Assembly: GCF_000022265.1 (NCBI RefSeq)
Contig: NC_011979.1
Location: 2,970,001 to 3,002,000, forward strand
Reading direction: 5' to 3'
DNA length: 32,000 bases
From: Geotalea daltonii FRC-32
GTDB lineage: Bacteria > Desulfobacterota > Desulfuromonadia > Geobacterales > Geobacteraceae
Below, piece by piece: positions 1-32,000 of this stretch (positions are counted from its first letter, which is position 1; each line of letters starts with the position of its first letter). Under the pieces are notes generated by a model. It searched no databases and had not been told where the DNA came from. It was given only the letters and a program-made list of their open reading frames with translations. The position numbers were made by a program, and so were the translations under genes.

Positions 1-1
1 G

Positions 2-3000
2 ATGGGAGTTGCTTCCAAACTGGGCCTGGTGATGGTTCTGACTGTGTTGGTCAGCGTATTTATGTACCAGGGACTTTTTAAGCCGAACGGAATTTCAGCT
101 ACTCCCACCATAAGCAACGCTTGGACCAATGTCTACTCCACTGCGGCATCTACCGCCGCGGTGGATGTAACTTCATCGTCATTTTCAGTCAATACTGGAA
201 ATACCAACAGACTCTTGCTGGTGGCGGTTCAATTTGAGACCTCTGCAGCGACGACTCTTGTTTCACCACCCACCATCAGCTATGGCGGGGTTAATCTTAC
301 GCAAATACAGAACACCTTCGCCTTCAGCGGTCGTTCTCATGCCTATATGGGGTATCTGAGGAGCTCGCAGATACCAGCAGGTCTAAACGCCGTGCGTGTG
401 CAGGCCAGCACCGGAAACAGCAACACCTTTCAGGGGGTGCAGATCGCGGTAGCCTCCTACTTTGATATTGATCAGACCAACCCCATCAACGATAGTTCTC
501 AGTCGGCAACTGCCAGCGCTTCGGTTACCTTTGGCAGCCAGGTGGATTATGTGGCCAATGGCATTACCGTGTTCTGTGCCACCAATGGTGGCTCACCTGC
601 TACCTTAACCTCCCCCACAGGATTTACCGGACAAAGCGGTGCCACATCCACGGCAAGTGGCTCGTCCGGTTTCGTTGCATCATCTGCGGTTCATGCTGCT
701 CCTGGCAGTTATGCCGGCACGACCAGCGTTTCCTTCGGCGGAACCACTTCAACCAGGTCAGCCCTTGTGGTCGCTTCTCTTCGTCCGGCGACAGTCTTGT
801 CCAATAATGCCGATCTGGGCAGCATGACTATTTCGGCGGGGGAACTGACGCCGGCTTTCAGCAGTACTGTTACTTCCTATACGGCGGCAGTCACTAATGG
901 GACAAGTTCCATAACCGTAACCCCGACACTGGCAGATGCAAATGCAGAAGTTACAGTCAATGGAGTCGAGGTTGCCAGTGGAACTGCTTCTTCTCCCATT
1001 TCGCTGGCTGTGGGTGACAACACCATTTCGATACGGGTTACGGCGCAGGATGAGGTCACGACCAAAACTTACACCATAGTGGTAAATCGTGCCGCGACCG
1101 GTGGCGGAGGTTCAAATGTCACCTATCATACCCGTGGTCTGACTTCGATAGATCTAATCGCCCATGGAGCAACCAATGTCGTTGCAGAAGGAGATTCCCT
1201 TAACGGTGGTATCTCTTACAACTTTACAGTCGCCACCAATCAATACCGGGCCATAACCAGCACCACAGCCCCATCCGGCACCTATCGAAATCGTCTGCGC
1301 TATGGTGCCGACTGGAGTGGAACAACAGAGGTGTTGCGTTCATATACGTCCAAATACTCTTCTGCCATGACCATCGGTGCCAATGCGACAACACGTATGT
1401 GTGTTTATAACAGGGGCACTGTCAACAACTGTACCGGTTACGCAGAAATCTATGAGTACAATGACAACTCTGGAATAGTCGGTGCCAGGAAAGGCATTAC
1501 GCCCGTCAGCGCTACTTTCTCCGGCTCGACTGCTGTAAACATTGACCTTACTTTCAATAATGCGGCATTTCCGGTCAGTAGCGGTAACAGAGTGGTAGTG
1601 TATTATTACCTCACTGCCAATACCTCCGATCCCTGCATTCTCTATGGTGCCGCATATAATGCCAGTACGCCGGCCGGGACAACCTATTTCACACTCACTG
1701 AGTCTGCAGGCGGCGGCTCTTCCACCAATGCCAACCTCAGCAATCTGGCGCTGTCTTCCGGTACGCTCACACCCGCATTTGCCAGCAGCACCACATCCTA
1801 CACGGCATCCGTTGCCAATACTGTGACCTCGATTACCGTTACGCCGACCGAGGAGGATACAACCGCTACCACCACCGTTAACGGCGTTCCTGTGGAAAGC
1901 GGCACCGCTTCCGGGCCCATCAGCCTGGCGGTAGAGAGCAACACTGTTACTGTTGTAGTCACCGCCCAGGATGGGGTCACAAAAAAGACCTACACGGTGG
2001 TTGTCACCAGGGCGCCGTCGACCAACGCCAACCTGAGCAATCTGACCCTTTCGACAGGTACGCTGACCCCGGCCTTCGCCAGCGGCACAATCTCCTATAC
2101 TGCCTCAGTTACCAATTCCACCACTTCCCTGACGGTGACTCCTACTGCACAGGACACTACGGCAACCATCAAGGTTAATGGCATTACCGTTGCCAGCGGT
2201 GTGGCCTCGGCGGCTATCCCCTTGGCAGTTGGAAGCAATACGATCAATACTGTGGTCACCGCCCAGGATGGCTCAACTACCACAACCTACACGGTGGTTG
2301 TCACCAGGGCGCCATCGACCAATGCCAACCTGAGCAGCCTGACTCTCTCGAACGGCACACTCATTCCGGCCTTTGCCAGCGGCACAACCTACTACACTGC
2401 ATCGGTCACCAACGGGACAACTTCAGTCACCGTAACGCCCACTGTACAGGACAGCACAGCAACAGTAACCATCAATGGGGTCAGTGTTGCCAGCGGCACC
2501 CCTTCGGGTGCAATCCCCTTGTCCGTTGGCAGCAATACCATTAACACCGTAGTCACCGCCCAGGATGGCTCAACTACCAAGACCTACACGGTGGTTGTCA
2601 CCAGGGCGCCGTCCACCAACGCCAACCTGAGCAATTTGGCCCTTTCGGCAGGCACCCTGACCCCGGCCTTCGCCAGCGGCACGACGTCCTATGCAGCCTC
2701 GGTCAGCAATGCCACTTCTACCATCACCGTAACACCCACCGTTCAGGATGCCACAGCCACCATCACCGTCAATGGGGTGGCCGTGACCAGCGGTACTGCA
2801 TCGGTGCCTTTTGCTCTGGTCGTTGGCGCCAACACCCTCAATACCGTCGTTACCGCCCAGGATGGCGCCACCACCAAGATCTACACGGTGATGGTTACCA
2901 GGGCCGCATCGACCAACGCCAACCTGAATAATTTTGCCCTTTCGTCAGGCACCCTGAGTCCGGCCTTTGCCAGCGGCACGACGTCCTATACTGCCTCGGT

Positions 3001-6000
3001 CAGCAATGCCACCTCTACCATCACCGTTACGCCCACAGCCCAGGATTCTACTGCCACCATAAAGGTAAATGGGGTAGCAGTGACCAGCGGGACCGCATCG
3101 GTGCCCTTTGCCCTTGTGGTCGGTGCCAATACCCTGAATACCGTCGTCACCGCCCAGGATGGCACCACCACCAAGACTTATACGGTTGTCGTAACCCGGG
3201 CCCCGTCCACCAATACCAACCTGAGCAACCTGGTTCTCTCCGCGGGCACCCTTTCCCCATCCTTCGCCAGCGGTACGACGTCCTATACCGCTTCCGTCAC
3301 CAATGCCACATCGAGCATAACCGTTACCCCCACAGTCCAGGACACCACTGCCACCATCAAGGTAAACGGAGCGACTGTCGCCAGCGGTAGTGCCTCTGGT
3401 GCCATTACCCTGACGGTGGGGAGCAACACTATCGACACCCAGGTAACCGCTCAGGACGGGACCACCATCAAGACCTATACGGTCGTGGTTACACGGGCAG
3501 CCCCAGTCATCAACAGTACAACCGCTTCAGCTCTGACATTTTCCGCCGTCACCCGGTCTTCCATTACCGTTACCGCCCCCTATTCGGGGGATGCCGATAA
3601 CGACAACAGTTGCGTCATCCGCTGGGGAACCTCCTCCGGAAGCTATCCCAATGTGGCCACTGCCACCAAGACAGGCAGCGCCTATGTGGCAACCATCTCG
3701 TCCGGGCTGCAACCGCTAACGCCTTACTTCTTCCAGGCGACCTTCACCGATAGCGATGGTGTAAGCGGCAGCCCGGTCTCCGGCACGCAATCAACCGCAG
3801 CTAACGGCGCAACCAGCCCGCTCATGCACAATGGGGCCAACCTGGGCACCAAGTACAATGGTGGCAACTGGGGCGTCGATTACACCTGTGCCACCTGTCA
3901 CAGCAGGGTTCCCACCAGCAATATAAAGAAGGTGATGACTCTCATCAGTGGCAGGACGGTCTCATTTCTCCAGATGACCGGCGCCACCAACAGTTTCGGA
4001 AATGACGGCAGACCGCGCCTCGGGAAATCGACCAACGTCTGCGAGGTATGCCATACACAAACCATCTTCCATCGCTACAGTTCCAATCCTGGTGTTGATC
4101 CGCTGCCCGGTGGATACGCCCACAAAAACCGGCTCGATTGTACGACCTGCCATCCCCACAATAAAGGATTTGCCGGTTCCGGCTGCGATGGATGTCACGG
4201 CAACCCGCCGACTACGGCCAATATAGACAACAGCAACAATACGGGCATGGTCTGGAGCCCGGAGCCTACCGGCGCTACCAACCCTGTCGGCCCCGGAGGT
4301 CACTCCGTCCATGAATCTCGCGGAATCAAATGCGATGCATGTCATAACGGCAACACCATGTCGGATGTCAGCTATACCATTCAGATGGGCTTTAACATCA
4401 ACGGCACAAACTGGACAGGATTTCCGGGAAGCGCGGCCTTTGGCACTTTCTCCGCGCGCACTCCTACCAATAACAAATACAGCTTTGTCAACAGCAACCC
4501 TGGCACAATGGTTCGTCAGTCGCCTAGTGGTCGCAATTCCTGTAACGTCTATTGCCACGGCAACTGGGCCGGAGCAAACGGCAACTTGACTGCCTCCTGG
4601 GAGGGAGGCAGTGCCCAGGCCCAATGCGGTGCCTGTCACAGGGCGACGGCCGGCAATCCTCCCACCAATGGCAGCCACCTGGCCCATGCCGGCGCTTCGC
4701 CTAACCTGAGGCTTGGCTGCGACAAGTGCCATGGCACCCATACCAACAACACCCATGCGAATGGTACCGTAACCTGGGACCTTACGTCGATTTCAACTTC
4801 CGCCAGATATAACGGCGCATTGAGCGGCAGCACCAATGCCATCGCGCCGAGCAGTTCCTATCAGACCTGCAGCAACCTCTACTGCCACAGTACCGTTCAG
4901 CCCAACGGAGGAACCGGCAACCCGGCATCATACTTTACGCCAAAATGGGGCGATTCAGCCACCGTCAGCGGTTGCGGTGCCTGTCATACCGATATGCAGG
5001 CCAGCGGCACCGGCAACCATCTCAAGCACACTGCCAAATACAGCTGCACGATCTGCCATAATGCCGCCGGTGACAATTCCACCAAGCATGCCGACAACTA
5101 TATCGATGTTGCCTTCAGCGGCGCCGGTACCGGCACGTCCTATACCCAGGCACGTACCCTTGCCGGATCCGATGGCTACGGCACCTGCTCGACCATCAGT
5201 TGCCATGGTTCCGGAGCATCTTCAACCGCCTGGGGCAATACCCTCAACTGTGGTGGATGTCACCTTATTGCCAATCTGAAGGGTGCCCACGGCAAGCATA
5301 TCAACACTGCCGCCTTGCCCACCCTTTACAACTACACGGCCAACCGCAGCACCACCATCGGCTATAATTTCGGCTGCTCAAACTGCCATCCTTTGGATGT
5401 TCTGACCAAGCACGTCGATGGATACATCGATGTGACCCTCAATGCCACCAACACCGGCAACGGCGGAAGCGTCGGTTACCTGCGGTCCCGCAACTCAGCC
5501 ACCGCCGACGGCCTTGCTCCAAGCAAGGGAGCATCGGGCATATATGGCACCAGCGGCGCCTCCGTTCGCTGTTCCGCCTCCTACTGTCACAGTAATGCCT
5601 ATGCGGGCAATCAGAAGTTCATCGATTCACCCGACTGGTACGGGTCCTACACCGGCACCGACAAGTGCGCCATGTGCCATGGCAACTCGCCGAACGCCAA
5701 CGACCCCACCAATCAGCCCGGTTCACCGGCCCATTACAGCAAGAACTTCCTGGGCTTCGCCAATATCAGTAGCGGCCATGTCATCGGTATTCACGCCAAA
5801 AACATCTTTACCGGCAGGTTCGGTCTAGCCGCTGTCGGCAATACCGCTGTCGGCAGTCACGGGAACGCATCCACCTCATCGACGATCAACTGTAACATGT
5901 GCCACTACAGCACCGTTACCACCTATGCCAACGACAAGAACAAGGCGTGTGCCCCATGCCATTCCTCCACTCCCAAAAATCCGGCGGAGCTCATTGCCGA

Positions 6001-6283
6001 CAAGACCTTCCATATCAATGGCAAGGTGGACGTGGCATTTGCCCCCATCAGGGTCAAATCAAAGGCCCAGATCCGCGGCGCCGATTACAACAGTTCTCTC
6101 TGGTCGCGGCAGGTGGGTTACAAGGTTTCCGGTGCCTATGACGTGGCATTCAAGACCTTCACCACTGCCACCCAATGGAACGAAACGACTAAGACCTGCT
6201 CCAATATCGCCTGCCACAACGGAGCCAGCGTCAAGTGGGGTGATACGGGCGGCGTGACCAACTGTGCCTCTTGCCACTTCTAG
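2..6283 (+). CDS. Giant (2093 aa) surface-associated multihaem c-type cytochrome: N-terminal membrane anchor, 7 cadherin-like beta-sandwich repeats, FN3-like module, C-terminal domain with about 20 haem motifs
   Basis: A single uninterrupted ORF. The N-terminus is hydrophobic (LGLVMVLTVLVSVFMY). Seven repeats fit the pattern NANLSxLxLSxGTLxPAFxxxTTSYTAxV...TAQDGxTxKTYTVVVTR, one at nt 800-1096 and six in tandem. An FN3-like segment follows (ITVTAPYSG...LQPLTPYFFQATFTD). From nt 3887 I counted 15 CxxCH, 4 CxxxxCH and 1 CxxxCH. The ATG at nt 2 may be the true start, but the window edge prevents checking upstream. Confidence 0.9.
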   Translation: MGVASKLGLVMVLTVLVSVFMYQGLFKPNGISATPTISNAWTNVYSTAASTAAVDVTSSSFSVNTGNTNRLLLVAVQFETSAATTLVSPPTISYGGVNLTQIQNTFAFSGRSHAYMGYLRSSQIPAGLNAVRVQASTGNSNTFQGVQIAVASYFDIDQTNPINDSSQSATASASVTFGSQVDYVANGITVFCATNGGSPATLTSPTGFTGQSGATSTASGSSGFVASSAVHAAPGSYAGTTSVSFGGTTSTRSALVVASLRPATVLSNNADLGSMTISAGELTPAFSSTVTSYTAAVTNGTSSITVTPTLADANAEVTVNGVEVASGTASSPISLAVGDNTISIRVTAQDEVTTKTYTIVVNRAATGGGGSNVTYHTRGLTSIDLIAHGATNVVAEGDSLNGGISYNFTVATNQYRAITSTTAPSGTYRNRLRYGADWSGTTEVLRSYTSKYSSAMTIGANATTRMCVYNRGTVNNCTGYAEIYEYNDNSGIVGARKGITPVSATFSGSTAVNIDLTFNNAAFPVSSGNRVVVYYYLTANTSDPCILYGAAYNASTPAGTTYFTLTESAGGGSSTNANLSNLALSSGTLTPAFASSTTSYTASVANTVTSITVTPTEEDTTATTTVNGVPVESGTASGPISLAVESNTVTVVVTAQDGVTKKTYTVVVTRAPSTNANLSNLTLSTGTLTPAFASGTISYTASVTNSTTSLTVTPTAQDTTATIKVNGITVASGVASAAIPLAVGSNTINTVVTAQDGSTTTTYTVVVTRAPSTNANLSSLTLSNGTLIPAFASGTTYYTASVTNGTTSVTVTPTVQDSTATVTINGVSVASGTPSGAIPLSVGSNTINTVVTAQDGSTTKTYTVVVTRAPSTNANLSNLALSAGTLTPAFASGTTSYAASVSNATSTITVTPTVQDATATITVNGVAVTSGTASVPFALVVGANTLNTVVTAQDGATTKIYTVMVTRAASTNANLNNFALSSGTLSPAFASGTTSYTASVSNATSTITVTPTAQDSTATIKVNGVAVTSGTASVPFALVVGANTLNTVVTAQDGTTTKTYTVVVTRAPSTNTNLSNLVLSAGTLSPSFASGTTSYTASVTNATSSITVTPTVQDTTATIKVNGATVASGSASGAITLTVGSNTIDTQVTAQDGTTIKTYTVVVTRAAPVINSTTASALTFSAVTRSSITVTAPYSGDADNDNSCVIRWGTSSGSYPNVATATKTGSAYVATISSGLQPLTPYFFQATFTDSDGVSGSPVSGTQSTAANGATSPLMHNGANLGTKYNGGNWGVDYTCATCHSRVPTSNIKKVMTLISGRTVSFLQMTGATNSFGNDGRPRLGKSTNVCEVCHTQTIFHRYSSNPGVDPLPGGYAHKNRLDCTTCHPHNKGFAGSGCDGCHGNPPTTANIDNSNNTGMVWSPEPTGATNPVGPGGHSVHESRGIKCDACHNGNTMSDVSYTIQMGFNINGTNWTGFPGSAAFGTFSARTPTNNKYSFVNSNPGTMVRQSPSGRNSCNVYCHGNWAGANGNLTASWEGGSAQAQCGACHRATAGNPPTNGSHLAHAGASPNLRLGCDKCHGTHTNNTHANGTVTWDLTSISTSARYNGALSGSTNAIAPSSSYQTCSNLYCHSTVQPNGGTGNPASYFTPKWGDSATVSGCGACHTDMQASGTGNHLKHTAKYSCTICHNAAGDNSTKHADNYIDVAFSGAGTGTSYTQARTLAGSDGYGTCSTISCHGSGASSTAWGNTLNCGGCHLIANLKGAHGKHINTAALPTLYNYTANRSTTIGYNFGCSNCHPLDVLTKHVDGYIDVTLNATNTGNGGSVGYLRSRNSATADGLAPSKGASGIYGTSGASVRCSASYCHSNAYAGNQKFIDSPDWYGSYTGTDKCAMCHGNSPNANDPTNQPGSPAHYSKNFLGFANISSGHVIGIHAKNIFTGRFGLAAVGNTAVGSHGNASTSSTINCNMCHYSTVTTYANDKNKACAPCHSSTPKNPAELIADKTFHINGKVDVAFAPIRVKSKAQIRGADYNSSLWSRQVGYKVSGAYDVAFKTFTTATQWNETTKTCSNIACHNGASVKWGDTGGVTNCASCHF
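1721..3502 (+). repeat. Six in-frame tandem repeats of exactly 297 bp (99 aa cadherin-like modules) inside the giant CDS
   Basis: Repeat starts (TCS ACC AAY RCC AAC CTG) fall at 1721, 2018, 2315, 2612, 2909 and 3206, each 297 nt apart. An identical 29-mer, acctacacggtggttgtcaccagggcgcc, recurs at three repeat junctions. Confidence 0.95.
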
Positions 6284-6307
6284 CTGGATGATCCACGTAA
6301 AAGAAAA

Positions 6308-6334
6308 AGGCCTCTTCCCCAGCGGGAGAGGCCT
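6308..6334 (-). terminator. Hairpin AGGCCTCTTCCCC-AGC-GGGAGAGGCCT; its T-tract lies on the minus strand
   Basis: The stem is 8+3 bp with one bulge. On the plus strand it is preceded by aaagaaaaa, which reads TTTTTCTTT after the hairpin on the minus strand. It would therefore terminate leftward transcription, for example from the RHH gene. Confidence 0.5.
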
Positions 6335-6485
6335 CAGATTGCTGACAAAGTCACAATATGTAAGGCTGATCAAAAAGTCCCAGGTGCAAGGCGCCCGAAA
6401 CCTGAGGAGTGAGGCGTACTTAACGGTACGCCGCAGCGACGAAGGGTAAGGGCAACGCCGCAGATGGGGCTTTTTCATCAGACTC

Positions 6486-6520
6486 AGGCCTCTTCCCGAG
6501 CGGGAGAGGCCTTTTCTTTA
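6486..6520 (+). terminator. Near-identical second copy of the hairpin (AGGCCTCTTCCCGAGCGGGAGAGGCCT) followed by TTTTCTTTATT; likely intrinsic terminator of the giant cytochrome gene
   Basis: A GC-rich stem followed by a plus-strand T-tract, about 200 nt after the stop codon at 6283. Confidence 0.6.
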
Positions 6521-6606
6521 TTGAGCTGAGTATTGAAAATGCAAAGTACTACAGCATAAAGAAGTTCCGATTCAACTCCTCTTTTGTCCCTTGCCAGAGC
6601 ATGCTT

Positions 6607-6957
6607 TCAATGGTCCGCCACGTATCTATCGATTAACTCTTCAATCATCTCACCGATGGTGGTCCGTCTGTGGGCCGCCGCGATCTTCAGCTTCAGGTGC
6701 AGGTCCTGGCGGATATTTGCCGTCAGGCGCACATCACCTTCAGGAACCAGCCCCGATACCGCCTTTACGGTTGGCGCCTTCACCGCTCTTTTCACCGGTT
6801 TAGCAACCGGCTGCCTCTGCTTCTTTACCACCTGGTTTTGGGCCTTCTCAATTGCCTTCCTTACCGGAGCCGCTTTCTCCGCAGCCTTTTTTACCGGTGC
6901 CGGTTTGTTGATCTTCGGTATCTCGAAAAGCCCCATCTGGTTTTCCATGTCGTCCAT
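6607..6957 (-). CDS. Small DNA-binding protein: Lys/Ala/Pro-rich basic N-terminal tail plus C-terminal ribbon-helix-helix (CopG/ParG-like) domain
   Basis: The C-terminus GDVRLTANIRQDLHLKLKIAAAHRRTTIGEMIEELIDRYV fits the RHH pattern (strand, helix, helix). The start is placed at the ATG (CAT at 6955-6957) preceded by GAGGAA. The ORF extends to 7011, so the start is uncertain. Confidence 0.65.
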   Translation of the reverse strand: MDDMENQMGLFEIPKINKPAPVKKAAEKAAPVRKAIEKAQNQVVKKQRQPVAKPVKRAVKAPTVKAVSGLVPEGDVRLTANIRQDLHLKLKIAAAHRRTTIGEMIEELIDRYVADH

Positions 6958-7059
6958 ATGTTCCTCTGTTGCATCGGCAGTATTATTTGCGAGCAGGAAA
7001 TATATCAACAAATACTTACCTGTTCAAGTAATTGTGCCGCGTGAAGCAGGTTTTTTGTG

Positions 7060-7099
7060 ACGACAAGGCCTCTTTCCGGATGGGAAGGGGCCTTGTCGT
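7060..7099. repeat. Third, diverged member of the GGCCTCTTyCC...GGrAGrGGCC hairpin family
   Basis: ACGACAAGGCCtctttccggatgggaagGGCCTTGTCGT has 11-bp perfect outer arms plus inner pairing. It sits between divergent genes and has no T-tract on the side expected for a terminator. Confidence 0.5.
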
Positions 7100-7208
7100 T
7101 GGCAGAAAACATGATTAATAAAAGAATTATAAATTTTAATGTATTGAACCGGAGGCAGTATAGGCATATATTCACCCGAAATCTCAATTATCTTAATGAT
7201 ATATTTGT

Positions 7209-7244
7209 TGTAAAATTTTTTTACACTGTAAAAATTTTTTACAC
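7209..7244. promoter_or_regulatory. Two tandem AT-rich palindromes TGTAAAA-N3-TTTTACA upstream of the NfeD gene (candidate operator or promoter element)
   Basis: tgtaaaatttttttacac is directly followed by tgtaaaaattttttacac, 37-72 nt upstream of the GTG start at 7281. Confidence 0.35.
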
Positions 7245-7280
7245 TATTACTTCACCCTTTAAAAAAACGGGAGGTTTTTA

Positions 7281-7739
7281 GTGAATATATTGTGGTGGCA
7301 TTGGCTGGTGCTCGGTCTGGTTCTCATCGGTCTTGAGCTGGTCGTTCCCTCCTTCACCATCATCTGGTTCGGCCTTGGCGCGATCCTGGTCAGCATCTTC
7401 CTGGCTATTTATCCTACCTTTTCCCTTCCTCTGCAGATACTCACATGGAGCGTCGCCTCCATCGTCTTTACCTTCGTCTGGTTCCGTTTTTTCAATCCCC
7501 GCACCAGTAAGACCTTTTCCGGCTCCGCCAAAGGGACCGTCCTTGGTGAAACCGGTCTCGTTATCCGTGGCGCCGAGCCGTACACCAAGGGCACGGTCAA
7601 GTTTCAGCTGCCGCTTCTGGGGGCCGATGAATGGCCCTGCATGGCCGATGAACCCCTGGAGATCGGGGATCGGGTCAAGGTGGTGAATGTGGAAGGGCAT
7701 GTGATGAAGGTGACAAAACTCAAAAAAGGAGAAAGCTGA
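7281..7739 (+). CDS. NfeD-family membrane protein (partner of SPFH proteins)
   Basis: GTG start 6 nt after GGGAGG. The N-terminal half has hydrophobic helices and the C-terminus has an OB-like soluble domain (GTVKFQLPLLGADEWPCMADEPLEIGDRVKVVNVEG). Its stop overlaps the next ATG (TGATG). Confidence 0.85.
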   Translation: MNILWWHWLVLGLVLIGLELVVPSFTIIWFGLGAILVSIFLAIYPTFSLPLQILTWSVASIVFTFVWFRFFNPRTSKTFSGSAKGTVLGETGLVIRGAEPYTKGTVKFQLPLLGADEWPCMADEPLEIGDRVKVVNVEGHVMKVTKLKKGES

Positions 7740-8590
7740 TGAATCCAGGTACCGTTGTCTTGGCTGTTCTGTTTGCCCTGGTGGTAATAACCGTCTTCAT
7801 GGGGGTGCGGCTTGTCCCCCAAGGGTACGAATTCGTCGTCCAGCGCCTCGGCAAGTACCACACGACCCTCAAGCCGGGTCTCAATTTCATCATCCCCTAC
7901 GTGGATATCGTCGCCTACCGCCTGACCACCAAGGACATTGCCCTGGAAATCGGCGCACAGGAGGCGATTACCAAGGACAACGCCGTCATCGTCGCCAATG
8001 CCATCGCTTTTATCAAGGTCATCGATCCGGTGAAAGCGGTCTATGGCATCAGCAACTACGAGTATGCCATTCAGAACCTGGTCATGACCTCGCTTCGGGC
8101 CATCATCGGCGAGATGGAACTGGACAAGGCGCTCTCCTCCCGGGACATCATCAAGGCCCGTCTCAAGGAGATCATTTCCGATGACGTCACCGACTGGGGA
8201 ATCCTGGTCAAATCGGTTGAAATCCAGGATATCAAGCCTTCCGATTCCATGCAAAAGGCCATGGAGCAGCAGGCCACGGCCGAGCGGCTGAAAAGGGCGA
8301 TGATCCTGGAGGCGGAAGGGAAGAAGGAAGCAGTGATCAGGGAGGCCGAGGGCAAGCTGGAGGCAGCAAAGCTGGAAGCGGAGGCGCAGGTCACTCTGGC
8401 CGAGGCGTCGGCCAAGGCAATTCAGGATATTGCCGGGGCAGTGGGGGAGAAGGAGCTGCCGGCGCTGTTCCTCCTTGGGGATCGTTATGTGAATGCCATT
8501 CAAAAATTGTCTGTGTCTGCCAATGCGAAGACGTTTGTGTTGCCGGCGGATATTCTGCAAGCCGTCAAAGGGATTGCGGGAAGATCTTAG
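7739..8590 (+). CDS. SPFH/band-7 (stomatin/QmcA-like) membrane protein
   Basis: An N-terminal TM segment is followed by an SPFH core (VPQGYEFVVQRLGKYHTTLKPGLNFIIPYVD...) and an Ala/Glu-rich coiled coil (AEGKKEAVIREAEGKLEAAKLEAEAQ). It has the classic NfeD-SPFH operon arrangement. Confidence 0.9.
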   Translation: MNPGTVVLAVLFALVVITVFMGVRLVPQGYEFVVQRLGKYHTTLKPGLNFIIPYVDIVAYRLTTKDIALEIGAQEAITKDNAVIVANAIAFIKVIDPVKAVYGISNYEYAIQNLVMTSLRAIIGEMELDKALSSRDIIKARLKEIISDDVTDWGILVKSVEIQDIKPSDSMQKAMEQQATAERLKRAMILEAEGKKEAVIREAEGKLEAAKLEAEAQVTLAEASAKAIQDIAGAVGEKELPALFLLGDRYVNAIQKLSVSANAKTFVLPADILQAVKGIAGRS

Positions 8591-8755
8591 AAGGATAAAG
8601 GGTGAAACTATCTGCTTCATATTTTTTGAACTCGCTGCTTCTGTTCAAATATTTTGAAACATTTTGTTTGAAGGTCTCAGGGTGCGGAATATGTGGATGT
8701 CCCTAATTTTTCCAGCATGGGTGATGCTGCAGCCACATCGAGTCAGGAGTGAAAG

Positions 8756-9736
8756 ATGAAAGTTTTTCTGTCACATGCTTCATCCGAAAAAAAGATGGCG
8801 AAGACTTTGCGGAGAAAGTTAGAGGTTGCCGGGCACGAGGTATCAACTTCAGATTCAATGGAGCAAGGAGATGACATTACCTCAGCCATTGGTAAGTTGA
8901 TTGAGCGTGCGGAAGCCTTCGTCATTATTGTTTCCCCTAAAGGTCTCGGTAATGAACGGCTGATGTGGGAGTGGAGAACGGTACTGGAAAATTCGTGGAA
9001 GGAGCAGGGGAGACCAATCTTCGGGGTCCTCGTGGGTAATGTGGTTCCGCCACCGTTCCTAATGGGGAGGCAGCTTGTAACGATTTCCTCCCTGGATGAT
9101 ATCGATACTGCCGCTGAACAACTTCTGGGGCGCCTTCAAGGAAATCCGATTGACGAAATGGTCGTTGAAGATCTTAAGGCGAGAGGCAGGGAGATCATTT
9201 CTCATTTATCGAGCGAGATCCAAAAATTCGAGCCAAGCCCGGAACAACTAGAAAAGCAGCGGAAACGGCTTCAAGAAAAGATTCATGAACTTTCGGCTGC
9301 ACCGGCCAGTGGGGACCTCGCACGGCTGAACCTGAAGCTGGTCAATGTGATCAAGACATTGGCCGAGAAAGGGCTGCAGGTAGATGGTGCAATTCCGTTA
9401 ATGACTAAGTCGCTTGAAATAATGGAACAGCTTCAGAATACTTCCCCGGAGCAACGGGCTGCGCTACGGACGAGGATTGCGCGGGAAATGGAAAAGGCAG
9501 GTGATTTCCAAGGTGCGCTTGAGCAAGCGTGTCGAGCGCTGCAGGTTTGTGTAGAAGAACTTGATAAGAAAGGCCCTGCTGATACGGAGTGTGACGATAA
9601 CGTTCCGGCCCTGGGATCCCTTCTTGAGCGGATCAAGGAGACTGTCGGGGAGGAAAATGTCCGTGCGGGCCGTTCCCTTGTCTCTTCATTAATTAGCAGA
9701 GCAGCAGACGGCAAAAGCAGGGGGGGGCAACAATGA
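8756..9736 (+). CDS. TIR-domain protein with long helical (coiled-coil/TPR-like) C-terminal region
   Basis: The N-terminus reads MKVFLSHASSEKKMAKTLRRKLEVAGHEV...AEAFVIIVSPKGLGNERLMWEWRTVLE. This matches the TIR pattern (beta-A FLSH, then W-E in the alpha-C position). An RBS (CAGGAG) lies upstream. The stop overlaps the next start (ATGA). Confidence 0.75.
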   Translation: MKVFLSHASSEKKMAKTLRRKLEVAGHEVSTSDSMEQGDDITSAIGKLIERAEAFVIIVSPKGLGNERLMWEWRTVLENSWKEQGRPIFGVLVGNVVPPPFLMGRQLVTISSLDDIDTAAEQLLGRLQGNPIDEMVVEDLKARGREIISHLSSEIQKFEPSPEQLEKQRKRLQEKIHELSAAPASGDLARLNLKLVNVIKTLAEKGLQVDGAIPLMTKSLEIMEQLQNTSPEQRAALRTRIAREMEKAGDFQGALEQACRALQVCVEELDKKGPADTECDDNVPALGSLLERIKETVGEENVRAGRSLVSSLISRAADGKSRGGQQ

Positions 9737-10365
9737 GTTACAAATTCCCTCATCCTGAGCTTCCCAATCCCGACAGTGAGAAATCGATTTTTATCAATTG
9801 TCCCTACGACTCCGAATATGAGCCCTTTTTCGATGCCATCATCTTTTCGGTAGTTGCATCTGGCTTCATCCCGCGAAGCGCCAAGGAATCCGAAATGATT
9901 GCTGTCAGTCGAATTGAAAGAATTCTGCATGCTTTATACACGTCCAAGTATTCCATCCACGACTTATCGAAATGTCGGTATGAAGGAAACCAAATGCTGG
10001 CTCGTTTCAACATGCCGTTGGAACTGGGTCTGGCGATGTCTCGGAGATATCCGGGGGATGGGAAGATCCTGCATAACTGGTTGGTTCTCGTTCCCACTGA
10101 CGCCCCTTACAGCAAATTCGTCTCCGATCTGTCCGGTTTCGATCTGAAGCAGTATCCTGGAAATGAAACTGAATTGATGAGAGCTCTGTTGGCCTGGTTG
10201 ATGGTCCTTCCTGGAGCCCTACCCAGGATCTGCCCAACCCCCGTCATAGAGAATTTTTTGGATTTCAAAGTCCAGAAGAAAAAACTCAAGGAGGAGTGGG
10301 GTGATGATGTACCGTGGAAATTGCTTGTCGAAGCTGCAAAGGCAACGATTCCTGACTTTGCGTAA
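9733..10365 (+). CDS. Nucleoside 2-deoxyribosyltransferase-like / TIR-like (flavodoxin-fold) domain protein
   Basis: KSIFINCPYDSEYEPFF...YTSKYSIHDLS...ARFNMPLELGLAMS follows the beta1 / alpha / (D/N)xxxELGxA layout of NDT and COG4271-type TIR-like domains. The assignment is motif-level only. Confidence 0.5.
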   Translation: MSYKFPHPELPNPDSEKSIFINCPYDSEYEPFFDAIIFSVVASGFIPRSAKESEMIAVSRIERILHALYTSKYSIHDLSKCRYEGNQMLARFNMPLELGLAMSRRYPGDGKILHNWLVLVPTDAPYSKFVSDLSGFDLKQYPGNETELMRALLAWLMVLPGALPRICPTPVIENFLDFKVQKKKLKEEWGDDVPWKLLVEAAKATIPDFA

Positions 10366-10390
10366 ACCTTAATCCAGAGGAGGAGCTAAA

Positions 10391-11278
10391 ATGTCACAAC
10401 AAGTGCACGTAACATTTATTCACGGCCTTGCCAACAAACCTGCACCAAAAGAGCTTGAGCGGATATGGCTGAATGCCCTTTCTGCCCCTGTGGTTGGTGA
10501 TCCAGGTTTTGATCTTGGAGCTGTCGGCGTAACTGCTTCCTTTGTATATTGGGCTGACCTTTTCTATGACAAGCCAATAGCCGCATCGGATTATGAAGCT
10601 GCAGCCAACCGCGCGGAGGAGCTTGATGCAGCAGTGAAACAGGATGTTAAACCGGGATGGGAAGCGAGCCTTATGCTGAAGTTGGCTGATGGAAATCAAG
10701 CGCTCAAGGATGCCCCGGTCGACGAAAGTACGGATGGATATGAACGGATACCGATCCCTTGGTTCATCAAAGAGCGTATGATGGAGCATTTCGTTCGGGA
10801 GGCCCACGACTATCTGTTCAACACGAACGGTATTAGAGACATCATCCGTCGTCGTGTTTTGGATGATTTTGCAAAGGTAGCGCCAGGGACACGCCATGTG
10901 TTGGTCGGGCATAGCCAGGGGACCTTCATAGGGTATGACGTCCTAACTGACGTGATGGATTGCAAGGAAATCGAAGGCTTCATGACCCTCGGAAGCCCGC
11001 TGGGGCTTGATGAAGTACAGGACAAACTTAACTGGTCCTGCAAAAACGGCTTTCCGTCAAAGTTGAAGGGGGACTGGGTGAACGTTTATGATCCGTTTGA
11101 TGTGATCTCTCGACCCGATCCGGCGCTGGCCAATGACTTCAAAAAGAATGGTACAGAAGCTGTGATCGATGTTAAGGAAGAGAATTGGGGCACGTGGCGC
11201 CACTCGGCAACGAAATACTTCAAGGGACCTAAGCTTCGCGCGCAGTTACGTCGGCTGTGCAAACGGGAGGGTGCCTGA
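10391..11278 (+). CDS. Alpha/beta-fold serine hydrolase (lipase/esterase-like)
   Basis: An RBS (GGAGGAG) lies upstream. The protein has HVTFIHGLANKP, the nucleophile elbow VGHSQGT, then TLGSPLG, plus candidate Asp (YDPFD) and His (WRHS) in the S-D-H order. Confidence 0.75.
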   Translation: MSQQVHVTFIHGLANKPAPKELERIWLNALSAPVVGDPGFDLGAVGVTASFVYWADLFYDKPIAASDYEAAANRAEELDAAVKQDVKPGWEASLMLKLADGNQALKDAPVDESTDGYERIPIPWFIKERMMEHFVREAHDYLFNTNGIRDIIRRRVLDDFAKVAPGTRHVLVGHSQGTFIGYDVLTDVMDCKEIEGFMTLGSPLGLDEVQDKLNWSCKNGFPSKLKGDWVNVYDPFDVISRPDPALANDFKKNGTEAVIDVKEENWGTWRHSATKYFKGPKLRAQLRRLCKREGA

Positions 11279-12795
11279 TGGAGCCGGCGTGTTTCCTGAA
11301 AGAGCTTAGGACTGCGGTAGATGAATTCAGGCACACTGATGTTGGTACTCTTCTTGATCAGGTGAACCTAGACGACTTCGACGGTGGACAAATTAAAAAG
11401 ACGCTTACGATCCTTCGTCGCAAGCGGTTGTTCCCCGAGTTGGAGGCAACAACCAAGAAGCTCATTGCCTGCGGGAAAGAAACTCCTCTGGTTCGACGCC
11501 TGCAGGTTCAAGCTCTTATTGACCAGAACATGATCGAGGAGTCTTTAGGTATATTGCAGGCTCTCCCGACGGAGCACCGTAACGATCCTCGTGAGGGACC
11601 TGAGCTCTGCGGTTTATCTGGTCGGGCATTCAAGCAGCTTTATGTGAATGGCGCGGGACGGGACAATTTGGGGAAAGCGATCCGTGAGTATAAGTCCTGT
11701 TGGACTAATCGTATGGGTGACTATCGCTGGCATGGTATCAATCTTGTTGCCCTCTTGGCACGAGCAGAACTGGATGGGATTGACATACCGGGGGGACCGA
11801 ATAGAGAATTGATTGCCAGAGAAATTCTCGGAGAAATCGACGATCTTGGGCAGAATGCTACCATCTGGGACCATGCTACTGCCATGGAAGCCTCCGTCGC
11901 GTTACTGGACACTGATGGGGCTCTCAGATGGGCAAAGGATTACGTTCGACACCCATGTGTCGACGCCTTTGAATTGGGAAGCACACTCCGGCAGATGAAG
12001 GAGGTTTGGAGGCTTTCAGGTACGGAACTCGGCAATAAACTCCTCCCTGTACTCGAATATGAATTTCTTCAGAGACAGGGCGCAGAGTTACAGGTAACAT
12101 CTCTGGCTGTAGCGGACATCGGCGGGTTTCAGGCGGTCTATGGAAATGAAGCTGCCGTACCGATAGCATGGCTGGACAACATGTTTGAGAGATGCAAGGC
12201 GGTGGGACGGGTCATTCGAACCGGAACCGGTGAGGCGATCGGGAGCGGCTTTCTTGTAAGAGGATCTGAACTGTGTCTGGGTTGGGGAGATGCGCCGGTC
12301 TTTGTTACAAATGCGCATGTGGTCAGCGACCGATCAGAAGACAATGCGCCGCTTCGATCGGGGGATGGATCGGTTGAATTTACCCGTATCTATGGGCGAC
12401 CGAGGGTAGAACTCGGAAATATCCTCCATACCTCTGCCAAAGACGAGCTAGACGTAACAGTGTTGCAGGTTAATCCTCCTTTGGGCACCTCAGTACTCAG
12501 CCCATCGTTTTATCCGCCGGTGGTTCCTGGCGAGGGACAGGCACCGCAGCGTATATACGTTATTGGACATCCTGGAGGACGGGAACTTGAAGTTACCCTC
12601 TACGACAATAGCCTAGTAGCCTGTTCTGACAACCGTTTCGTGCACTACCGCAGCCCGACAGAAGGAGGGCACTCAGGATCTCCTGTTTTTACGAGGGAAT
12701 GGAAAGCTATCGCTGTTCATCATCGGAATAGACAGGAGTTACAGGTAAACGAAGGCGTGTTATTTGGGCCAATCTGTGATGTTCTGAAGATTTAG
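11278..12795 (+). CDS. Helical TPR-like (DUF4071/TRAF-binding-domain-like) N-terminal domain fused to a trypsin-like (S1) serine protease
   Basis: The start ATG shares one nt with the preceding TGA. The C-terminal triad reads in order FVTNAHVV (His), DELDVTVLQ (Asp) and TEGGHSGSPVF (Ser). The N-terminal motifs GLSGRAFKQLY...DYRWHGINLVALLA resemble DUF4071, an assignment made from memory. Confidence 0.8.
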   Translation: MEPACFLKELRTAVDEFRHTDVGTLLDQVNLDDFDGGQIKKTLTILRRKRLFPELEATTKKLIACGKETPLVRRLQVQALIDQNMIEESLGILQALPTEHRNDPREGPELCGLSGRAFKQLYVNGAGRDNLGKAIREYKSCWTNRMGDYRWHGINLVALLARAELDGIDIPGGPNRELIAREILGEIDDLGQNATIWDHATAMEASVALLDTDGALRWAKDYVRHPCVDAFELGSTLRQMKEVWRLSGTELGNKLLPVLEYEFLQRQGAELQVTSLAVADIGGFQAVYGNEAAVPIAWLDNMFERCKAVGRVIRTGTGEAIGSGFLVRGSELCLGWGDAPVFVTNAHVVSDRSEDNAPLRSGDGSVEFTRIYGRPRVELGNILHTSAKDELDVTVLQVNPPLGTSVLSPSFYPPVVPGEGQAPQRIYVIGHPGGRELEVTLYDNSLVACSDNRFVHYRSPTEGGHSGSPVFTREWKAIAVHHRNRQELQVNEGVLFGPICDVLKI

Positions 12796-12862
12796 TTTTC
12801 TGATATTGCACCGTCTAACAATCCCAGAATAGGATTTGCATTGTTACAAGGAGATGTCATTT

Positions 12863-13384
12863 ATGGGACTGCCAAGAACGTTCGTAGGATTCAGCAGCAC
12901 TGATATCAATTATTACCGGCTGATGCAAGCGTGGAAGGCACATGAGCATATCGATTTTGATTTCGCCGATTGCCAACTTAATTCAGAAATCAATTCAGAG
13001 GATGAGACTTACATAAAGCGAAAATGCCGGGAGCGCATCAATCTGGCGGGCAAATACGCGATGCTCATTGGCGAGGATACGCGCTATAAGTATAAATATG
13101 TCAAGTGGGAGGCTGAAGTTGCAATCGAAAAGGGCTGCACGATTATCGGGGTGAACCTTGATGGGTGGAGGCGAATCAATGAAGAAACCTGTCCTCCTAT
13201 TCTAAGAAACAGAGGGGTAATGTTTGTTCCCTTTTCGCCGAAGATTGTTGCACATGCTCTTGACCATGCGCAGCTTCATGATGATAAGAATTGGGAATTC
13301 AAGGACAATGTCTATACACAGTTAGGATATGTACTCGACGGAAACCGCGCTGAGCTGCCACCCAGGCCATTTCCATTTCGGTAA
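12863..13384 (+). CDS. ThsB-like TIR domain protein (DUF1863-type)
   Basis: The start is chosen 9 nt after AAGGAG. Motifs: TFVGFSSTDINYYRLM...YKYVKWEAEVAIEKGCTIIGVNL. The ORF opens at 12836. Confidence 0.7.
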   Translation: MGLPRTFVGFSSTDINYYRLMQAWKAHEHIDFDFADCQLNSEINSEDETYIKRKCRERINLAGKYAMLIGEDTRYKYKYVKWEAEVAIEKGCTIIGVNLDGWRRINEETCPPILRNRGVMFVPFSPKIVAHALDHAQLHDDKNWEFKDNVYTQLGYVLDGNRAELPPRPFPFR

Positions 13385-13463
13385 TCTGTCATTCCGACTT
13401 GTTAAACGAGAGTGAATGGTGGAACTGTAAAGTTTACTTGATAATAAATTACGGGAGCGGCTA

Positions 13464-14075
13464 ATGGCCTTATTTCGTGAGTCAACAGTAAGAGATTATG
13501 CCCAAAGAGCTTTGTCTGCTGACAGAATCCGGCGAAATGCATATTCTCTGAGGAAATCAGAAGCCCTGATTTTGGAGTCCATAACTGCGGCTGTGTATGC
13601 GGATCATTTTGACATGTTCCTGTCGCATACTATTCGAGATGCTGAGATAATTTTGGGGATGAAGGAGCTATTTGCGGAAATGGGTTACAAAGTTTACATC
13701 GACTGGATAGATGATCCGCAATTAGACAGGAGAAGTGTCAATAGAAATACTGCTGATAAAATCAGATCGAGAATGCAGCAATGCAACTCCCTGTTTTTCG
13801 TAACAACGCAGAGTTCACTTGATTCGAAATGGATGCCGTGGGAATGCGGATACTTTGACGGTATCAAAAGCAAGGTTGCAATTGTTCCAGTTGTTCAATA
13901 CTCAAGCGATGAAAAATATCGCGGTCAAGAGTATCTCGGGCTGTATCCTTACTGTGAGAAATCACCAAGTAAGGGCGGTAAAGAGTTATTGTACGTGTTT
14001 GAAGATGCTAAGAAGTACCTTCCATATGATGAATGGGTTAAGCAGTCAGAGCCAATAAAATGGTATGAAATTTAA
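13464..14075 (+). CDS. TIR domain protein with about 45-aa N-terminal extension
   Basis: FDMFLSHTIRDAE (beta-A/BB region) and SLDSKWMPWECGYFDG (alpha-C W..E motif). A GGGAG RBS lies upstream. Confidence 0.7.
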   Translation: MALFRESTVRDYAQRALSADRIRRNAYSLRKSEALILESITAAVYADHFDMFLSHTIRDAEIILGMKELFAEMGYKVYIDWIDDPQLDRRSVNRNTADKIRSRMQQCNSLFFVTTQSSLDSKWMPWECGYFDGIKSKVAIVPVVQYSSDEKYRGQEYLGLYPYCEKSPSKGGKELLYVFEDAKKYLPYDEWVKQSEPIKWYEI

Positions 14076-14167
14076 GTGGGACCGATTACGCAAACCAGAT
14101 TGAACAGGCGAGCTTGATCAGAATTACATTAAAAAAGTACGTAACTAAGGAATTAACAGAGAGGAAA

Positions 14168-15331
14168 ATGCGCATAGCTGGCGGTTTCTACAGAGAAAAT
14201 TGTTGCTTGCCTGCCTGGAATGCAGCATTTGGTTCCGGTGGTCGGGCTGCTGCAGCTATATCTAGGCTTTCTCCGGGGACTGTTCTTCATACATATTGTG
14301 AAGAGTCGGAAGACGTGCATATTCATGCGCTTAAGAAGCTTGGCGTGGATGTTCGCGTGAATTCGCGACCTACAAGTATTGTCTTCGCGTATTTTCATCC
14401 GCTGTCTCGACCCCACATTCAACCACCACCAGACATGCTCACCCTGCAACATATAATTACTATCAGCGATGAAGCCGTGTTGCGTTTTGGGTTTTTGGAG
14501 GGTGATGCAATAGTTGATGCAGATCGAGCCGTTTATGACCCCCAGACGTGGCGGAATCCGGCACCATTCAGGGCAAATGGCTCCCGTGCGAACGAGTTGG
14601 CTATTGTTCTTAACGAGCTGGAACTCAAATCCGCGACCGGCTATCAAGCTGAGCTCTCTCTGGCGGCACATCAATTAATTGAAGATCAGCAGGCAGAGCT
14701 TGTTGTTGTGAAGCGCGGAATCTGGGGTGCAACGGTTTACGAGCGGTCGGGGATAGTCACATTAATTCCCGCATATAGATCATCGCGAGTGTTTAAGATC
14801 GGTACAGGTGACGTGTTTAGCGCAATTTTCGCCCACTACTGGGCAGAGAAAAGACTGTCTGCCGCGGAGGCTGCCGATTTAGCGTCTCGGGCTGTTGCAC
14901 AATACTGCAACAGCGGCCAGTTACCAATTGATCCTGCCGAATTGGGTCAGTTTGCACCCATTCACTGCGGAACGGCAGGGACGGTTCTACTTTTGGGGGT
15001 GGCTGGTAGTCTTGGCCAGCGATACACAATGGAAGAAGCCCGTTTTGTCTTGAAAGGACTCGGCGTGGAGGTTTGCTGTCCTGTTCTGGATGGTGAATTG
15101 AGCTATTCAGCCTGTGCCGCGCTCATTCTTGCAGAGGGTGCAGATGCGGAGATTATCAGGAGCATTGAAAGCGAACCATTGCCAGGTTTACCCATGGTTG
15201 TATTGCAGGAAAAAGGTGTGCGATGTGATGAACTATTGAAAGTCCCTGCTTTAGAGAAAGCTTCAATTGTCGATGATTTTACAACGGCGATGTATACGGT
15301 GACATGGGCCGCATTAGAAACTGATAGCTGA
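14168..15331 (+). CDS. PfkB/ribokinase-family sugar or nucleoside kinase with an extra C-terminal domain of about 100 aa
   Basis: GSGGRAAAAISRL (PfkB N-terminal Gly motif) and FKIGTGDVFSAIFAHYW (the GxGD catalytic-base motif). The ATG at 14168 follows GAGAGGAAA. The ORF opens at a TTG at 14114. Residues after about 290 (TVLLLGVAGSLGQ...) have no counterpart in minimal ribokinases. Confidence 0.7.
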   Translation: MRIAGGFYRENCCLPAWNAAFGSGGRAAAAISRLSPGTVLHTYCEESEDVHIHALKKLGVDVRVNSRPTSIVFAYFHPLSRPHIQPPPDMLTLQHIITISDEAVLRFGFLEGDAIVDADRAVYDPQTWRNPAPFRANGSRANELAIVLNELELKSATGYQAELSLAAHQLIEDQQAELVVVKRGIWGATVYERSGIVTLIPAYRSSRVFKIGTGDVFSAIFAHYWAEKRLSAAEAADLASRAVAQYCNSGQLPIDPAELGQFAPIHCGTAGTVLLLGVAGSLGQRYTMEEARFVLKGLGVEVCCPVLDGELSYSACAALILAEGADAEIIRSIESEPLPGLPMVVLQEKGVRCDELLKVPALEKASIVDDFTTAMYTVTWAALETDS

Positions 15332-15344
15332 GGAAATCACACAG

Positions 15345-16748
15345 ATGGCAGACATATATATTGTGTATGCTAAAGAGAACAAAAAAATAGCAATAATGCT
15401 ATTTGAACTGTTGTCTCAGCAATGGGATGTCTGGATAGACAAAAAAATAGTCGGTTCCTTTCGTCAGGCAATAGAAAAGGAATTACCAGGCTCTGGATGT
15501 GTTGTCGCAGTAAACTCCATGGCAGCACGCGTGAAGGCTACCTATGCTGCAGAGTTGCAGATTGCAGAAAACTACAAAGTTCCCATGATACCTGTAAGAC
15601 TTGATGATTCTGATCTTCCTTACCCATTCGGCGAAAACAGTCATGTTGACATGCAAGACTGGACAGGCGAGGCTGATCACAGCGGAATTATGGAATTAAA
15701 GTGTAAATTGGCATCTGTTGTACCGCCTAGGGTACCTCCTCAACGTCCCAATGCGATAGCTGGCGGAAAAATTCCTTTACCCAATTTATTCATGTCAGTT
15801 TCTTCATTTGAAACACAAATATCACCTGCCGGAGCAGTCAGCGTACTACGGACATTTGAATCAAAAACTATTTTAGTTTCAGCCTATGATTTGGTGCCAA
15901 GATATAAGAAAGACCCTCAAGGCATTATAGATGAGTTGAAAGAGTATCAAGATAATGGCGGTTTTATATTGCTGGACTCTGGAAGCTATGAACAGACACG
16001 TTTTTCAAAAGGAAATTGGCAAAAACAAAAATTATGGAATGTGCTTCACAAAGTGCCGCATGATTGGGCTTTCTGCTTTGACATATTGAAACCGAAACAC
16101 AAGCCAGAAATGGCAATTAGCGAAATAATCGAGGCTGTAGAAAGAGAAAAAGAGTATACCAAGAGCGCTGTACTGCCCATTGTCCATGCTCCAAAATTAA
16201 AATATGGCGGTTACAAGCTAACACATTTCCCTAAGATAATCTGTGAAATTTCAGAAAAACTTCAACCGCCGTTGATAGCAGTACCTGAACGAGAATTAGG
16301 GGAGGGAATCGTTGCCAGGGCAATGGCCATACAGAGCATTAGAAAAGAACTCGATAAATTGCCATTCTACCAACCCCTCCATATTCTAGGAACAGGCAAT
16401 CCATGGAGCATACCTGTTTTTGTTGCTGCAGGCGCTGACTCATTTGATGGCCTTGAGTGGTGCAGAATGGTGGTAGATCGTGATGTGCATCGACTTCACC
16501 ATTTTCAGCATTTTGATTATTTCGTTTGCCAAAAGGGGAAAGCTGAATCACAGATTGTAAAGACAGCTCTTGATGGTAATGATTTTCAAGCAAAAGTTGT
16601 TTTCCATAACCTTGATTATTACTCTTCATTCATGGTTGAAATGAGACAATATTTAGCTGAAAATGATCTTCAGTCATTTATGGTTGGAATAATGGGGAGC
16701 CAGGCAGTAAAGCAATTAAAACAAGAAATTAAAGGGTTGTTTAGATGA
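15345..16748 (+). CDS. Fusion protein: N-terminal TIR domain + C-terminal tRNA-guanine-transglycosylase-fold (TGT/DpdA/Cap10-like) domain
   Basis: TIR part: DIYIVYAKENKKIAIMLFELL...ATYAAELQIAENYKVPMIPV. TGT part: GFILLDSGSYEQ (compare TGT LTDSGG[FY]Q) and LHILGTGNPWSIPVFVAAGADSFDGLEW (compare YLMGVGxP...GxDMFDC). I could not find the CxCxxC...H zinc motif. The gene lies 13 nt after the PfkB stop. Confidence 0.75.
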   Translation: MADIYIVYAKENKKIAIMLFELLSQQWDVWIDKKIVGSFRQAIEKELPGSGCVVAVNSMAARVKATYAAELQIAENYKVPMIPVRLDDSDLPYPFGENSHVDMQDWTGEADHSGIMELKCKLASVVPPRVPPQRPNAIAGGKIPLPNLFMSVSSFETQISPAGAVSVLRTFESKTILVSAYDLVPRYKKDPQGIIDELKEYQDNGGFILLDSGSYEQTRFSKGNWQKQKLWNVLHKVPHDWAFCFDILKPKHKPEMAISEIIEAVEREKEYTKSAVLPIVHAPKLKYGGYKLTHFPKIICEISEKLQPPLIAVPERELGEGIVARAMAIQSIRKELDKLPFYQPLHILGTGNPWSIPVFVAAGADSFDGLEWCRMVVDRDVHRLHHFQHFDYFVCQKGKAESQIVKTALDGNDFQAKVVFHNLDYYSSFMVEMRQYLAENDLQSFMVGIMGSQAVKQLKQEIKGLFR

Positions 16749-17449
16749 ATACTTCTAGCAATAGATTGAAAAATGCCGTTGCTGCTATCTGTCCTGACAT
16801 CCGTGATCGCGTAAGTAAAGCTGTAATTCCTACAGATGAGAAACGCCTCTGGTGGGAGTTATCTTCATGCATCCTGAGCAGCCAAGTCCCATATCCCCTT
16901 TCTACTGCTGCTGCGAATGCAATCAACAATGATGGCATTTTACATGACAAGTGCGTAAGTGCTACGAAACGAGCCAAGCGTTTGGAGGAGCTTTTGATCA
17001 CTCCCGTAGAGGTTGATGGCAAACAACGAGCATATCGCTTTCCTGTTGCACGAGCGCGTCAGTTGGCTGCTGCACATAGTGTGGTGATGGATAGTAAATG
17101 CACACTTCGTGAGCTCGTTAAGAGTTTCGCAACTGCCACTGAAGCCAGATGTTGGTTTGTGAAGCATGTGCCGGGTATCGGTCCGAAGCAGGCAAGCATG
17201 TTCCTGAGAAATGCCGGGGTTAGTTATGATCTGGCAATTCTGGATCGGCATGTGCTGAATTATATGACGAAGCTCGGAATGTATTCCGGTGATAACTATT
17301 CGATCTCCAGCCTTGCACAATATCGCCGCCATGAGGTTGAGCTGAAAAAACATGCTGAAGAGTTGGATTGTCAGGTCGGATTTCTTGATTGGGCTATTTG
17401 GATTGTGATGCGTGTTGCCAATCGTGTCCCGGAGGTTGCCACTGTATGA
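16745..17449 (+). CDS. HhH-GPD DNA glycosylase, Ogg2 (archaeal-type 8-oxoguanine glycosylase)-like
   Basis: VPGIGPKQASMFLRNAGVSYDLAILDRHVLNYM carries the helix-hairpin-helix GIGxK plus the downstream Asp typical of Ogg2 enzymes. ATGA overlaps occur at both ends. Confidence 0.75.
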   Translation: MNTSSNRLKNAVAAICPDIRDRVSKAVIPTDEKRLWWELSSCILSSQVPYPLSTAAANAINNDGILHDKCVSATKRAKRLEELLITPVEVDGKQRAYRFPVARARQLAAAHSVVMDSKCTLRELVKSFATATEARCWFVKHVPGIGPKQASMFLRNAGVSYDLAILDRHVLNYMTKLGMYSGDNYSISSLAQYRRHEVELKKHAEELDCQVGFLDWAIWIVMRVANRVPEVATV

Positions 17450-18036
17450 GCATCGTGACCTTGGTTTCCGGTGGACTTGATTCTACGTTGATTGCCAAAC
17501 TCGCCCAAGAAGAGGGCCTTATCCAGCATCCGCTATTTGTCGATTATGGTCAGAGGGCTCGCGATCAGGAACTGGCTGCCTGCCGCCGTGGCATGAGCGA
17601 ACTTGGTTTGCCGGAACCAAGGGTGGCTGATCTATCCGGTTTTGGGGCGCTTATACACTCAGGCCTTACTGATTCGTCACTTGATATAGTCAAGGATGCC
17701 TTTACGCCGGGTCGTAATATGCTGTTTCTCCTCATTGCAGCAGCGTATGCGGTTCAGGTAAAAGCAGACGCAATTTCAATAGGGCTTCTTCACGAAAGTA
17801 CCAGCCTATTTCCTGATCAAACCAGTGCATTTCTACGTGATGCCGAAGTACTCATCAGACGTTGCATGAACAGGGATATCAAGCTGCTCGCTCCGCTTGC
17901 CTCATTCCTCAAAACAGATGTAGTTGCCCTTGCGAAGTTGAAAAGGATTGGCGCTACCTATTCTTGCCACACAGGGAATGAGGAAACATGCGGTACATGC
18001 ATAGCTTGTCGGGAATTTGAGACGGTGGAGGTTTAA
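17446..18036 (+). CDS. QueC-like PP-loop ATPase (7-cyano-7-deazaguanine synthase family; Cap9-like)
   Basis: MSIVTLVSGGLDSTLIAK carries the SGGxDS PP-loop, and the C-terminal Cys cluster is CHTGNEETCGTCIACREF (C-x7-C-x2-C-x2-C). The start overlaps the OGG stop (ATGA). Confidence 0.8.
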   Translation: MSIVTLVSGGLDSTLIAKLAQEEGLIQHPLFVDYGQRARDQELAACRRGMSELGLPEPRVADLSGFGALIHSGLTDSSLDIVKDAFTPGRNMLFLLIAAAYAVQVKADAISIGLLHESTSLFPDQTSAFLRDAEVLIRRCMNRDIKLLAPLASFLKTDVVALAKLKRIGATYSCHTGNEETCGTCIACREFETVEV

Positions 18037-18037
18037 G

Positions 18038-18502
18038 ATGGGTGGCAACGGTGGTGGCGGTTGGAGCAGCCTTGGCGATTTACGGGCACTGGAGGAAAAG
18101 GCTAAAGCTGCACTTCAGGGCGGAAAGCGAAATGTGTTTATCAGCTTTGCCACAGAAGACATGGACGAGGTCAACCTCCTGCGTGCTCAGGCTAAGAATG
18201 AGAATAGTGATATTGAGTTTAACGATCATTCTGTGCAGGAACCGTACGAAAGCGACCGGGCCGAATATATACGGCGCAAAATCACAGAGAGAATTAACCG
18301 AACTTCGACAACAGTTGTTTACCTCTCGCAAAATACAGCACAGAGTAAATGGGTTAGGTGGGAAGTCGAGAAAAGTTTGGAGTTGGACAAAAGAGTTATT
18401 GCAGTGCATGCAGGGGATAAATTTACCGGAGACAAACCCTCGTGGTTTTCTGAAGGCATTAAAGTAGTATCTTGGTCCAAGCTTGCTGGTGAGTTGACGT
18501 AA
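18038..18502 (+). CDS. ThsB-like TIR domain protein with Gly-rich N-terminal tail
   Basis: The ATG follows GGAGG and lies 1 nt after the QueC stop. The protein starts MGGNGGGGWSSLG, then NVFISFATEDMDEVNLL ... SKWVRWEVEKSLEL. Confidence 0.75.
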   Translation: MGGNGGGGWSSLGDLRALEEKAKAALQGGKRNVFISFATEDMDEVNLLRAQAKNENSDIEFNDHSVQEPYESDRAEYIRRKITERINRTSTTVVYLSQNTAQSKWVRWEVEKSLELDKRVIAVHAGDKFTGDKPSWFSEGIKVVSWSKLAGELT

Positions 18503-19089
18503 TGGTTATAGCGAAGTGTCGTGTCACGCCTGCTATTGCTGCTCTTGCTGGTCGCCGGATTGATGTCTCGGATGCAACTATTCCTCGATTTCCACTACTT
18601 GAGGTTCAACATGTGTATAACAAGCTCCTTTATCGCTTCCGCCGAGAGAATATTCAACATCTTGTCTGCTCTGCAGCATGTGGCGCAGACATCCTTGCAC
18701 TAGAAGCAGCGAGGGAATTGGCAATTCCAGCGACAGTTGTCCTTCCCTTCTCGCCTGATATCTTTCGAGAAGTTTCCGTTACCGATCGACCAGGGGCATG
18801 GGGCAAGCGGTTTGATCATCTTGTGCAGGAAGCCAGTGATCGAGGCCGCCTTATAGACCTTCAACTTGAGGTCAGTGACGAGAACGCATTCACTGTAACC
18901 AATCACCGGATAATTGAATCTGTACTAGACCTTAGGTTTACTCGAAAGTTGGCATTTGTTGTATGGGACGGGCGGTCGCGTGGAGAAGGTGATTCTACGG
19001 CTGAATTTCTCAAAATAGCTTTGTCGCACGGACTGGAGAAAAGATGTGTTATGACAACAGGAAAGAGCTGCAGTGAAATAGTAGAATGA
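18502..19089 (+). CDS. Stand-alone SLOG-superfamily (LOG/YpsA/DprA-like Rossmannoid) domain protein
   Basis: LVCSAACGADILALEAARELAIPATVVLPF resembles the GxGxD...G-IP motif of YpsA/SLOG. FVVWDGRSRGEGDSTAEF resembles the LOG PGGxGTxxE motif. There is a TAATG overlap with the preceding TIR gene. Confidence 0.5.
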   Translation: MVIAKCRVTPAIAALAGRRIDVSDATIPRFPLLEVQHVYNKLLYRFRRENIQHLVCSAACGADILALEAARELAIPATVVLPFSPDIFREVSVTDRPGAWGKRFDHLVQEASDRGRLIDLQLEVSDENAFTVTNHRIIESVLDLRFTRKLAFVVWDGRSRGEGDSTAEFLKIALSHGLEKRCVMTTGKSCSEIVE

Positions 19090-19120
19090 TAAGTGGTGCC
19101 AGAATGATAAGCGGTGCCAG
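19085..19120. repeat. Tandem 18-nt direct repeat (aatgataagYggtgccag x2) spanning the stop codon of the SLOG gene
   Basis: 19085-19102 and 19103-19120 differ at one position. They are followed by the small palindrome ttgcaattgtgcaa. Confidence 0.8.
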
Positions 19121-19206
19121 GCTTGCAATTGTGCAACTAGCCCTTGTAACGTGACTTCATAGGCGCTCCAAGACAAACGCAGAGAAAGCACCAAAAAATC
19201 ATCGCT

Positions 19207-20058
19207 ATGACAGAACTATTCTCCCCACCCCATGACAGGGTAACCCTGCGCAACAGCTTACGCGAAGCCATCGGCAAGACGAGGCGCGATGCCGCGATTT
19301 TCGCCGTTCTTACGGTGATCCTGACACCGATCTTCTTAGCCGGCGCAACCGTTGTCCTCATATTTGCCCTGGCCTTTGTCGATCTGCCGCTGGTCGATAA
19401 TCTCGGCTATGAACGATCTATTGTGACAGGGGTCAACCTTGCACTGGCCTTCATGGCGGCTTCATATTTTCTTAAGCCCAAGGAACCTTATCAGCGGCAC
19501 AAAAGCGATGAAGCGTGGCTGATGATTGCACTGGCCTTGTACTGTGCTCTGTTCCTCTTGTCCTACGGCACGAGCCTGTCCCATTCGCATCCCATCGGCT
19601 TCTGGTCATTGTACCTGGGGATAGCTCTGACCATGCTTGGGTGTATCGGCCATGCATACGAACCACAGGAAGACTATTACCTGGGATGGCTTTCTGGGCC
19701 GGTCCTCGTTGATAATCCATTTACTATTCAGGACGATATTGATCGAGCCCATGTGTCTCTGGGCTTCGCGGTAGCTCTGGCCAATCTGGTTTTGACATCC
19801 TACGATGAAATTTTCGGCAGCAAATGGCTTTGGCAGGGGCTAAAGGAGTCAGAAATATCGGCTTCTGTAGAATTTCTGGAAGCACTGGCAATCAACGATG
19901 GCAGCCGTGCCCGGTCTGTAGTGGCAAAAGTCGGCAAAACTTCCTCCCTCGGGATGATCCGCGCCCTGGTGAAGCTGGAGATGATCAGGATCAATAAAGG
20001 CGTGGTGCGGCTCAGCTTGAAGGGAAGGGAATTTGTCGGTGTTAAGGCCTTTGGGTAG
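19207..20058 (+). CDS. Multi-pass membrane protein of unknown function with soluble C-terminal domain of about 90 aa
   Basis: At least four hydrophobic segments (AIFAVLTVILTPIFLAGATVVLIFALAF; IVTGVNLALAFMAASYF; WLMIALALYCALFLLSY; FWSLYLGIALTMLGCIG). The C-terminus LGMIRALVKLEMIRINKGVVRLSLKGREF looks like a winged helix. Confidence 0.6.
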   Translation: MTELFSPPHDRVTLRNSLREAIGKTRRDAAIFAVLTVILTPIFLAGATVVLIFALAFVDLPLVDNLGYERSIVTGVNLALAFMAASYFLKPKEPYQRHKSDEAWLMIALALYCALFLLSYGTSLSHSHPIGFWSLYLGIALTMLGCIGHAYEPQEDYYLGWLSGPVLVDNPFTIQDDIDRAHVSLGFAVALANLVLTSYDEIFGSKWLWQGLKESEISASVEFLEALAINDGSRARSVVAKVGKTSSLGMIRALVKLEMIRINKGVVRLSLKGREFVGVKAFG

Positions 20059-20187
20059 CCTTTGAACGTGAATACTGGCGATTCTGGTGGACCGATGAAC
20101 AGGGAAAGTCCCTCAGGCGTCCCTGGATCAACTCAATGTGGCACCATTTGGGGATACACAACATGATAAAGAAGGGGTAGACCGGCC

Positions 20188-20790
20188 ATGTTCAAGCGCT
20201 TCATTGCCATCAGCGTAATAATCACCCTCATAAGCGGCTGTTCTTCAGCCTATTATGTTCATTTCGACTCCACTCCAGTCGGTGCCACCGTGCAGTTTGC
20301 TGGCTCCACCTGTACAACTCCCTGCAAACTGCCACTGGCAAATACAGATGTGCAACTGGCTCAGGTTTCTTTTGCTGGCCGGGAGCCGAAGTTAGTTCGC
20401 GTCGAGGGGGCGCCGAGCGTGTCTGCGAGGGTAGGGCATGGAGTCTCTTCTGCCACCGCGACCACCTTGGGATACCTGGCTATACCGCTACTGGCGGTCG
20501 GCGGCTTCGGGCTTATTCTCTTTTCGGGTAATGAGACAGATGGCTTTTACAATAGTGATTATCAATACGACCGTGGTGGTTTCTACATCACCATGGGCGC
20601 CCTGGTGTCTGGCGCCACGCTCATGTGGGCATCCAAGAGCATGAAGGATTTCTCTGCCGATTTATATGAGCGGCAGGATGTCTACGTGGCTCTGGATCTG
20701 CCGGAAGCGAAGCGAGAAGATAAGCACAAACCCACACTTTCCGTTGATGATTTTATCGGTCACCGACCATTTCCTGTCACCGGTCGCTGA
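20188..20790 (+). CDS. Lipoprotein with PEGA-like domain and C-terminal hydrophobic segments
   Basis: Signal peptide with lipobox LISGC, a PEGA-like stretch FDSTPVGATVQF, then the TM-like segment LGYLAIPLLAVGGFGLILF. Confidence 0.6.
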   Translation: MFKRFIAISVIITLISGCSSAYYVHFDSTPVGATVQFAGSTCTTPCKLPLANTDVQLAQVSFAGREPKLVRVEGAPSVSARVGHGVSSATATTLGYLAIPLLAVGGFGLILFSGNETDGFYNSDYQYDRGGFYITMGALVSGATLMWASKSMKDFSADLYERQDVYVALDLPEAKREDKHKPTLSVDDFIGHRPFPVTGR

Positions 20791-20918
20791 ACAAAACCAT
20801 GATTGGCAAAGGGAGAATCAAGGGGCAGCCCTCGATATGGGACAAAGCAAGACGATTGTAGCGTCTTGAACCAGCCTCAAAACGAACTGGACTGCTTAAG
20901 GCTGGACACCGGAGAAAC

Positions 20919-21215
20919 ATGAAACAGTTTTGTTTCTGGGATGGCGATACGCTGGTGCTCAATATTCTCGGCACTCCAAATGCCAAACGGGACGCCATCG
21001 GCAAGGTGAAGGGACACCAGCTTTGTGTCAGTGTGACGGCGGTTCCCCGTGCCGGGCGGGCGACCGACCATATGGTTCGGTTTCTGGCTGAAGAATTTGG
21101 CGTCTCCGTCAGCGACATTCAGGTTGTGTTCGGGCGGATGAATGTCAACAAGCAGCTGCGGATCAAGGCGCCCAAACGGTTGCCCTTAGTCATCGGGCAG
21201 CAAGAATTATGCTAG
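20919..21215 (+). CDS. DUF167 (YggU-family) protein
   Basis: LVLNILGTPNAKRDAIGKVKGHQLCVSVTAVPRAGRATDHMVRFLAEEFGVSVSDIQVVFGRMNVNKQLRI matches the YggU pattern (P.A..n.i......l.v.v.a.P..G.AN..l..fLa..l.v....v.i..G..sr.K). A GGAGA RBS lies upstream. Confidence 0.75.
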   Translation: MKQFCFWDGDTLVLNILGTPNAKRDAIGKVKGHQLCVSVTAVPRAGRATDHMVRFLAEEFGVSVSDIQVVFGRMNVNKQLRIKAPKRLPLVIGQQELC

Positions 21216-21324
21216 TTTCAGCCAAGGAGGGTGGGGGATTCCGGGGACAGCGTACGCAACTTCGGCTTCCGGTGAGAAGGCTTTCGGTCACCTTTGCAGA
21301 TTTACAGGTGGTTAAGTAGCCTCG

Positions 21325-21630
21325 CTAAGCTGCATTTCTGAGAGGTTTCACTTCTTGCTCGATTCGCTCAGCCAAAGTGATTTCAGCACATTCGAGATCG
21401 TATTGGGCTTGAAGATTCATCCAGCTTTGGGCGTCTGTGCCGAAGAACCGGGCAAGGCGCAAGGCGGTGTCGGCAGTGATGGCCCGTTTGCCGGCGCAGA
21501 TTTCATCGATACGGCGTTGGGGTACGCCGATGGACTTGGCAAGCCTATAGCGGGTAACGTTTAGCGGCTTTAGAAAGTCTTCAAGGAGAATTTCTCCAGG
21601 ATGTACCGGGGGAAGATCGCGTTTTATCAT
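21325..21630 (-). CDS. higA: HigA-family antitoxin (XRE-type HTH)
   Basis: MIKRDLPPVHPGEILLEDFLKPLNVTRYRLAKSIGVPQRRIDEICAGKRAITADTALRLARFFGTDAQSWMNLQAQYDL is a canonical HigA sequence. The ATG (CAT at 21628-21630) is preceded by AGGAG. The longer ORF to 21810 was rejected. Confidence 0.9.
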   Translation of the reverse strand: MIKRDLPPVHPGEILLEDFLKPLNVTRYRLAKSIGVPQRRIDEICAGKRAITADTALRLARFFGTDAQSWMNLQAQYDLECAEITLAERIEQEVKPLRNAA

Positions 21631-21640
21631 AGAAGCTCCT

Positions 21641-21922
21641 TTAGTGGTAATCGACGATTTCGACGTCCGTTGCATTTCCGTCTTGCCAGGTAAAACAGAT
21701 GCGCCATTGGTCGTTGATTCGGATGCTCCACTGGCCGGTGCGGCTCCCTGAAAGTTGCTCAAGCCTGTTGCCTGGTGGTACGCGGAGAAAATCCAGGGTA
21801 GTGGCGCCATGAATCTGTTTTAGCTTCCGTTGGGCGATACGCTGCACATCCTGTGGCAGCTTTCCGGAAAAGCGGCCGTGAAAAAGCTTTTCAGTCTCTT
21901 TACAGGCAAACGTCTTGATCAT
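21641..21922 (-). CDS. higB: HigB-family (RelE-fold) mRNA interferase toxin
   Basis: MIKTFACKETEKLFHG...LPQDVQRIAQRKLKQIHGATTLDFLRVPPGNRLEQLSGSRTGQWSIRINDQWRICFTW matches the plasmid-maintenance killer family. The toxin-first order with a 10-nt gap to higA is typical. Confidence 0.9.
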   Translation of the reverse strand: MIKTFACKETEKLFHGRFSGKLPQDVQRIAQRKLKQIHGATTLDFLRVPPGNRLEQLSGSRTGQWSIRINDQWRICFTWQDGNATDVEIVDYH

Positions 21923-21999
21923 GGGAAAATAGTACTGGGAGACGTTAGTATTGTCAAGCGGTAGTATGTTAAAGAAAAACACCAAAGAGTAGCAACTTC

Positions 22000-22830
22000 A
22001 TGCCCAACCTCACCAAACACAAAATCAACTTCACCGAACGCTTCAAACGCCGCCATGCCCTACGGTTCCACATGTCACTGATCCTGCTGGCCACCTTCAG
22101 TTCCGGCCTCTTGGCGACCAAGCTCATGCTGGTGCTGGATATGACCAACGTCATGTGGCGCTACCCGCTGGCGGTGGTGTTCGCCTATGGTGTGTTCTTC
22201 GCTTCAGTCAAGATCTGGCTGCATTACATATCACCCAGCGCCGCGGCAAAAAAAGCCCATGACAGCCATGTGGATGCGGTTGACCTGCTGCCGGACTTGC
22301 CCATATCCGGTGGTGGGAGTCCAAACATTACACCTGCCTTTGAAGGGGGTGGGGGAGAGTTCTCCGGCGCCGGTGCATCGGGAACCTTCGAGGTAGACGG
22401 CTTGCTTGCCGATACCGGCAGCAGTCCCATTATGGACGGTGGTGTCGATACGGGCAGCGGCATAGGAAATGTGGTCGGCGACGCGGCGGGAGACGTCGTC
22501 GGGGCAGCATTGGGGGATGAAGGGGGCTGCCTGGTTGCGGTCATCCTGGGTGTGCTTGCGGCGATGCTGGCGGTGCTTGTGGGGACAGGGGCCTATCTCG
22601 TCTACGAAGCGCCCTTCATCCTCTCTGAAGCGGCATTCGAGTTCATCCTGGCGGCAAGCCTTTTGCGCGGGACCAAGCGCATGAACAGCGGCGACTGGTG
22701 GGGGAGTGTCTTCAAAACGACCAGCATCCCCTTTTTAGCCACCCTGGCACTGGCATTTCTTGCCGGTTACCTGATGCACCGGTATTTTCCGGGCGTAACC
22801 AAAATATCCGAACTGGTATTACTTTGGTAA
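22000..22830 (+). CDS. Membrane protein of unknown function with central Gly/Asp-rich low-complexity linker
   Basis: Two N-terminal TM helices, then a GGGSPNITPAFEGGGGEFSGAGASG...GDAAGDVVGAALGDEGG linker, then further TM helices (LVAVILGVLAAMLAVLVGTGAYL; IPFLATLALAFLAGYLM). I recognised no family. Confidence 0.55.
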   Translation: MPNLTKHKINFTERFKRRHALRFHMSLILLATFSSGLLATKLMLVLDMTNVMWRYPLAVVFAYGVFFASVKIWLHYISPSAAAKKAHDSHVDAVDLLPDLPISGGGSPNITPAFEGGGGEFSGAGASGTFEVDGLLADTGSSPIMDGGVDTGSGIGNVVGDAAGDVVGAALGDEGGCLVAVILGVLAAMLAVLVGTGAYLVYEAPFILSEAAFEFILAASLLRGTKRMNSGDWWGSVFKTTSIPFLATLALAFLAGYLMHRYFPGVTKISELVLLW

Positions 22831-22870
22831 TTACGGACTCTGTTTAACGTTAGTCACAGGAGTATACGCT

Positions 22871-23389
22871 ATGAAATACCTGTTCCTCAAAATCTGCCTA
22901 TTCTGTCTATTCCTCCTGCTTTTCACTGGATGCGCCATCGGCGTACCCCAAAACCGCGACGAATTCGTCGCCATGTACAGCGAAAGCGGCATTTTCACTG
23001 CGGCGGATCATTACACCATCAACCAGCCGGCGAAGGCTGTCATTGCCGACGTGAAGGAATATTCCCAGAAGTGCCTCAACGTGCAGGTGTACGACTCGCC
23101 CAACTATGCCTTAAGGGAGACAGGCGGGAAGACCACGTACCGGCCGAAGATCGAAACGGTCCGGAAGAATGTGTTCTCGCTCTCGGTGCAGGAGGAATAC
23201 AACGATCACCACATCTCTGGCTCGCCCAAAGACGGCCTTTTCACTCTGGTGGCCGAAATCACCCCGGCAGGAAAGGGGAAAACAAAGCTCGATATTTACC
23301 ACCCACGAGGTTCCAAGACTGCCGATCCCCTGAAAGACTGGGCTGAAGGGAAAAAGGGAAGCTGCCCCAACCTGCGGCGAGGGTACTGA
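22871..23389 (+). CDS. Lipoprotein of unknown function
   Basis: AGGAG RBS, and a signal peptide with lipobox LLFTGC. The soluble domain is about 150 aa with no recognisable motif. Confidence 0.6.
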   Translation: MKYLFLKICLFCLFLLLFTGCAIGVPQNRDEFVAMYSESGIFTAADHYTINQPAKAVIADVKEYSQKCLNVQVYDSPNYALRETGGKTTYRPKIETVRKNVFSLSVQEEYNDHHISGSPKDGLFTLVAEITPAGKGKTKLDIYHPRGSKTADPLKDWAEGKKGSCPNLRRGY

Positions 23390-23748
23390 TAACCAAGGCC
23401 CTGGAGGGTGTCGGCGAAGGCAAGCGCCTGAAGGCCATCGGTGACGGTGAGGCTTCGAAGATCGCCGCCATCGGCGAGGCAACCGCCCAGGCGTACAACA
23501 AACAGCAGGAGGCAATCGGCGAAGAGGCCATAAAGCAGATCAAGATCGTTGAGCTGATTTCTGCCGCCATAGAAAACGGCCACATCAAGGTTGTTCCCGA
23601 TGTGATGGTGGCCGGCGGCGGCAGCGCTGCCGACGGGCTAATGGGGATGCTGACCAAGCTGCTGCCGGGGTTGGACCTGAACCTGCTGGCGAAAAAACCT
23701 GCCACTGCCGTGGCGCCGGAGGTGCGGGCGGAGATCGATGTGGTTTAA
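23347..23748 (+). pseudogene. 3' fragment of a flotillin/SPFH-family gene (C-terminal region only, no start codon)
   Basis: The frame is open from the stop at 23344-23346 to the TAA at 23746-23748. It reads ...ALEGVGEGKRLKAIGDGEASKIAAIGEATAQAYNKQQEAIGEEAIKQIKIVELISAAIENGHIKVVPDVMVAGGGSAADGLMGMLTKLLPGLDLNLL. This is the Ala/Glu repeat plus tail typical of YqiK-like flotillin C-termini. There is no N-terminal SPFH core, and it overlaps the 3' end of the lipoprotein gene in another frame. Confidence 0.5.
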
Positions 23749-23790
23749 ATGCGGTTGACCACGGAAGGATTATAAAAGGAACAGAATAAG

Positions 23791-23849
23791 GGGGCAGGCT
23801 GGTTTTCTATCAGTCACATTAAAAACCAGCCTGTCCCCTATCTTTTTCT
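23791..23849. terminator. Bidirectional intrinsic terminator between convergent transcription units
   Basis: GGGGCAGGCTGGTTTT, a 15-nt loop, then AAAACCAGCCTGTCCCC, followed by TATCTTTTTCT on the plus strand. There is T-rich sequence on the minus-strand side as well. Confidence 0.7.
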
Positions 23850-23897
23850 GAATTTCCCCCCTCAAATAACAAATCATCACAGGATTCTCCTTTTGTT

Positions 23898-24812
23898 CTA
23901 GAAAAGGTCAAATGTCTTGCTCAGTTTCAACTCGATCCGGAAACCTTCAGAGGGGGTATTGGCCTCAAACCAGCGAGCCATGGGGAACATGGCCGCCAAT
24001 CCTGCCGCGAATCCAGCCGGCCTGTACTTGAACGCCACCTTCGGCCCGGCATACCATTCATTCTTCGAATCTTTCTGGCTTTTGCCGTTCTTCTCGCTCT
24101 GGTCATTCCAGTCGAACTGCGATTCTGCCCCCATGTCGAAATAATTGTTTATGGCGTAGCCCCAGGCGGTCGTGCTCCGGACGTACATGGGTTTACGGTA
24201 GTCATGAGCTCCTTCGGTAAAGGTGTAGACATGGACCTCCTGGTCGATACGGTGCGAGCCTGTCGAGTAGGTAAGACCGATGGCGCCGCCGGTGCCCCAG
24301 GCACCGTTGCCGACGAAGTCGACGCTTTTGTTGCTGACATCCGTCGTCGGCACCACCAGGCCAACATCTACCGCCAGATCAAACGGTGCACCCTTCGCCT
24401 GATTCATGAGCACCTTGTGCAGGGCGATGGCGGTATCACCAATCCAGCCAAGATGATTCCTTTCGCCGTTGACGTTGTTTTTTTTGTAAACGTCGTAGAT
24501 GGGGGTCGCAGTGCGTATGTCGAGCCCCTCCGTGATGCCGTAGCGCAGTTTCACCACCCCGACATTTTTACTTAGCTTGACCGCTTCGCTTACTTCACTC
24601 CCCCCCTTGCGGACACCGTCGGTCTCACAGTACTGGTAATTTAGGAGGACACCGAGCTTTCCTACCGGAAAACCGGTACCGGCAGGACCGAAGGCGGAGA
24701 TGGCCGGGCCGAAGGGCTGGGGGACGGCAGGGGCATCAGCACCCCAGGTAGGGCCCGTGCAGGTGAAAAGGGCCGCGAGGGAAAGCGGGATGATATGCTT
24801 GTTAAATTTCAT
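23898..24812 (-). CDS. Outer-membrane beta-barrel protein (possibly MetA-pathway/phenol-transporter-like family)
   Basis: Signal peptide MKFNKHIIPLSLAALFTCTGPTWGA, an alternating amphipathic beta pattern, many aromatic girdle residues, and a C-terminal ...LSKTFDLF ending in Phe. The family guess is weak. Confidence 0.7.
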   Translation of the reverse strand: MKFNKHIIPLSLAALFTCTGPTWGADAPAVPQPFGPAISAFGPAGTGFPVGKLGVLLNYQYCETDGVRKGGSEVSEAVKLSKNVGVVKLRYGITEGLDIRTATPIYDVYKKNNVNGERNHLGWIGDTAIALHKVLMNQAKGAPFDLAVDVGLVVPTTDVSNKSVDFVGNGAWGTGGAIGLTYSTGSHRIDQEVHVYTFTEGAHDYRKPMYVRSTTAWGYAINNYFDMGAESQFDWNDQSEKNGKSQKDSKNEWYAGPKVAFKYRPAGFAAGLAAMFPMARWFEANTPSEGFRIELKLSKTFDLF

Positions 24813-24921
24813 TGGCTTACTCCTTGGAACTGGGTCCCATTGTGTTGCTATCGAACTGCCGTGAATGAACTGTTATTCCTGCTGACATGGCACCAGTGTG
24901 GTTAGAGGTACTGTAGGTGAT

Positions 24922-25671
24922 TCAGGCTCCCGCGGGGAGCAACTGATAGAGCAAAGTCGTCAAGTTGTTGAAGAGACCGAAAAAAAGGAGGATGCCTACG
25001 GCCATCAGCAGAAGGCCTGTAAAGAATTCCATCTTCCGGATGTGCGACTTGAAGCGTTTGAAAAAATCGAGAAAACTGTGGAACAGCAAGCCGGAGATGA
25101 TAAACGGTATCCCAAGTCCTGCCGCATAGCTGCCGAGCAACAGCATGCTCTTTGCGGTCGAACCCGACGTGCCGGCCGCCATGGCGAGGATGGCCCCGAG
25201 GATCGGGCCGATGCAGGGGGTCCAACCGGCGGCAAAGGCAATCCCCACGAGGAAGGTACCCGCCAGGCCGCGCGGTTTGTTCTGAATGTGGATCCTTTTG
25301 TCCCCCAGCAGGAGCCCGAAGTGGAACAGCCCTGACATATGGATGCCGAAGAGGAAGATCAGCAGGCCGCCGGCCCGCTGCAGCCAGACCAGCCCGTCCT
25401 TCATGACCGACTGGAAGGTGGAGGAGGCGACCCCGGCAAGAGCCCCCATGCCGACGAAAACTGCGGAGAATCCCAGGACGAAGGTCAGGGAGTGGGCGAG
25501 AACGACCAGACGCACCTTCGCTCCCGGGTGTGCCTCCTGCAACTGCCCGAATGAGAGTCCGGTGATGTAGGTGATGTAGGAGGGAATGAGGGGGAGCACG
25601 CAGGGGGAGAAGAAGGAGAGGAATCCCGCCGAGAAGGCGATCCAGAAGGTGATTTCGGGGCCTAAGGTCAT
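24922..25671 (-). CDS. ccdA: CcdA/DsbD-family transmembrane thiol-disulfide electron transporter
   Basis: FLSFFSPCVLPLIPSYITYITG and FAAGWTPCIGPILGAIL are the two conserved Cys-containing TM motifs of CcdA/DsbD-beta. The protein has about six TM helices. Confidence 0.9.
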   Translation of the reverse strand: MTLGPEITFWIAFSAGFLSFFSPCVLPLIPSYITYITGLSFGQLQEAHPGAKVRLVVLAHSLTFVLGFSAVFVGMGALAGVASSTFQSVMKDGLVWLQRAGGLLIFLFGIHMSGLFHFGLLLGDKRIHIQNKPRGLAGTFLVGIAFAAGWTPCIGPILGAILAMAAGTSGSTAKSMLLLGSYAAGLGIPFIISGLLFHSFLDFFKRFKSHIRKMEFFTGLLLMAVGILLFFGLFNNLTTLLYQLLPAGA

Positions 25672-25684
25672 GACGGAATCTCCA

Positions 25685-26191
25685 CTAAAGTGATTTCAGG
25701 TAGCTGACAACCTTGGGGGCATCCCATTCAATCCCGCCGGTCACTCGCTGCCGTATGATTCCCTTGCGGTCGACGATGAAGGTATCCGGGAGACGATTGG
25801 CACCGTACCTCTGCTGCACCTGGCCCGCCGCATCACTGAGAAAGTCGAACGAGACGGGAGCCCGGCGATACTTTTCAGGGATGCGTTTCTCGATGTTGAC
25901 TGCCAGGATCACCAAGTCCCCCTTGGGAAAGGACCTGAGCAGCCGGTCCATGGAGGGCATTTCATCGCGGCAGTAGGGGCACCAGGATGCCCAGAAGTTC
26001 ACGAGGACGATCTTGCCGCGGTACTGGGACAGGCTTTTGCTTTCCCCCTTCAGGGTTGGCAGCCTGAAGTCAGGGGCCGGCGAGCCTACCCGCACCAGTC
26101 CGACATCATCCTGCGCCTGGCTCGGAGTTGCCACGGCGAGAACCGTGAGGGTGAAAAGGCAGGCGCAGATGGAGCGGAGCAATCGGTTCAT
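25685..26191 (-). CDS. Periplasmic TlpA/ResA-like thioredoxin-fold thiol:disulfide oxidoreductase
   Basis: A signal peptide followed by GKIVLVNFWASWCPYCRDEMP (WCxxC active site). Confidence 0.9.
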   Translation of the reverse strand: MNRLLRSICACLFTLTVLAVATPSQAQDDVGLVRVGSPAPDFRLPTLKGESKSLSQYRGKIVLVNFWASWCPYCRDEMPSMDRLLRSFPKGDLVILAVNIEKRIPEKYRRAPVSFDFLSDAAGQVQQRYGANRLPDTFIVDRKGIIRQRVTGGIEWDAPKVVSYLKSL

Positions 26192-26238
26192 GTCACAACC
26201 TCTCTTTGTGCGGTTTCGGTGCTGTGGAATCGTACAGC

Positions 26239-26272
26239 GCCTCAGGCTGAAGGAGGTCCTTCAGCCTGAGGC
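26239..26272. terminator. Perfect 16-bp-arm hairpin between assT and the thioredoxin gene
   Basis: GCCTCAGGCTGAAGGA-GG-TCCTTCAGCCTGAGGC, followed by TTTTT on the plus strand only. The flanking genes are on the minus strand. Confidence 0.45.
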
Positions 26273-26287
26273 TTTTTGGTAAGACTG

Positions 26288-28165
26288 TTACTTGGTGAAG
26301 GCCTTATCCACGCTGAACGGCATAGCCTGGTAGCCGGTGGTATCCTTGAGCTGGATCTCAACCGCCGGCTCTTTGGAGCCGTAGTTGAATTCCATGATGT
26401 AGGGGTTGGGGTCGCTCTTGAATGCGCCGGTGGCGATGTCGAAATCAGCGCCGGCCGTCGCCGAGTAGACAAAGACGGAGTCCTTGTCGGTCTGGTATTC
26501 GGTGAGCGAGGTGACTGGGCTGTACCAGCCGTTGCCGCGCTCCTTGCCGAACTCCCAGAGCTGCTCGATGGTCATTTTCTTCTGGTCGATCTTGTAGATG
26601 ACGGCGCGGGAGTACTTCATGCTCGGCAGGGCCGGTTGCTCCATGCCGCGGCTGTCGCCGTTGTCGAAGACGCTCAGGTAGAGGATGTTGCCCTTGGACT
26701 TGCTGTCGATCTTGAAGGCGGTGTGCTGCGTCCAGCTCCAGTCGAAACCACCCTCGTCGTTCTCGTAGCCGGGGCACTTGGAGCCGCCGGCCTCGCATAC
26801 GATCTTGTTCCCCTTGGAGTCCACCGGGGTCAGGAACTTGCCCTGGTATTCCTTCTTCCAACCTTCGGGGCTTCCCAGGATCCACTTGACCTGCTTGTCC
26901 CGGCCGATCTTGACCACGGCCGACTGGTGGCGGGAGCTGATGATGATGGAATCGTCCTCGGCGTCATGGTCGACGCTGTTCACGTGCGCCCAGTTCCGGC
27001 CCGGTCCGACGCCGACGATGTCGCCGAACTTGTCGCTCGCGTCCTGCTTGGCCAGCTCCTCCGCGGTCATGGTGTGGCCCGCCTTGCTGGCGTCGATGTT
27101 GAGGCAAACCGCACCCTGGTCGAGCACCTTCATGTTGATGTCGCGGTAGGGATCGAGGATTTCGAAGAGGCGCCACTCGTCCTTCACTAGGCCGGAGCTC
27201 GGTTCGACCTCGATGATCACGTCGCGCACGGTTCGGACGTTTCTGCCGTCGGGCCGCTTCAGGTTGGAGCTCGCCACGCGGAGGAAATAGTTGCCGTTGG
27301 GGGAGTTGTCGATGGAGTGGGAGACGTCGTTGTAACCGGCGGGAAGCTCGCGGTTGAAGACCTCTTTCCCCATGATGTCGTACTTCACGTAGCGCTGACC
27401 GAAGCCCCAGCTCATGGCGCCGTCATCGTTCTGCTTGAAGCCCATCATGACGCCGGCGTTGTAGATCGACTTCAGGTCGTAGATGGTGTCGACTTTCATG
27501 TACCAGCGGACTTCGCCCTTAGTGTCGACGATGAAGTTCTGCGGGTAGTAGTTCCACTCGAGGGCGCCGCCCATCGGGTTGTTCCAAACCGCCCTGGTCC
27601 CTTTGCCTGCCTTGTGCAGGAAGTTGTTGACGAAATAGAGTCGGTCGCTGTACTTCTTGTCGACCTTCTTGACCTCAGCACTTGAGAAGAGGGCGGCCTT
27701 CAGCGTCTTGGTGGCGTTCGGCTCGGAATACACCGGGGGGGCGTAGAGGGTGTAGCTTTCCTTGACCTGCTCCCACTTGCCGTTGAAGAGCTTCGAGTAT
27801 TGGACATCGACGGTGTTTACGTAGTCTGCGTAGAGGCCGAACACCGGGATGCCGCCGTGGGTCAGAAGATGCTTGTTGGCGACCCGGTATTTGATTTCCT
27901 GCCCGTCCTTTTTCGGGACGATCCGCACCGTTACGTCCTTGATGACGTACCCGCCGTTTTTGATGACTGCGGTCAGGGGGGCGATGTCGTAGGGGTTCAT
28001 GACAACCTCGCCGAGTTTACCCTGGACCTGATAGTCGACATGCGGGCCGCTGGCTCCACCGATGGCCAAGGCCATGGTCGGGACTGCAGCTCCGAGCATC
28101 GCAGAGCACAACACGATCCGCGCCACTCTTCCGGTTTTCACTAGTACTGCTTTTGGACTATTCAT
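26288..28165 (-). CDS. assT: Periplasmic aryl-sulfate sulfotransferase (ASST family)
   Basis: NWAHVNSVDHDAEDDSIIISSRHQSAVVKIGRDKQVKW and overall beta-propeller-like composition match ASST. The start is set at the ATG (CAT at 28163-28165) after AAAGGAGAAAGG, which gives the signal peptide MNSPKAVLVKTGRVARIVLCSAMLGAAVPTMALA. The upstream ORF extension would overlap dsbI. Confidence 0.85.
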   Translation of the reverse strand: MNSPKAVLVKTGRVARIVLCSAMLGAAVPTMALAIGGASGPHVDYQVQGKLGEVVMNPYDIAPLTAVIKNGGYVIKDVTVRIVPKKDGQEIKYRVANKHLLTHGGIPVFGLYADYVNTVDVQYSKLFNGKWEQVKESYTLYAPPVYSEPNATKTLKAALFSSAEVKKVDKKYSDRLYFVNNFLHKAGKGTRAVWNNPMGGALEWNYYPQNFIVDTKGEVRWYMKVDTIYDLKSIYNAGVMMGFKQNDDGAMSWGFGQRYVKYDIMGKEVFNRELPAGYNDVSHSIDNSPNGNYFLRVASSNLKRPDGRNVRTVRDVIIEVEPSSGLVKDEWRLFEILDPYRDINMKVLDQGAVCLNIDASKAGHTMTAEELAKQDASDKFGDIVGVGPGRNWAHVNSVDHDAEDDSIIISSRHQSAVVKIGRDKQVKWILGSPEGWKKEYQGKFLTPVDSKGNKIVCEAGGSKCPGYENDEGGFDWSWTQHTAFKIDSKSKGNILYLSVFDNGDSRGMEQPALPSMKYSRAVIYKIDQKKMTIEQLWEFGKERGNGWYSPVTSLTEYQTDKDSVFVYSATAGADFDIATGAFKSDPNPYIMEFNYGSKEPAVEIQLKDTTGYQAMPFSVDKAFTK

Positions 28166-28224
28166 ACCTTTCTCCTTTTGATTGTGTGCGGCGAGATGCC
28201 GCCCCTTTCGTCTAAATTCTTTCA

Positions 28225-28938
28225 CTAGGCCTTGTGCAAATTTCCGGTGCAGGCAGAACTTTCTGTGTGTGTTACAGAATGGCGCTTGCGCCACAGGGTA
28301 ACGATCCAGCAGGCTGCCGCCACGACCAGGAACAGGAGCACGACACCGAAGGTGATCACGGTGCACTGGGCCATGTTCATGAAATGGGAGGGAGGCCAGA
28401 GATACCACCCTTCGGAATAGAAGTCGGTGATGGCCTTCTGCAGGTTGCTCAGTTGGGCTCCGTCAGGAATGATCGGGTTGTCGTAGCCGCAGTCTCCAGT
28501 CGGCTTGAACCATTCCGGAGACCACTTGTCCAGGGGAAGGTGGAAGGGAAAGGTGGGCTCCGGGGAGCACCCCTGCACGCCGAAGATGTCGTCGCTGTGG
28601 GCGGCGTGATGGATCTTGTTGAGCTTGATGCTGTAGAGGACACCTTTGAAGCTTCCCCAGATGGCGAACAGGTAGCCGACGATCTTCAAGCCTGGGTTTG
28701 AGGGCTTGATGGCCGCGACGACGCCGCCGAAGGCCATGGCGAAGAAGGCCAGCCTGATGTAGACGCACTGCTCGCAGGGTCTCATGTAGAGCCAAATCTG
28801 GAATACGGAGTGAGCCAGGATGACCATGAACAGGCTGAGCACCGCCATGAATACCCAGAGAAACCGCTTGTCCTGCCATTGGCTGATGGTTTGTATCGGT
28901 TCTGACCTGAAGCTGCTGATCATTTCTGAGAGTTTCAC
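28225..28938 (-). CDS. dsbI: DsbB-family membrane disulfide oxidoreductase (DsbI-like)
   Basis: MRPCEQCVYIRLAFF is the DsbB CxxC in TM1. A second Cys pair lies in the periplasmic loop (GCSPEP...GDCGYD). The GTG start follows AAGGAGA. The synteny matches the E. coli assT-dsbL-dsbI cluster. Confidence 0.8.
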   Translation of the reverse strand: MKLSEMISSFRSEPIQTISQWQDKRFLWVFMAVLSLFMVILAHSVFQIWLYMRPCEQCVYIRLAFFAMAFGGVVAAIKPSNPGLKIVGYLFAIWGSFKGVLYSIKLNKIHHAAHSDDIFGVQGCSPEPTFPFHLPLDKWSPEWFKPTGDCGYDNPIIPDGAQLSNLQKAITDFYSEGWYLWPPSHFMNMAQCTVITFGVVLLFLVVAAACWIVTLWRKRHSVTHTESSACTGNLHKA

Positions 28939-28950
28939 GACATATCTCCT

Positions 28951-29616
28951 TTATTTGGTCTTCAGCTCGTTGATAAGCTTCAGCATGCCGTCTATGGAGG
29001 TGATGCTCTTGGTCATGATGAGGTACTTGCCGTTGATGACGAAGCCGGGAACGCCCTGGACCTTGGCAACATCATAGGACTGGTCCCACTCTTTCAGCAG
29101 CGCCTTGACCTTGGGGTCGTTCTTCGCTTTGTCAAAATCGGCCTTCGTCATGCCGACGGCGTCGAGACCGGTCTTCAGGTAGGCGTCGGGGCCCGCATCC
29201 CAGCGCTCTCTCTTGTCGTGGTAGGCGGTGTAGTAGGCCATCTTCGCCTTTTTCAGCAGGGATTTTTCGGTGTAAAGGTCACGGTCGGAGAGGCCGGCCT
29301 TCTGATCCTTGAGCAGCAGTACGGCAAAGAGTTCGCTTCCCTGGACGCCGTACTTGCCCTTGGTCTTAAGGTGGAAGGGGCGGAACTTGAGATCGCTCGG
29401 CAGCTTGGGAACCAGGTTCGGAGTGATTTTTTTATCGTACTTGTAGCAGAAGGGGCAGTCGTAGCTGAACACCTTGATCAGGGTCCCCTGGGCGTTTGGG
29501 ATCGGTTTTGCCAGCTTGACGTAGTCGGTACCTTCGGTGAAGGCGAAGCTGGTACCGGCAAGAAGAGCTACCAGTGCGAAACTCTTGGCGATTGTTTTTG
29601 CGAATTTGAAAGACAT
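28951..29616 (-). CDS. dsbL: Periplasmic DsbA-family oxidoreductase (DsbL-like)
   Basis: A signal peptide, then VFSYDCPFCYKYD (CPFC active site) and the C-terminal VQGVPGFVINGKY (cis-Pro loop). The start is chosen at the second ATG, 7 nt after GGAG. The ORF opens at 29622. Confidence 0.8.
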   Translation of the reverse strand: MSFKFAKTIAKSFALVALLAGTSFAFTEGTDYVKLAKPIPNAQGTLIKVFSYDCPFCYKYDKKITPNLVPKLPSDLKFRPFHLKTKGKYGVQGSELFAVLLLKDQKAGLSDRDLYTEKSLLKKAKMAYYTAYHDKRERWDAGPDAYLKTGLDAVGMTKADFDKAKNDPKVKALLKEWDQSYDVAKVQGVPGFVINGKYLIMTKSITSIDGMLKLINELKTK

Positions 29617-29806
29617 GATCATTCTCCTTGATAGTGATTTAGATATTGTTGGTTCTACAGATCCTGGCCTCGTGGTGATGTGTCGTCTCGGGATGTTGAA
29701 TGTTCCTCCTTTCTTGCCGATTGCTAGGGTTGGTGAAAGTGCTGCTTGTTGTTAGACAACCAAAATGAACCTAAATAAAGGATTTTATTTTTTAGAATTA
29801 TAAAAA

Positions 29807-29866
29807 TGTAAATTGGTTTACATTTGTTGTTATATTTGCTTTTTGGTTTATTTAACAAAACCAAAA
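29807..29866. promoter_or_regulatory. Cluster of AT-rich symmetric elements upstream of dsbL
   Basis: It holds the palindrome TGTAAA-TTGG-TTTACA (29807-29822), copy A of the 21-nt motif TTGGTTTACAyTTrTTGTTAT (29813-29833), and a perfect 9-bp inverted repeat TTTTGGTTT-N8-AAACCAAAA (29841-29866). All were read directly from the sequence. It lies about 190-250 nt upstream of the dsbL start. Confidence 0.4.
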
Positions 29867-30192
29867 TTGATGTGTCAAGGTTTTTTTATAAGTTTTGTGC
29901 GCGTGCCACCGACAGGCGTTCGACTGCGTCTTCTGCCGGCGCGGGACGGTAACCGGACGACCTGCGCATCTTTGCAGAGCCTTGCCATGGCGATCCTTTC
30001 TGCGTGGATGGAATCAGGATAACTAAGAGTCTTTGAACAGCGGGTTGTACCGATAGAGCTTTAAAGGATAAATTTGCCCAGATTGAACCAACACCCAAAA
30101 CGGGTTATGCGATGATCGTAAATGCTTTGAAATGGAGAGGTTTGAAGAGAGGGAATAGGGAGGAACAGTAATTACGGAGAAGAAATTTTATT

Positions 30193-30213
30193 TTGGTTTA
30201 CACTTATTGTTAT
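30193..30213. promoter_or_regulatory. Copy B of the 21-nt motif TTGGTTTACAyTTrTTGTTAT, upstream of the histidine kinase gene
   Basis: ttggtttacacttattgttat compared with ttggtttacatttgttgttat at 29813-29833 gives 19/21 identical in the same orientation. It lies about 120-140 nt upstream of the ATG at 30335. Confidence 0.4.
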
Positions 30214-30334
30214 TATGAAGTAAACTAAACTAACTAGCTTTGACACTATGTATACGGCCCGAACCATGCACCTCTGGCAATGCCTGGAGCACCGGTTCGA
30301 CTTACGAGGAACTACCCCGAAGAGGGACCGCCCC

Positions 30335-32000
30335 ATGAGAAAATTTCTCGAAGCGAACAAAAACCGCATCGTCATTGTCACCTATATTCTGCTCTTCTGC
30401 ATGTTCTGCTTCTTTTCGCTGATGGACCTGCACAAGAGGACATCCGATTACGCCTACTTCGCCAACAAGATCAACAGTTTCATCAAGAATGCCCACGACA
30501 GCGAGTCGGAGTACCTTTCCTCGAGGCTGGCCAACTATGTTAGTGCCGTTGCTCAAGAGAAGGACTTTGCCCGGCTGCTGGAAAGCAGTGATACGGAAGC
30601 CCTGCAGAAGGCCGCCGAACCGGCTTTCCAGGATTTCGGAAAACGGTATGTTCCGGTCATCTCGGTCCTGATTTATGACCGCAACGGAAAACTCAGATAC
30701 CACATGATACCTCCATCCATCCCCCACGACCCGGAACGATTCAGGCCGAATGTGAGCAAAGAGGTCTTCACCACGAAAAAATATACCTATGGGTATGAAA
30801 CCAATATTGTCCCCCTATACTTCTGCACGGTCCTTCCGGTTAGGGACAGTCTTTCAAATGTAGTCGGGACGATAGAAATAGGTGTTGACCTGTCCTTTTT
30901 CCACTACAATCTCAAATGGTTTTTGAAGGATGTGAAGACAGCTATTTTTTCCAAAGGTAAGCTCATAGAAAACCAAGGCGCTTACAAAACAGATTCTGCA
31001 GAGTACGTGTACGATTACTACAGAAAGCTTAAGGCCAATGACATCCAGTTTTTCAATCAGTTCAAAGACAGAATCGATTTCAAACGGACAAAAAACGACA
31101 TACAACTAGGGGAGAGATATTACCTGGTGAGCACATCGCAGGTACTCCGCGACAATGGAGGTCGCGAAGTTGGGAAATATTTGGTCGCCTATGACATGAC
31201 CGAACTGCGGAGCCGTCACTGGGGCTATTTCTACGTCTGGCTGCTGTTCTTTGCCATAACCGCTTCTGTCATGCTGTTTATTAACCTGGTCGGGTTCAGA
31301 AAGTACGAGCGTATCATCACCAATCAGGATAAGATGTTGGCCCAGCGCTCAAAGCAGTGCGCCCTCGGGGAAATGCTGGGGCATATAGGACACCAATGGC
31401 GGCAACCGCTCTACAACCTGTCGCTGATCGTTCAGAATATCGGGCTGCAGAACCAGCTCGGTAAACTGGACGACACACTGCTCAACAACCAGATCACCCA
31501 GGCGAACCAGAACATTCAGTACATGTCCAACATCATCGATGACTGGCGCTCTTTGCTGATGTCCGGCAGCAGTCGAACGGTGATCGAGCTTCAGGCATCT
31601 GTTGAGCGCGCCATTGCGATGGTGGCACCGGTCATGGAACAGAGCCGGATCACCATTGAAAACCGGATCACCTCGCAGGTGCATACCATGGGGTTCGTCA
31701 ACGACTTGGTGCAGGTAACCATCAATGTGCTATTGAACGCCCGGGATCAACTCTCCCTGATTACCGGTGAGCGAGTTGTCCTCCTCTCCTGCCAGGAAGA
31801 TATCGATTCTCTCGTAACCGTTACCTTTCAGGACAACGGTGGCGGGATACCCAATCATCTGCTGAGACGAATTTTCGAGCCTTATGTCACCACCAAGGAC
31901 AAGGCGGACGGCACAGGCCTCGGACTCTATCTCTGCCGTCAGATAGTCGAAAATCTCGACCAGGGCCGGGTCTGGGCGGAAAACAGATCCTTTGTACTGC
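30335..32000 (+). CDS. Membrane sensor histidine kinase (periplasmic sensor domain between two TM helices; HisKA + HATPase_c), 3'-truncated by the window edge
   Basis: This ORF is not in the supplied track because it has no stop in the window. I translated it by hand and found no stop from 30335 to 32000. It has TM1 IVIVTYILLFCMFCFFSLM, a periplasmic region of about 270 aa, and TM2 YFYVWLLFFAITASVMLFINLV. It also has the H-box GEMLGHIGHQWRQPL, the N-box NVLLNARDQ, and the G-boxes FQDNGGGIP and DGTGLGLYLCRQIV. Confidence 0.85.
   Translation, partial: MRKFLEANKNRIVIVTYILLFCMFCFFSLMDLHKRTSDYAYFANKINSFIKNAHDSESEYLSSRLANYVSAVAQEKDFARLLESSDTEALQKAAEPAFQDFGKRYVPVISVLIYDRNGKLRYHMIPPSIPHDPERFRPNVSKEVFTTKKYTYGYETNIVPLYFCTVLPVRDSLSNVVGTIEIGVDLSFFHYNLKWFLKDVKTAIFSKGKLIENQGAYKTDSAEYVYDYYRKLKANDIQFFNQFKDRIDFKRTKNDIQLGERYYLVSTSQVLRDNGGREVGKYLVAYDMTELRSRHWGYFYVWLLFFAITASVMLFINLVGFRKYERIITNQDKMLAQRSKQCALGEMLGHIGHQWRQPLYNLSLIVQNIGLQNQLGKLDDTLLNNQITQANQNIQYMSNIIDDWRSLLMSGSSRTVIELQASVERAIAMVAPVMEQSRITIENRITSQVHTMGFVNDLVQVTINVLLNARDQLSLITGERVVLLSCQEDIDSLVTVTFQDNGGGIPNHLLRRIFEPYVTTKDKADGTGLGLYLCRQIVENLDQGRVWAENRSFVL

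What the first reader, a model, noticed from the sequence alone, without database searches (positions are those of the whole stretch)
8756..12795. Four-gene coupled cassette: TIR-helical protein, NDT/TIR-like protein, alpha/beta hydrolase, and TPR(DUF4071-like)-trypsin protease
The junctions are an ATGA overlap, a 25-nt gap with a strong RBS, and a TGATG overlap, which indicates one operon. It combines a likely NAD- or nucleotide-processing front end (TIR plus a nucleoside 2-deoxyribosyltransferase-like fold) with two hydrolytic candidate effectors. One is a lipase/esterase with a GHSQG elbow. The other is an S1 protease with an intact His/Asp/Ser triad behind a large helical repeat domain that could act as sensor or scaffold. 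I do not recognise this four-gene composition as a named system. It resembles the nucleotide-centric conflict systems predicted by comparative genomics, but with an unusual double effector.
Basis: partly seen in the sequence, partly recalled or inferred. Interest (0 to 1): 0.7.

Follow-up and report, generated by a model that had tools for sequence, protein, structure and literature searches.

The report
Two gene pairs in TIR island
The four genes are real and their catalytic residues are intact, but they are two separate two-gene modules (a TIR protein with a new TIR/NDT-fold enzyme, and a lipase-like hydrolase with a sensor-TPR trypsin protease) lying side by side in a large TIR-signalling phage-defence island; neither module has been described or tested.

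Summary
All four ORFs, the three junctions and all four domain calls hold in Geotalea daltonii FRC-32 (C = Geob_2710).

The single four-gene system is only partly supported. Comparative genomics splits the cassette in two.

- **A-B.** A TIR gene lies directly upstream of the B family in 23 of 27 nearest genomic loci. None of 80 B-centred loci has C or D.
- **C-D.** The hydrolase is followed by the TPR-S-trypsin gene in 44 of 46 loci. None of 85 C-centred loci has B.

The order A-B-C-D recurs only in a narrow clade, but with two different C-D lineages.

B has no Pfam match. Its model has a TIR/DNPH1-like fold with an invariant Glu. C is lipase-like with an invariant Ser/Asp/His triad. D keeps His/Asp/Ser.

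D's TPR-S domain belongs to the sensor-TPR class that Yirmiya et al. report in the type VIII Thoeris effector (membership inferred, not sequence-tested). C-D is strongly enriched next to TIR genes. In its closest relatives it sits beside the downstream ThsB / TIR-TGT / Ogg / QueC block, not beside A-B.

Best model (inferred): a TIR-made nucleotide activates D through TPR-S, and D then processes C.

Verdict: a new variant of a known kind, of moderate interest.

The parts
8756..9736 (+). A: TIR domain (residues 3-124, conserved Glu72) plus a helical, TPR-like C-terminal half. It is the partner of B.
   Evidence: Pfam TIR_2 E=8e-17. E72 aligns with a Glu conserved in 79% of the TIR partners of the B family. 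An A-type TIR gene lies directly upstream of B in 23 of 27 loci.
9733..10365 (+). B: an uncharacterised family with a TIR/DrHyd(NDT)-class Rossmannoid fold and an invariant Glu97 in the motif RFNMPLELG. Predicted to be an N-glycosidase-type enzyme.
   Evidence: No Pfam, PADLOC or NCBIfam hit. 909 homologue clusters. 39 invariant columns in the alignment. AF2 pLDDT 80.6. Foldseek matches DNPH1, TIR domains and BcmB at E about 1e-3, TMt 0.68-0.74.
10391..11278 (+). C (Geob_2710): lipase-like alpha/beta hydrolase. It has an HG oxyanion motif, Ser175/Asp234 or Asp237/His271, and a variable, low-confidence insertion (about residues 70-116) followed by a conserved E118-R-x-P-x-P-x3-K127 motif in predicted coil.
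   Evidence: 100% identical to Geob_2710. Conservation in 80 sequences. AF2 pLDDT 83.9, with 53-68 over residues 71-130. Foldseek matches the Nir2 DDHD domain, A. fulgidus and B. subtilis lipases and 4o5p.
11278..12795 (+). D: N-terminal TPR-S sensor domain (about residues 40-300) fused to a trypsin-like serine protease (about residues 320-490; His347/Asp392/Ser466).
   Evidence: Pfam TPR-S E=3e-9 and Trypsin_2 E=5e-19. Triad at least 95% conserved. The TPR-S polar set G112 G115 R116 K119 Y138 N155 E204 is shared with trypsin-less TPR-S paralogues. D follows C in 44 of 46 loci.
12863..13384 (+). ThsB-like TIR protein 1, 67 nt downstream of D. A candidate signal generator for D.
   Evidence: PADLOC ThsB E=3e-41 and Pfam ThsB_TIR E=2.5e-14. 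A ThsB gene follows D in L086, L110, L170 and L175.
13464..14075 (+). ThsB-like TIR protein 2.
   Evidence: PADLOC ThsB E=1e-64. 44% identical to a TIR of the Thoeris cluster linked to types I, IV and V.
14114..15331 (+). PfkB-like kinase. It travels with the TIR-TGT block.
   Evidence: Pfam PfkB E=1.3e-6. Homologues sit next to TIR-TGT in L081, L116 and L172.
15345..16748 (+). TIR fused to a TGT (Cap10-like) domain.
   Evidence: Pfam TIR_2 E=5.6e-11 and TGT E=6.5e-9; PADLOC TGT E=2.7e-26.
16745..17449 (+). Ogg-type N-glycosylase/DNA lyase homologue (Cap11-like).
   Evidence: NCBIfam PRK01229 E=6e-29. Pfam Ogg-HhH in the homologous loci.
17389..18036 (+). QueC homologue (Cap9-like).
   Evidence: NCBIfam QueC E=7e-35. 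PADLOC QueC E=8e-27.
18017..18502 (+). ThsB-like TIR protein 3.
   Evidence: Pfam ThsB_TIR E=6e-25. PADLOC ThsB E=1e-14.

Best explanation
The four genes are two portable two-gene modules lying next to each other in a multi-TIR (Thoeris-type) defence island of Geotalea daltonii.

**Module 1 (A-B).** An apparently active TIR protein is translationally coupled to an enzyme of a new TIR/DrHyd(NDT)-fold family. The proposal, which is inferred, is that A senses infection and makes or relays an NAD-derived product. B would then act as the N-glycosidase partner, either as an effector that degrades NAD+ or nucleotides, or as a co-generator of the signal.

**Module 2 (C-D).** This is a near-obligate pair. 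D carries the TPR-S sensor domain, the same class of TPR that Yirmiya et al. report in the cADPR-responsive type VIII Thoeris effector ThsI. In D it is fused to a trypsin-like protease. C is a cytoplasmic lipase-like hydrolase.

Proposed chain for module 2 (inferred, not shown):
1. Neighbouring TIR enzymes (ThsB1-3, TIR-TGT and possibly A) produce an ADP-ribose-derived signal on infection.
2. The signal binds the conserved polar pocket of TPR-S.
3. The protease domain is switched on.
4. D cleaves C in or beside its variable, disordered insertion, releasing lipase activity.
5. Membrane damage aborts the infection.

A-B is not needed for C-D. The two modules are alternative or additive cassettes that plug into the same TIR-signalling island.
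For: **Shown**
- The A-B pair is tight. A TIR gene lies directly upstream of B in 23 of 27 loci, with gaps of -68 to +40 nt.
- The C-D pair is tight. D follows C in 44 of 46 loci, and C precedes D in 3 of 3 D-centred plasmid loci.
- The modules are independent. Profile HMMs find no C-like ORF in the 80 B-centred genome loci and no B-like ORF in the 85 C-centred loci. C's nearest relatives L170-L172 lack A-B.
- TIR genes are enriched around C-D. 16 of 35 loci of at least 6 kb have a TIR gene in the flanks: 30 TIR genes in 316 kb, against about 4 non-partner TIR genes in 1 Mb of the B set. A TIR gene lies within 600 bp upstream in 8 of 49 loci and downstream in 5 of 35. Some of these TIRs resemble type VIII Thoeris TIRs (E=1e-24 to 2e-22).
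- The TPR-S polar constellation is conserved across D and 10 trypsin-less TPR-S proteins. This fits a common small ligand better than varied phage proteins.
- All catalytic sets are conserved.

**Literature**
- The ThsI TPR is proposed to perceive cADPR, and this TPR was predicted by Burroughs and Aravind to act in TIR signalling (10.64898/2025.12.03.692087).
- Thoeris operons with cap9, cap10 and cap11 exist.
- An upstream pro-nuclease activated by a downstream trypsin-like fusion is established (10.1101/2025.07.28.667249).
- Alpha/beta hydrolases obligatorily paired with caspase-like peptidases were noted in conflict systems (PMC7159879).

**Supporting the zymogen idea**
- C has a 0-85-residue variable, low-pLDDT insertion followed by E118/P121/P123 (99%) and K127 (95%) in predicted coil.
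- A leaderless GH108 muramidase gene sits directly upstream of C in about 8 loci. This points to an envelope-lytic output.
Against: - About half of the C-D loci with long flanks have no TIR gene. Some plasmid copies stand alone. C-D may therefore sense its trigger directly.
- No binding, cleavage or defence data exist for any of the four families.
- I could not compare D's TPR-S with ThsI sequences, because they are not held here.
- B shows no profile-level similarity to TIR alignments (hhalign probability below 1%). Its Foldseek E-values are weak (about 1e-3), so its enzymology is inferred from fold and one Glu.
- The A-B-C-D order recurs with two distinct C-D clades. This could mean that A-B does feed C-D in this clade.
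- The proposed cleavage site in C is only a conserved motif in a predicted loop.
Confidence: 0.5

Rival explanations
1. One reading: A-B-C-D is one integrated four-gene system. TIR plus the NDT-like enzyme would be a dedicated signal-generating front end, and C and D would be two dedicated effectors.
For: - All four genes are co-directional and tightly packed, with no terminator-like site between them.
- The same order is found in L081/L082, L086/L087 and L175/L176.
- The window's C-D belongs to a different clade (76% identity to the AB-less L170/L172) from the C-D of L086/L175 (37%). The juxtaposition was therefore either assembled twice or kept through a module swap.
Against: - 0 of 80 B-centred loci have C or D, and 0 of 85 C-centred loci have A or B.
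- C's nearest relatives have C-D with other TIR genes and no A-B.
- A-B occurs alone (L089, L178) or beside other TPR-S genes (L083, L177).
- The single non-overlapping junction is the one between B and C.
Confidence: 0.15
2. C-D is a self-contained sensor-effector pair that detects a phage protein directly through the TPR-S repeats. This would be like Avs-type or other repeat-based sensors. The TIR genes nearby would then be unrelated systems sharing a defence island.
For: - 19 of 35 long loci have no TIR gene in the flanks.
- Stand-alone copies sit on Agrobacterium and Rhizobium plasmids.
- TPR repeats commonly bind proteins.
- Liu et al. counted 29 of 78 TPR-core operons without a TIR gene.
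Against: - The recurrent neighbours are specifically TIR, TPR-S and STAND genes, not a general mix of defence genes.
- TIR gene density near C-D is about 25 times that in the control set.
- TPR-S keeps an invariant polar residue set even in paralogues with other architectures. This is unlike fast-evolving protein-recognition surfaces.
- A TPR of this class in ThsI responds to cADPR, according to the authors' proposal.
Confidence: 0.25
3. C and D are parallel, independent effectors, or C is a regulator such as an esterase that removes a signal or a modification. Under this reading D kills by indiscriminate proteolysis, as the type IV Thoeris caspase-like effector does, and there is no protease-to-zymogen cascade.
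For: - The type IV Thoeris protease cleaves cellular proteins indiscriminately.
- Nothing here shows that C is cleaved.
- C's core model looks like a complete hydrolase.
Against: - The near-obligate order C then D, with overlapping stop and start codons, mirrors the proven pro-nuclease/protease pairs.
- C has a variable insertion followed by a conserved motif in a predicted loop.
Confidence: 0.2

Closest known systems
Type VIII Thoeris (ThsB TIR + ThsI, a CMP-hydrolase/DrHyd domain fused to a TPR; signal is canonical cADPR), Yirmiya et al. 2025; TIR/TPR systems predicted by Burroughs and Aravind 2020; BcTir/BcTpr (Liu et al. 2023)
   Same: - D carries a Pfam TPR-S sensor TPR and lies next to ThsB-type TIR genes.
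- The island also holds a DrHyd-fold protein (B) coupled to a TIR gene.
- TIRs next to some C-D pairs resemble type VIII TIRs.
   Different: - In D the TPR-S is fused to a trypsin-like protease, not to a glycosidase, and D has an obligate alpha/beta-hydrolase partner.
- B is a separate protein without TPR-S and does not match the NDT Pfam models.
- The TIR gene is not always present.
Type IV Thoeris (TIR + caspase-like protease activated by N7-cADPR)
   Same: The logic is the same: a TIR-made nucleotide switches on a protease effector.
   Different: - The protease fold differs (trypsin versus caspase).
- The sensor domain differs.
- A second hydrolase gene is always present.
Nuclease-protease zymogen pairs of Hachiman, AVAST, Lamassu and DRT (HamM-type MBL nuclease + trypsin-like fusion), 10.1101/2025.07.28.667249
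   Same: [quoted passage not shown]
- The pair is portable between systems.
- The effector carries a variable insertion with a conserved site.
   Different: - The effector is a lipase-like alpha/beta hydrolase, not an MBL nuclease.
- The protease is C-terminal to its partner domain.
- Cleavage is untested.
Alpha/beta-hydrolase-caspase pairings in MoxR-vWA and GAP1 conflict systems (Kaur et al. 2020, PMC7159879)
   Same: A peptidase is obligatorily coupled to an alpha/beta hydrolase in a conflict-system context.
   Different: - The peptidase here is trypsin-like, and no NTPase core is present.
- The 370-aa gene next to a CHAT gene in L089 is not C-like by HMM.
DNPH1/Rcl, nucleoside 2-deoxyribosyltransferases, BcmB and TIR domains (the TIR-DrHyd-SLOG Rossmannoid class)
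   Same: B shares the fold, and its Glu sits at the start of the helix after strand 3.
   Different: - No sequence-profile similarity.
- B has an extra C-terminal three-helix subdomain.
- B has its own motifs: FINCPYD, SIHDLS and HDWLVLVP.

Membership tests
Thoeris (TIR-signalling defence system) | A TIR-domain protein with the catalytic Glu | tested here: met
   A: TIR_2 E=8e-17 with E72 at the conserved position. ThsB1, ThsB2 and ThsB3 match PADLOC ThsB models.
Thoeris (TIR-signalling defence system) | An effector gene consistently adjacent to the TIR gene | tested here: inconclusive
   - A-B: the TIR gene is adjacent in 23 of 27 loci.
- C-D: a TIR gene lies within 600 bp upstream in only 8 of 49 loci and downstream in 5 of 35, although TIR genes are enriched about 25-fold in the flanks.
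Thoeris (TIR-signalling defence system) | The effector is recognised by existing defence-system models | tested here: not met
   PADLOC-DB 2.0: no hit for B or C, and only E>=7e-4 protease hits for D. NCBIfam: none.
Thoeris (TIR-signalling defence system) | Phage-triggered signal production and signal-dependent activation of the effector | not testable with these tools
   Needs infection assays and LC-MS.
Type VIII Thoeris (ThsI) | A sensor TPR (TPR-S class) in the effector | tested here: met
   D matches Pfam TPR-S PF20308 at E=3.4e-9, 37.6 bits against a cut-off of 27.6. That ThsI's TPR belongs to this class is taken and was not tested by sequence.
Type VIII Thoeris (ThsI) | A CMP-hydrolase/DrHyd domain fused to the TPR | tested here: not met
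   D's catalytic domain is Trypsin_2. B has the DrHyd-like fold but is a separate protein without TPR-S.
Protease-activated zymogen effector pair (HamM-type) | The effector gene lies immediately upstream of a trypsin-like protease fusion, as a conserved pair | tested here: met
   44 of 46 loci, with overlapping or nearly abutting stop and start codons.
Protease-activated zymogen effector pair (HamM-type) | The effector is an MBL-fold nuclease | tested here: not met
   C is an alpha/beta hydrolase.
Protease-activated zymogen effector pair (HamM-type) | An autoinhibitory insertion with a conserved cleavage site; activity depends on cleavage | tested here: inconclusive
   C has a variable low-pLDDT insertion (residues 70-116) followed by a conserved ExxPxP...K motif in predicted coil. 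Cleavage cannot be tested here.
TIR/DrHyd (NDT) superfamily, for B | A five-stranded Rossmannoid fold with a Glu after strand 3 | tested here: met
   AF2 pLDDT 80.6. Foldseek matches DNPH1 at E=8e-4 with TMt 0.68-0.74, and TIR domains. E97 is invariant in 32 sequences.
TIR/DrHyd (NDT) superfamily, for B | A sequence-profile match to Nuc_deoxyrib_tr or TIR models | tested here: not met
   No Pfam hit at E<=0.1. The PDB profile search finds nothing. hhalign against TIR alignments gives probability below 1%.
Alpha/beta hydrolase (lipase-like), for C | GxSxG nucleophile elbow, Ser/Asp/His triad and HG oxyanion motif | tested here: met
   S175, D234/D237 and H271 are 100% conserved and H11-G12 97% conserved in 80 sequences. 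Fold matches are to lipases and the DDHD domain. Pfam Abhydrolase_6 scores only 19.1 bits, below its cut-off of 26.3.
S1-type trypsin-like peptidase (Trypsin_2), for D | A Pfam match above the cut-off and a conserved His/Asp/Ser triad | tested here: met
   69.9 bits against a cut-off of 27.6. H347, D392 and S466 are at least 95% conserved.
NTP-dependent ternary conflict systems (Kaur et al. 2020) | A MoxR-vWA, STAND or GTPase core component within the operon | tested here: not met
   None among A-D. STAND genes occur only as variable neighbours in other loci.

The most novel reading that the evidence does not exclude
C-D is a new class of TIR-signal-responsive effector. A TIR-derived ADP-ribose nucleotide would bind the TPR-S domain and switch on a trypsin-like protease. 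The protease would then proteolytically mature a cytoplasmic pro-lipase, and in some loci also a leaderless GH108 muramidase. The result would be a signal-to-protease-to-lytic-enzyme suicide cascade in bacteria. In parallel, the B family would be a previously unrecognised branch of the TIR/DrHyd class serving as the enzymatic partner of TIR proteins in a separate, new Thoeris type.
Probability: 0.25. Interest if true: 0.8.

Novelty: new variant of a known kind. Interest (0 to 1): 0.55.

Why it matters
- **C-D.** If C-D responds to TIR signals, it adds a two-step proteolytic cascade to Thoeris-type immunity: nucleotide, then protease, then lipase. It would also show that the TPR-S sensor is a portable receiver that can drive unrelated effectors.
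- **B.** The B family has more than 900 clusters and no Pfam model. It is a well-conserved, unannotated enzyme tightly coupled to TIR genes across Acidobacteriota, Proteobacteria, Chlorobiota and Actinomycetota. That makes it a clear candidate for a new TIR-partner chemistry.
- **Testability.** Both pairs are small (1.6 and 2.4 kb), and the active-site residues to mutate are defined.
- **Annotation.** The result corrects the unit of annotation. Defence-finder models should be built for the two pairs, not for the quartet.

Tried and rejected
- **Sequence-family searches for B and C.** Pfam, PADLOC, NCBIfam and the PDB by sequence and by profile gave nothing usable.
- **B against TIR/ThsB alignments by hhalign.** Not significant. 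B's assignment therefore rests on fold alone.
- **The alpha/beta-hydrolase partner of caspases (Kaur 2020).** I asked whether it is the C family. The 370-aa gene next to CHAT in L089 is not C-like.
- **Burroughs and Aravind 2020.** The paper is not held. TPR-S is cited through Pfam's family name and through two papers that describe it. A text search for 'TPR-S' found nothing relevant.
- **Yirmiya et al. supplementary tables.** I searched for trypsin, peptidase, protease and Geobacter and found no entry. The main table is truncated in the held copy, so absence is not proven.
- **Boundaries.** The promoter and terminator scan gave no informative internal boundary. There is no tRNA in the window.
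- **Ternary NTPase system.** Rejected because there is no NTPase among A-D.
- **Secreted toxins.** C, D and the GH108 partners have no signal peptide by inspection of their N-termini. The cytoplasmic reading was kept.

Full report
**1. Observation**

The window comes from Geotalea daltonii FRC-32: protein C is 100% identical to Geob_2710.

All four ORFs exist as described:
- A: 8756-9736
- B: 9733-10365
- C: 10391-11278
- D: 11278-12795

The three junctions were read directly from the sequence:
- an ATGA overlap;
- a 25-nt gap containing GAGGAGG;
- a TGATG overlap.

The cassette has a lower GC content (0.48-0.52) than the flanks (0.56-0.60). It is the first part of a co-directional gene block that runs to about 20.8 kb.

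**2. What each protein is**

*Protein A*
- It has a TIR_2 domain (E=8e-17), followed by a helical half with only weak TPR-type hits.
- Its Glu72 aligns with the Glu conserved in 79% of related TIR proteins.

*Protein B*
- It matches nothing in Pfam, PADLOC, NCBIfam or the PDB by sequence.
- It nevertheless belongs to a large and strongly conserved family: 909 clusters, and 39 invariant columns among 32 diverse members.
- The AlphaFold2 model (pLDDT 80.6) is a five-stranded Rossmannoid domain with a C-terminal helical subdomain.
- Foldseek places it with DNPH1/Rcl, SPARTA and plant TIR domains, AbTir and the CMP N-glycosidase BcmB (E about 1e-3, TMt up to 0.74).
- The invariant Glu97, in the motif RFNMPLELG after strand 3 (SIHDLS), sits where NDT-family and TIR enzymes carry their catalytic Glu. 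That correspondence is my reading of the model's secondary structure and the family motifs.
- Profile-profile comparison with TIR alignments is not significant. The assignment is therefore at fold level only.

*Protein C*
- It is an alpha/beta hydrolase.
- H11-G12, H174-S175-x-G177, D234/D237 and H271 are 97-100% conserved in 80 homologues.
- The model (pLDDT 83.9) resembles the Nir2 DDHD domain, archaeal and Bacillus lipases, and 4o5p.
- Between the core strands lies a variable insertion (about residues 70-116). No position in it reaches 85% conservation, and its pLDDT is 53-68.
- The insertion is followed by E118, P121 and P123 (99%) and K127 (95%) in predicted coil.

*Protein D*
- It has a TPR-S domain (E=3e-9) with a weak MAP3K_TRAF_bd (formerly DUF4071) hit, and a Trypsin_2 domain (E=5e-19).
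- His347, Asp392 and Ser466 are at least 95% conserved in 35 homologues.

**3. Synteny splits the cassette in two**

*Scan centred on B.* This covered representative genomes and returned 80 loci.
- A TIR gene lies immediately upstream of B, on the same strand, in 23 of the 27 closest loci where B could be called. The gaps range from -68 to +40 nt.
- No C or D homologue was found in any of the 80 loci, by tblastn or by profile HMM.
- In a more distant B subfamily, a small DUF2188 gene takes the place of the TIR gene.

*Scan centred on C.* This covered metagenomes and returned 80 loci.
- D follows C in 44 of the 46 loci that have enough downstream DNA. The stop and start codons usually overlap or nearly abut.
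- None of 85 C-centred loci has an A- or B-like ORF.
- Three plasmid loci found by searching with D also have C upstream. RefSeq or GenBank annotates the pair only as 'hypothetical protein' plus a generic protease name ('serine protease', or 'peptidase cysteine/serine trypsin-like domain-containing protein' in R. etli).

*C's closest relatives.* At 76-78% identity, these carry C-D without A-B:
- L170: C-D-ThsB-TIR(1529 aa)-TIR-TPR-S.
- L171: TPR-S, TIR, C, D, with TIR-TGT/Ogg/QueC/ThsB on the opposite strand.
- L172: C-D-PfkB-TIR-TGT-Ogg-QueC-ThsB-TPR-S-TIR.

The real units are therefore the pairs A-B and C-D. The only non-overlapping junction in the window lies between them.

**4. The quartet still recurs**

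Among seven sampled lineages whose B is 52-93% identical to the window's B and whose TIR partner is the long TIR-TPR form:
- three have the order A-B-C-D: the window with L081/L082, L086/L087 and L175/L176;
- the other four have A-B alone or beside other TIR or TPR-S genes: L083, L089, L177 and L178.

The window's C-D is 76% and 68-77% identical to the AB-less L170 and L172. It is only 37% and 32-34% identical to the C-D of L086 and L175. The same order therefore involves two different C-D clades.

This could reflect a functional link within this clade. It could also reflect repeated insertion or swapping of modules at one position in a shared island backbone. L083 and L170 share the downstream set ThsB, a TIR protein of about 1530 aa, a TIR protein of about 280 aa, and TPR-S. 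L083 has A-B where L170 has C-D. That supports interchangeable cassettes.

**5. Context**

Downstream in the window lie the following:
- two ThsB-type TIR genes;
- a PfkB-like kinase;
- a TIR-TGT fusion;
- an Ogg-type glycosylase;
- QueC;
- a third ThsB gene.

The TGT/Ogg/QueC set corresponds to Cap10/Cap11/Cap9. Yirmiya et al. report Thoeris operons carrying exactly these ancillary genes (10.64898/2025.12.03.692087). The same block lies beside C-D in L116, L171, L172 and L175.

Across C-D loci of at least 6 kb, 16 of 35 have TIR genes in the flanks. That is 30 TIR genes in 316 kb, against about 4 non-partner TIR genes in 1 Mb of B-centred loci. The other recurrent neighbours are:
- trypsin-less TPR-S proteins;
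- nSTAND1-WD40 proteins;
- a leaderless GH108 muramidase directly upstream of C, in about seven metagenome loci and on a Sinorhizobium plasmid.

**6. Relation to what is known**

Yirmiya et al. show that the type VIII Thoeris effector ThsI (a CMP hydrolase plus a TPR) is activated by canonical cADPR. They propose that the TPR perceives the signal. They also note that Burroughs and Aravind (2020) had predicted this TPR to act in TIR signalling. Liu et al. describe the same TIR/TPR operon class. I could not read the 2020 paper.

D carries this sensor-class TPR fused to a protease instead of a glycosidase. The set G112, G115, R116, K119, Y138, N155 and E204 is conserved in the D family and in 8-10 of 10 trypsin-less TPR-S paralogues. 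This fits a shared small-molecule pocket.

There are three relevant precedents:
- An upstream pro-enzyme activated by a downstream trypsin-like fusion: the nuclease-protease pairs of Hachiman and AVAST.
- A TIR signal switching on a protease: type IV Thoeris.
- Obligate pairing of an alpha/beta hydrolase with a peptidase: Kaur et al. 2020, with caspases.

I found no paper or model that describes either the C-D pair or the B family.

**7. Mechanism**

*Shown:*
- two conserved, translationally coupled pairs;
- intact catalytic residues in all four proteins;
- a TPR-S domain in D;
- enrichment of TIR genes around C-D.

*Inferred:*
- TIR enzymes in the island make an ADPR-derived signal.
- TPR-S binds it.
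- D is activated and cleaves C near its variable insertion.
- The released lipase damages the membrane and aborts the infection. Where a GH108 muramidase is present, it would contribute.
- For A-B, the TIR protein and the DrHyd-fold enzyme act as a signal-generator and effector pair, or as a two-enzyme NAD-processing pair.

My confidence levels:

| Claim | Confidence |
|---|---|
| Two-module architecture | about 0.85 |
| C-D is responsive to TIR signals | about 0.45-0.5 |
| D activates C by cleavage | about 0.3 |
| Obligate four-gene system | about 0.15 |

**8. Verdict**

- This is a new variant of a known kind: a TPR-S-centred, Thoeris-type island with an undescribed protease-lipase effector pair and an undescribed TIR-partner enzyme family.
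- Interest is moderate (0.55). Both pairs are widespread, unannotated and easy to test. The overall logic, however, fits frameworks that already exist.

Noticed in passing
window 14114-18502: This stretch holds a PfkB-like kinase, a TIR-TGT fusion (Cap10-like), an Ogg-type glycosylase (Cap11-like), QueC (Cap9-like) and a third ThsB gene. It looks like a Thoeris operon with type IV CBASS-style deazaguanylation ancillary genes. The same block lies beside C-D in L116, L171, L172 and L175. The conserved PfkB-like partner is not mentioned in the paper describing such operons.
   Followed up: partly
L113 3715-4368, L120 446-1057, L126 4483-5097, L173 4266-4886 and others: A leaderless GH108 + PG_binding_3 muramidase gene sits directly upstream of the C-D pair in about seven metagenome loci and on Sinorhizobium plasmid pK101b. 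This suggests a three-enzyme envelope-lytic output: muramidase, lipase and protease.
   Followed up: partly
L039 7741-7995, L070 7517-7918 and 9 other loci of L037-L080: In the more distant B subfamily, a small DUF2188 gene overlaps the start of B in place of the TIR gene. DUF2188 is listed as a putative Thoeris effector by Yirmiya et al. TIR, DUF2188 and B are therefore linked pairwise.
   Followed up: partly
window 12863-13384 vs L083 2050-2517 and L086 4602-5072: ThsB1 is 77% identical between islands whose A (28%), C (38%) and D (32%) are far more diverged. This points either to much stronger constraint on ThsB1 or to recent exchange of this one gene.
   Followed up: no
window 18502-19089, 19207-20058, 20188-20790: Three co-directional ORFs (195, 283 and 200 aa) end the island. 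They have no Pfam or PADLOC match and could be further effectors.
   Followed up: partly
window 2-6283: A 2093-aa ORF. The first part has tandem modules of about 90 aa rich in Thr, Ser, Ala and Val. The second part has many CxxCH haem-binding motifs. It appears to be a giant surface multihaem cytochrome, which I know to be typical of Geobacteraceae.
   Followed up: no
window 6607-8590 and 21325-21810: The low-GC island is bracketed by a ParG-like gene (- strand) and an NfeD / SPFH-Band 7 pair upstream, and by an HTH_3 regulator (- strand) downstream. No tRNA or integrase was seen in the window. Related islands lie next to integrases (L172) or ParB/RepB genes (L171, L179).
   Followed up: partly
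L083 8067-10013, L170 17428-18753, L171 6385-7761, L172 15829-17154, L177 4476-5900: Trypsin-less TPR-S/MAP3K_TRAF_bd proteins (441-648 aa) recur beside TIR genes in the same islands. In L177 one follows a calcineurin-like Metallophos gene. Their N-terminal regions are unannotated.
   Followed up: partly

Follow-up and report, generated by a model that had tools for sequence, protein, structure and literature searches.

A candidate TIR-signalling operon in Geotalea daltonii that carries the QueC/TGT/OGG genes of type IV CBASS

INTRODUCTION

The CD-NTases of type IV CBASS carry a 'universal' M(G/S)G(G/S)GG motif whose Gly2 bears an N-terminal 7-amido-7-deazaguanine (NDG) (Wassarman et al., bioRxiv 10.1101/2025.04.06.647259). 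Validated Thoeris effectors include SLATT and TPR-type proteins (types VII and VIII). Operons that combine features of both systems receive two sentences, and no type name, in the section of Yirmiya et al. 2025 that deals with them (bioRxiv 10.64898/2025.12.03.692087, section 9, Fig. 6G), and the AlphaFold3 models given there seat the TIR on Cap9 and on Cap10 (ThsB-Cap10 ipTM 0.79, ThsB-Cap9 ipTM 0.62). Here we analyse such an operon in a 32,000-nucleotide stretch of Geotalea daltonii FRC-32 DNA (the window). An earlier note on this DNA had taken the gene composition to be unknown, which does not hold in view of the report by Yirmiya et al. For the fusion of a TIR domain to Cap10, and for the kinase that co-varies with it, we found no published description.

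RESULTS

Six genes on the plus strand of the window occupy positions 14168-19089. The first (14168..15331) encodes a kinase of the ribokinase/PfkB fold whose C-terminal alpha/beta domain, ~115 aa long (residues ~270-387), is specific to the family. A 13-nt gap separates this gene from the second (15345..16748), which encodes a fusion of a TIR_2 domain (residues 1-~110) and a Cap10-like TGT (TIM-barrel) domain (~165-462). ATGA overlaps join the second gene to the third (16745..17449), which encodes a Cap11-like HhH-GPD N-glycosylase of the Ogg2 type, and the third to the fourth (17446..18036), which encodes a predicted Cap9-like ATP-dependent ligase of the QueC family. After a 1-nt gap follows the gene for a ThsB-type TIR (18038..18502) with a Gly-rich N-terminal tail (MGGNGGGGWSS...) and a helix ahead of the TIR fold. 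It shares a TAATG overlap with the last gene (18502..19089; Geob_2719), which encodes a stand-alone SLOG-fold protein. When recomputed, all ORFs and junctions agreed with the earlier note, which had described the six genes as coupled, and searches with Pfam, PADLOC and Foldseek upheld the domain identities it had proposed (PfkB, TIR-TGT, OGG, QueC, TIR and SLOG). Its statement that no CD-NTase-like ORF is present also stands, since the Pfam and PADLOC scans of window ORFs yielded none.

For comparison 80 related loci were fetched, 60 of them with the TIR-TGT fusion, from Pseudomonadota, Desulfuromonadales, Clostridiales, Nitrospirae, Acidobacteria, Latescibacterota, Micrarchaeota and others. 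The gene order TGT-OGG-QueC-TIR is common to 80/80 loci, with the OGG gene between TGT and QueC in 77/80, and the whole six-gene set from PfkB to SLOG, with 4-nt start/stop overlaps, recurs on a mobilisable element that the assembly collection lists in 92 blocks. Chance falls far short of explaining this arrangement. What is conserved is a core of TGT-OGG-QueC-TIR, to which the proteobacterial-type clade adds the kinase. Integrase, IS21, AbiEii, ArdC, type I R-M, conjugative rhizobial plasmids and mobile islands make up the genomic setting. A neighbourhood survey of the kind proposed in the earlier note found core genes that travel together in mobile and defence surroundings; the recurrent neighbour clusters that were examined in these loci included no CD-NTase. 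We think it likely that the locus encodes an anti-phage system of the Thoeris (TIR-signalling) type, with the nucleobase-protein conjugation machinery of type IV CBASS controlling the signalling TIR; the operon is a probable bacterial anti-virus operon. The central idea of the earlier note, a Cap9/Cap10/Cap11 triad with TIR in a Thoeris-like system linked to 7-deazaguanine, is supported by these results and strengthened by the comparative evidence.

The strongest clue is one that the earlier note did not contain, namely the N-terminus MGGNGGGG of the fifth protein (Pfam ThsB_TIR 5.5e-25; PADLOC ThsB 8.6e-15). Among 79 homologues, at least 75 begin with MGG[GSN], and a TIR gene comes after QueC in every one of the 80 loci. 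This tail is the counterpart of the one deazaguanylated by Cap9 on type IV CBASS CD-NTases, and we predict that the protein is both the deazaguanylation substrate and the signal generator. A catalytic-type Glu is kept in both TIRs, as E109 of a WxxWE motif in the fifth protein (at least 95% conserved) and as E70 in the TIR domain of the fusion protein (invariant among homologues).

A recognisable effector lies nearby in 71/80 loci. SLATT is encoded directly 3′ of the MGG-TIR in 14 loci and 5′ of TGT in 12, and a TPR-S protein at most 21 nt 3′ of the MGG-TIR in 11. In all, at least 37 loci have a SLATT or TPR-S gene on the strand of the core and translationally adjacent to it; they include a minimal unfused form, SLATT-TGT-OGG-QueC-TIR. 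This adjacency, and the membership of the fifth protein in the ThsB family, a signal-producing TIR class, make it unlikely that the locus acts by self-contained NAD+ depletion, with both TIRs as effectors that are freed from Cap10-type control and need no messenger, and with SLATT, TPR-S and SLOG belonging to separate, adjacent Thoeris systems. That explanation would account for the 9/80 loci in which no recognisable effector was seen within the flank examined, and for the many neighbouring effectors that lie on the opposite strand with a ThsB of their own (e.g. L013, L015 and L032). It would also suit the weak PDB matches (E about 0.005) of the fusion protein's TIR domain to chains of 420-484 aa named 'TIR domain-containing protein', which we take to be SPARTA-type TIR-APAZ NADase effectors. 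We favour signalling because of the parallel with the CD-NTase, a signal synthase.

The putative TIR-signalling system reaches upstream of the six genes, and those at 10391-14075 (two ThsB genes, a protease and a hydrolase) recur beside the core elsewhere. An extra sensor TIR of the ThsB type (13464..14075, plus strand; PADLOC ThsB 9.8e-65, Pfam TIR_2 6.3e-5) is encoded 92 nt 5′ of the kinase gene on the same strand. The other ThsB-type TIR (12836..13384, plus strand; PADLOC ThsB 2.9e-41, Pfam ThsB_TIR 2.5e-14) has homologues of 55-69% identity beside the core; close ones are near it in L005, L012, L013, L015, L016, L025, L028, L032, L035-L037, L039, L042 and L055, and a homologue lies directly 5′ of the kinase in L082-L084. 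Further upstream is a protein that joins a TPR-S sensor domain to a trypsin-like serine protease (11257..12795, plus strand; probable start ATG 11278; Pfam Trypsin_2 5.2e-19, TPR-S 3.5e-9), whose NAHVV, DVTVL and GHSGSP we take as the putative His/Asp/Ser triad. Its ATG at 11278 overlaps, as TGATG, the stop of an alpha/beta-hydrolase-like partner (10391..11278, plus strand; weak Pfam Abhydrolase_6 0.0023), which is always immediately 5′ of homologues of the protease (L027, L028, L043, L044, L046 and the window). SLATT and the TPR-S protein c6, the effectors seen most often in the family, are missing from the window; the candidate effectors here are probably the protease with its hydrolase partner, and the SLOG protein. 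Co-occurrences of the window's proposed effectors are few: one close protease homologue (78% identical) directly 5′ of the kinase in L027, and distant ones (23-24% identity, about 560-620 aa) two genes 3′ of the MGG-TIR in L043, L044 and L046. Membership in the system is uncertain for a TIR_2 protein (8756-9736, plus strand; Pfam TIR_2 8.1e-17) and for a 210-aa protein whose gene overlaps it by ATGA (9733-10365, plus strand; cluster c70, also near the core in L042).

The kinase (Pfam PfkB 1.2e-6) has a PfkB domain in 27/27 homologues. Its AlphaFold model (pLDDT 91.8) has a ribokinase fold, with residues 1-265 similar to ribokinase, pseudouridine kinase and inositol kinase (Foldseek, E about 1e-12). 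The invariant residues G22-S23-G24, N149/E152 and G212-T213-G214-D215 can be read as the PfkB GG, NxxE and GxGD motifs, and the protein seems to be catalytically active as a sugar or nucleoside kinase. Its gene is directly 5′ of the fusion gene in 53/60 fusion-bearing loci and missing from every unfused locus and from the fused loci that are most distant; it is a clade-specific accessory that co-varies with the TIR-Cap10 fusion.

The sixth protein matched no Pfam, NCBIfam or PADLOC model. Its AlphaFold model (pLDDT 93.7) resembles YpsA/DUF1273, ShosA and DprA (Foldseek E 1.4e-6 to 5e-4, TM 0.42-0.64; for YpsA 2NX2, E 1.4e-6, TM 0.59/0.64), which we take to be members of the SLOG superfamily. 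YpsA is so named in the title of PMC6459960. A 100% identical entry, P0121, is labelled 'Geob_2719 [Geotalea daltonii FRC-32]' and has the UniRef name 'DUF1273 family'. The SLOG gene is directly 3′ of the MGG-TIR in L005, L025 and L082-L084 and adjoins patatin in other loci. In the earlier note SLOG closed the operon; the fold and the TAATG join stand, but SLOG is not a fixed part, being adjacent in 7/80 reference loci, yet with many metagenomic copies. It is a frequent yet variable accessory, probably partnering effectors in ligand binding or processing. This sparse distribution, the occurrence of the SLOG family without Cap9/Cap10 in a TIR_2-unknown-patatin-SLOG setting, and the patchy presence of the kinase would be expected if the six genes were not one system but a four- or five-gene core beside unrelated island genes, with SLOG and perhaps the kinase independent. 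We hold this to be quite improbable, given the overlap of the TIR and SLOG genes, the widespread mobilisable element that carries the complete set, and the kinase, whose C-terminal domain is almost confined to this architecture and whose gene keeps its place 5′ of the fusion. For many of the top SLOG homologues, moreover, the longest contig has exactly the length listed for a TIR-TGT match, so that the two may share contigs.

The TGT domain, which the earlier note had rightly described as fused to TIR (Pfam TIR_2 5.6e-11, TGT 6.5e-9; PADLOC CBASS-IV 'TGT' 2.7e-26), has Cap10 (9NTN) as its top PDB sequence match (4e-8 single sequence, 2.5e-11 profile), ahead of archaeosine TGT. At least 120 homologues of the fusion protein are near full length among the matches listed, of 687 matches. 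Cap10 residues D73/S74, H226 and D248 align with D211/S212, H346 and D368, which are invariant in 18 homologues. The glycosylase (Pfam Ogg-HhH 6.4e-26; no match to any PADLOC v2 model) scored 100.9 bits against the NCBIfam N-glycosylase/DNA lyase, under the cutoff of 183, and the Lys of its GPKQAS and the Asp of its LDRH reach at least 95% conservation across 77 homologues. The ligase (Pfam QueC 2.5e-37; PADLOC 'QueC' 9e-27) carries both SGGLDS and C-x7-C-x2-C-x2-C, as had been read before. In the PDB it matched QueC 2PG3 (3.5e-17) and Cap9 9NTO (7e-11), and pairwise it scored higher with canonical QueC (65.9 bits) than with the sole solved Cap9 (45.4 bits). The motifs conserved in its family, LxSGGLDS, YGQ(x)5E, PGRN, FPDQ and CH(x)6CxxCxxC, are similar to the Cap9 signature published in PMC13082051.

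That the ligase keeps the core and zinc site of canonical QueC, and that the kinase is seemingly active, could point to a metabolic or nucleic-acid-modification cluster for 7-deazaguanine synthesis and insertion (preQ0/queuosine, Dpd-like) or nucleoside salvage. RefSeq labels homologues '7-cyano-7-deazaguanine synthase', 'DNA lyase' and 'carbohydrate kinase', and a QueC cluster adjoining PfkB genes was assumed to serve salvage in the QueC-family survey PMC13082051. We consider such a cluster highly improbable. The ligase and the fusion protein fall under the NCBIfam equivalog cutoffs (120.6 bits versus 150.3 for QueC TIGR00364; 16.6 versus 306.75 for Tgt), and the TGT domain, nearest to Cap10, has no CxCxxC zinc motif, which argues against the housekeeping QueC/Tgt role weighed in the earlier note. 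In addition, no QueD, QueE, FolE or Dpd was named among the window ORFs scanned, each locus has two to five TIR genes, the partner TIR bears the MGG conjugation tail, and plasmids and mobile islands carry homologous loci. A degenerate type IV CBASS with its CD-NTase lost or encoded elsewhere, to which the PADLOC matches of the TGT and QueC models would point, is scarcely credible when neither the window nor the recurrent neighbour clusters that were examined yielded a CD-NTase and the position after QueC is always taken by a TIR with a CD-NTase-type N-terminal tail.

DISCUSSION

The signalling system that we favour could work as follows. After removal of Met from the MGG-TIR, the Cap9-like ligase would use ATP to join the alpha-amine of Gly2 to 7-carboxy-7-deazaguanine that the host queuosine pathway supplies, giving an N-terminal NDG; we infer this step from homology and the conserved MGG tail. 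The Cap10-like TGT domain may then receive the NDG tail in its nucleobase pocket, holding the TIR primed yet inactive beside the TIR domain of the fusion protein. More speculatively, infection might lead the catalytic Asp368 to transfer or release the NDG-TIR, and the freed TIR(s) might assemble and convert NAD+ to an ADP-ribose-derived signal. Gene neighbourhoods suggest that this signal would switch on interchangeable effectors encoded alongside: SLATT pore proteins, TPR-S-fused hydrolases or patatin elsewhere, and in the window, as candidates, the TPR-S-trypsin protease, the alpha/beta-hydrolase-like protein paired with it, and SLOG. The Cap11-like glycosylase may undo the transfer and so curb autoimmunity, after the model of Wassarman et al. 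(bioRxiv 10.1101/2025.04.06.647259), with the ribokinase-fold kinase as a clade-specific accessory.

In type IV CBASS the QueC/TGT/OGG trio serves a cGAS-like enzyme, whereas here it would serve a TIR signalling enzyme, and the place of the CD-NTase that synthesizes the signal would be taken by a ThsB-family TIR of the signal-producing class.

Gene content and domain identities of the operon

The junctions of the six plus-strand genes at 14168-19089 were read directly, and the 13-nt gap, two ATGA overlaps, 1-nt gap and TAATG overlap given for them in the earlier note are exact. The first gene, g1 (14168-15331), matches the PfkB profile and has a ribokinase-fold model. It is followed by g2 (15345-16748) with TIR_2 and TGT matches, g3 (16745-17449) with an Ogg-HhH match, g4 (17446-18036) with a QueC match, g5 (18038-18502) with a ThsB_TIR match and g6 (18502-19089), whose model has a SLOG-type fold. 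The identities claimed for g1 to g5 were each upheld by these profile searches, and that of g6 by its model. Matches to PADLOC v2 models were limited to g2, g4 and those TIR genes of the window that are of the ThsB type; for g4 and g2 the matching models are those of the type IV CBASS QueC (9e-27) and TGT (2.7e-26).

Among solved structures, Cap10 (PDB 9NTN) comes closest to the TGT domain of g2, at 4e-8 or, with a profile, 2.5e-11. Cap10 residues D73 and S74 align to D211 and S212 of g2 within a common IDSG.YEAS stretch, H226 aligns to H346 and D248 to D368, and all four g2 residues are invariant across 18 diverse homologues. The g2 TIR domain has a conserved Glu, E70. Database searches gave 687 homologues of the TIR-TGT fusion, with at least 120 nearly full-length proteins among those listed. 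In g4 the PP-loop and the zinc site are retained. It matches the PDB Cap9 at 7e-11, and its motifs fit the Cap9 signature of the QueC-family survey (PMC13082051) with small variants and the Cluster 4 signature of that survey less well. The third protein, g3, belongs to Pfam Ogg-HhH (6.4e-26) and conserves the Lys and Asp of the HhH-GPD catalytic type; it has no match in PADLOC v2 and is a putative Cap11 by its Pfam family.

A housekeeping role for the QueC- and Tgt-like proteins is argued against by the NCBIfam equivalog cutoffs, which they do not reach. The g2 protein scores 16.6 bits against 306.75 for Tgt and 39.7 against 350 for TgtA, and g4 scores 120.6 against 150.3 for QueC. The tRNA-type CxCxxC zinc motif is also absent from g2 and its family. 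No queD, queE or folE match was found among the window ORFs scanned. In agreement with the earlier note, Pfam and PADLOC scans of window ORFs gave no CD-NTase match. Homology, gene order and motifs all agree with the central claim of the note, that a Cap9/Cap10/Cap11-type triad is here wired to TIR proteins and not to a CD-NTase.

The tailed TIR protein and its predicted priming

The N-terminus of g5 is MGGNGGGGWSS, and a Gly-rich N-terminal tail was seen in no other TIR protein of the window. A start of the form MGG[GSN] is present in at least 75 of 79 g5 homologues, from the 79 loci with a readable homologue. The g5 protein matches the Pfam ThsB_TIR family at 5.5e-25 as well as the PADLOC ThsB model, and its E109 is at least 95% conserved among homologues.

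In type IV CBASS, Cap9 ligates 7-carboxy-7-deazaguanine to Gly2 of the CD-NTase (Wassarman et al., bioRxiv 10.1101/2025.04.06.647259; Science 389:1347). According to the same preprint, M(G/S)G(G/S)GG begins every type IV CBASS CD-NTase, and the modified tail occupies the Cap10 pocket, where D73, S74, D122 and K154 read it with the D248/H226 catalytic pair adjacent. The g5 family has this conjugation motif, borne by a TIR protein instead of a CD-NTase. By analogy, we infer that g4 would ligate the N-terminal 7-amido-7-deazaguanine (NDG) and that g2 would dock it.

Organization, partners and mobility of related loci

A one-genome-per-species scan gave 159 relatives, and 80 loci were examined. 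Gene order was obtained by tblastn with the window proteins; neighbouring ORFs were clustered and then scanned with Pfam. The TGT-OGG-QueC-TIR core occurs in that order in all 80 loci, with OGG missing in 3. No CD-NTase is found among the recurrent neighbour clusters examined at these loci, which speaks against one being conserved beside the homologues. TIR and TGT are fused in 60 of the loci, 53 of which have the kinase directly upstream. The other 20, mostly non-proteobacterial, have an unfused TGT and lack the kinase. One locus counted as unfused, L055 of Pseudomonas gessardii (6769-10735), contains a fused gene that is interrupted near residue 220, where an insertion with an IS21-type IstB gene has entered. 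Frameshifts were seen in the MGG-TIR gene of L004 and in the kinase gene of L037. These three loci are cases of natural inactivation, which fits a costly or toxic system.

Candidate effectors recur next to the core. Proteins with SLATT_3 and SLATT_1 are near it in 46 of the 80 loci, and a protein of 420-460 aa that combines MAP3K_TRAF_bd and TPR-S domains in 44. Other recurrent partners are extra ThsB genes, an alpha/beta hydrolase-TPR-S fusion, patatin, the pair of a hydrolase and a TPR-S-trypsin protein, and g6-type SLOG. A SLATT gene follows the MGG-TIR gene in 14 loci and precedes the unfused TGT gene in 12, on the same strand and, save in one case, within 86 nt; a TPR-S gene lies at most 21 nt 3' of the TIR gene in 11. 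Overall, SLATT, TPR-S or patatin is nearby in 71 of the 80 loci and in the operon in at least 37.

The remaining recurrent neighbour clusters examined are integrase, IS21, AbiEii, ArdC and type I R-M. In six non-proteobacterial loci (L063, L066, L073, L075, L077 and L078) a SLATT-TGT-OGG-QueC-TIR run lies within or beside type I R-M genes, which comprise hsdM, hsdS and hsdR, identified by eye, plus a fourth recurrent gene. The system is carried by 13 rhizobial plasmid records, mostly predicted to be conjugative, and RefSeq gene calls on one of these plasmids independently give the same layout. No TIR-TGT homologue was found in the phage collection.

A g6 homologue also lies in an operon of WYL, ThsB, PfkB, TIR-TGT, Ogg, QueC, ThsB-TIR, SLOG, hydrolase-TPR-S and TPR-S genes on a mobilisable element, for which the assembly collection lists 92 blocks. 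Because the full set is found there with overlapping stops and starts, g1 to g6 form a genuine, recurrent unit. The six-gene unit of the earlier note therefore stands, with the reservation that g6 is an accessory of the operon, since its family also occurs without Cap9 and Cap10 in loci with TIR_2, an uncharacterized protein, patatin and SLOG.

The SLOG protein and the kinase

The g6 protein, identical (100%) to Geob_2719, is a bare SLOG domain of 195 aa. Its model (pLDDT 93.7) matches best YpsA 2NX2 (YpsA/DUF1273; E 1.4e-6, TM 0.59/0.64), followed by ShosA, DprA and TRPM2. We take YpsA/DUF1273, ShosA and DprA to be SLOG members. As searches of Pfam and NCBIfam gave no sequence-profile match, the predicted SLOG membership of g6 holds at the fold level only. 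The loci with g6-type SLOG and patatin include two on metagenomic and MAG contigs, L085 (2031-6540) and L086, where the operon encodes a TIR_2 protein (329 aa), a 569-aa protein of no assigned family, patatin and SLOG, with a SLATT gene nearby. They may represent another uncharacterized Thoeris-like arrangement in which SLOG is paired with patatin. The upstream 326-aa TIR_2 protein of the window was considered as kin of the TIR protein in such loci and rejected, the similarity being confined to the TIR domain.

The g1 protein is 100% identical to a 'carbohydrate kinase' of G. daltonii, and its model (pLDDT 91.8) shows a ribokinase fold with a small alpha/beta domain after it. Invariant in its family are G22-S23-G24, N149/E152 and G212-T213-G214-D215. 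We take these to be the PfkB-family GG, NxxE and GxGD motifs, so that g1 is probably an active kinase.

In the C-terminal domain of g1, which spans about 115 aa, G283, E289-E290-A291, F371, Y376 and W380 are invariant, and R285 and D370 nearly so. An exhaustive HMMER search of 1.84 billion proteins found 47 representatives, almost all in the same kinase architecture, and among the 80 loci the domain is confined to the clade with TIR fused to Cap10. It could be assigned to no relative tried. Pfam matches in 15 isolated domains were noise (best, LSDAT_prok at 0.016 in 2 of 15), a profile search of the PDB yielded only chance matches to thermosomes, and hhalign against the g6 family was negative. 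Nor could the g1 family be equated with 'PF00294-PF05014', the neighbour that PMC13082051 gives for QueC 'Cluster 4', because PF05014 (Nuc_deoxyrib_tr) was undetected in 27 g1 homologues.

The TIR island and its flanks

The six genes are only part of a longer same-strand run of related genes that begins at 8756 and was not in the earlier note. The run opens with a TIR_2 protein (8756-9736, Pfam), coupled by ATGA to an uncharacterized 210-aa protein. The gene of an alpha/beta-hydrolase-like protein, c12 (10391-11278), has a stop overlapping the codon at which the following gene probably starts. The u1 gene, which ends at 12795, encodes TPR-S and trypsin-like protease domains by Pfam. Two ThsB-type TIR genes follow, u2 (12836-13384; PADLOC ThsB, 2.9e-41) and u3 (13464-14075; 9.8e-65), all on the plus strand. 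The G+C content over 13-19 kb is 41-50%, compared with 53-60% in the flanks, which suggests acquired DNA. By the same-strand gene run, this dip and the gene content of the flanks (genes of a giant cadherin/multihaem protein and of an SPFH protein, and an arylsulfotransferase-Dsb cluster), the TIR genes of the window form an island of about 10 kb.

The window has no tRNA gene. Scans for repeats, promoters and terminators found nothing above chance that marks the island borders. The two ends of the TIR island, 10.8 kb apart, carry an imperfect direct repeat of 17 nt with 88% identity (GCTTCATATTTT..; 8614-8630 and 19459-19475), which could be an insertion scar or due to chance. A tandem direct repeat of 18 nt, AGAATGATAAG[T/C]GGTGCC twice, spans the g6 stop codon (19083-19118). 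Two predicted membrane proteins (19207-20058 and 20188-20790, plus strand) come right after g6; they have no family match and no homologue in the 80 related loci.

On the left flank, a plus-strand ORF of 2093 aa (2-6283), which may extend past the window start, encodes seven cadherin-like beta-sandwich domains together with multihaem cytochrome c7/c3 and Geobacter CxxxxCH motifs, and probably serves extracellular electron transfer or adhesion. A G+C-rich palindromic element, AGGCCTCTTCCC..GGGAGAGGCCT, occurs 3' of this gene in three copies (6305-6515 and 7060-7099), which are likely terminators or REP-like elements. On the right flank, the minus-strand genes at 23898-29622 form an ordinary periplasmic module for sulfotransferase and disulfide-bond functions, with an arylsulfotransferase (ASST, 706 aa), proteins of the DsbA-like, DsbB, DsbD_TM and AhpC/thioredoxin-like kinds and an outer-membrane protein of the MetA pathway.

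Proposed mechanism and candidate effectors

The direct observations are those of homology, of gene order, of conserved motifs and, across the family, of effectors within the operon. By analogy with published experiments, the locus most likely encodes a Thoeris-type system whose signalling TIR protein would be primed by deazaguanylation. Any assignment of a trigger, an acceptor or a signal molecule is speculative, as are roles for the fused TIR, the kinase and g6. Thoeris types VII and VIII have validated SLATT and TPR-type effectors and use the canonical cADPR signal (Yirmiya et al. 2025, bioRxiv 10.64898/2025.12.03.692087). Since the SLATT and TPR-type partners of the present family resemble the effectors of these cADPR-using types, a cADPR-type signal is a reasonable guess for the family.

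In the window, the effector candidates are the TPR-S-trypsin protease u1 and the bare SLOG protein only. The best candidate is u1 with its hydrolase partner. A homologue of u1 with 78% identity lies directly upstream of the kinase gene in the related locus L027, and distant homologues (23-24% identity) lie two genes 3' of the MGG-TIR gene in L043, L044 and L046. A parallel is the caspase-like protease found in type IV Thoeris.

TIR domains catalyse ribosyl transfer from NAD+, and Cap10 base exchange at N9 of 7-deazaguanine. Because these two activities meet in the fusion, and because the clade with the fusion gains the kinase, the acceptor of NDG might be a ribose or ADP-ribose unit from NAD+, which would leave a protein-tethered 7-deazaguanine nucleotide on the TIR N-terminus. 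We regard this as improbable. In such a scheme the g1 kinase would phosphorylate the tethered nucleotide and the OGG-type glycosylase would erase it; if true, the tethered nucleotide on the TIR protein would amount to a protein-nucleotide conjugate of a new class, one that serves as an activation switch.

Beside CD-NTases, the other major class of enzymes that make immune signals is that of the TIR enzymes, common to bacteria, plants and animals. Deazaguanylation, in which a 7-deazaguanine base is ligated to the N-terminus of a protein, was discovered in 2025 and has so far been demonstrated for CD-NTases and proposed for QatB. The present family indicates that this priming machinery has moved onto TIR enzymes. 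It is found in many phyla and on conjugative plasmids. For the transfer acceptor of Cap10, the TIR version is a second, independent system to search in, and the family supplies co-varying clues in the TIR-Cap10 fusion, the dedicated kinase and the near-universal OGG. It is also one regulatory module plugged into exchangeable Thoeris effectors, namely SLATT, TPR-S fusions, patatin and trypsin-like protease.

Comparison with known systems

Type III Thoeris, as Yirmiya et al. summarize van den Berg et al. 2024, consists of several TIR proteins and a SLOG-containing effector. The window likewise clusters several TIR genes with a SLOG-fold protein, but g6 is bare and has no fused effector domain. 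In QatABCD, the QueC-family protein QatC is predicted to deazaguanylate QatB at its N-terminal glycine, as g4 is for g5. However, QatC is remodelled, with about 400 aa and without canonical QueC motifs (PMC13082051), whereas g4 is a minimal Cap9/QueC-like enzyme, and QatABCD lacks the TGT, OGG and TIR proteins that the locus has. Type II CBASS and Thoeris with Cap2/Cap3 follow the logic predicted here, in that ancillary enzymes covalently prime one end of the signalling enzyme and a further enzyme serves for reversal. There the reaction is ubiquitin-like, E1/E2-type conjugation at the C-terminus, in contrast to nucleobase ligation at the N-terminus, and the proteins are not homologous.

The effectors of Thoeris VII (TIR and SLATT, ThsH) and VIII (TIR and 'CMP hydrolase'-TPR, ThsI) resemble the commonest partners of the present core, SLATT and TPR-S, which are often in the core operon with extra ThsB genes alongside. 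The plain forms of these types lack the Cap9-Cap11 layer. The window itself has neither SLATT nor c6, the recurrent TPR-S neighbour protein, and its TPR-S is fused to a trypsin-like protease.

Type IV CBASS shares with the locus a triad of Cap9 and Cap10 types, with g3 as the putative Cap11, and an M-G-G-(G/S/N) tail on the signalling enzyme. The locus also keeps the counterparts of Cap10 D73, S74, H226 and D248, lacks CxCxxC in the TGT protein and keeps the zinc site and PP-loop of QueC. SLATT effectors occur in CBASS too. In place of the CD-NTase, every examined locus of the present family has a ThsB-type TIR protein. The second TIR fused to Cap10 and the ribokinase-fold kinase are additions of the present family, in its proteobacterial-type clade. 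OGG is present in 77 of 80 loci, compared with about one third of type IV CBASS, and the expected signal is NAD+-derived instead of a cyclic oligonucleotide. Type IV CBASS, in the classification of Millman 2020, is reportedly made up of a CD-NTase and an effector with QueC, TGT and OGG. By analogy the locus would act like type IV CBASS, yet it is no member, because the defining CD-NTase is absent. The QueC-family survey (PMC13082051) found that 67% of Cap9-cluster genes adjoin a CD-NTase and makes no mention of TIR; TIR-linked genes may account for part of the remainder.

The closest counterpart is found in Yirmiya et al. 2025 (Fig. 6G, Fig. S10B), where two sentences and a figure describe TIR and effector operons with cap9, cap10 and cap11. 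This preprint has overtaken the statement in the earlier note that the composition was not recognized from any named system. AlphaFold3 there has the TIR protein bind Cap9 and Cap10, as CdnD does; these passages give no experiment and no type number, and they name neither the TIR-Cap10 fusion nor the MGG motif. A term search of the preprint text did not return 'kinase', and the supplements of both preprints hold nothing on TIR-cap9/cap10/cap11 operons. Our locus has the TIR, cap9-, cap10- and cap11-like genes in one operon, with effectors that are candidates only. The two sets of operons represent the same concept and very probably the same family. The concept of TIR operons with Cap9-Cap11 is thus already known from that preprint, and the new elements here are the conserved TIR tail, the Cap10 pocket residues, the fused TIR with its co-varying kinase, and the effector map.

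Follow-up and report, generated by a model that had tools for sequence, protein, structure and literature searches.

What could be the function of a single protein in which a TIR domain is joined to a barrel of the tRNA-guanine transglycosylase (TGT) fold? The question is raised by gene Geob_2715, here called H, which lies within a window of 32,000 nucleotides of Geotalea daltonii FRC-32 (contig NC_011979.1, 2,970,001 to 3,002,000); the window is the whole stretch of DNA that was analysed, and all positions given below are counted along it. H occupies 15345..16748 of the + strand and, as a sequence-only reading of the window had proposed, it forms one open reading frame of 467 aa starting with ATG, which is preceded by the Shine-Dalgarno sequence GAGGA about 10 nt upstream. 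The encoded protein matches exactly ACM21065.1 / WP_012647793.1 in the complete genome record. Its two-part nature, TIR plus TGT fold, is confirmed by Pfam TIR_2, Pfam TGT, the TGT model of PADLOC and the combination of AF2 modelling with Foldseek; the strings that had drawn attention to it are also all present, namely ATYAAELQ (with E70), LLDSGS (with D211/S212) and SFDG (with D368). The gene had moreover appeared by eye to be the most AT-rich of its island, and it does have the lowest GC among the 14 island genes (GC 0.404, GC3 0.34).

The fusion is real and widely conserved. Its full-length form is found in at least 66 species genomes and more than 115 protein clusters, and also on conjugative plasmids, on which RefSeq annotates H as a single CDS; 117 of the 120 best homologue clusters are full length (451-514 aa). 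Relatives of H are encoded in 188 of 185,579 species genomes, and among the best 80 matches the fused form accounts for 66. The implied novelty of the protein was therefore overstated, because TIR-TGT fusions are common in databases and Thoeris operons with cap9, cap10 and cap11 figure in Yirmiya et al. (2025). The operon type was thus already known in 2025, and what appears to be new is the fusion itself: as far as the portions of the latter preprint available to us go, its text mentions neither a covalent TIR-Cap10 fusion nor a kinase gene, even if its figure may show the fusion. A literature search on TIR with QueC, TGT and OGG, extended to combinations with SMODS and TPR-S, returned nothing relevant.

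The C-terminal domain of H (aa 147-467, 15783..16748, + strand) is a (beta/alpha)8 barrel of Cap10 type. It is recognised by Pfam TGT (E 6.5e-9, 35.7 bits against a cut-off of 26.3) and by the PADLOC 'TGT' model PDLC00913 (aa 165-462, E 2.7e-26), with scores for the TGT equivalogs of NCBIfam lying far under their cut-offs (39.7 vs 350 and 16.6 vs 306.75). In the AF2 model of H (pLDDT 90.5, pTM 0.90) the top 50 Foldseek matches in the PDB are all Cap10 or TGT chains, so that the C-terminal part has the TGT fold and is no generic TIM barrel, the outcome against which the sequence-only reading had set its own proposal. The best of these matches, ranking above all TGTs, is Cap10 9ntn_A/B (E 4.5e-13, TMt 0.68), and 9ntn_A is also the best PDB match by sequence (E 4e-8 when searched as a single sequence and 1.7e-12 as a profile). 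The Cap10 protein of type IV CBASS has no zinc site; it reads the nucleobase with D73/S74, D122 and K154 and carries the catalytic pair H226/D248, with N9 of 7-amido-7-deazaguanine (NDG) poised at D248 (Wassarman et al. 2025). Cap10 residues D73/S74, D122, H226 and D248 align, respectively, to D211/S212 (codons 15975-15980, +), D246 (16080-16082, +), H346 (16380-16382, +) and D368 (16446-16448, +) of H, the last two within matching segments (PIHVFG...GADVFDG in Cap10, PLHILG...GADSFDG in H), and none of these residues varies in any of the 79 relatives. K154 of Cap10 falls, in the profile alignment, within an insert before P155/P278, where the H family has an invariant LPIVHA containing H281. 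The pattern C.C..C occurs nowhere in the H protein; the CxCxxC zinc motif is absent from all 79 relatives, and none of them has a cluster of Cys in the region aligned to CSCPVC of ArcTGT. The retention of the Asp residues together with the loss of the zinc site, first noticed in H, holds for the whole set of 79 relatives.

At the opposite end of the protein lies a TIR_2 domain (aa 1-125, 15345..15719, +), delimited by Pfam (aa 4-108, E 5.6e-11, 43.4 bits with a curated cut-off of 28) and by AF2 secondary structure. The Glu in catalytic position, E70 (codon 15552-15554, +), lies within the helix of aa 65-76 and is retained in 65 of 66 fused orthologues. When this TIR domain was used by itself, a word-index search gave no homologues, and its relatives were gathered by an exhaustive HMMER search: the nearest all have TIR_2 as an N-terminal module and share the Glu, which is present in at least 90% of the 118 closest TIR_2 relatives. 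The TIR of H thus belongs to a generic class of N-terminal TIR_2 domains joined to many sensor-like C-terminal domains, the Cap10 barrel being the partner in just 14 of those 118; the weak profile matches that it has in the PDB are SPARTA TIR-APAZ chains. Its fold and conserved alphaC Glu, shared with N-terminal TIR_2-X proteins, ThsB, SPARTA TIR-APAZ and TIR-SAVED, fit a catalytic TIR, for which NAD+ cleavage is predicted. As in TIR_2-X proteins and TIR effectors, the TIR is N-terminal and the C-terminal domain plausibly controls it, whereas the nature of the partner, a Cap10 barrel, sets H apart; its TIR_2 is also dissimilar to the ThsB_TIR (DUF1863) class of the ThsB encoded in its own cassette (K, below). 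Between the two domains runs a Pro-rich linker (aa 126-146, 15720..15782, +) that is predicted with high confidence (pLDDT 93-95 in the AF2 model, with a pTM of 0.90 for the whole), and these two values, taken by themselves, suggest a fixed arrangement of TIR and Cap10.

H is the second gene of a compact cassette on the + strand. It is preceded by G (14168..15331), a kinase of the ribokinase superfamily, PfkB-like by Pfam, with an extra C-terminal alpha/beta domain, and is followed by I (16745..17449), a Cap11-like N-glycosylase/DNA lyase of OGG type (Pfam Ogg-HhH E 6.4e-26, NCBIfam, PDB 3fhg), J (17446..18036), a Cap9-like enzyme of the QueC family with 196 aa (Pfam QueC 3e-37, PADLOC QueC), and K (Geob_2718, 18038..18502), a ThsB-type TIR of 154 aa (Pfam ThsB_TIR 6e-25, TIR and ThsB matches in the PDB) whose start is the same in the NCBI annotation. 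All usable loci among 80 are colinear, with the order G-H-I-J-K or H-I-J-K; gene junctions overlap or nearly so, the start of I overlapping the stop of H by 4 nt, and the five genes are annotated alike, independently, on a conjugative plasmid in RefSeq. J has an SGGLDS PP-loop and a C-terminal Cys cluster, and it matches in the PDB both QueC 2pg3 and Cap9 9nto_B, being nearer to canonical QueC (3.5e-17) than to the Rhizobiales Cap9 (7e-11). J and K are neighbours in every locus, and a homologue of the Cap11-like I is found in nearly all of them. For G, profile comparison with the PDB gives ribokinases, the KIGTGD motif is conserved and the AF2 model (pLDDT 92.3) has a ribokinase fold that Foldseek matches to kinases of the same family. 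This gene precedes H in about 56 of 66 fused loci, leaving some 10 without it, and in none of the 12 Thoeris-type loci in which Cap10 is unfused. The latter loci do not provide a simple split version of H: the small TIR that often lies beside their cap10 belongs, as K and E do, to the ThsB/DUF1863 class, unlike the TIR_2 of H, and pairs with an adjacent SLATT gene, for which reason we rejected a joined split gene pair as the origin of the fusion.

K carries a link with CBASS. Its N-terminus reads MGGNGGGG, with the catalytic-position Glu (E109) in WVRWE, and in essentially all 79 loci the corresponding start is MGG[GSN]xGG, which matches M(G/S)G(G/S)GG, the motif of type IV CBASS cyclases. In those systems the motif is modified by Cap9 and bound by Cap10 (Wassarman et al. 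2025), and the N-terminus of K is predicted to be a site of N-terminal deazaguanylation. Given that this separate ThsB bears MGGxGG, K rather than the fused TIR is likely to be the deazaguanine-tagged generator of the signal. This setting of H within a strictly conserved cassette with Cap11, Cap9 and ThsB, decisive for its interpretation, had escaped the sequence-only reading.

The remaining genes of the island, again all on the + strand, point to Thoeris. The first, A (8756..9736), encodes a TIR_2 (Pfam 8e-17) with a helical, TPR-like C-terminus. C (10391..11278; weak Pfam Abhydrolase_6), which is alpha/beta-hydrolase-like, is paired with D (11257..12795), a candidate effector that combines a TPR-S sensor with a trypsin-like peptidase (Pfam Trypsin_2 5e-19, TPR-S 3.5e-9), and the two recur beside the cassette in five related loci. 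They are followed by two ThsB-type TIRs: E (12836..13384; PADLOC ThsB1 2.9e-41), which is small, has no Gly tail and has like genes in 26 of 53 fused loci, and F (13464..14075; PADLOC ThsB1 9.8e-65). Downstream of K, and overlapping its stop by 1 nt, starts L (18502..19089), a SLOG protein of DUF1273/YpsA type according to its UniRef name and a candidate signal binder, homologues of which directly follow K in four related loci. By gene content the island would therefore be assigned to Thoeris, with E, F and K as ThsB-type TIRs and the TPR-S protease and SLOG protein as candidate effectors, and would not be assigned to type IV CBASS, having no CD-NTase (no island gene matched nucleotidyltransferase or SMODS) and a ThsB TIR as its Gly-tailed partner. 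In related loci, effectors of the cADPR-dependent Thoeris types VII and VIII usually flank the cassette: a ThsI-like, SLATT or TPR-S effector lies within 4.5 kb in 49 of the 53 fused loci with long flanks and in that interval is missing from the other 4. These effectors match type VII (SLATT) and type VIII (CMP-hydrolase-TPR) of the 2025 preprint, whose operons likewise contain a TIR and an effector with Cap9, Cap10 and Cap11 (Yirmiya et al. 2025). K and E resemble tested cADPR-producing ThsBs of types VII and VIII, K being 27-31% identical to them. Scans of the island for promoters and terminators gave results at chance level, and no tRNA marks it.

How do these pieces work together? We consider it reasonably likely, on the basis of homology and gene context, that H is the Cap10 part of a Thoeris-type counterpart of the deazaguanylation module of type IV CBASS, equipped with a competent N-terminal TIR_2. 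The operon, presumably anti-phage, probably tags its partner TIR protein with a 7-deazaguanine base, and H would most likely function as a Cap10 which docks and controls the deazaguanylated ThsB and which has an additional catalytic TIR in the same chain. First, as homology and motif would have it, J would employ ATP together with 7-carboxy-7-deazaguanine from the host in amidating Gly2 of K, which would thereby acquire an N-terminal NDG tag. Next, the NDG tail would dock in the Cap10 pocket of H, the residues of which are conserved as described, with D211/S212/D246 reading NDG and the catalytic pair H346/D368 beside its N9; K would then be tethered to a dimer of H in an off state. Cap10 of CBASS indeed binds the NDG-modified N-terminus of its partner in a 2:2 complex (Wassarman et al. 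2025), and for the Thoeris operons the preprint reports AF3 predictions, given without experiments, in which ThsB pairs with Cap10 (ipTM 0.79) and Cap9 (ipTM 0.62) (Yirmiya et al. 2025). Upon infection, the Cap10 pair might transfer or release the NDG-linked ThsB, and TIR domains would then assemble and convert NAD+ into a signal of cADPR type. To judge from the neighbourhood, this signal would switch on TPR-S, SLOG and SLATT effectors, which in the window might be D, with its TPR-S sensor and protease, and the SLOG protein L, and in most relatives ThsI and/or ThsH. Finally, the Cap11 homologue I would undo the transfer. It is plausible that the fusion couples the generation of the signal with the handling of deazaguanine, as the sequence-only reading had imagined. 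As the role of the built-in TIR we tentatively prefer that of a second catalytic protomer beside the tethered ThsB, in an H2K2 assembly that would have four TIRs and could form a composite TIR-TIR site, a weak proposal whose likelihood we put somewhat below even. Neither in CBASS nor in the 12 unfused loci does Cap10 need a TIR, and consequently the TIR of H is an add-on, the role of which could be quite different.

In evolutionary terms, the TIR of H is the fastest-evolving part of the cassette, with a mean pairwise identity of 0.38 vs 0.69 for K, and it has been exchanged independently of K. Along the alignment with one related locus, DNA identity falls from 0.84-0.86 to about 0.5 in the linker of H, with a breakpoint around 15750; by this measure, recombination has replaced only the Cap10 domain in G. 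daltonii. The rapid evolution of the TIR and the domain-wise recombination of TIR and Cap10 suggest that H lies at the interface between host and phage. A tightly co-adapted TIR-TIR heterodimer of H and K fits poorly with such fast evolution and independent exchange.

The alternative that survives best, unlikely as we hold it to be, is that the fused TIR is an NAD+-depleting effector comparable to those of TIR-SAVED, TIR-APAZ/SPARTA and Pycsar TIR, with Cap10 and NDG-ThsB as the switch: activation would collapse NAD+ and abort the infection without any diffusible signal. It draws on the generic TIR_2 class of the domain with its many sensor-like partners, the weak matches to SPARTA TIR-APAZ chains, the conservation of E70 and the 4 of 53 loci that have no ThsI-like, SLATT or TPR-S effector within 4.5 kb. 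Yet dedicated Thoeris effectors adjoin the cassette in the other 49, every cassette has a ThsB of the signal-producing type, and the unfused Cap10 cassettes need another output. The proximity of effectors, together with the likeness of K and E to ThsBs that produce cADPR, would favour signalling over self-contained killing.

Base exchange and transfer are among the reactions of TIR domains, as in the production of His-ADPR in type II Thoeris. This background lends some appeal to the possibility that H is a two-site enzyme, in which NAD+ is cleaved by the TIR and base exchange links the ADP-ribosyl moiety to N9 of the NDG held in the Cap10 pocket. The product would be a protein-linked 7-deazaguanine ADP-ribonucleoside or, once released, a new nucleotide signal containing deazaguanine; the ribokinase-like G would phosphorylate and the OGG-like I would remove the conjugate. 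If true, this would name the acceptor of the NDG transfer mediated by Cap10. The rigid packing of TIR on Cap10, as judged from pTM and linker pLDDT, would suit such a reaction, as would the kinase that is specific to the fused form (about 56 of 66 loci against 0 of 12 unfused), the N-glycosylase present in nearly every locus and the position of N9 at D248 of Cap10 (Wassarman et al. 2025). However, Cap10 still carries a nucleophile pair of its own and needs no TIR in CBASS or in the unfused loci, about 10 fused loci dispense with G, and the scheme is purely inferential; we rate it as improbable.

We give a similarly low chance to a regulatory function of the fused TIR, which might hydrolyse the cADPR signal and so set a threshold, cap ThsB in a non-productive manner or offer a surface for phage sensing or decoy. 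Its fast evolution and its recombination independent of K form a pattern typical of host-virus interfaces, and TIR-fold cADPR hydrolases are known (PMC13455253), but the near-invariant catalytic Glu speaks against a purely structural role.

A very remote alternative is that H works on nucleic acids as a transglycosylase akin to TGT, ArcTGT or DpdA, inserting 7-deazaguanine into tRNA or DNA, the TIR being an unrelated add-on. H shares with bacterial TGT, eukaryotic QTRT1, ArcTGT and DpdA the fold and the positions of the nucleophile and substrate Asp (DSGSF and GVDLFD of ArcTGT align to DSGSY and GADSFD of H), and it adjoins a QueC homologue. Unlike these enzymes, it has neither the CxCxxC...H zinc site nor a tRNA/DNA context nor DpdB/C, and is closer to Cap10 than to any TGT; queD and queE are also not among its neighbours, and the universal presence of a MGGxGG ThsB partner suggests that its substrate is a protein. 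The sequence-only reading had deduced a remodelled, non-tRNA substrate as in DpdA or Cap10-like proteins, and of these two models only the second stands, given the best matches in sequence and structure. The DpdA or DNA-modification version was discarded upon finding that PADLOC detects only the 'TGT' and TIR models, with no Dpd match for H or its neighbours, and that dpdB and dpdC are not nearby. That H could be an artefactual fusion of two genes, through an error of sequencing or assembly, has virtually no probability: we found nothing in its favour, and the identical protein in the complete genome record, the 117 full-length clusters of the top 120, the 66 independent genomes from several phyla with the fused form and the concurring RefSeq annotations on plasmids all oppose it.

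Returning to H as the Cap10 of a Thoeris-type deazaguanylation module, its closest counterpart is the Cap10 of type IV CBASS from Rhizobiales (9ntn), with which it has in common the TGT fold, the base-reading Asp-Ser and Asp, the His/Asp pair, the missing zinc, the neighbouring QueC-like Cap9 and OGG-like Cap11 and a partner that starts with M-G-G-x-G-G. The two differ in the N-terminal TIR_2 of H and in the partner, which is a ThsB TIR instead of a CD-NTase, and their identity is about 18-19% over the structural alignment. H is also usually preceded by the ribokinase-like gene, which does not appear in descriptions of type IV CBASS; the CBASS model does not accommodate G. By eye, the acidic alpha1 clamp surface of the CBASS Cap10 is not evident in H, and consequently the docking of K may differ. 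A functional analogy extends to type II CBASS, in which Cap2/Cap3 conjugate the cyclase in a ubiquitin-like manner, and to Thoeris with Cap2/Cap3, where ancillary enzymes covalently prime or tether the signal enzyme by a terminal tail, although the chemistry there is C-terminal adenylation and thioester formation by unrelated enzymes, whereas the system proposed for H would employ an N-terminal nucleobase amide.

Protein deazaguanylation, in which a nucleobase becomes attached to the N-terminus of a protein, is a recent discovery, made in 2025 (Wassarman et al. 2025), and its central question is how Cap10 acts on the tagged enzyme and what the acceptor of the transfer is. In the H family, the deazaguanylation module would have moved wholesale from cyclase-based CBASS to TIR-based Thoeris. 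Most of the versions associated with TIR add two parts to those of CBASS, the TIR on Cap10, which is predicted to cleave NAD+, and the enzyme of ribokinase fold. Both of these would act on ribose chemistry, and together they allow concrete, testable proposals on what the missing acceptor or activating step may be. Since the cassette is common and resides also on conjugative plasmids, and since homologues of G are annotated in genomes of Salmonella, Raoultella and Pseudomonas-related bacteria, there should be model systems amenable to experiment.

The gene at 15345-16748 of the forward strand (H; Geob_2715, WP_012647793.1), which databases label no further than 'TIR domain-containing protein', encodes a Cap10 with a fused TIR, part of the deazaguanylation module in its Thoeris version. 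It opens with an ATG about 10 nt downstream of a GAGGA ribosome-binding site and specifies a protein of 467 aa, in which residues 4-108 match Pfam TIR_2 (E 5.6e-11, 43.4 bits; cut-off 28). The protein also matches Pfam TGT (E 6.5e-9, 35.7 bits; cut-off 26.3), and the PADLOC 'TGT' model covers residues 165-462 (E 2.7e-26). The anatomy proposed by the sequence-only reading, a TIR domain joined to a TGT fold, is thus borne out by both Pfam scores, as well as by fold matches to TGT and Cap10; the strings quoted in its support, ATYAAELQ (E70), LLDSGS (D211/S212) and SFDG (D368), are all present.

The nearest solved structure to the C-terminal domain is Cap10 of type IV CBASS, 9ntn_A, found with the H sequence alone (E 4e-8) and with a 41-sequence profile (E 1.7e-12), ArcTGT ranking next. 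The AF2 model of H (pLDDT 90.5, pTM 0.90) likewise retrieves Cap10 first (E 4.5e-13, TMt 0.68), and the 48 fold matches that follow are all TGT or QTRT1. Hence, the domain has a TGT fold and is not the generic TIM barrel considered as an alternative; the likeness to Cap10 suggested earlier holds by sequence and fold, and that to DpdA was wrong. Counted along the alignments, Cap10 residues D73/S74, D122, H226 and D248, which read the 7-amido-7-deazaguanine (NDG) base and form the catalytic pair (Wassarman et al.), correspond to D211/S212, D246, H346 and D368 of H, all identical across 79 of 79 relatives, both fused and unfused; alignment does not place a counterpart of Cap10 K154 in H. As had been noticed, the zinc motif is missing: H contains no C.C..C pattern anywhere, and every relative lacks the Cys cluster in the segment aligned to the ArcTGT motif (CSCPVC). 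The zinc site is equally missing in Cap10 (Wassarman et al.).

The N-terminal domain is a TIR_2 domain, with E70 lying in a modelled helix (aa 65-76) and retained in 65 of the 66 orthologues that are fused. In an exhaustive HMMER search, H aa 1-135 brought up 2711 representatives, and the 118 nearest, scanned for domains, are all N-terminal TIR_2 modules in which the Glu at the catalytic position is at least 90% conserved. Their C-terminal partners vary (TPR, FGE-sulfatase, WD40, trypsin), TGT being the partner in just 14. The domain does not fall in the ThsB/DUF1863 class. In the AF2 model, the pLDDT of 93-95 over the linker (aa 126-146), together with the whole-chain pTM of 0.90, suggests that the TIR and Cap10 domains pack against each other and are not loosely tethered.

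The fusion is real and widespread, and its novelty had been overstated, since it is frequent in databases and belongs to a known kind of Thoeris module. Searching 5.8 billion protein clusters gave 687 matches; in 117 of the best 120 the homologue is full length (451-514 aa; 45-97% identity), with TIR_2 in nearly all of them and the TGT domain in most as well. A scan with one genome per species found relatives in 188 genomes, and of the 80 best loci, 66 hold the fusion and 12 a Cap10-like protein without TIR. Hosts of the fused form include Alpha-, Beta- and Gammaproteobacteria, Desulfuromonadales, Nitrospira, Clostridiales, KSB1, one Paceibacterota MAG and one Micrarchaeota MAG. In RefSeq the fusion is annotated as one CDS on conjugative rhizobial plasmids. 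The Agrobacterium plasmid NZ_CP045855.1 (L081) and other PLSDB matches carry the cassette on conjugative plasmids with adjoining IS630 and IS5 transposases, which indicates horizontal mobility, and divergent ThsI-like and SLATT genes lie alongside.

Across the 80 loci the gene order (G)-H-I-J-K is strictly conserved, with genes that overlap or nearly abut; I is an OGG-like glycosylase and J a QueC homologue, and the ancillary trio of type IV CBASS, Cap9, Cap10 and Cap11, consists of QueC, TGT and OGG. The telling member is K (18038-18502, forward), directly after QueC: a ThsB-type TIR with its Glu within WVRWE, sharing 27-31% identity with type VII and VIII Thoeris ThsBs, which have been demonstrated to make canonical cADPR. 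Its true start is an internal ATG giving the N-terminus MGGNGGGG, MGGNGGGGWSSLGD, and essentially all orthologues at related loci begin with MGG[GSN]xGG. In type IV CBASS, Cap9 installs NDG on cyclases starting M(G/S)G(G/S)GG, and Cap10 binds this motif (Wassarman et al.). Judged from its sequence, the Gly-rich start of K is the same deazaguanylation motif, borne here by a ThsB-type TIR instead of a cyclase. Upstream, G (14168-15331, forward) is a ribokinase-superfamily gene with a conserved KIGTGD (GxGD catalytic motif), a model matching ribokinase, pseudouridine kinase and myo-inositol kinase, and an additional C-terminal alpha/beta domain of about 120 aa. This gene stands ahead of TIR-Cap10 at about 56 of the 66 fused loci and at none of the unfused ones, and the published type IV CBASS model has no such kinase. 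At five unfused loci (L070, L071, L074, L078, L080), SLATT and 132-aa ThsB-type TIR genes directly adjoin cap10 in the order SLATT-TIR-Cap10-Cap11-Cap9-ThsB(MGG...), a type VII-like pair joined straight to the deazaguanylation cassette. The text of Yirmiya et al., who reported Thoeris operons with cap9, cap10 and cap11, mentions neither a TIR-fused Cap10 nor the kinase gene.

In relatives the cassette is flanked by 420-450-aa TPR-S/'TRAFs-binding' proteins (ThsI-like, type VIII), SLATT (ThsH, type VII), small ThsB genes, and hydrolase-TPR-S or protease-TPR-S proteins. Such an effector lies within 4.5 kb in 49 of 53 fused loci with flanks of at least 3 kb, which argues that the cassette works as an accessory ThsB module, regulated and feeding into Thoeris effectors, and not as a stand-alone toxin.

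In G. daltonii FRC-32, H sits in a same-strand island (8756 to about 20790) bounded by NfeD/SPFH genes and a HigBA pair (HigB-like toxin and HTH_3 antitoxin, 21325-21985, reverse). TIR domains, five in all, occur in A, E, F, H and K. The 5' half of the island (8756-14075, forward) has the look of a Thoeris super-island with several ThsB genes and a protease as effector: A combines TIR_2 with a helical/TPR-like tail, E and F are ThsB-type, C is alpha/beta-hydrolase-like and D joins TPR-S to a trypsin-like protease. The N-terminus of B (210 aa) resembles, by eye, the N-terminal domain of ThsI-like effectors. L (18502-19089, forward), whose ATG shares 1 nt with the K stop codon, is a DUF1273/YpsA-type SLOG protein without Pfam matches and a possible signal-binding component; homologues directly follow ThsB in L005, L025, L036 and L037, with a hydrolase-TPR-S gene next. 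Beyond it (19207-20790, forward), a multi-pass membrane protein of 283 aa and a predicted lipoprotein or membrane protein of 200 aa, neither with a significant family match, may be membrane effectors or unrelated. The giant ORF running into the left edge (2-6283, forward; >2093 aa), with seven cadherin-like domains, multihaem cytochrome c7/c3 and Geobacter CxxxxCH motifs, and a strong terminator-like hairpin after it (6486-6512), is a host gene unrelated to TIR-Cap10.

No part of the cassette evolves faster than the H TIR, and the kinase comes second: mean pairwise identities among L001-L058 and the window are 0.38 for the H TIR, 0.44 for G, 0.49 for the Cap10 domain and 0.50 for I, with K (0.69) and J (0.70) as the conserved end. 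Compared with a Geobacter MAG (L001), DNA identity is 0.84-0.86 in the TIR part, about 0.5 in the Cap10 part and 0.81-0.86 over I-J-K (protein: TIR 0.79, Cap10 0.47, I 0.78, J 0.91, K 0.84), with breakpoints between TIR and Cap10 (about 15750) and between H and I, where H ends; against L027, H diverges over its full length. The Cap10 domain alone has therefore been replaced in G. daltonii, a domain-level mosaic. H is indeed the most AT-rich island gene, as had been judged by eye (G+C 0.404, GC3 0.34, lowest of 14), because of this swap, the Cap10-coding part (15676-16770) having the lowest GC (0.39).

By homology to type IV CBASS, deazaguanylation is the best-supported model for the cassette; what the data show is residue conservation and gene linkage, and we infer each chemical step. 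J would conjugate host 7-carboxy-7-deazaguanine (CDG) onto Gly2 of K, and the tagged tail would dock into the Cap10 pocket of H. On infection, the H346/D368 pair would transfer or release it, TIR activity would then produce a cADPR-type signal for TPR-S, SLOG and SLATT effectors, and I would reverse the transfer. As for the fused TIR, we tentatively favour a second catalytic protomer set beside the tethered ThsB; it could instead act as an NADase effector, donate ADP-ribosyl to N9 of NDG, or serve as a regulator or as a surface for sensing. The added TIR and kinase may indicate the acceptor or the activation step of Cap10.

Follow-up and report, generated by a model that had tools for sequence, protein, structure and literature searches.

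Is the glycine-rich N-terminal tail of a small TIR protein the acceptor of a nucleobase? In type IV CBASS, Cap9 is the ligase that joins 7-carboxy-7-deazaguanine to the CD-NTase at Gly2, and the N-terminus carrying this base is bound by Cap10 (Wassarman et al., 10.1101/2025.04.06.647259). The CD-NTases of these systems all begin M(G/S)G(G/S)GG, either a G2D substitution or deletion of the motif abolishes defence, and helix alpha1 of CdnD docks into both Cap9 and Cap10 (10.1101/2025.04.06.647259). The locus analysed here, within a window of 32,000 nt from Geotalea daltonii FRC-32 (NC_011979.1, positions 2,970,001 to 3,002,000), encodes a tailed TIR protein, called gTIR below, directly after a QueC-like gene. 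An earlier note on this DNA had proposed gTIR as the counterpart of the modified CD-NTase, and had cited a report that Cap9 modifies the CD-NTase N-terminus and that Cap10 binds it, which agrees with the published work (10.1101/2025.04.06.647259).

The tailed TIR protein and its coupling to a QueC-like gene

The features of the locus are collected in Table 1. The ATG of the QueC-like ORF (17446-17448) overlaps the TGA of the gene upstream (17447-17449), and its TAA stop (18034-18036) is separated from the gTIR ORF (ATG 18038-18040, TAA 18500-18502) by a single base, G at 18037. The coordinates (18036 to 18038) thereby confirm the earlier statement that gTIR begins 1 nt past the QueC-like stop. 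The start of the SLOG-fold protein overlaps the gTIR stop codon. A promoter and terminator scan gave counts equal to those in shuffled sequence, and is therefore uninformative on the limits of the operon.

Table 1 Features of the gTIR locus (positions in the window)
Feature	Position	Strand	Length (aa)	Evidence
Alpha/beta-hydrolase-like protein, tentative member	10391..11278	+	295	weak Abhydrolase_6 match
TPR-S sensor domain and trypsin-like protease, candidate effector	11257..12795	+	512	Pfam TPR-S, Trypsin_2
Tail-less ThsB-type TIR	12836..13384	+		PADLOC ThsB E 2.9e-41
Second additional tail-less ThsB-type TIR	13464..14075	+		PADLOC ThsB E 9.8e-65
PfkB (ribokinase-family) kinase-like protein with C-terminal domain of ~120 aa	14114..15331	+		Pfam PfkB
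TIR_2 domain (~1-110) and TGT-like domain (~165-467), Cap10 equivalent	15345..16748	+		Pfam TIR_2, TGT
OGG-like N-glycosylase, Cap11 equivalent	16745..17449	+	234	Pfam Ogg-HhH E 6.4e-26
QueC-like ATP-dependent ligase, Cap9 equivalent	17446..18036	+	196	Pfam QueC E 2.5e-37
Shine-Dalgarno GGAGG, 6 nt upstream of gTIR ATG	18027..18031	+		sequence
gTIR, small ThsB-class TIR protein	18038..18502	+	154	Pfam ThsB_TIR E 5.5e-25
gTIR Gly-rich N-terminal tail, residues 1-9 (MGGNGGGGW)	18038..18064	+
gTIR predicted helix, residues 15-27 (LRALEEKAKAALQ)	18080..18118	+		DSSP
Stand-alone SLOG-fold protein Geob_2719	18502..19089	+	195	AF2 and Foldseek

The gTIR product reads MGGNGGGGWSSLGDLRALEEKAKAALQGGKR-NVFISFATED..., with the Pfam ThsB_TIR match spanning residues 34-125. 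Profile matches in the PDB (the B. cereus TIR 8fz9 and ThsB 6lhy and 9b7d) all start at query residue 31, the best Foldseek matches are 8fz9, 9b7d and 6lhy, and solved ThsB structures start at the first beta-strand. A search of residues 1-32 against the PDB returned chance matches only. W108 and E109 are invariant, and E109, within a WVRWE motif, is the putative catalytic Glu. gTIR is thus of the ThsB class, extended at its N-terminus by some 30 residues that comprise an unstructured MGG(N/S/G)GGGG tail and a short amphipathic helix. Residues 1-19 have pLDDT values below 50 in the AlphaFold2 model and are predicted to be disordered; model confidence is also low (pLDDT about 47-56) for the helix that DSSP assigns after the tail. 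The conserved face of this helix (L18, E19, A22 and L26) is at least 90% conserved across both sub-architectures of the related loci, and by analogy with helix alpha1 of CdnD the segment is a candidate docking helix.

The next in-frame Met of gTIR is M42, past the first beta-strand, and thus a downstream start would disrupt the fold. No Shine-Dalgarno sequence precedes the TTG further upstream, at 18017. In the orthologues the start falls on the MGG codon, with a GAGG/GGAG-type Shine-Dalgarno at the equivalent site; several of them use GTG at the same start codon.

The first six residues, MGGNGG, fit the published acceptor motif of type IV CBASS. We surveyed homologues and representatives whose first beta-strand could be recognised, 223 in all. 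MGG is the start of 146 of them, all with an N-terminal extension of 28-45 aa; G2 and G3 are 100% invariant in these 146 sequences. Positions 4-8 are rich in G, S and N yet variable, as expected of a flexible linker that is read at its end. Homologues without the extension mostly start 2-12 aa ahead of the first beta-strand, like ordinary ThsB. The window's other TIR genes, at 8756, 12836, 13464 and 15345, encode proteins that lack a Gly-rich start, as had been noticed before. For the ThsB-type TIR at 12836 the orthologues suggest a true start at MGLPRTF (nt 12863), and none of its homologues, present in 25 loci, carries the tail. Among 884 crudely called ORFs from 52 loci, an MGG start followed by a G/S/N-rich stretch occurs 32 times, each time in gTIR (32/32), and in none of the ~850 other neighbour ORFs.

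gTIR is always coupled to a QueC-like gene: it follows such a gene directly in 51/51 related loci, usually with a gap of 1-2 nt, and the OGG-like and TGT-like genes lie upstream of QueC (OGG in 51/51). These loci span Desulfuromonadota, Alpha-, Beta- and Gammaproteobacteria, Acidobacteriota, Methylomirabilota and Hydrogenedentota. The gTIR family comprises 811 clusters at 90% identity and was found in 46 species-level genomes, with hosts that include Salmonella, Klebsiella, Pseudomonas and rhizobial plasmids; the Salmonella version had no megablast match among complete E. coli genomes. The Salmonella or Klebsiella operon comprises PfkB, TIR-TGT, OGG, QueC, TIR, ThsB and SLATT. Neither the window nor any of the 51 loci contains a CD-NTase, and a ThsB-type TIR occupies its gene position.

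The QueC-like, TGT-like and kinase-like partners

The QueC-like protein (PADLOC QueC E 9e-27) matches both canonical QueC (2pg3, E 3.5e-17) and Cap9 (9nto, E 7e-11) in the PDB, and by plain sequence score it is closer to the former. It departs from canonical QueC, the preQ0 synthase, in its scores and in its residues. It falls below the equivalog cutoffs (120.6 against 150.3 for TIGR00364, the NCBIfam model of true QueC, and 81 against 378 for NF008317), the canonical His of YxQxHxxE is replaced by Ala, and the YPDC motif is absent. The label '7-cyano-7-deazaguanine synthase', under which RefSeq lists the orthologue, is probably wrong for these genes. The PP-loop S8-G-G-L-D12-S13 aligns to that of Cap9 9nto (S18/D22/S23) and is kept in 45/45 paired orthologues. 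The motifs YGQRARDQE, GRN, PLASFLK and CH(x)6CGTCIACRE have the spacing of the Cap9 signature, Y/FxQ(x)5E, RN, PF(x)4K and CE(x)6CxxCxxCxD (PMC13329287).

The pocket of the QueC-like protein reads H(x)5FPDQ, whereas that of Cap9 reads H(x)4YxDC and canonical QueC has YPDC; the aromatic residue and the Asp are retained, the Cys is changed to Gln, and the spacer is one residue longer. In Cap9, Y115 stacks on the base and D117 hydrogen-bonds it. With the pocket Cys missing, the ligated base or acid could differ.

In a published survey of the QueC family (Biochem J), Cluster 4 was considered as the home of this protein, since 89% of its members have a PfkB neighbour. It was rejected because its listed neighbours include no TIR, OGG or TGT and its motif spacing differs, with YGQ(x)6E and CH(x)5CxxCxGCxK against YGQ(x)5E and CH(x)6CxxCxxC in the window. 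Cluster 9, which contains Cap9, has only about 55 members and no listed TIR neighbour, and the gTIR-linked clade therefore seems not to have been singled out in that survey.

The TGT-like domain (PADLOC TGT E 2.7e-26) carries D211/S212, H346 and D368 at the positions of D73/S74, H226 and D248 of Cap10 (9ntn), and all are invariant in 4 orthologues. HMMER gave no alignment with 9ntn over the region of D122 and K154, which contact the base in Cap10; an FCFD246 stretch, itself invariant, matches the 'FLDI' segment of ArcTGT. The zinc motif CxCxxC...H, which serves in tRNA binding, is absent from residues 370-467. In 40/51 loci the TGT-like protein is fused to an N-terminal TIR domain and accompanied by a PfkB protein, which is present in 40/40 loci with the fusion and 0/11 loci without it. 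The PfkB protein, whose orthologues suggest a true start at M19 (nt 14168), has invariant N167/E170 (NxxE) and G230-T-G-D233 motifs. Pfam finds nothing in its C-terminal domain, and a profile-profile comparison with the hydrolase-like N-terminal domain of TPR-S proteins showed no relation (probability 0.4%).

A proposed deazaguanylation of gTIR and its alternatives

The mechanism that we consider most likely, and hold to be probable, is that N-terminal deazaguanylation of Gly2 primes or restrains a Thoeris-like TIR. Methionine aminopeptidase would remove Met1 of gTIR and expose the alpha-amine of Gly2, the proposed acceptor. The QueC-like enzyme, as a Cap9-like ATP-dependent ligase, would adenylate 7-carboxy-7-deazaguanine from the host queuosine pathway, and attack of the Gly2 amine on the adenylate would leave an N-terminal 7-amido-7-deazaguanine (NDG) adduct (+176 Da). 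The TGT-like domain would bind the NDG base in its conserved pocket, keep the TIR in a poised or inactive complex, and might transfer the modified gTIR to an acceptor via D368, a step that the OGG-like glycosylase would probably reverse or limit. Upon phage infection, the released or activated gTIR would cleave NAD+ into a cADPR-type signal that switches on linked effectors, namely the TPR-S/trypsin protease and the SLOG protein in the window, and SLATT pores or TPR-S hydrolases in other loci. gTIR is thus proposed to be both the deazaguanylation substrate and the signal-producing enzyme.

What the sequences and models show is the motif with its conservation, the coupling of the genes, the catalytic residues that are kept and the disorder of the tail. 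The adduct and the complexes are inferred, as are the logic of regulation and the nature of the signal. As to the chemistry proposed, the earlier suggestion that gTIR is the equivalent substrate is supported by the motif match, the invariant MGG and the 51/51 coupling to QueC; it is also favoured by the disordered tail and conserved helix, by the Cap9- and Cap10-type residues, and by the absence of the tail from TIRs that do not adjoin QueC. In the literature searched on 'deazaguanylation', no adduct on any TIR has been reported by mass spectrometry or structure. Overall, the case for deazaguanylation is well supported but unproven.

The unusual pocket raises the alternative that the QueC-like enzyme ligates the gTIR N-terminus with another carboxylate or nucleobase, which is then read by the TGT-like pocket. 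FPDQ is neither the YxDC of Cap9 nor the canonical YPDC, and QatC, a QueC-family ligase with a Gly2 substrate, activates an acid that is still unidentified. However, the pocket retains its Asp and the aromatic residue for stacking, the residues with which Cap10 reads and acts on 7-deazaguanine, an Asp/Ser pair and a catalytic His/Asp, are also present in the TGT-like domain, and the conserved core contains no gene for the biosynthesis of another acid. We regard a different ligated group as unlikely.

The deazaguanylation model accounts for neither the extra TIR domain on the Cap10-like protein nor the obligatory PfkB. For the TIR-TGT fusion sub-architecture with PfkB, one may imagine that the deazaguanine on gTIR is glycosylated at its free N9 with an NAD+-derived ribosyl or ADP-ribosyl group, by TIR base exchange or by TGT-type transglycosylation, and that the kinase and OGG complete a write/erase cycle. 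This reading seems unlikely to us. If it were true, a nucleotide would be the acceptor when Cap10 transfers NDG, priming would yield a protein-linked dinucleotide, and the deazaguanine would be more than a tether.

Another possibility is that the substrates of QueC, TGT and OGG are nucleic acids or free bases, for instance in making or exchanging a 7-deazaguanine of tRNA or DNA in a Dpd-like manner, and that the tail is only a flexible linker or a non-covalent docking arm. The RefSeq name of the orthologue, the better score of the QueC-like protein against canonical QueC structures, and the classical action of the TGT and OGG families on nucleic acids all agree with this. On the other hand, the QueC-like protein is below the QueC equivalog cutoff and lacks the canonical His, and the TGT domain lacks the zinc motif, like Cap10, which cannot bind tRNA. 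Furthermore, Pfam and PADLOC found no DpdB/DpdC, queD/queE or preQ0 synthesis genes in the neighbouring ORFs. Were the tail a mere linker, one would not expect Gly2 and Gly3 to be invariant at the extreme N-terminus of 146 proteins, or the tail always to trail QueC by 1-2 nt. Activity on nucleic acid or free bases is, in our judgement, decidedly improbable.

Finally, that the tail is a start-annotation artefact, or that it directs membrane targeting or some other modification of the N-terminus, is very hard to credit: Gly-rich low-complexity starts do sometimes stem from wrong start calls, and MGxxxS resembles the eukaryotic N-myristoylation motif, but M42 lies inside the TIR fold, the Shine-Dalgarno and the same-codon GTG starts of orthologues mark the annotated start, the tail occurs only next to QueC-like genes, and no bacterium is known to encode an N-myristoyltransferase.

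Candidate effectors and relation to known systems

With a TIR in place of the CD-NTase, the signal should be NAD+-derived rather than a cyclic oligonucleotide. The window has the features of Thoeris, a ThsB-class TIR with a conserved Glu (PF08937 E 5.5e-25) and an adjacent protein with a nucleotide-sensing domain. The SLOG protein is modelled at high confidence (AF2 mean pLDDT 93.5), and its best Foldseek matches are the YpsA/DUF1273 structure 2nx2 (E 2e-6), ShosA and DprA. It is a candidate sensor or processor of a nucleotide signal. SLOG homologues lie downstream of gTIR in several other loci (L003-5, L011 and L014), and one, in L036, is fused to a TPR-S protein. Orthologues of the TPR-S/trypsin protease adjoin the core in L007 and L043, and in L043 the alpha/beta-hydrolase-like protein and the TPR-S protease also occur as a pair downstream of it.

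One neighbour family, found in 35 loci, contains TPR-S proteins of several kinds together with SLOG-only proteins; the TPR-S proteins of 409-467 aa carry an N-terminal 'TRAFs-binding' or hydrolase-like domain. SLATT proteins adjoin the core in 31 loci. Either SLATT or TPR-S proteins are present in most of the related loci, an observation of presence only, and their response to a signal is putative. Minimal loci consist of SLATT, TGT, OGG, QueC and gTIR, and since these have no other TIR, gTIR alone could feed the effector there. A membrane protein at 19207-20058 was considered as an effector and rejected, as it has no counterpart in other loci.

In type VII/VIII Thoeris, SLATT and TPR-type effectors answer cADPR, according to Yirmiya et al. 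(bioRxiv, Dec 2025; 10.64898/2025.12.03.692087). These systems share with the present loci a ThsB-class TIR and a SLATT (ThsH) or TPR-containing hydrolase (ThsI) effector. In contrast, they have two genes only and no priming module, and in the window the TPR-S domain shares a polypeptide with a trypsin-like protease, while the TIR is followed by a SLOG protein encoded on its own.

In type IV CBASS, as here, the Cap9, Cap10 and Cap11 families are joined in one operon. CdnD and gTIR both begin with the Gly-rich motif, carried by an unstructured extension that leads into a helix; the two systems also have the Cap9-type motif spacing in common, and the equivalents of Cap10 D73/S74/H226/D248 are kept. 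They differ in the putative modified enzyme, which is a ThsB-class TIR instead of a CD-NTase, in the occurrence of OGG (51/51 gTIR loci against about one third of CBASS operons), in the N-terminal TIR on the Cap10-like protein and the PfkB added in 40/51 gTIR loci, and in the QueC pocket (FPDQ against YxDC).

QatABCD also combines a QueC-family ligase, QatC, with a substrate, QatB, that has a long disordered N-terminal tail and an essential Gly2 (MGTS). However, QatC is about 20 kDa larger with a remodelled active site, QatB is not an enzyme of known fold, and there is no TGT-like or OGG-like partner. In type II CBASS and in Thoeris with Cap2/Cap3, the signalling enzyme is likewise covalently primed at a flexible Gly-containing terminus by enzymes of its operon, but at the C-terminus, by ubiquitin-like conjugation, and with unrelated enzymes and chemistry.

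The earlier note had expected that a modified gTIR would extend deazaguanine protein modification from CD-NTases to TIR enzymes. This idea was anticipated: Yirmiya et al. give a brief bioinformatic note on Thoeris operons with cap9/cap10/cap11, the same kind of system as here, with ThsB, an effector and cap9/10/11 (10.64898/2025.12.03.692087). On the strength of AlphaFold3 models with ipTM values of 0.79 for ThsB-Cap10 and 0.62 for ThsB-Cap9, they suggest that these operons work much as type IV CBASS does (10.64898/2025.12.03.692087). The text searched makes no mention of the N-terminal glycine motif, the TIR-Cap10 fusion or PfkB, and the Geotalea locus is not named in the supplements searched (10.64898/2025.12.03.692087). 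In the texts searched, we found the explicit acceptor motif, the TIR-Cap10 fusion and the fusion-linked PfkB kinase undescribed, and the literature searched gave no earlier comparative-genomics report tying TIR to QueC, TGT and OGG.

To date, the CD-NTases are the one enzyme class on which deazaguanylation has been shown, with QatB as a suspected case. Leads to the acceptor of the Cap10 transfer of the modified N-terminus are offered by the TIR-Cap10 fusion and by the PfkB that occurs with it. Compared with the 49 type IV CBASS operons of the defining study, the gTIR family is not rare, so that the TIR version could come to serve better as a model. If gTIR is likewise modified, Cap9, Cap10 and Cap11 would constitute a portable priming device for unrelated signalling enzymes, comparable to Cap2/Cap3.

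The glycine-rich start of the small TIR protein

The 154-aa small TIR protein is 100% identical to the Geotalea daltonii FRC-32 'DUF1863' protein, matches Pfam ThsB_TIR over residues 34-125 (E = 5.5e-25) and retains the WxxE glutamate, E109. Its N-terminus reads MGGNGGGGWSSLGDLRALEEKAKAALQGGKR, followed by NVFISFATED. The ATG lies 1 nt after the TAA of the QueC-like gene, with GGAGG 6 nt upstream, and a Gly-rich start was found on none of the remaining TIR genes of the window (8756, 12836, 13464 and 15345). The ORF coordinates and translations therefore confirm the earlier note, which had described this spacing and a Gly-rich start unique among the TIRs of the window.

Conservation was evaluated in a pool of the best 120 homologues and 150 representatives of 50%-identity clusters. 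Every one of the top 120 carries the MGG tail, with a literal M-G-G start in all except six: four have upstream start calls (P0066, P0074, P0089 and P0096), P0050 begins MGNGGGG, and P0028 reads MGGSSS-GGW. MGG starts occur in 146 of the 223 pooled proteins having a recognisable first strand; these 146 all keep G2 and G3, vary at the G/S/N-rich positions 4-8, and have an extension of 28-45 aa. Extension-less relatives start only 2-12 aa ahead of the first strand, and solved ThsB structures match the small TIR from residue 31 on only. Across the 52 loci, MGG followed by a G/S/N-rich stretch opens 32 ORFs, all 32 being the tailed TIR, and none of the ~850 remaining ORFs. The tail is shared by orthologues, MGG being 99% conserved across 45 unique sequences from both locus architectures. 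In Mesorhizobium sediminum (L040, 10001-10321), the small TIR match is confined to query residues 28-134, with no MGG start in frame upstream; this gene may be degraded, the rest of the core being intact.

The AlphaFold2 model of the small TIR, built with 39 homologues, has pLDDT <50 over residues 1-19, a helix at 15-27 and the TIR core from residue 31. Conservation reaches at least 90% at L18, E19, A22 and L26 (45 unique orthologues, architectures A and B), which form a single helical face in the predicted structure. The same layout, a tail and then a helix, is found in the tail and helix alpha1 of CdnD, the CD-NTase of type IV CBASS, where they bind Cap9/Cap10.

Gene neighbourhood and two architectures

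Six plus-strand genes are closely coupled at 14114-19089, and two further ThsB-type genes lie upstream of the core.

Features in and around the TIR region (window nt)
Feature	Position	Strand	Basis or remark
Giant cadherin-like, multihaem cytochrome protein, end	2-6283		Left flank; Geobacter-typical
TIR_2 + weak TPR-like region, 326 aa	8756 (start)		Fifth TIR gene
Alpha/beta-hydrolase-like protein, 295 aa	10391-11278		Upstream of core
TPR-S + trypsin protein	11257-12795		Upstream of core
ThsB-type TIR	12836-13384		Longest-ORF start
ThsB-type TIR	13464 (start)
PfkB-type kinase-like protein	14114-15331	+	Pfam/ORF scan; longest-ORF start
TIR_2 + TGT fusion	15345-16748	+	Pfam/ORF scan
OGG-like glycosylase	16745-17449	+	ATGA overlap with TIR_2 + TGT gene
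QueC-like protein, 196 aa	17446-18036	+	ATG overlaps OGG TGA (ATGA)
Small TIR, 154 aa	18038-18502	+	Pfam ThsB_TIR
195-aa protein	18502-19089	+	TAATG overlap with small TIR
Multi-pass membrane protein (predicted), 283 aa	19207-20058		Just downstream of the 195-aa protein gene
HigB/HigA toxin-antitoxin pair	21325-21985		After TIR region

Two starts were probably called too far upstream, as judged by orthologue sequences: MGLPRTF opens the orthologues of the first ThsB (nt 12863), and MRIAGG or MHIAGG those of the kinase (nt 14168). The 195-aa protein has no Pfam match; its model (mean pLDDT 93.5) predicts a SLOG fold, because the closest structures are YpsA/DUF1273, ShosA and DprA. No counterpart of the 283-aa membrane protein adjoins the core in any of the 51 other loci, and so it is probably outside the system. 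The GC content is 0.41-0.52 in the TIR region versus 0.53-0.60 in the flanks, and the region looks like an acquired defence island. Two ORFs, of 210 and 295 aa, come after the fifth TIR gene, and the 295-aa one recurs beside a TPR-S/trypsin gene in L043; the stretch 8756-11278 may belong to this island or represent a further TIR system.

In all 51 related loci (46 taken at one genome per species, plus 5 found by exact-sequence look-up), the QueC-like gene lies directly upstream of the tailed TIR, with OGG-like and TGT-like genes ahead of it. The QueC stop and TIR start are 0-3 nt apart in 33 of the 45 loci with a placeable start, and in the other 12 they range between overlapping by 11 nt and lying 11 nt apart. 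Architecture A (PfkB, TIR-TGT fusion, OGG, QueC, TIR) comprises 40 loci and the window. Architecture B is found in 11 loci of about 50% identity, some of them beyond Proteobacteria; its TGT is unfused and PfkB is missing. The kinase gene accompanies 40/40 fusion loci (L001-L040) and 0/11 non-fusion loci. The whole core is also carried on large plasmids, namely pCC511_4 of Rhizobium sophoriradicis (L052) and 12 other rhizobial plasmids. Among atypical homologues, P0129 has a QueC C-terminus running into an MGG-TIR; P0148 and P0234, joining a TIR_2 or TGT N-terminal half to the C-terminal half of the small TIR, look like deletion chimeras. In P0137, a TIR_2 domain of the TIR-TGT type is joined straight to a tail-less small TIR, a possible Rosetta-stone hint that both TIR types cooperate.

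Partner enzymes and the proposed modification

The QueC-like protein retains SGGLDS, YGQ(x)5E (without the canonical His), GRN, PL(x)4K and C(x)7CxxCxxC, matching the Cap9 signature of PMC13329287 in both motifs and spacing. It scores 120.6 against the NCBIfam QueC cutoff of 150.3; RefSeq labels the L052 orthologue 7-cyano-7-deazaguanine synthase (preQ0 synthase) despite a family score under that equivalog cutoff. By alignment, D211/S212, H346 and D368 of the TGT-like domain correspond to Cap10 D73/S74, H226 and D248, all four invariant, and E70 is retained in the fused TIR_2 domain. The kinase keeps NxxE and GTGD, both invariant, and so is probably active; its C-terminal domain of ~120 aa gave no Pfam match.

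N-terminal deazaguanylation as a whole is a probable mechanism, its premises observed in the sequences and its chemistry predicted. Met1 of the small TIR would be removed, and the QueC-like ligase would attach 7-carboxy-7-deazaguanine to Gly2. The TGT-like domain would bind the base, thereby holding or transferring the small TIR, and the OGG-like enzyme would oppose this step. Infection would free the TIR activity, triggering the TPR-S protease, the SLOG protein or a SLATT effector.

Ligation of a different acid to the small TIR is improbable, though the foremost alternative; the QueC-like pocket reads FPDQ versus YxDC, keeping the stacking aromatic and Asp and losing the Cys. Somewhat less probable still is that QueC, TGT and OGG act on nucleic acid only: the zinc motif of tRNA-binding TGTs was not found in the TGT-like domain, and is likewise missing in Cap10. 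That the tail is a start-site artefact or serves another modification is very unlikely, several orthologues having GTG at the equivalent start codon, which is preceded by a Shine-Dalgarno-like site.

Outputs and relation to known systems

Clustering of neighbour genes by single linkage gave three recurrent families. SLATT_3 + SLATT_1 proteins occur in 31 loci and tail-less extra ThsB genes in 25. TPR-S proteins of 409-467 aa, whose N-terminal domain is 'TRAFs-binding'/hydrolase-like, fall within a 35-locus family, C0, which through single linkage also takes in the SLOG protein and shorter hydrolase-like proteins, partly via one fusion. This 677-aa protein (L036, 11652-13685, minus strand) joins hydrolase-like, TPR-S and SLOG domains, the last related to the 195-aa protein, and thus links the SLOG protein functionally to TPR-S effectors. 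Minimal systems consist of SLATT, TGT, OGG, QueC and TIR; since they hold no other TIR, the tailed TIR alone can feed the effector there. As one preprint (10.64898/2025.12.03.692087) describes, canonical cADPR activates SLATT and TPR-type effectors in type VII/VIII Thoeris, so a cADPR-type signal from the tailed TIR is a reasonable inference by analogy.

Lacking a CD-NTase, the locus is not type IV CBASS; it shares the accessory module (Cap9/10/11 type) with type IV CBASS and a Thoeris-type core with Thoeris. The idea that deazaguanine modification extends to TIR proteins stands as a prediction and is not new: the same preprint, by Yirmiya et al., reports Thoeris operons with cap9/cap10/cap11 and gives AlphaFold3 models of ThsB-Cap10 (ipTM 0.79) and ThsB-Cap9 (ipTM 0.62), and the concept is therefore already in the literature as a prediction. 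The preprint text searched mentions no N-terminal glycine motif, TIR-Cap10 fusion or kinase, and no test on a TIR was found in the 14 papers using 'deazaguanylation'. The 2026 QueC-family survey (PMC13329287) does not seem to single out the tailed-TIR QueC clade; it describes Cluster 4, a separate QueC-like clade treated as metabolic by its authors, with a PfkB + Nuc_deoxyrib_tr fusion as neighbour in 89% of cases. A PfkB partner recurs with two separate non-canonical QueC clades.

The locus is a member of an already predicted kind of system. The role of PfkB falls outside what the standard Cap9/Cap10 model explains, and the PfkB/TIR-Cap10 architecture is the most worth following up.
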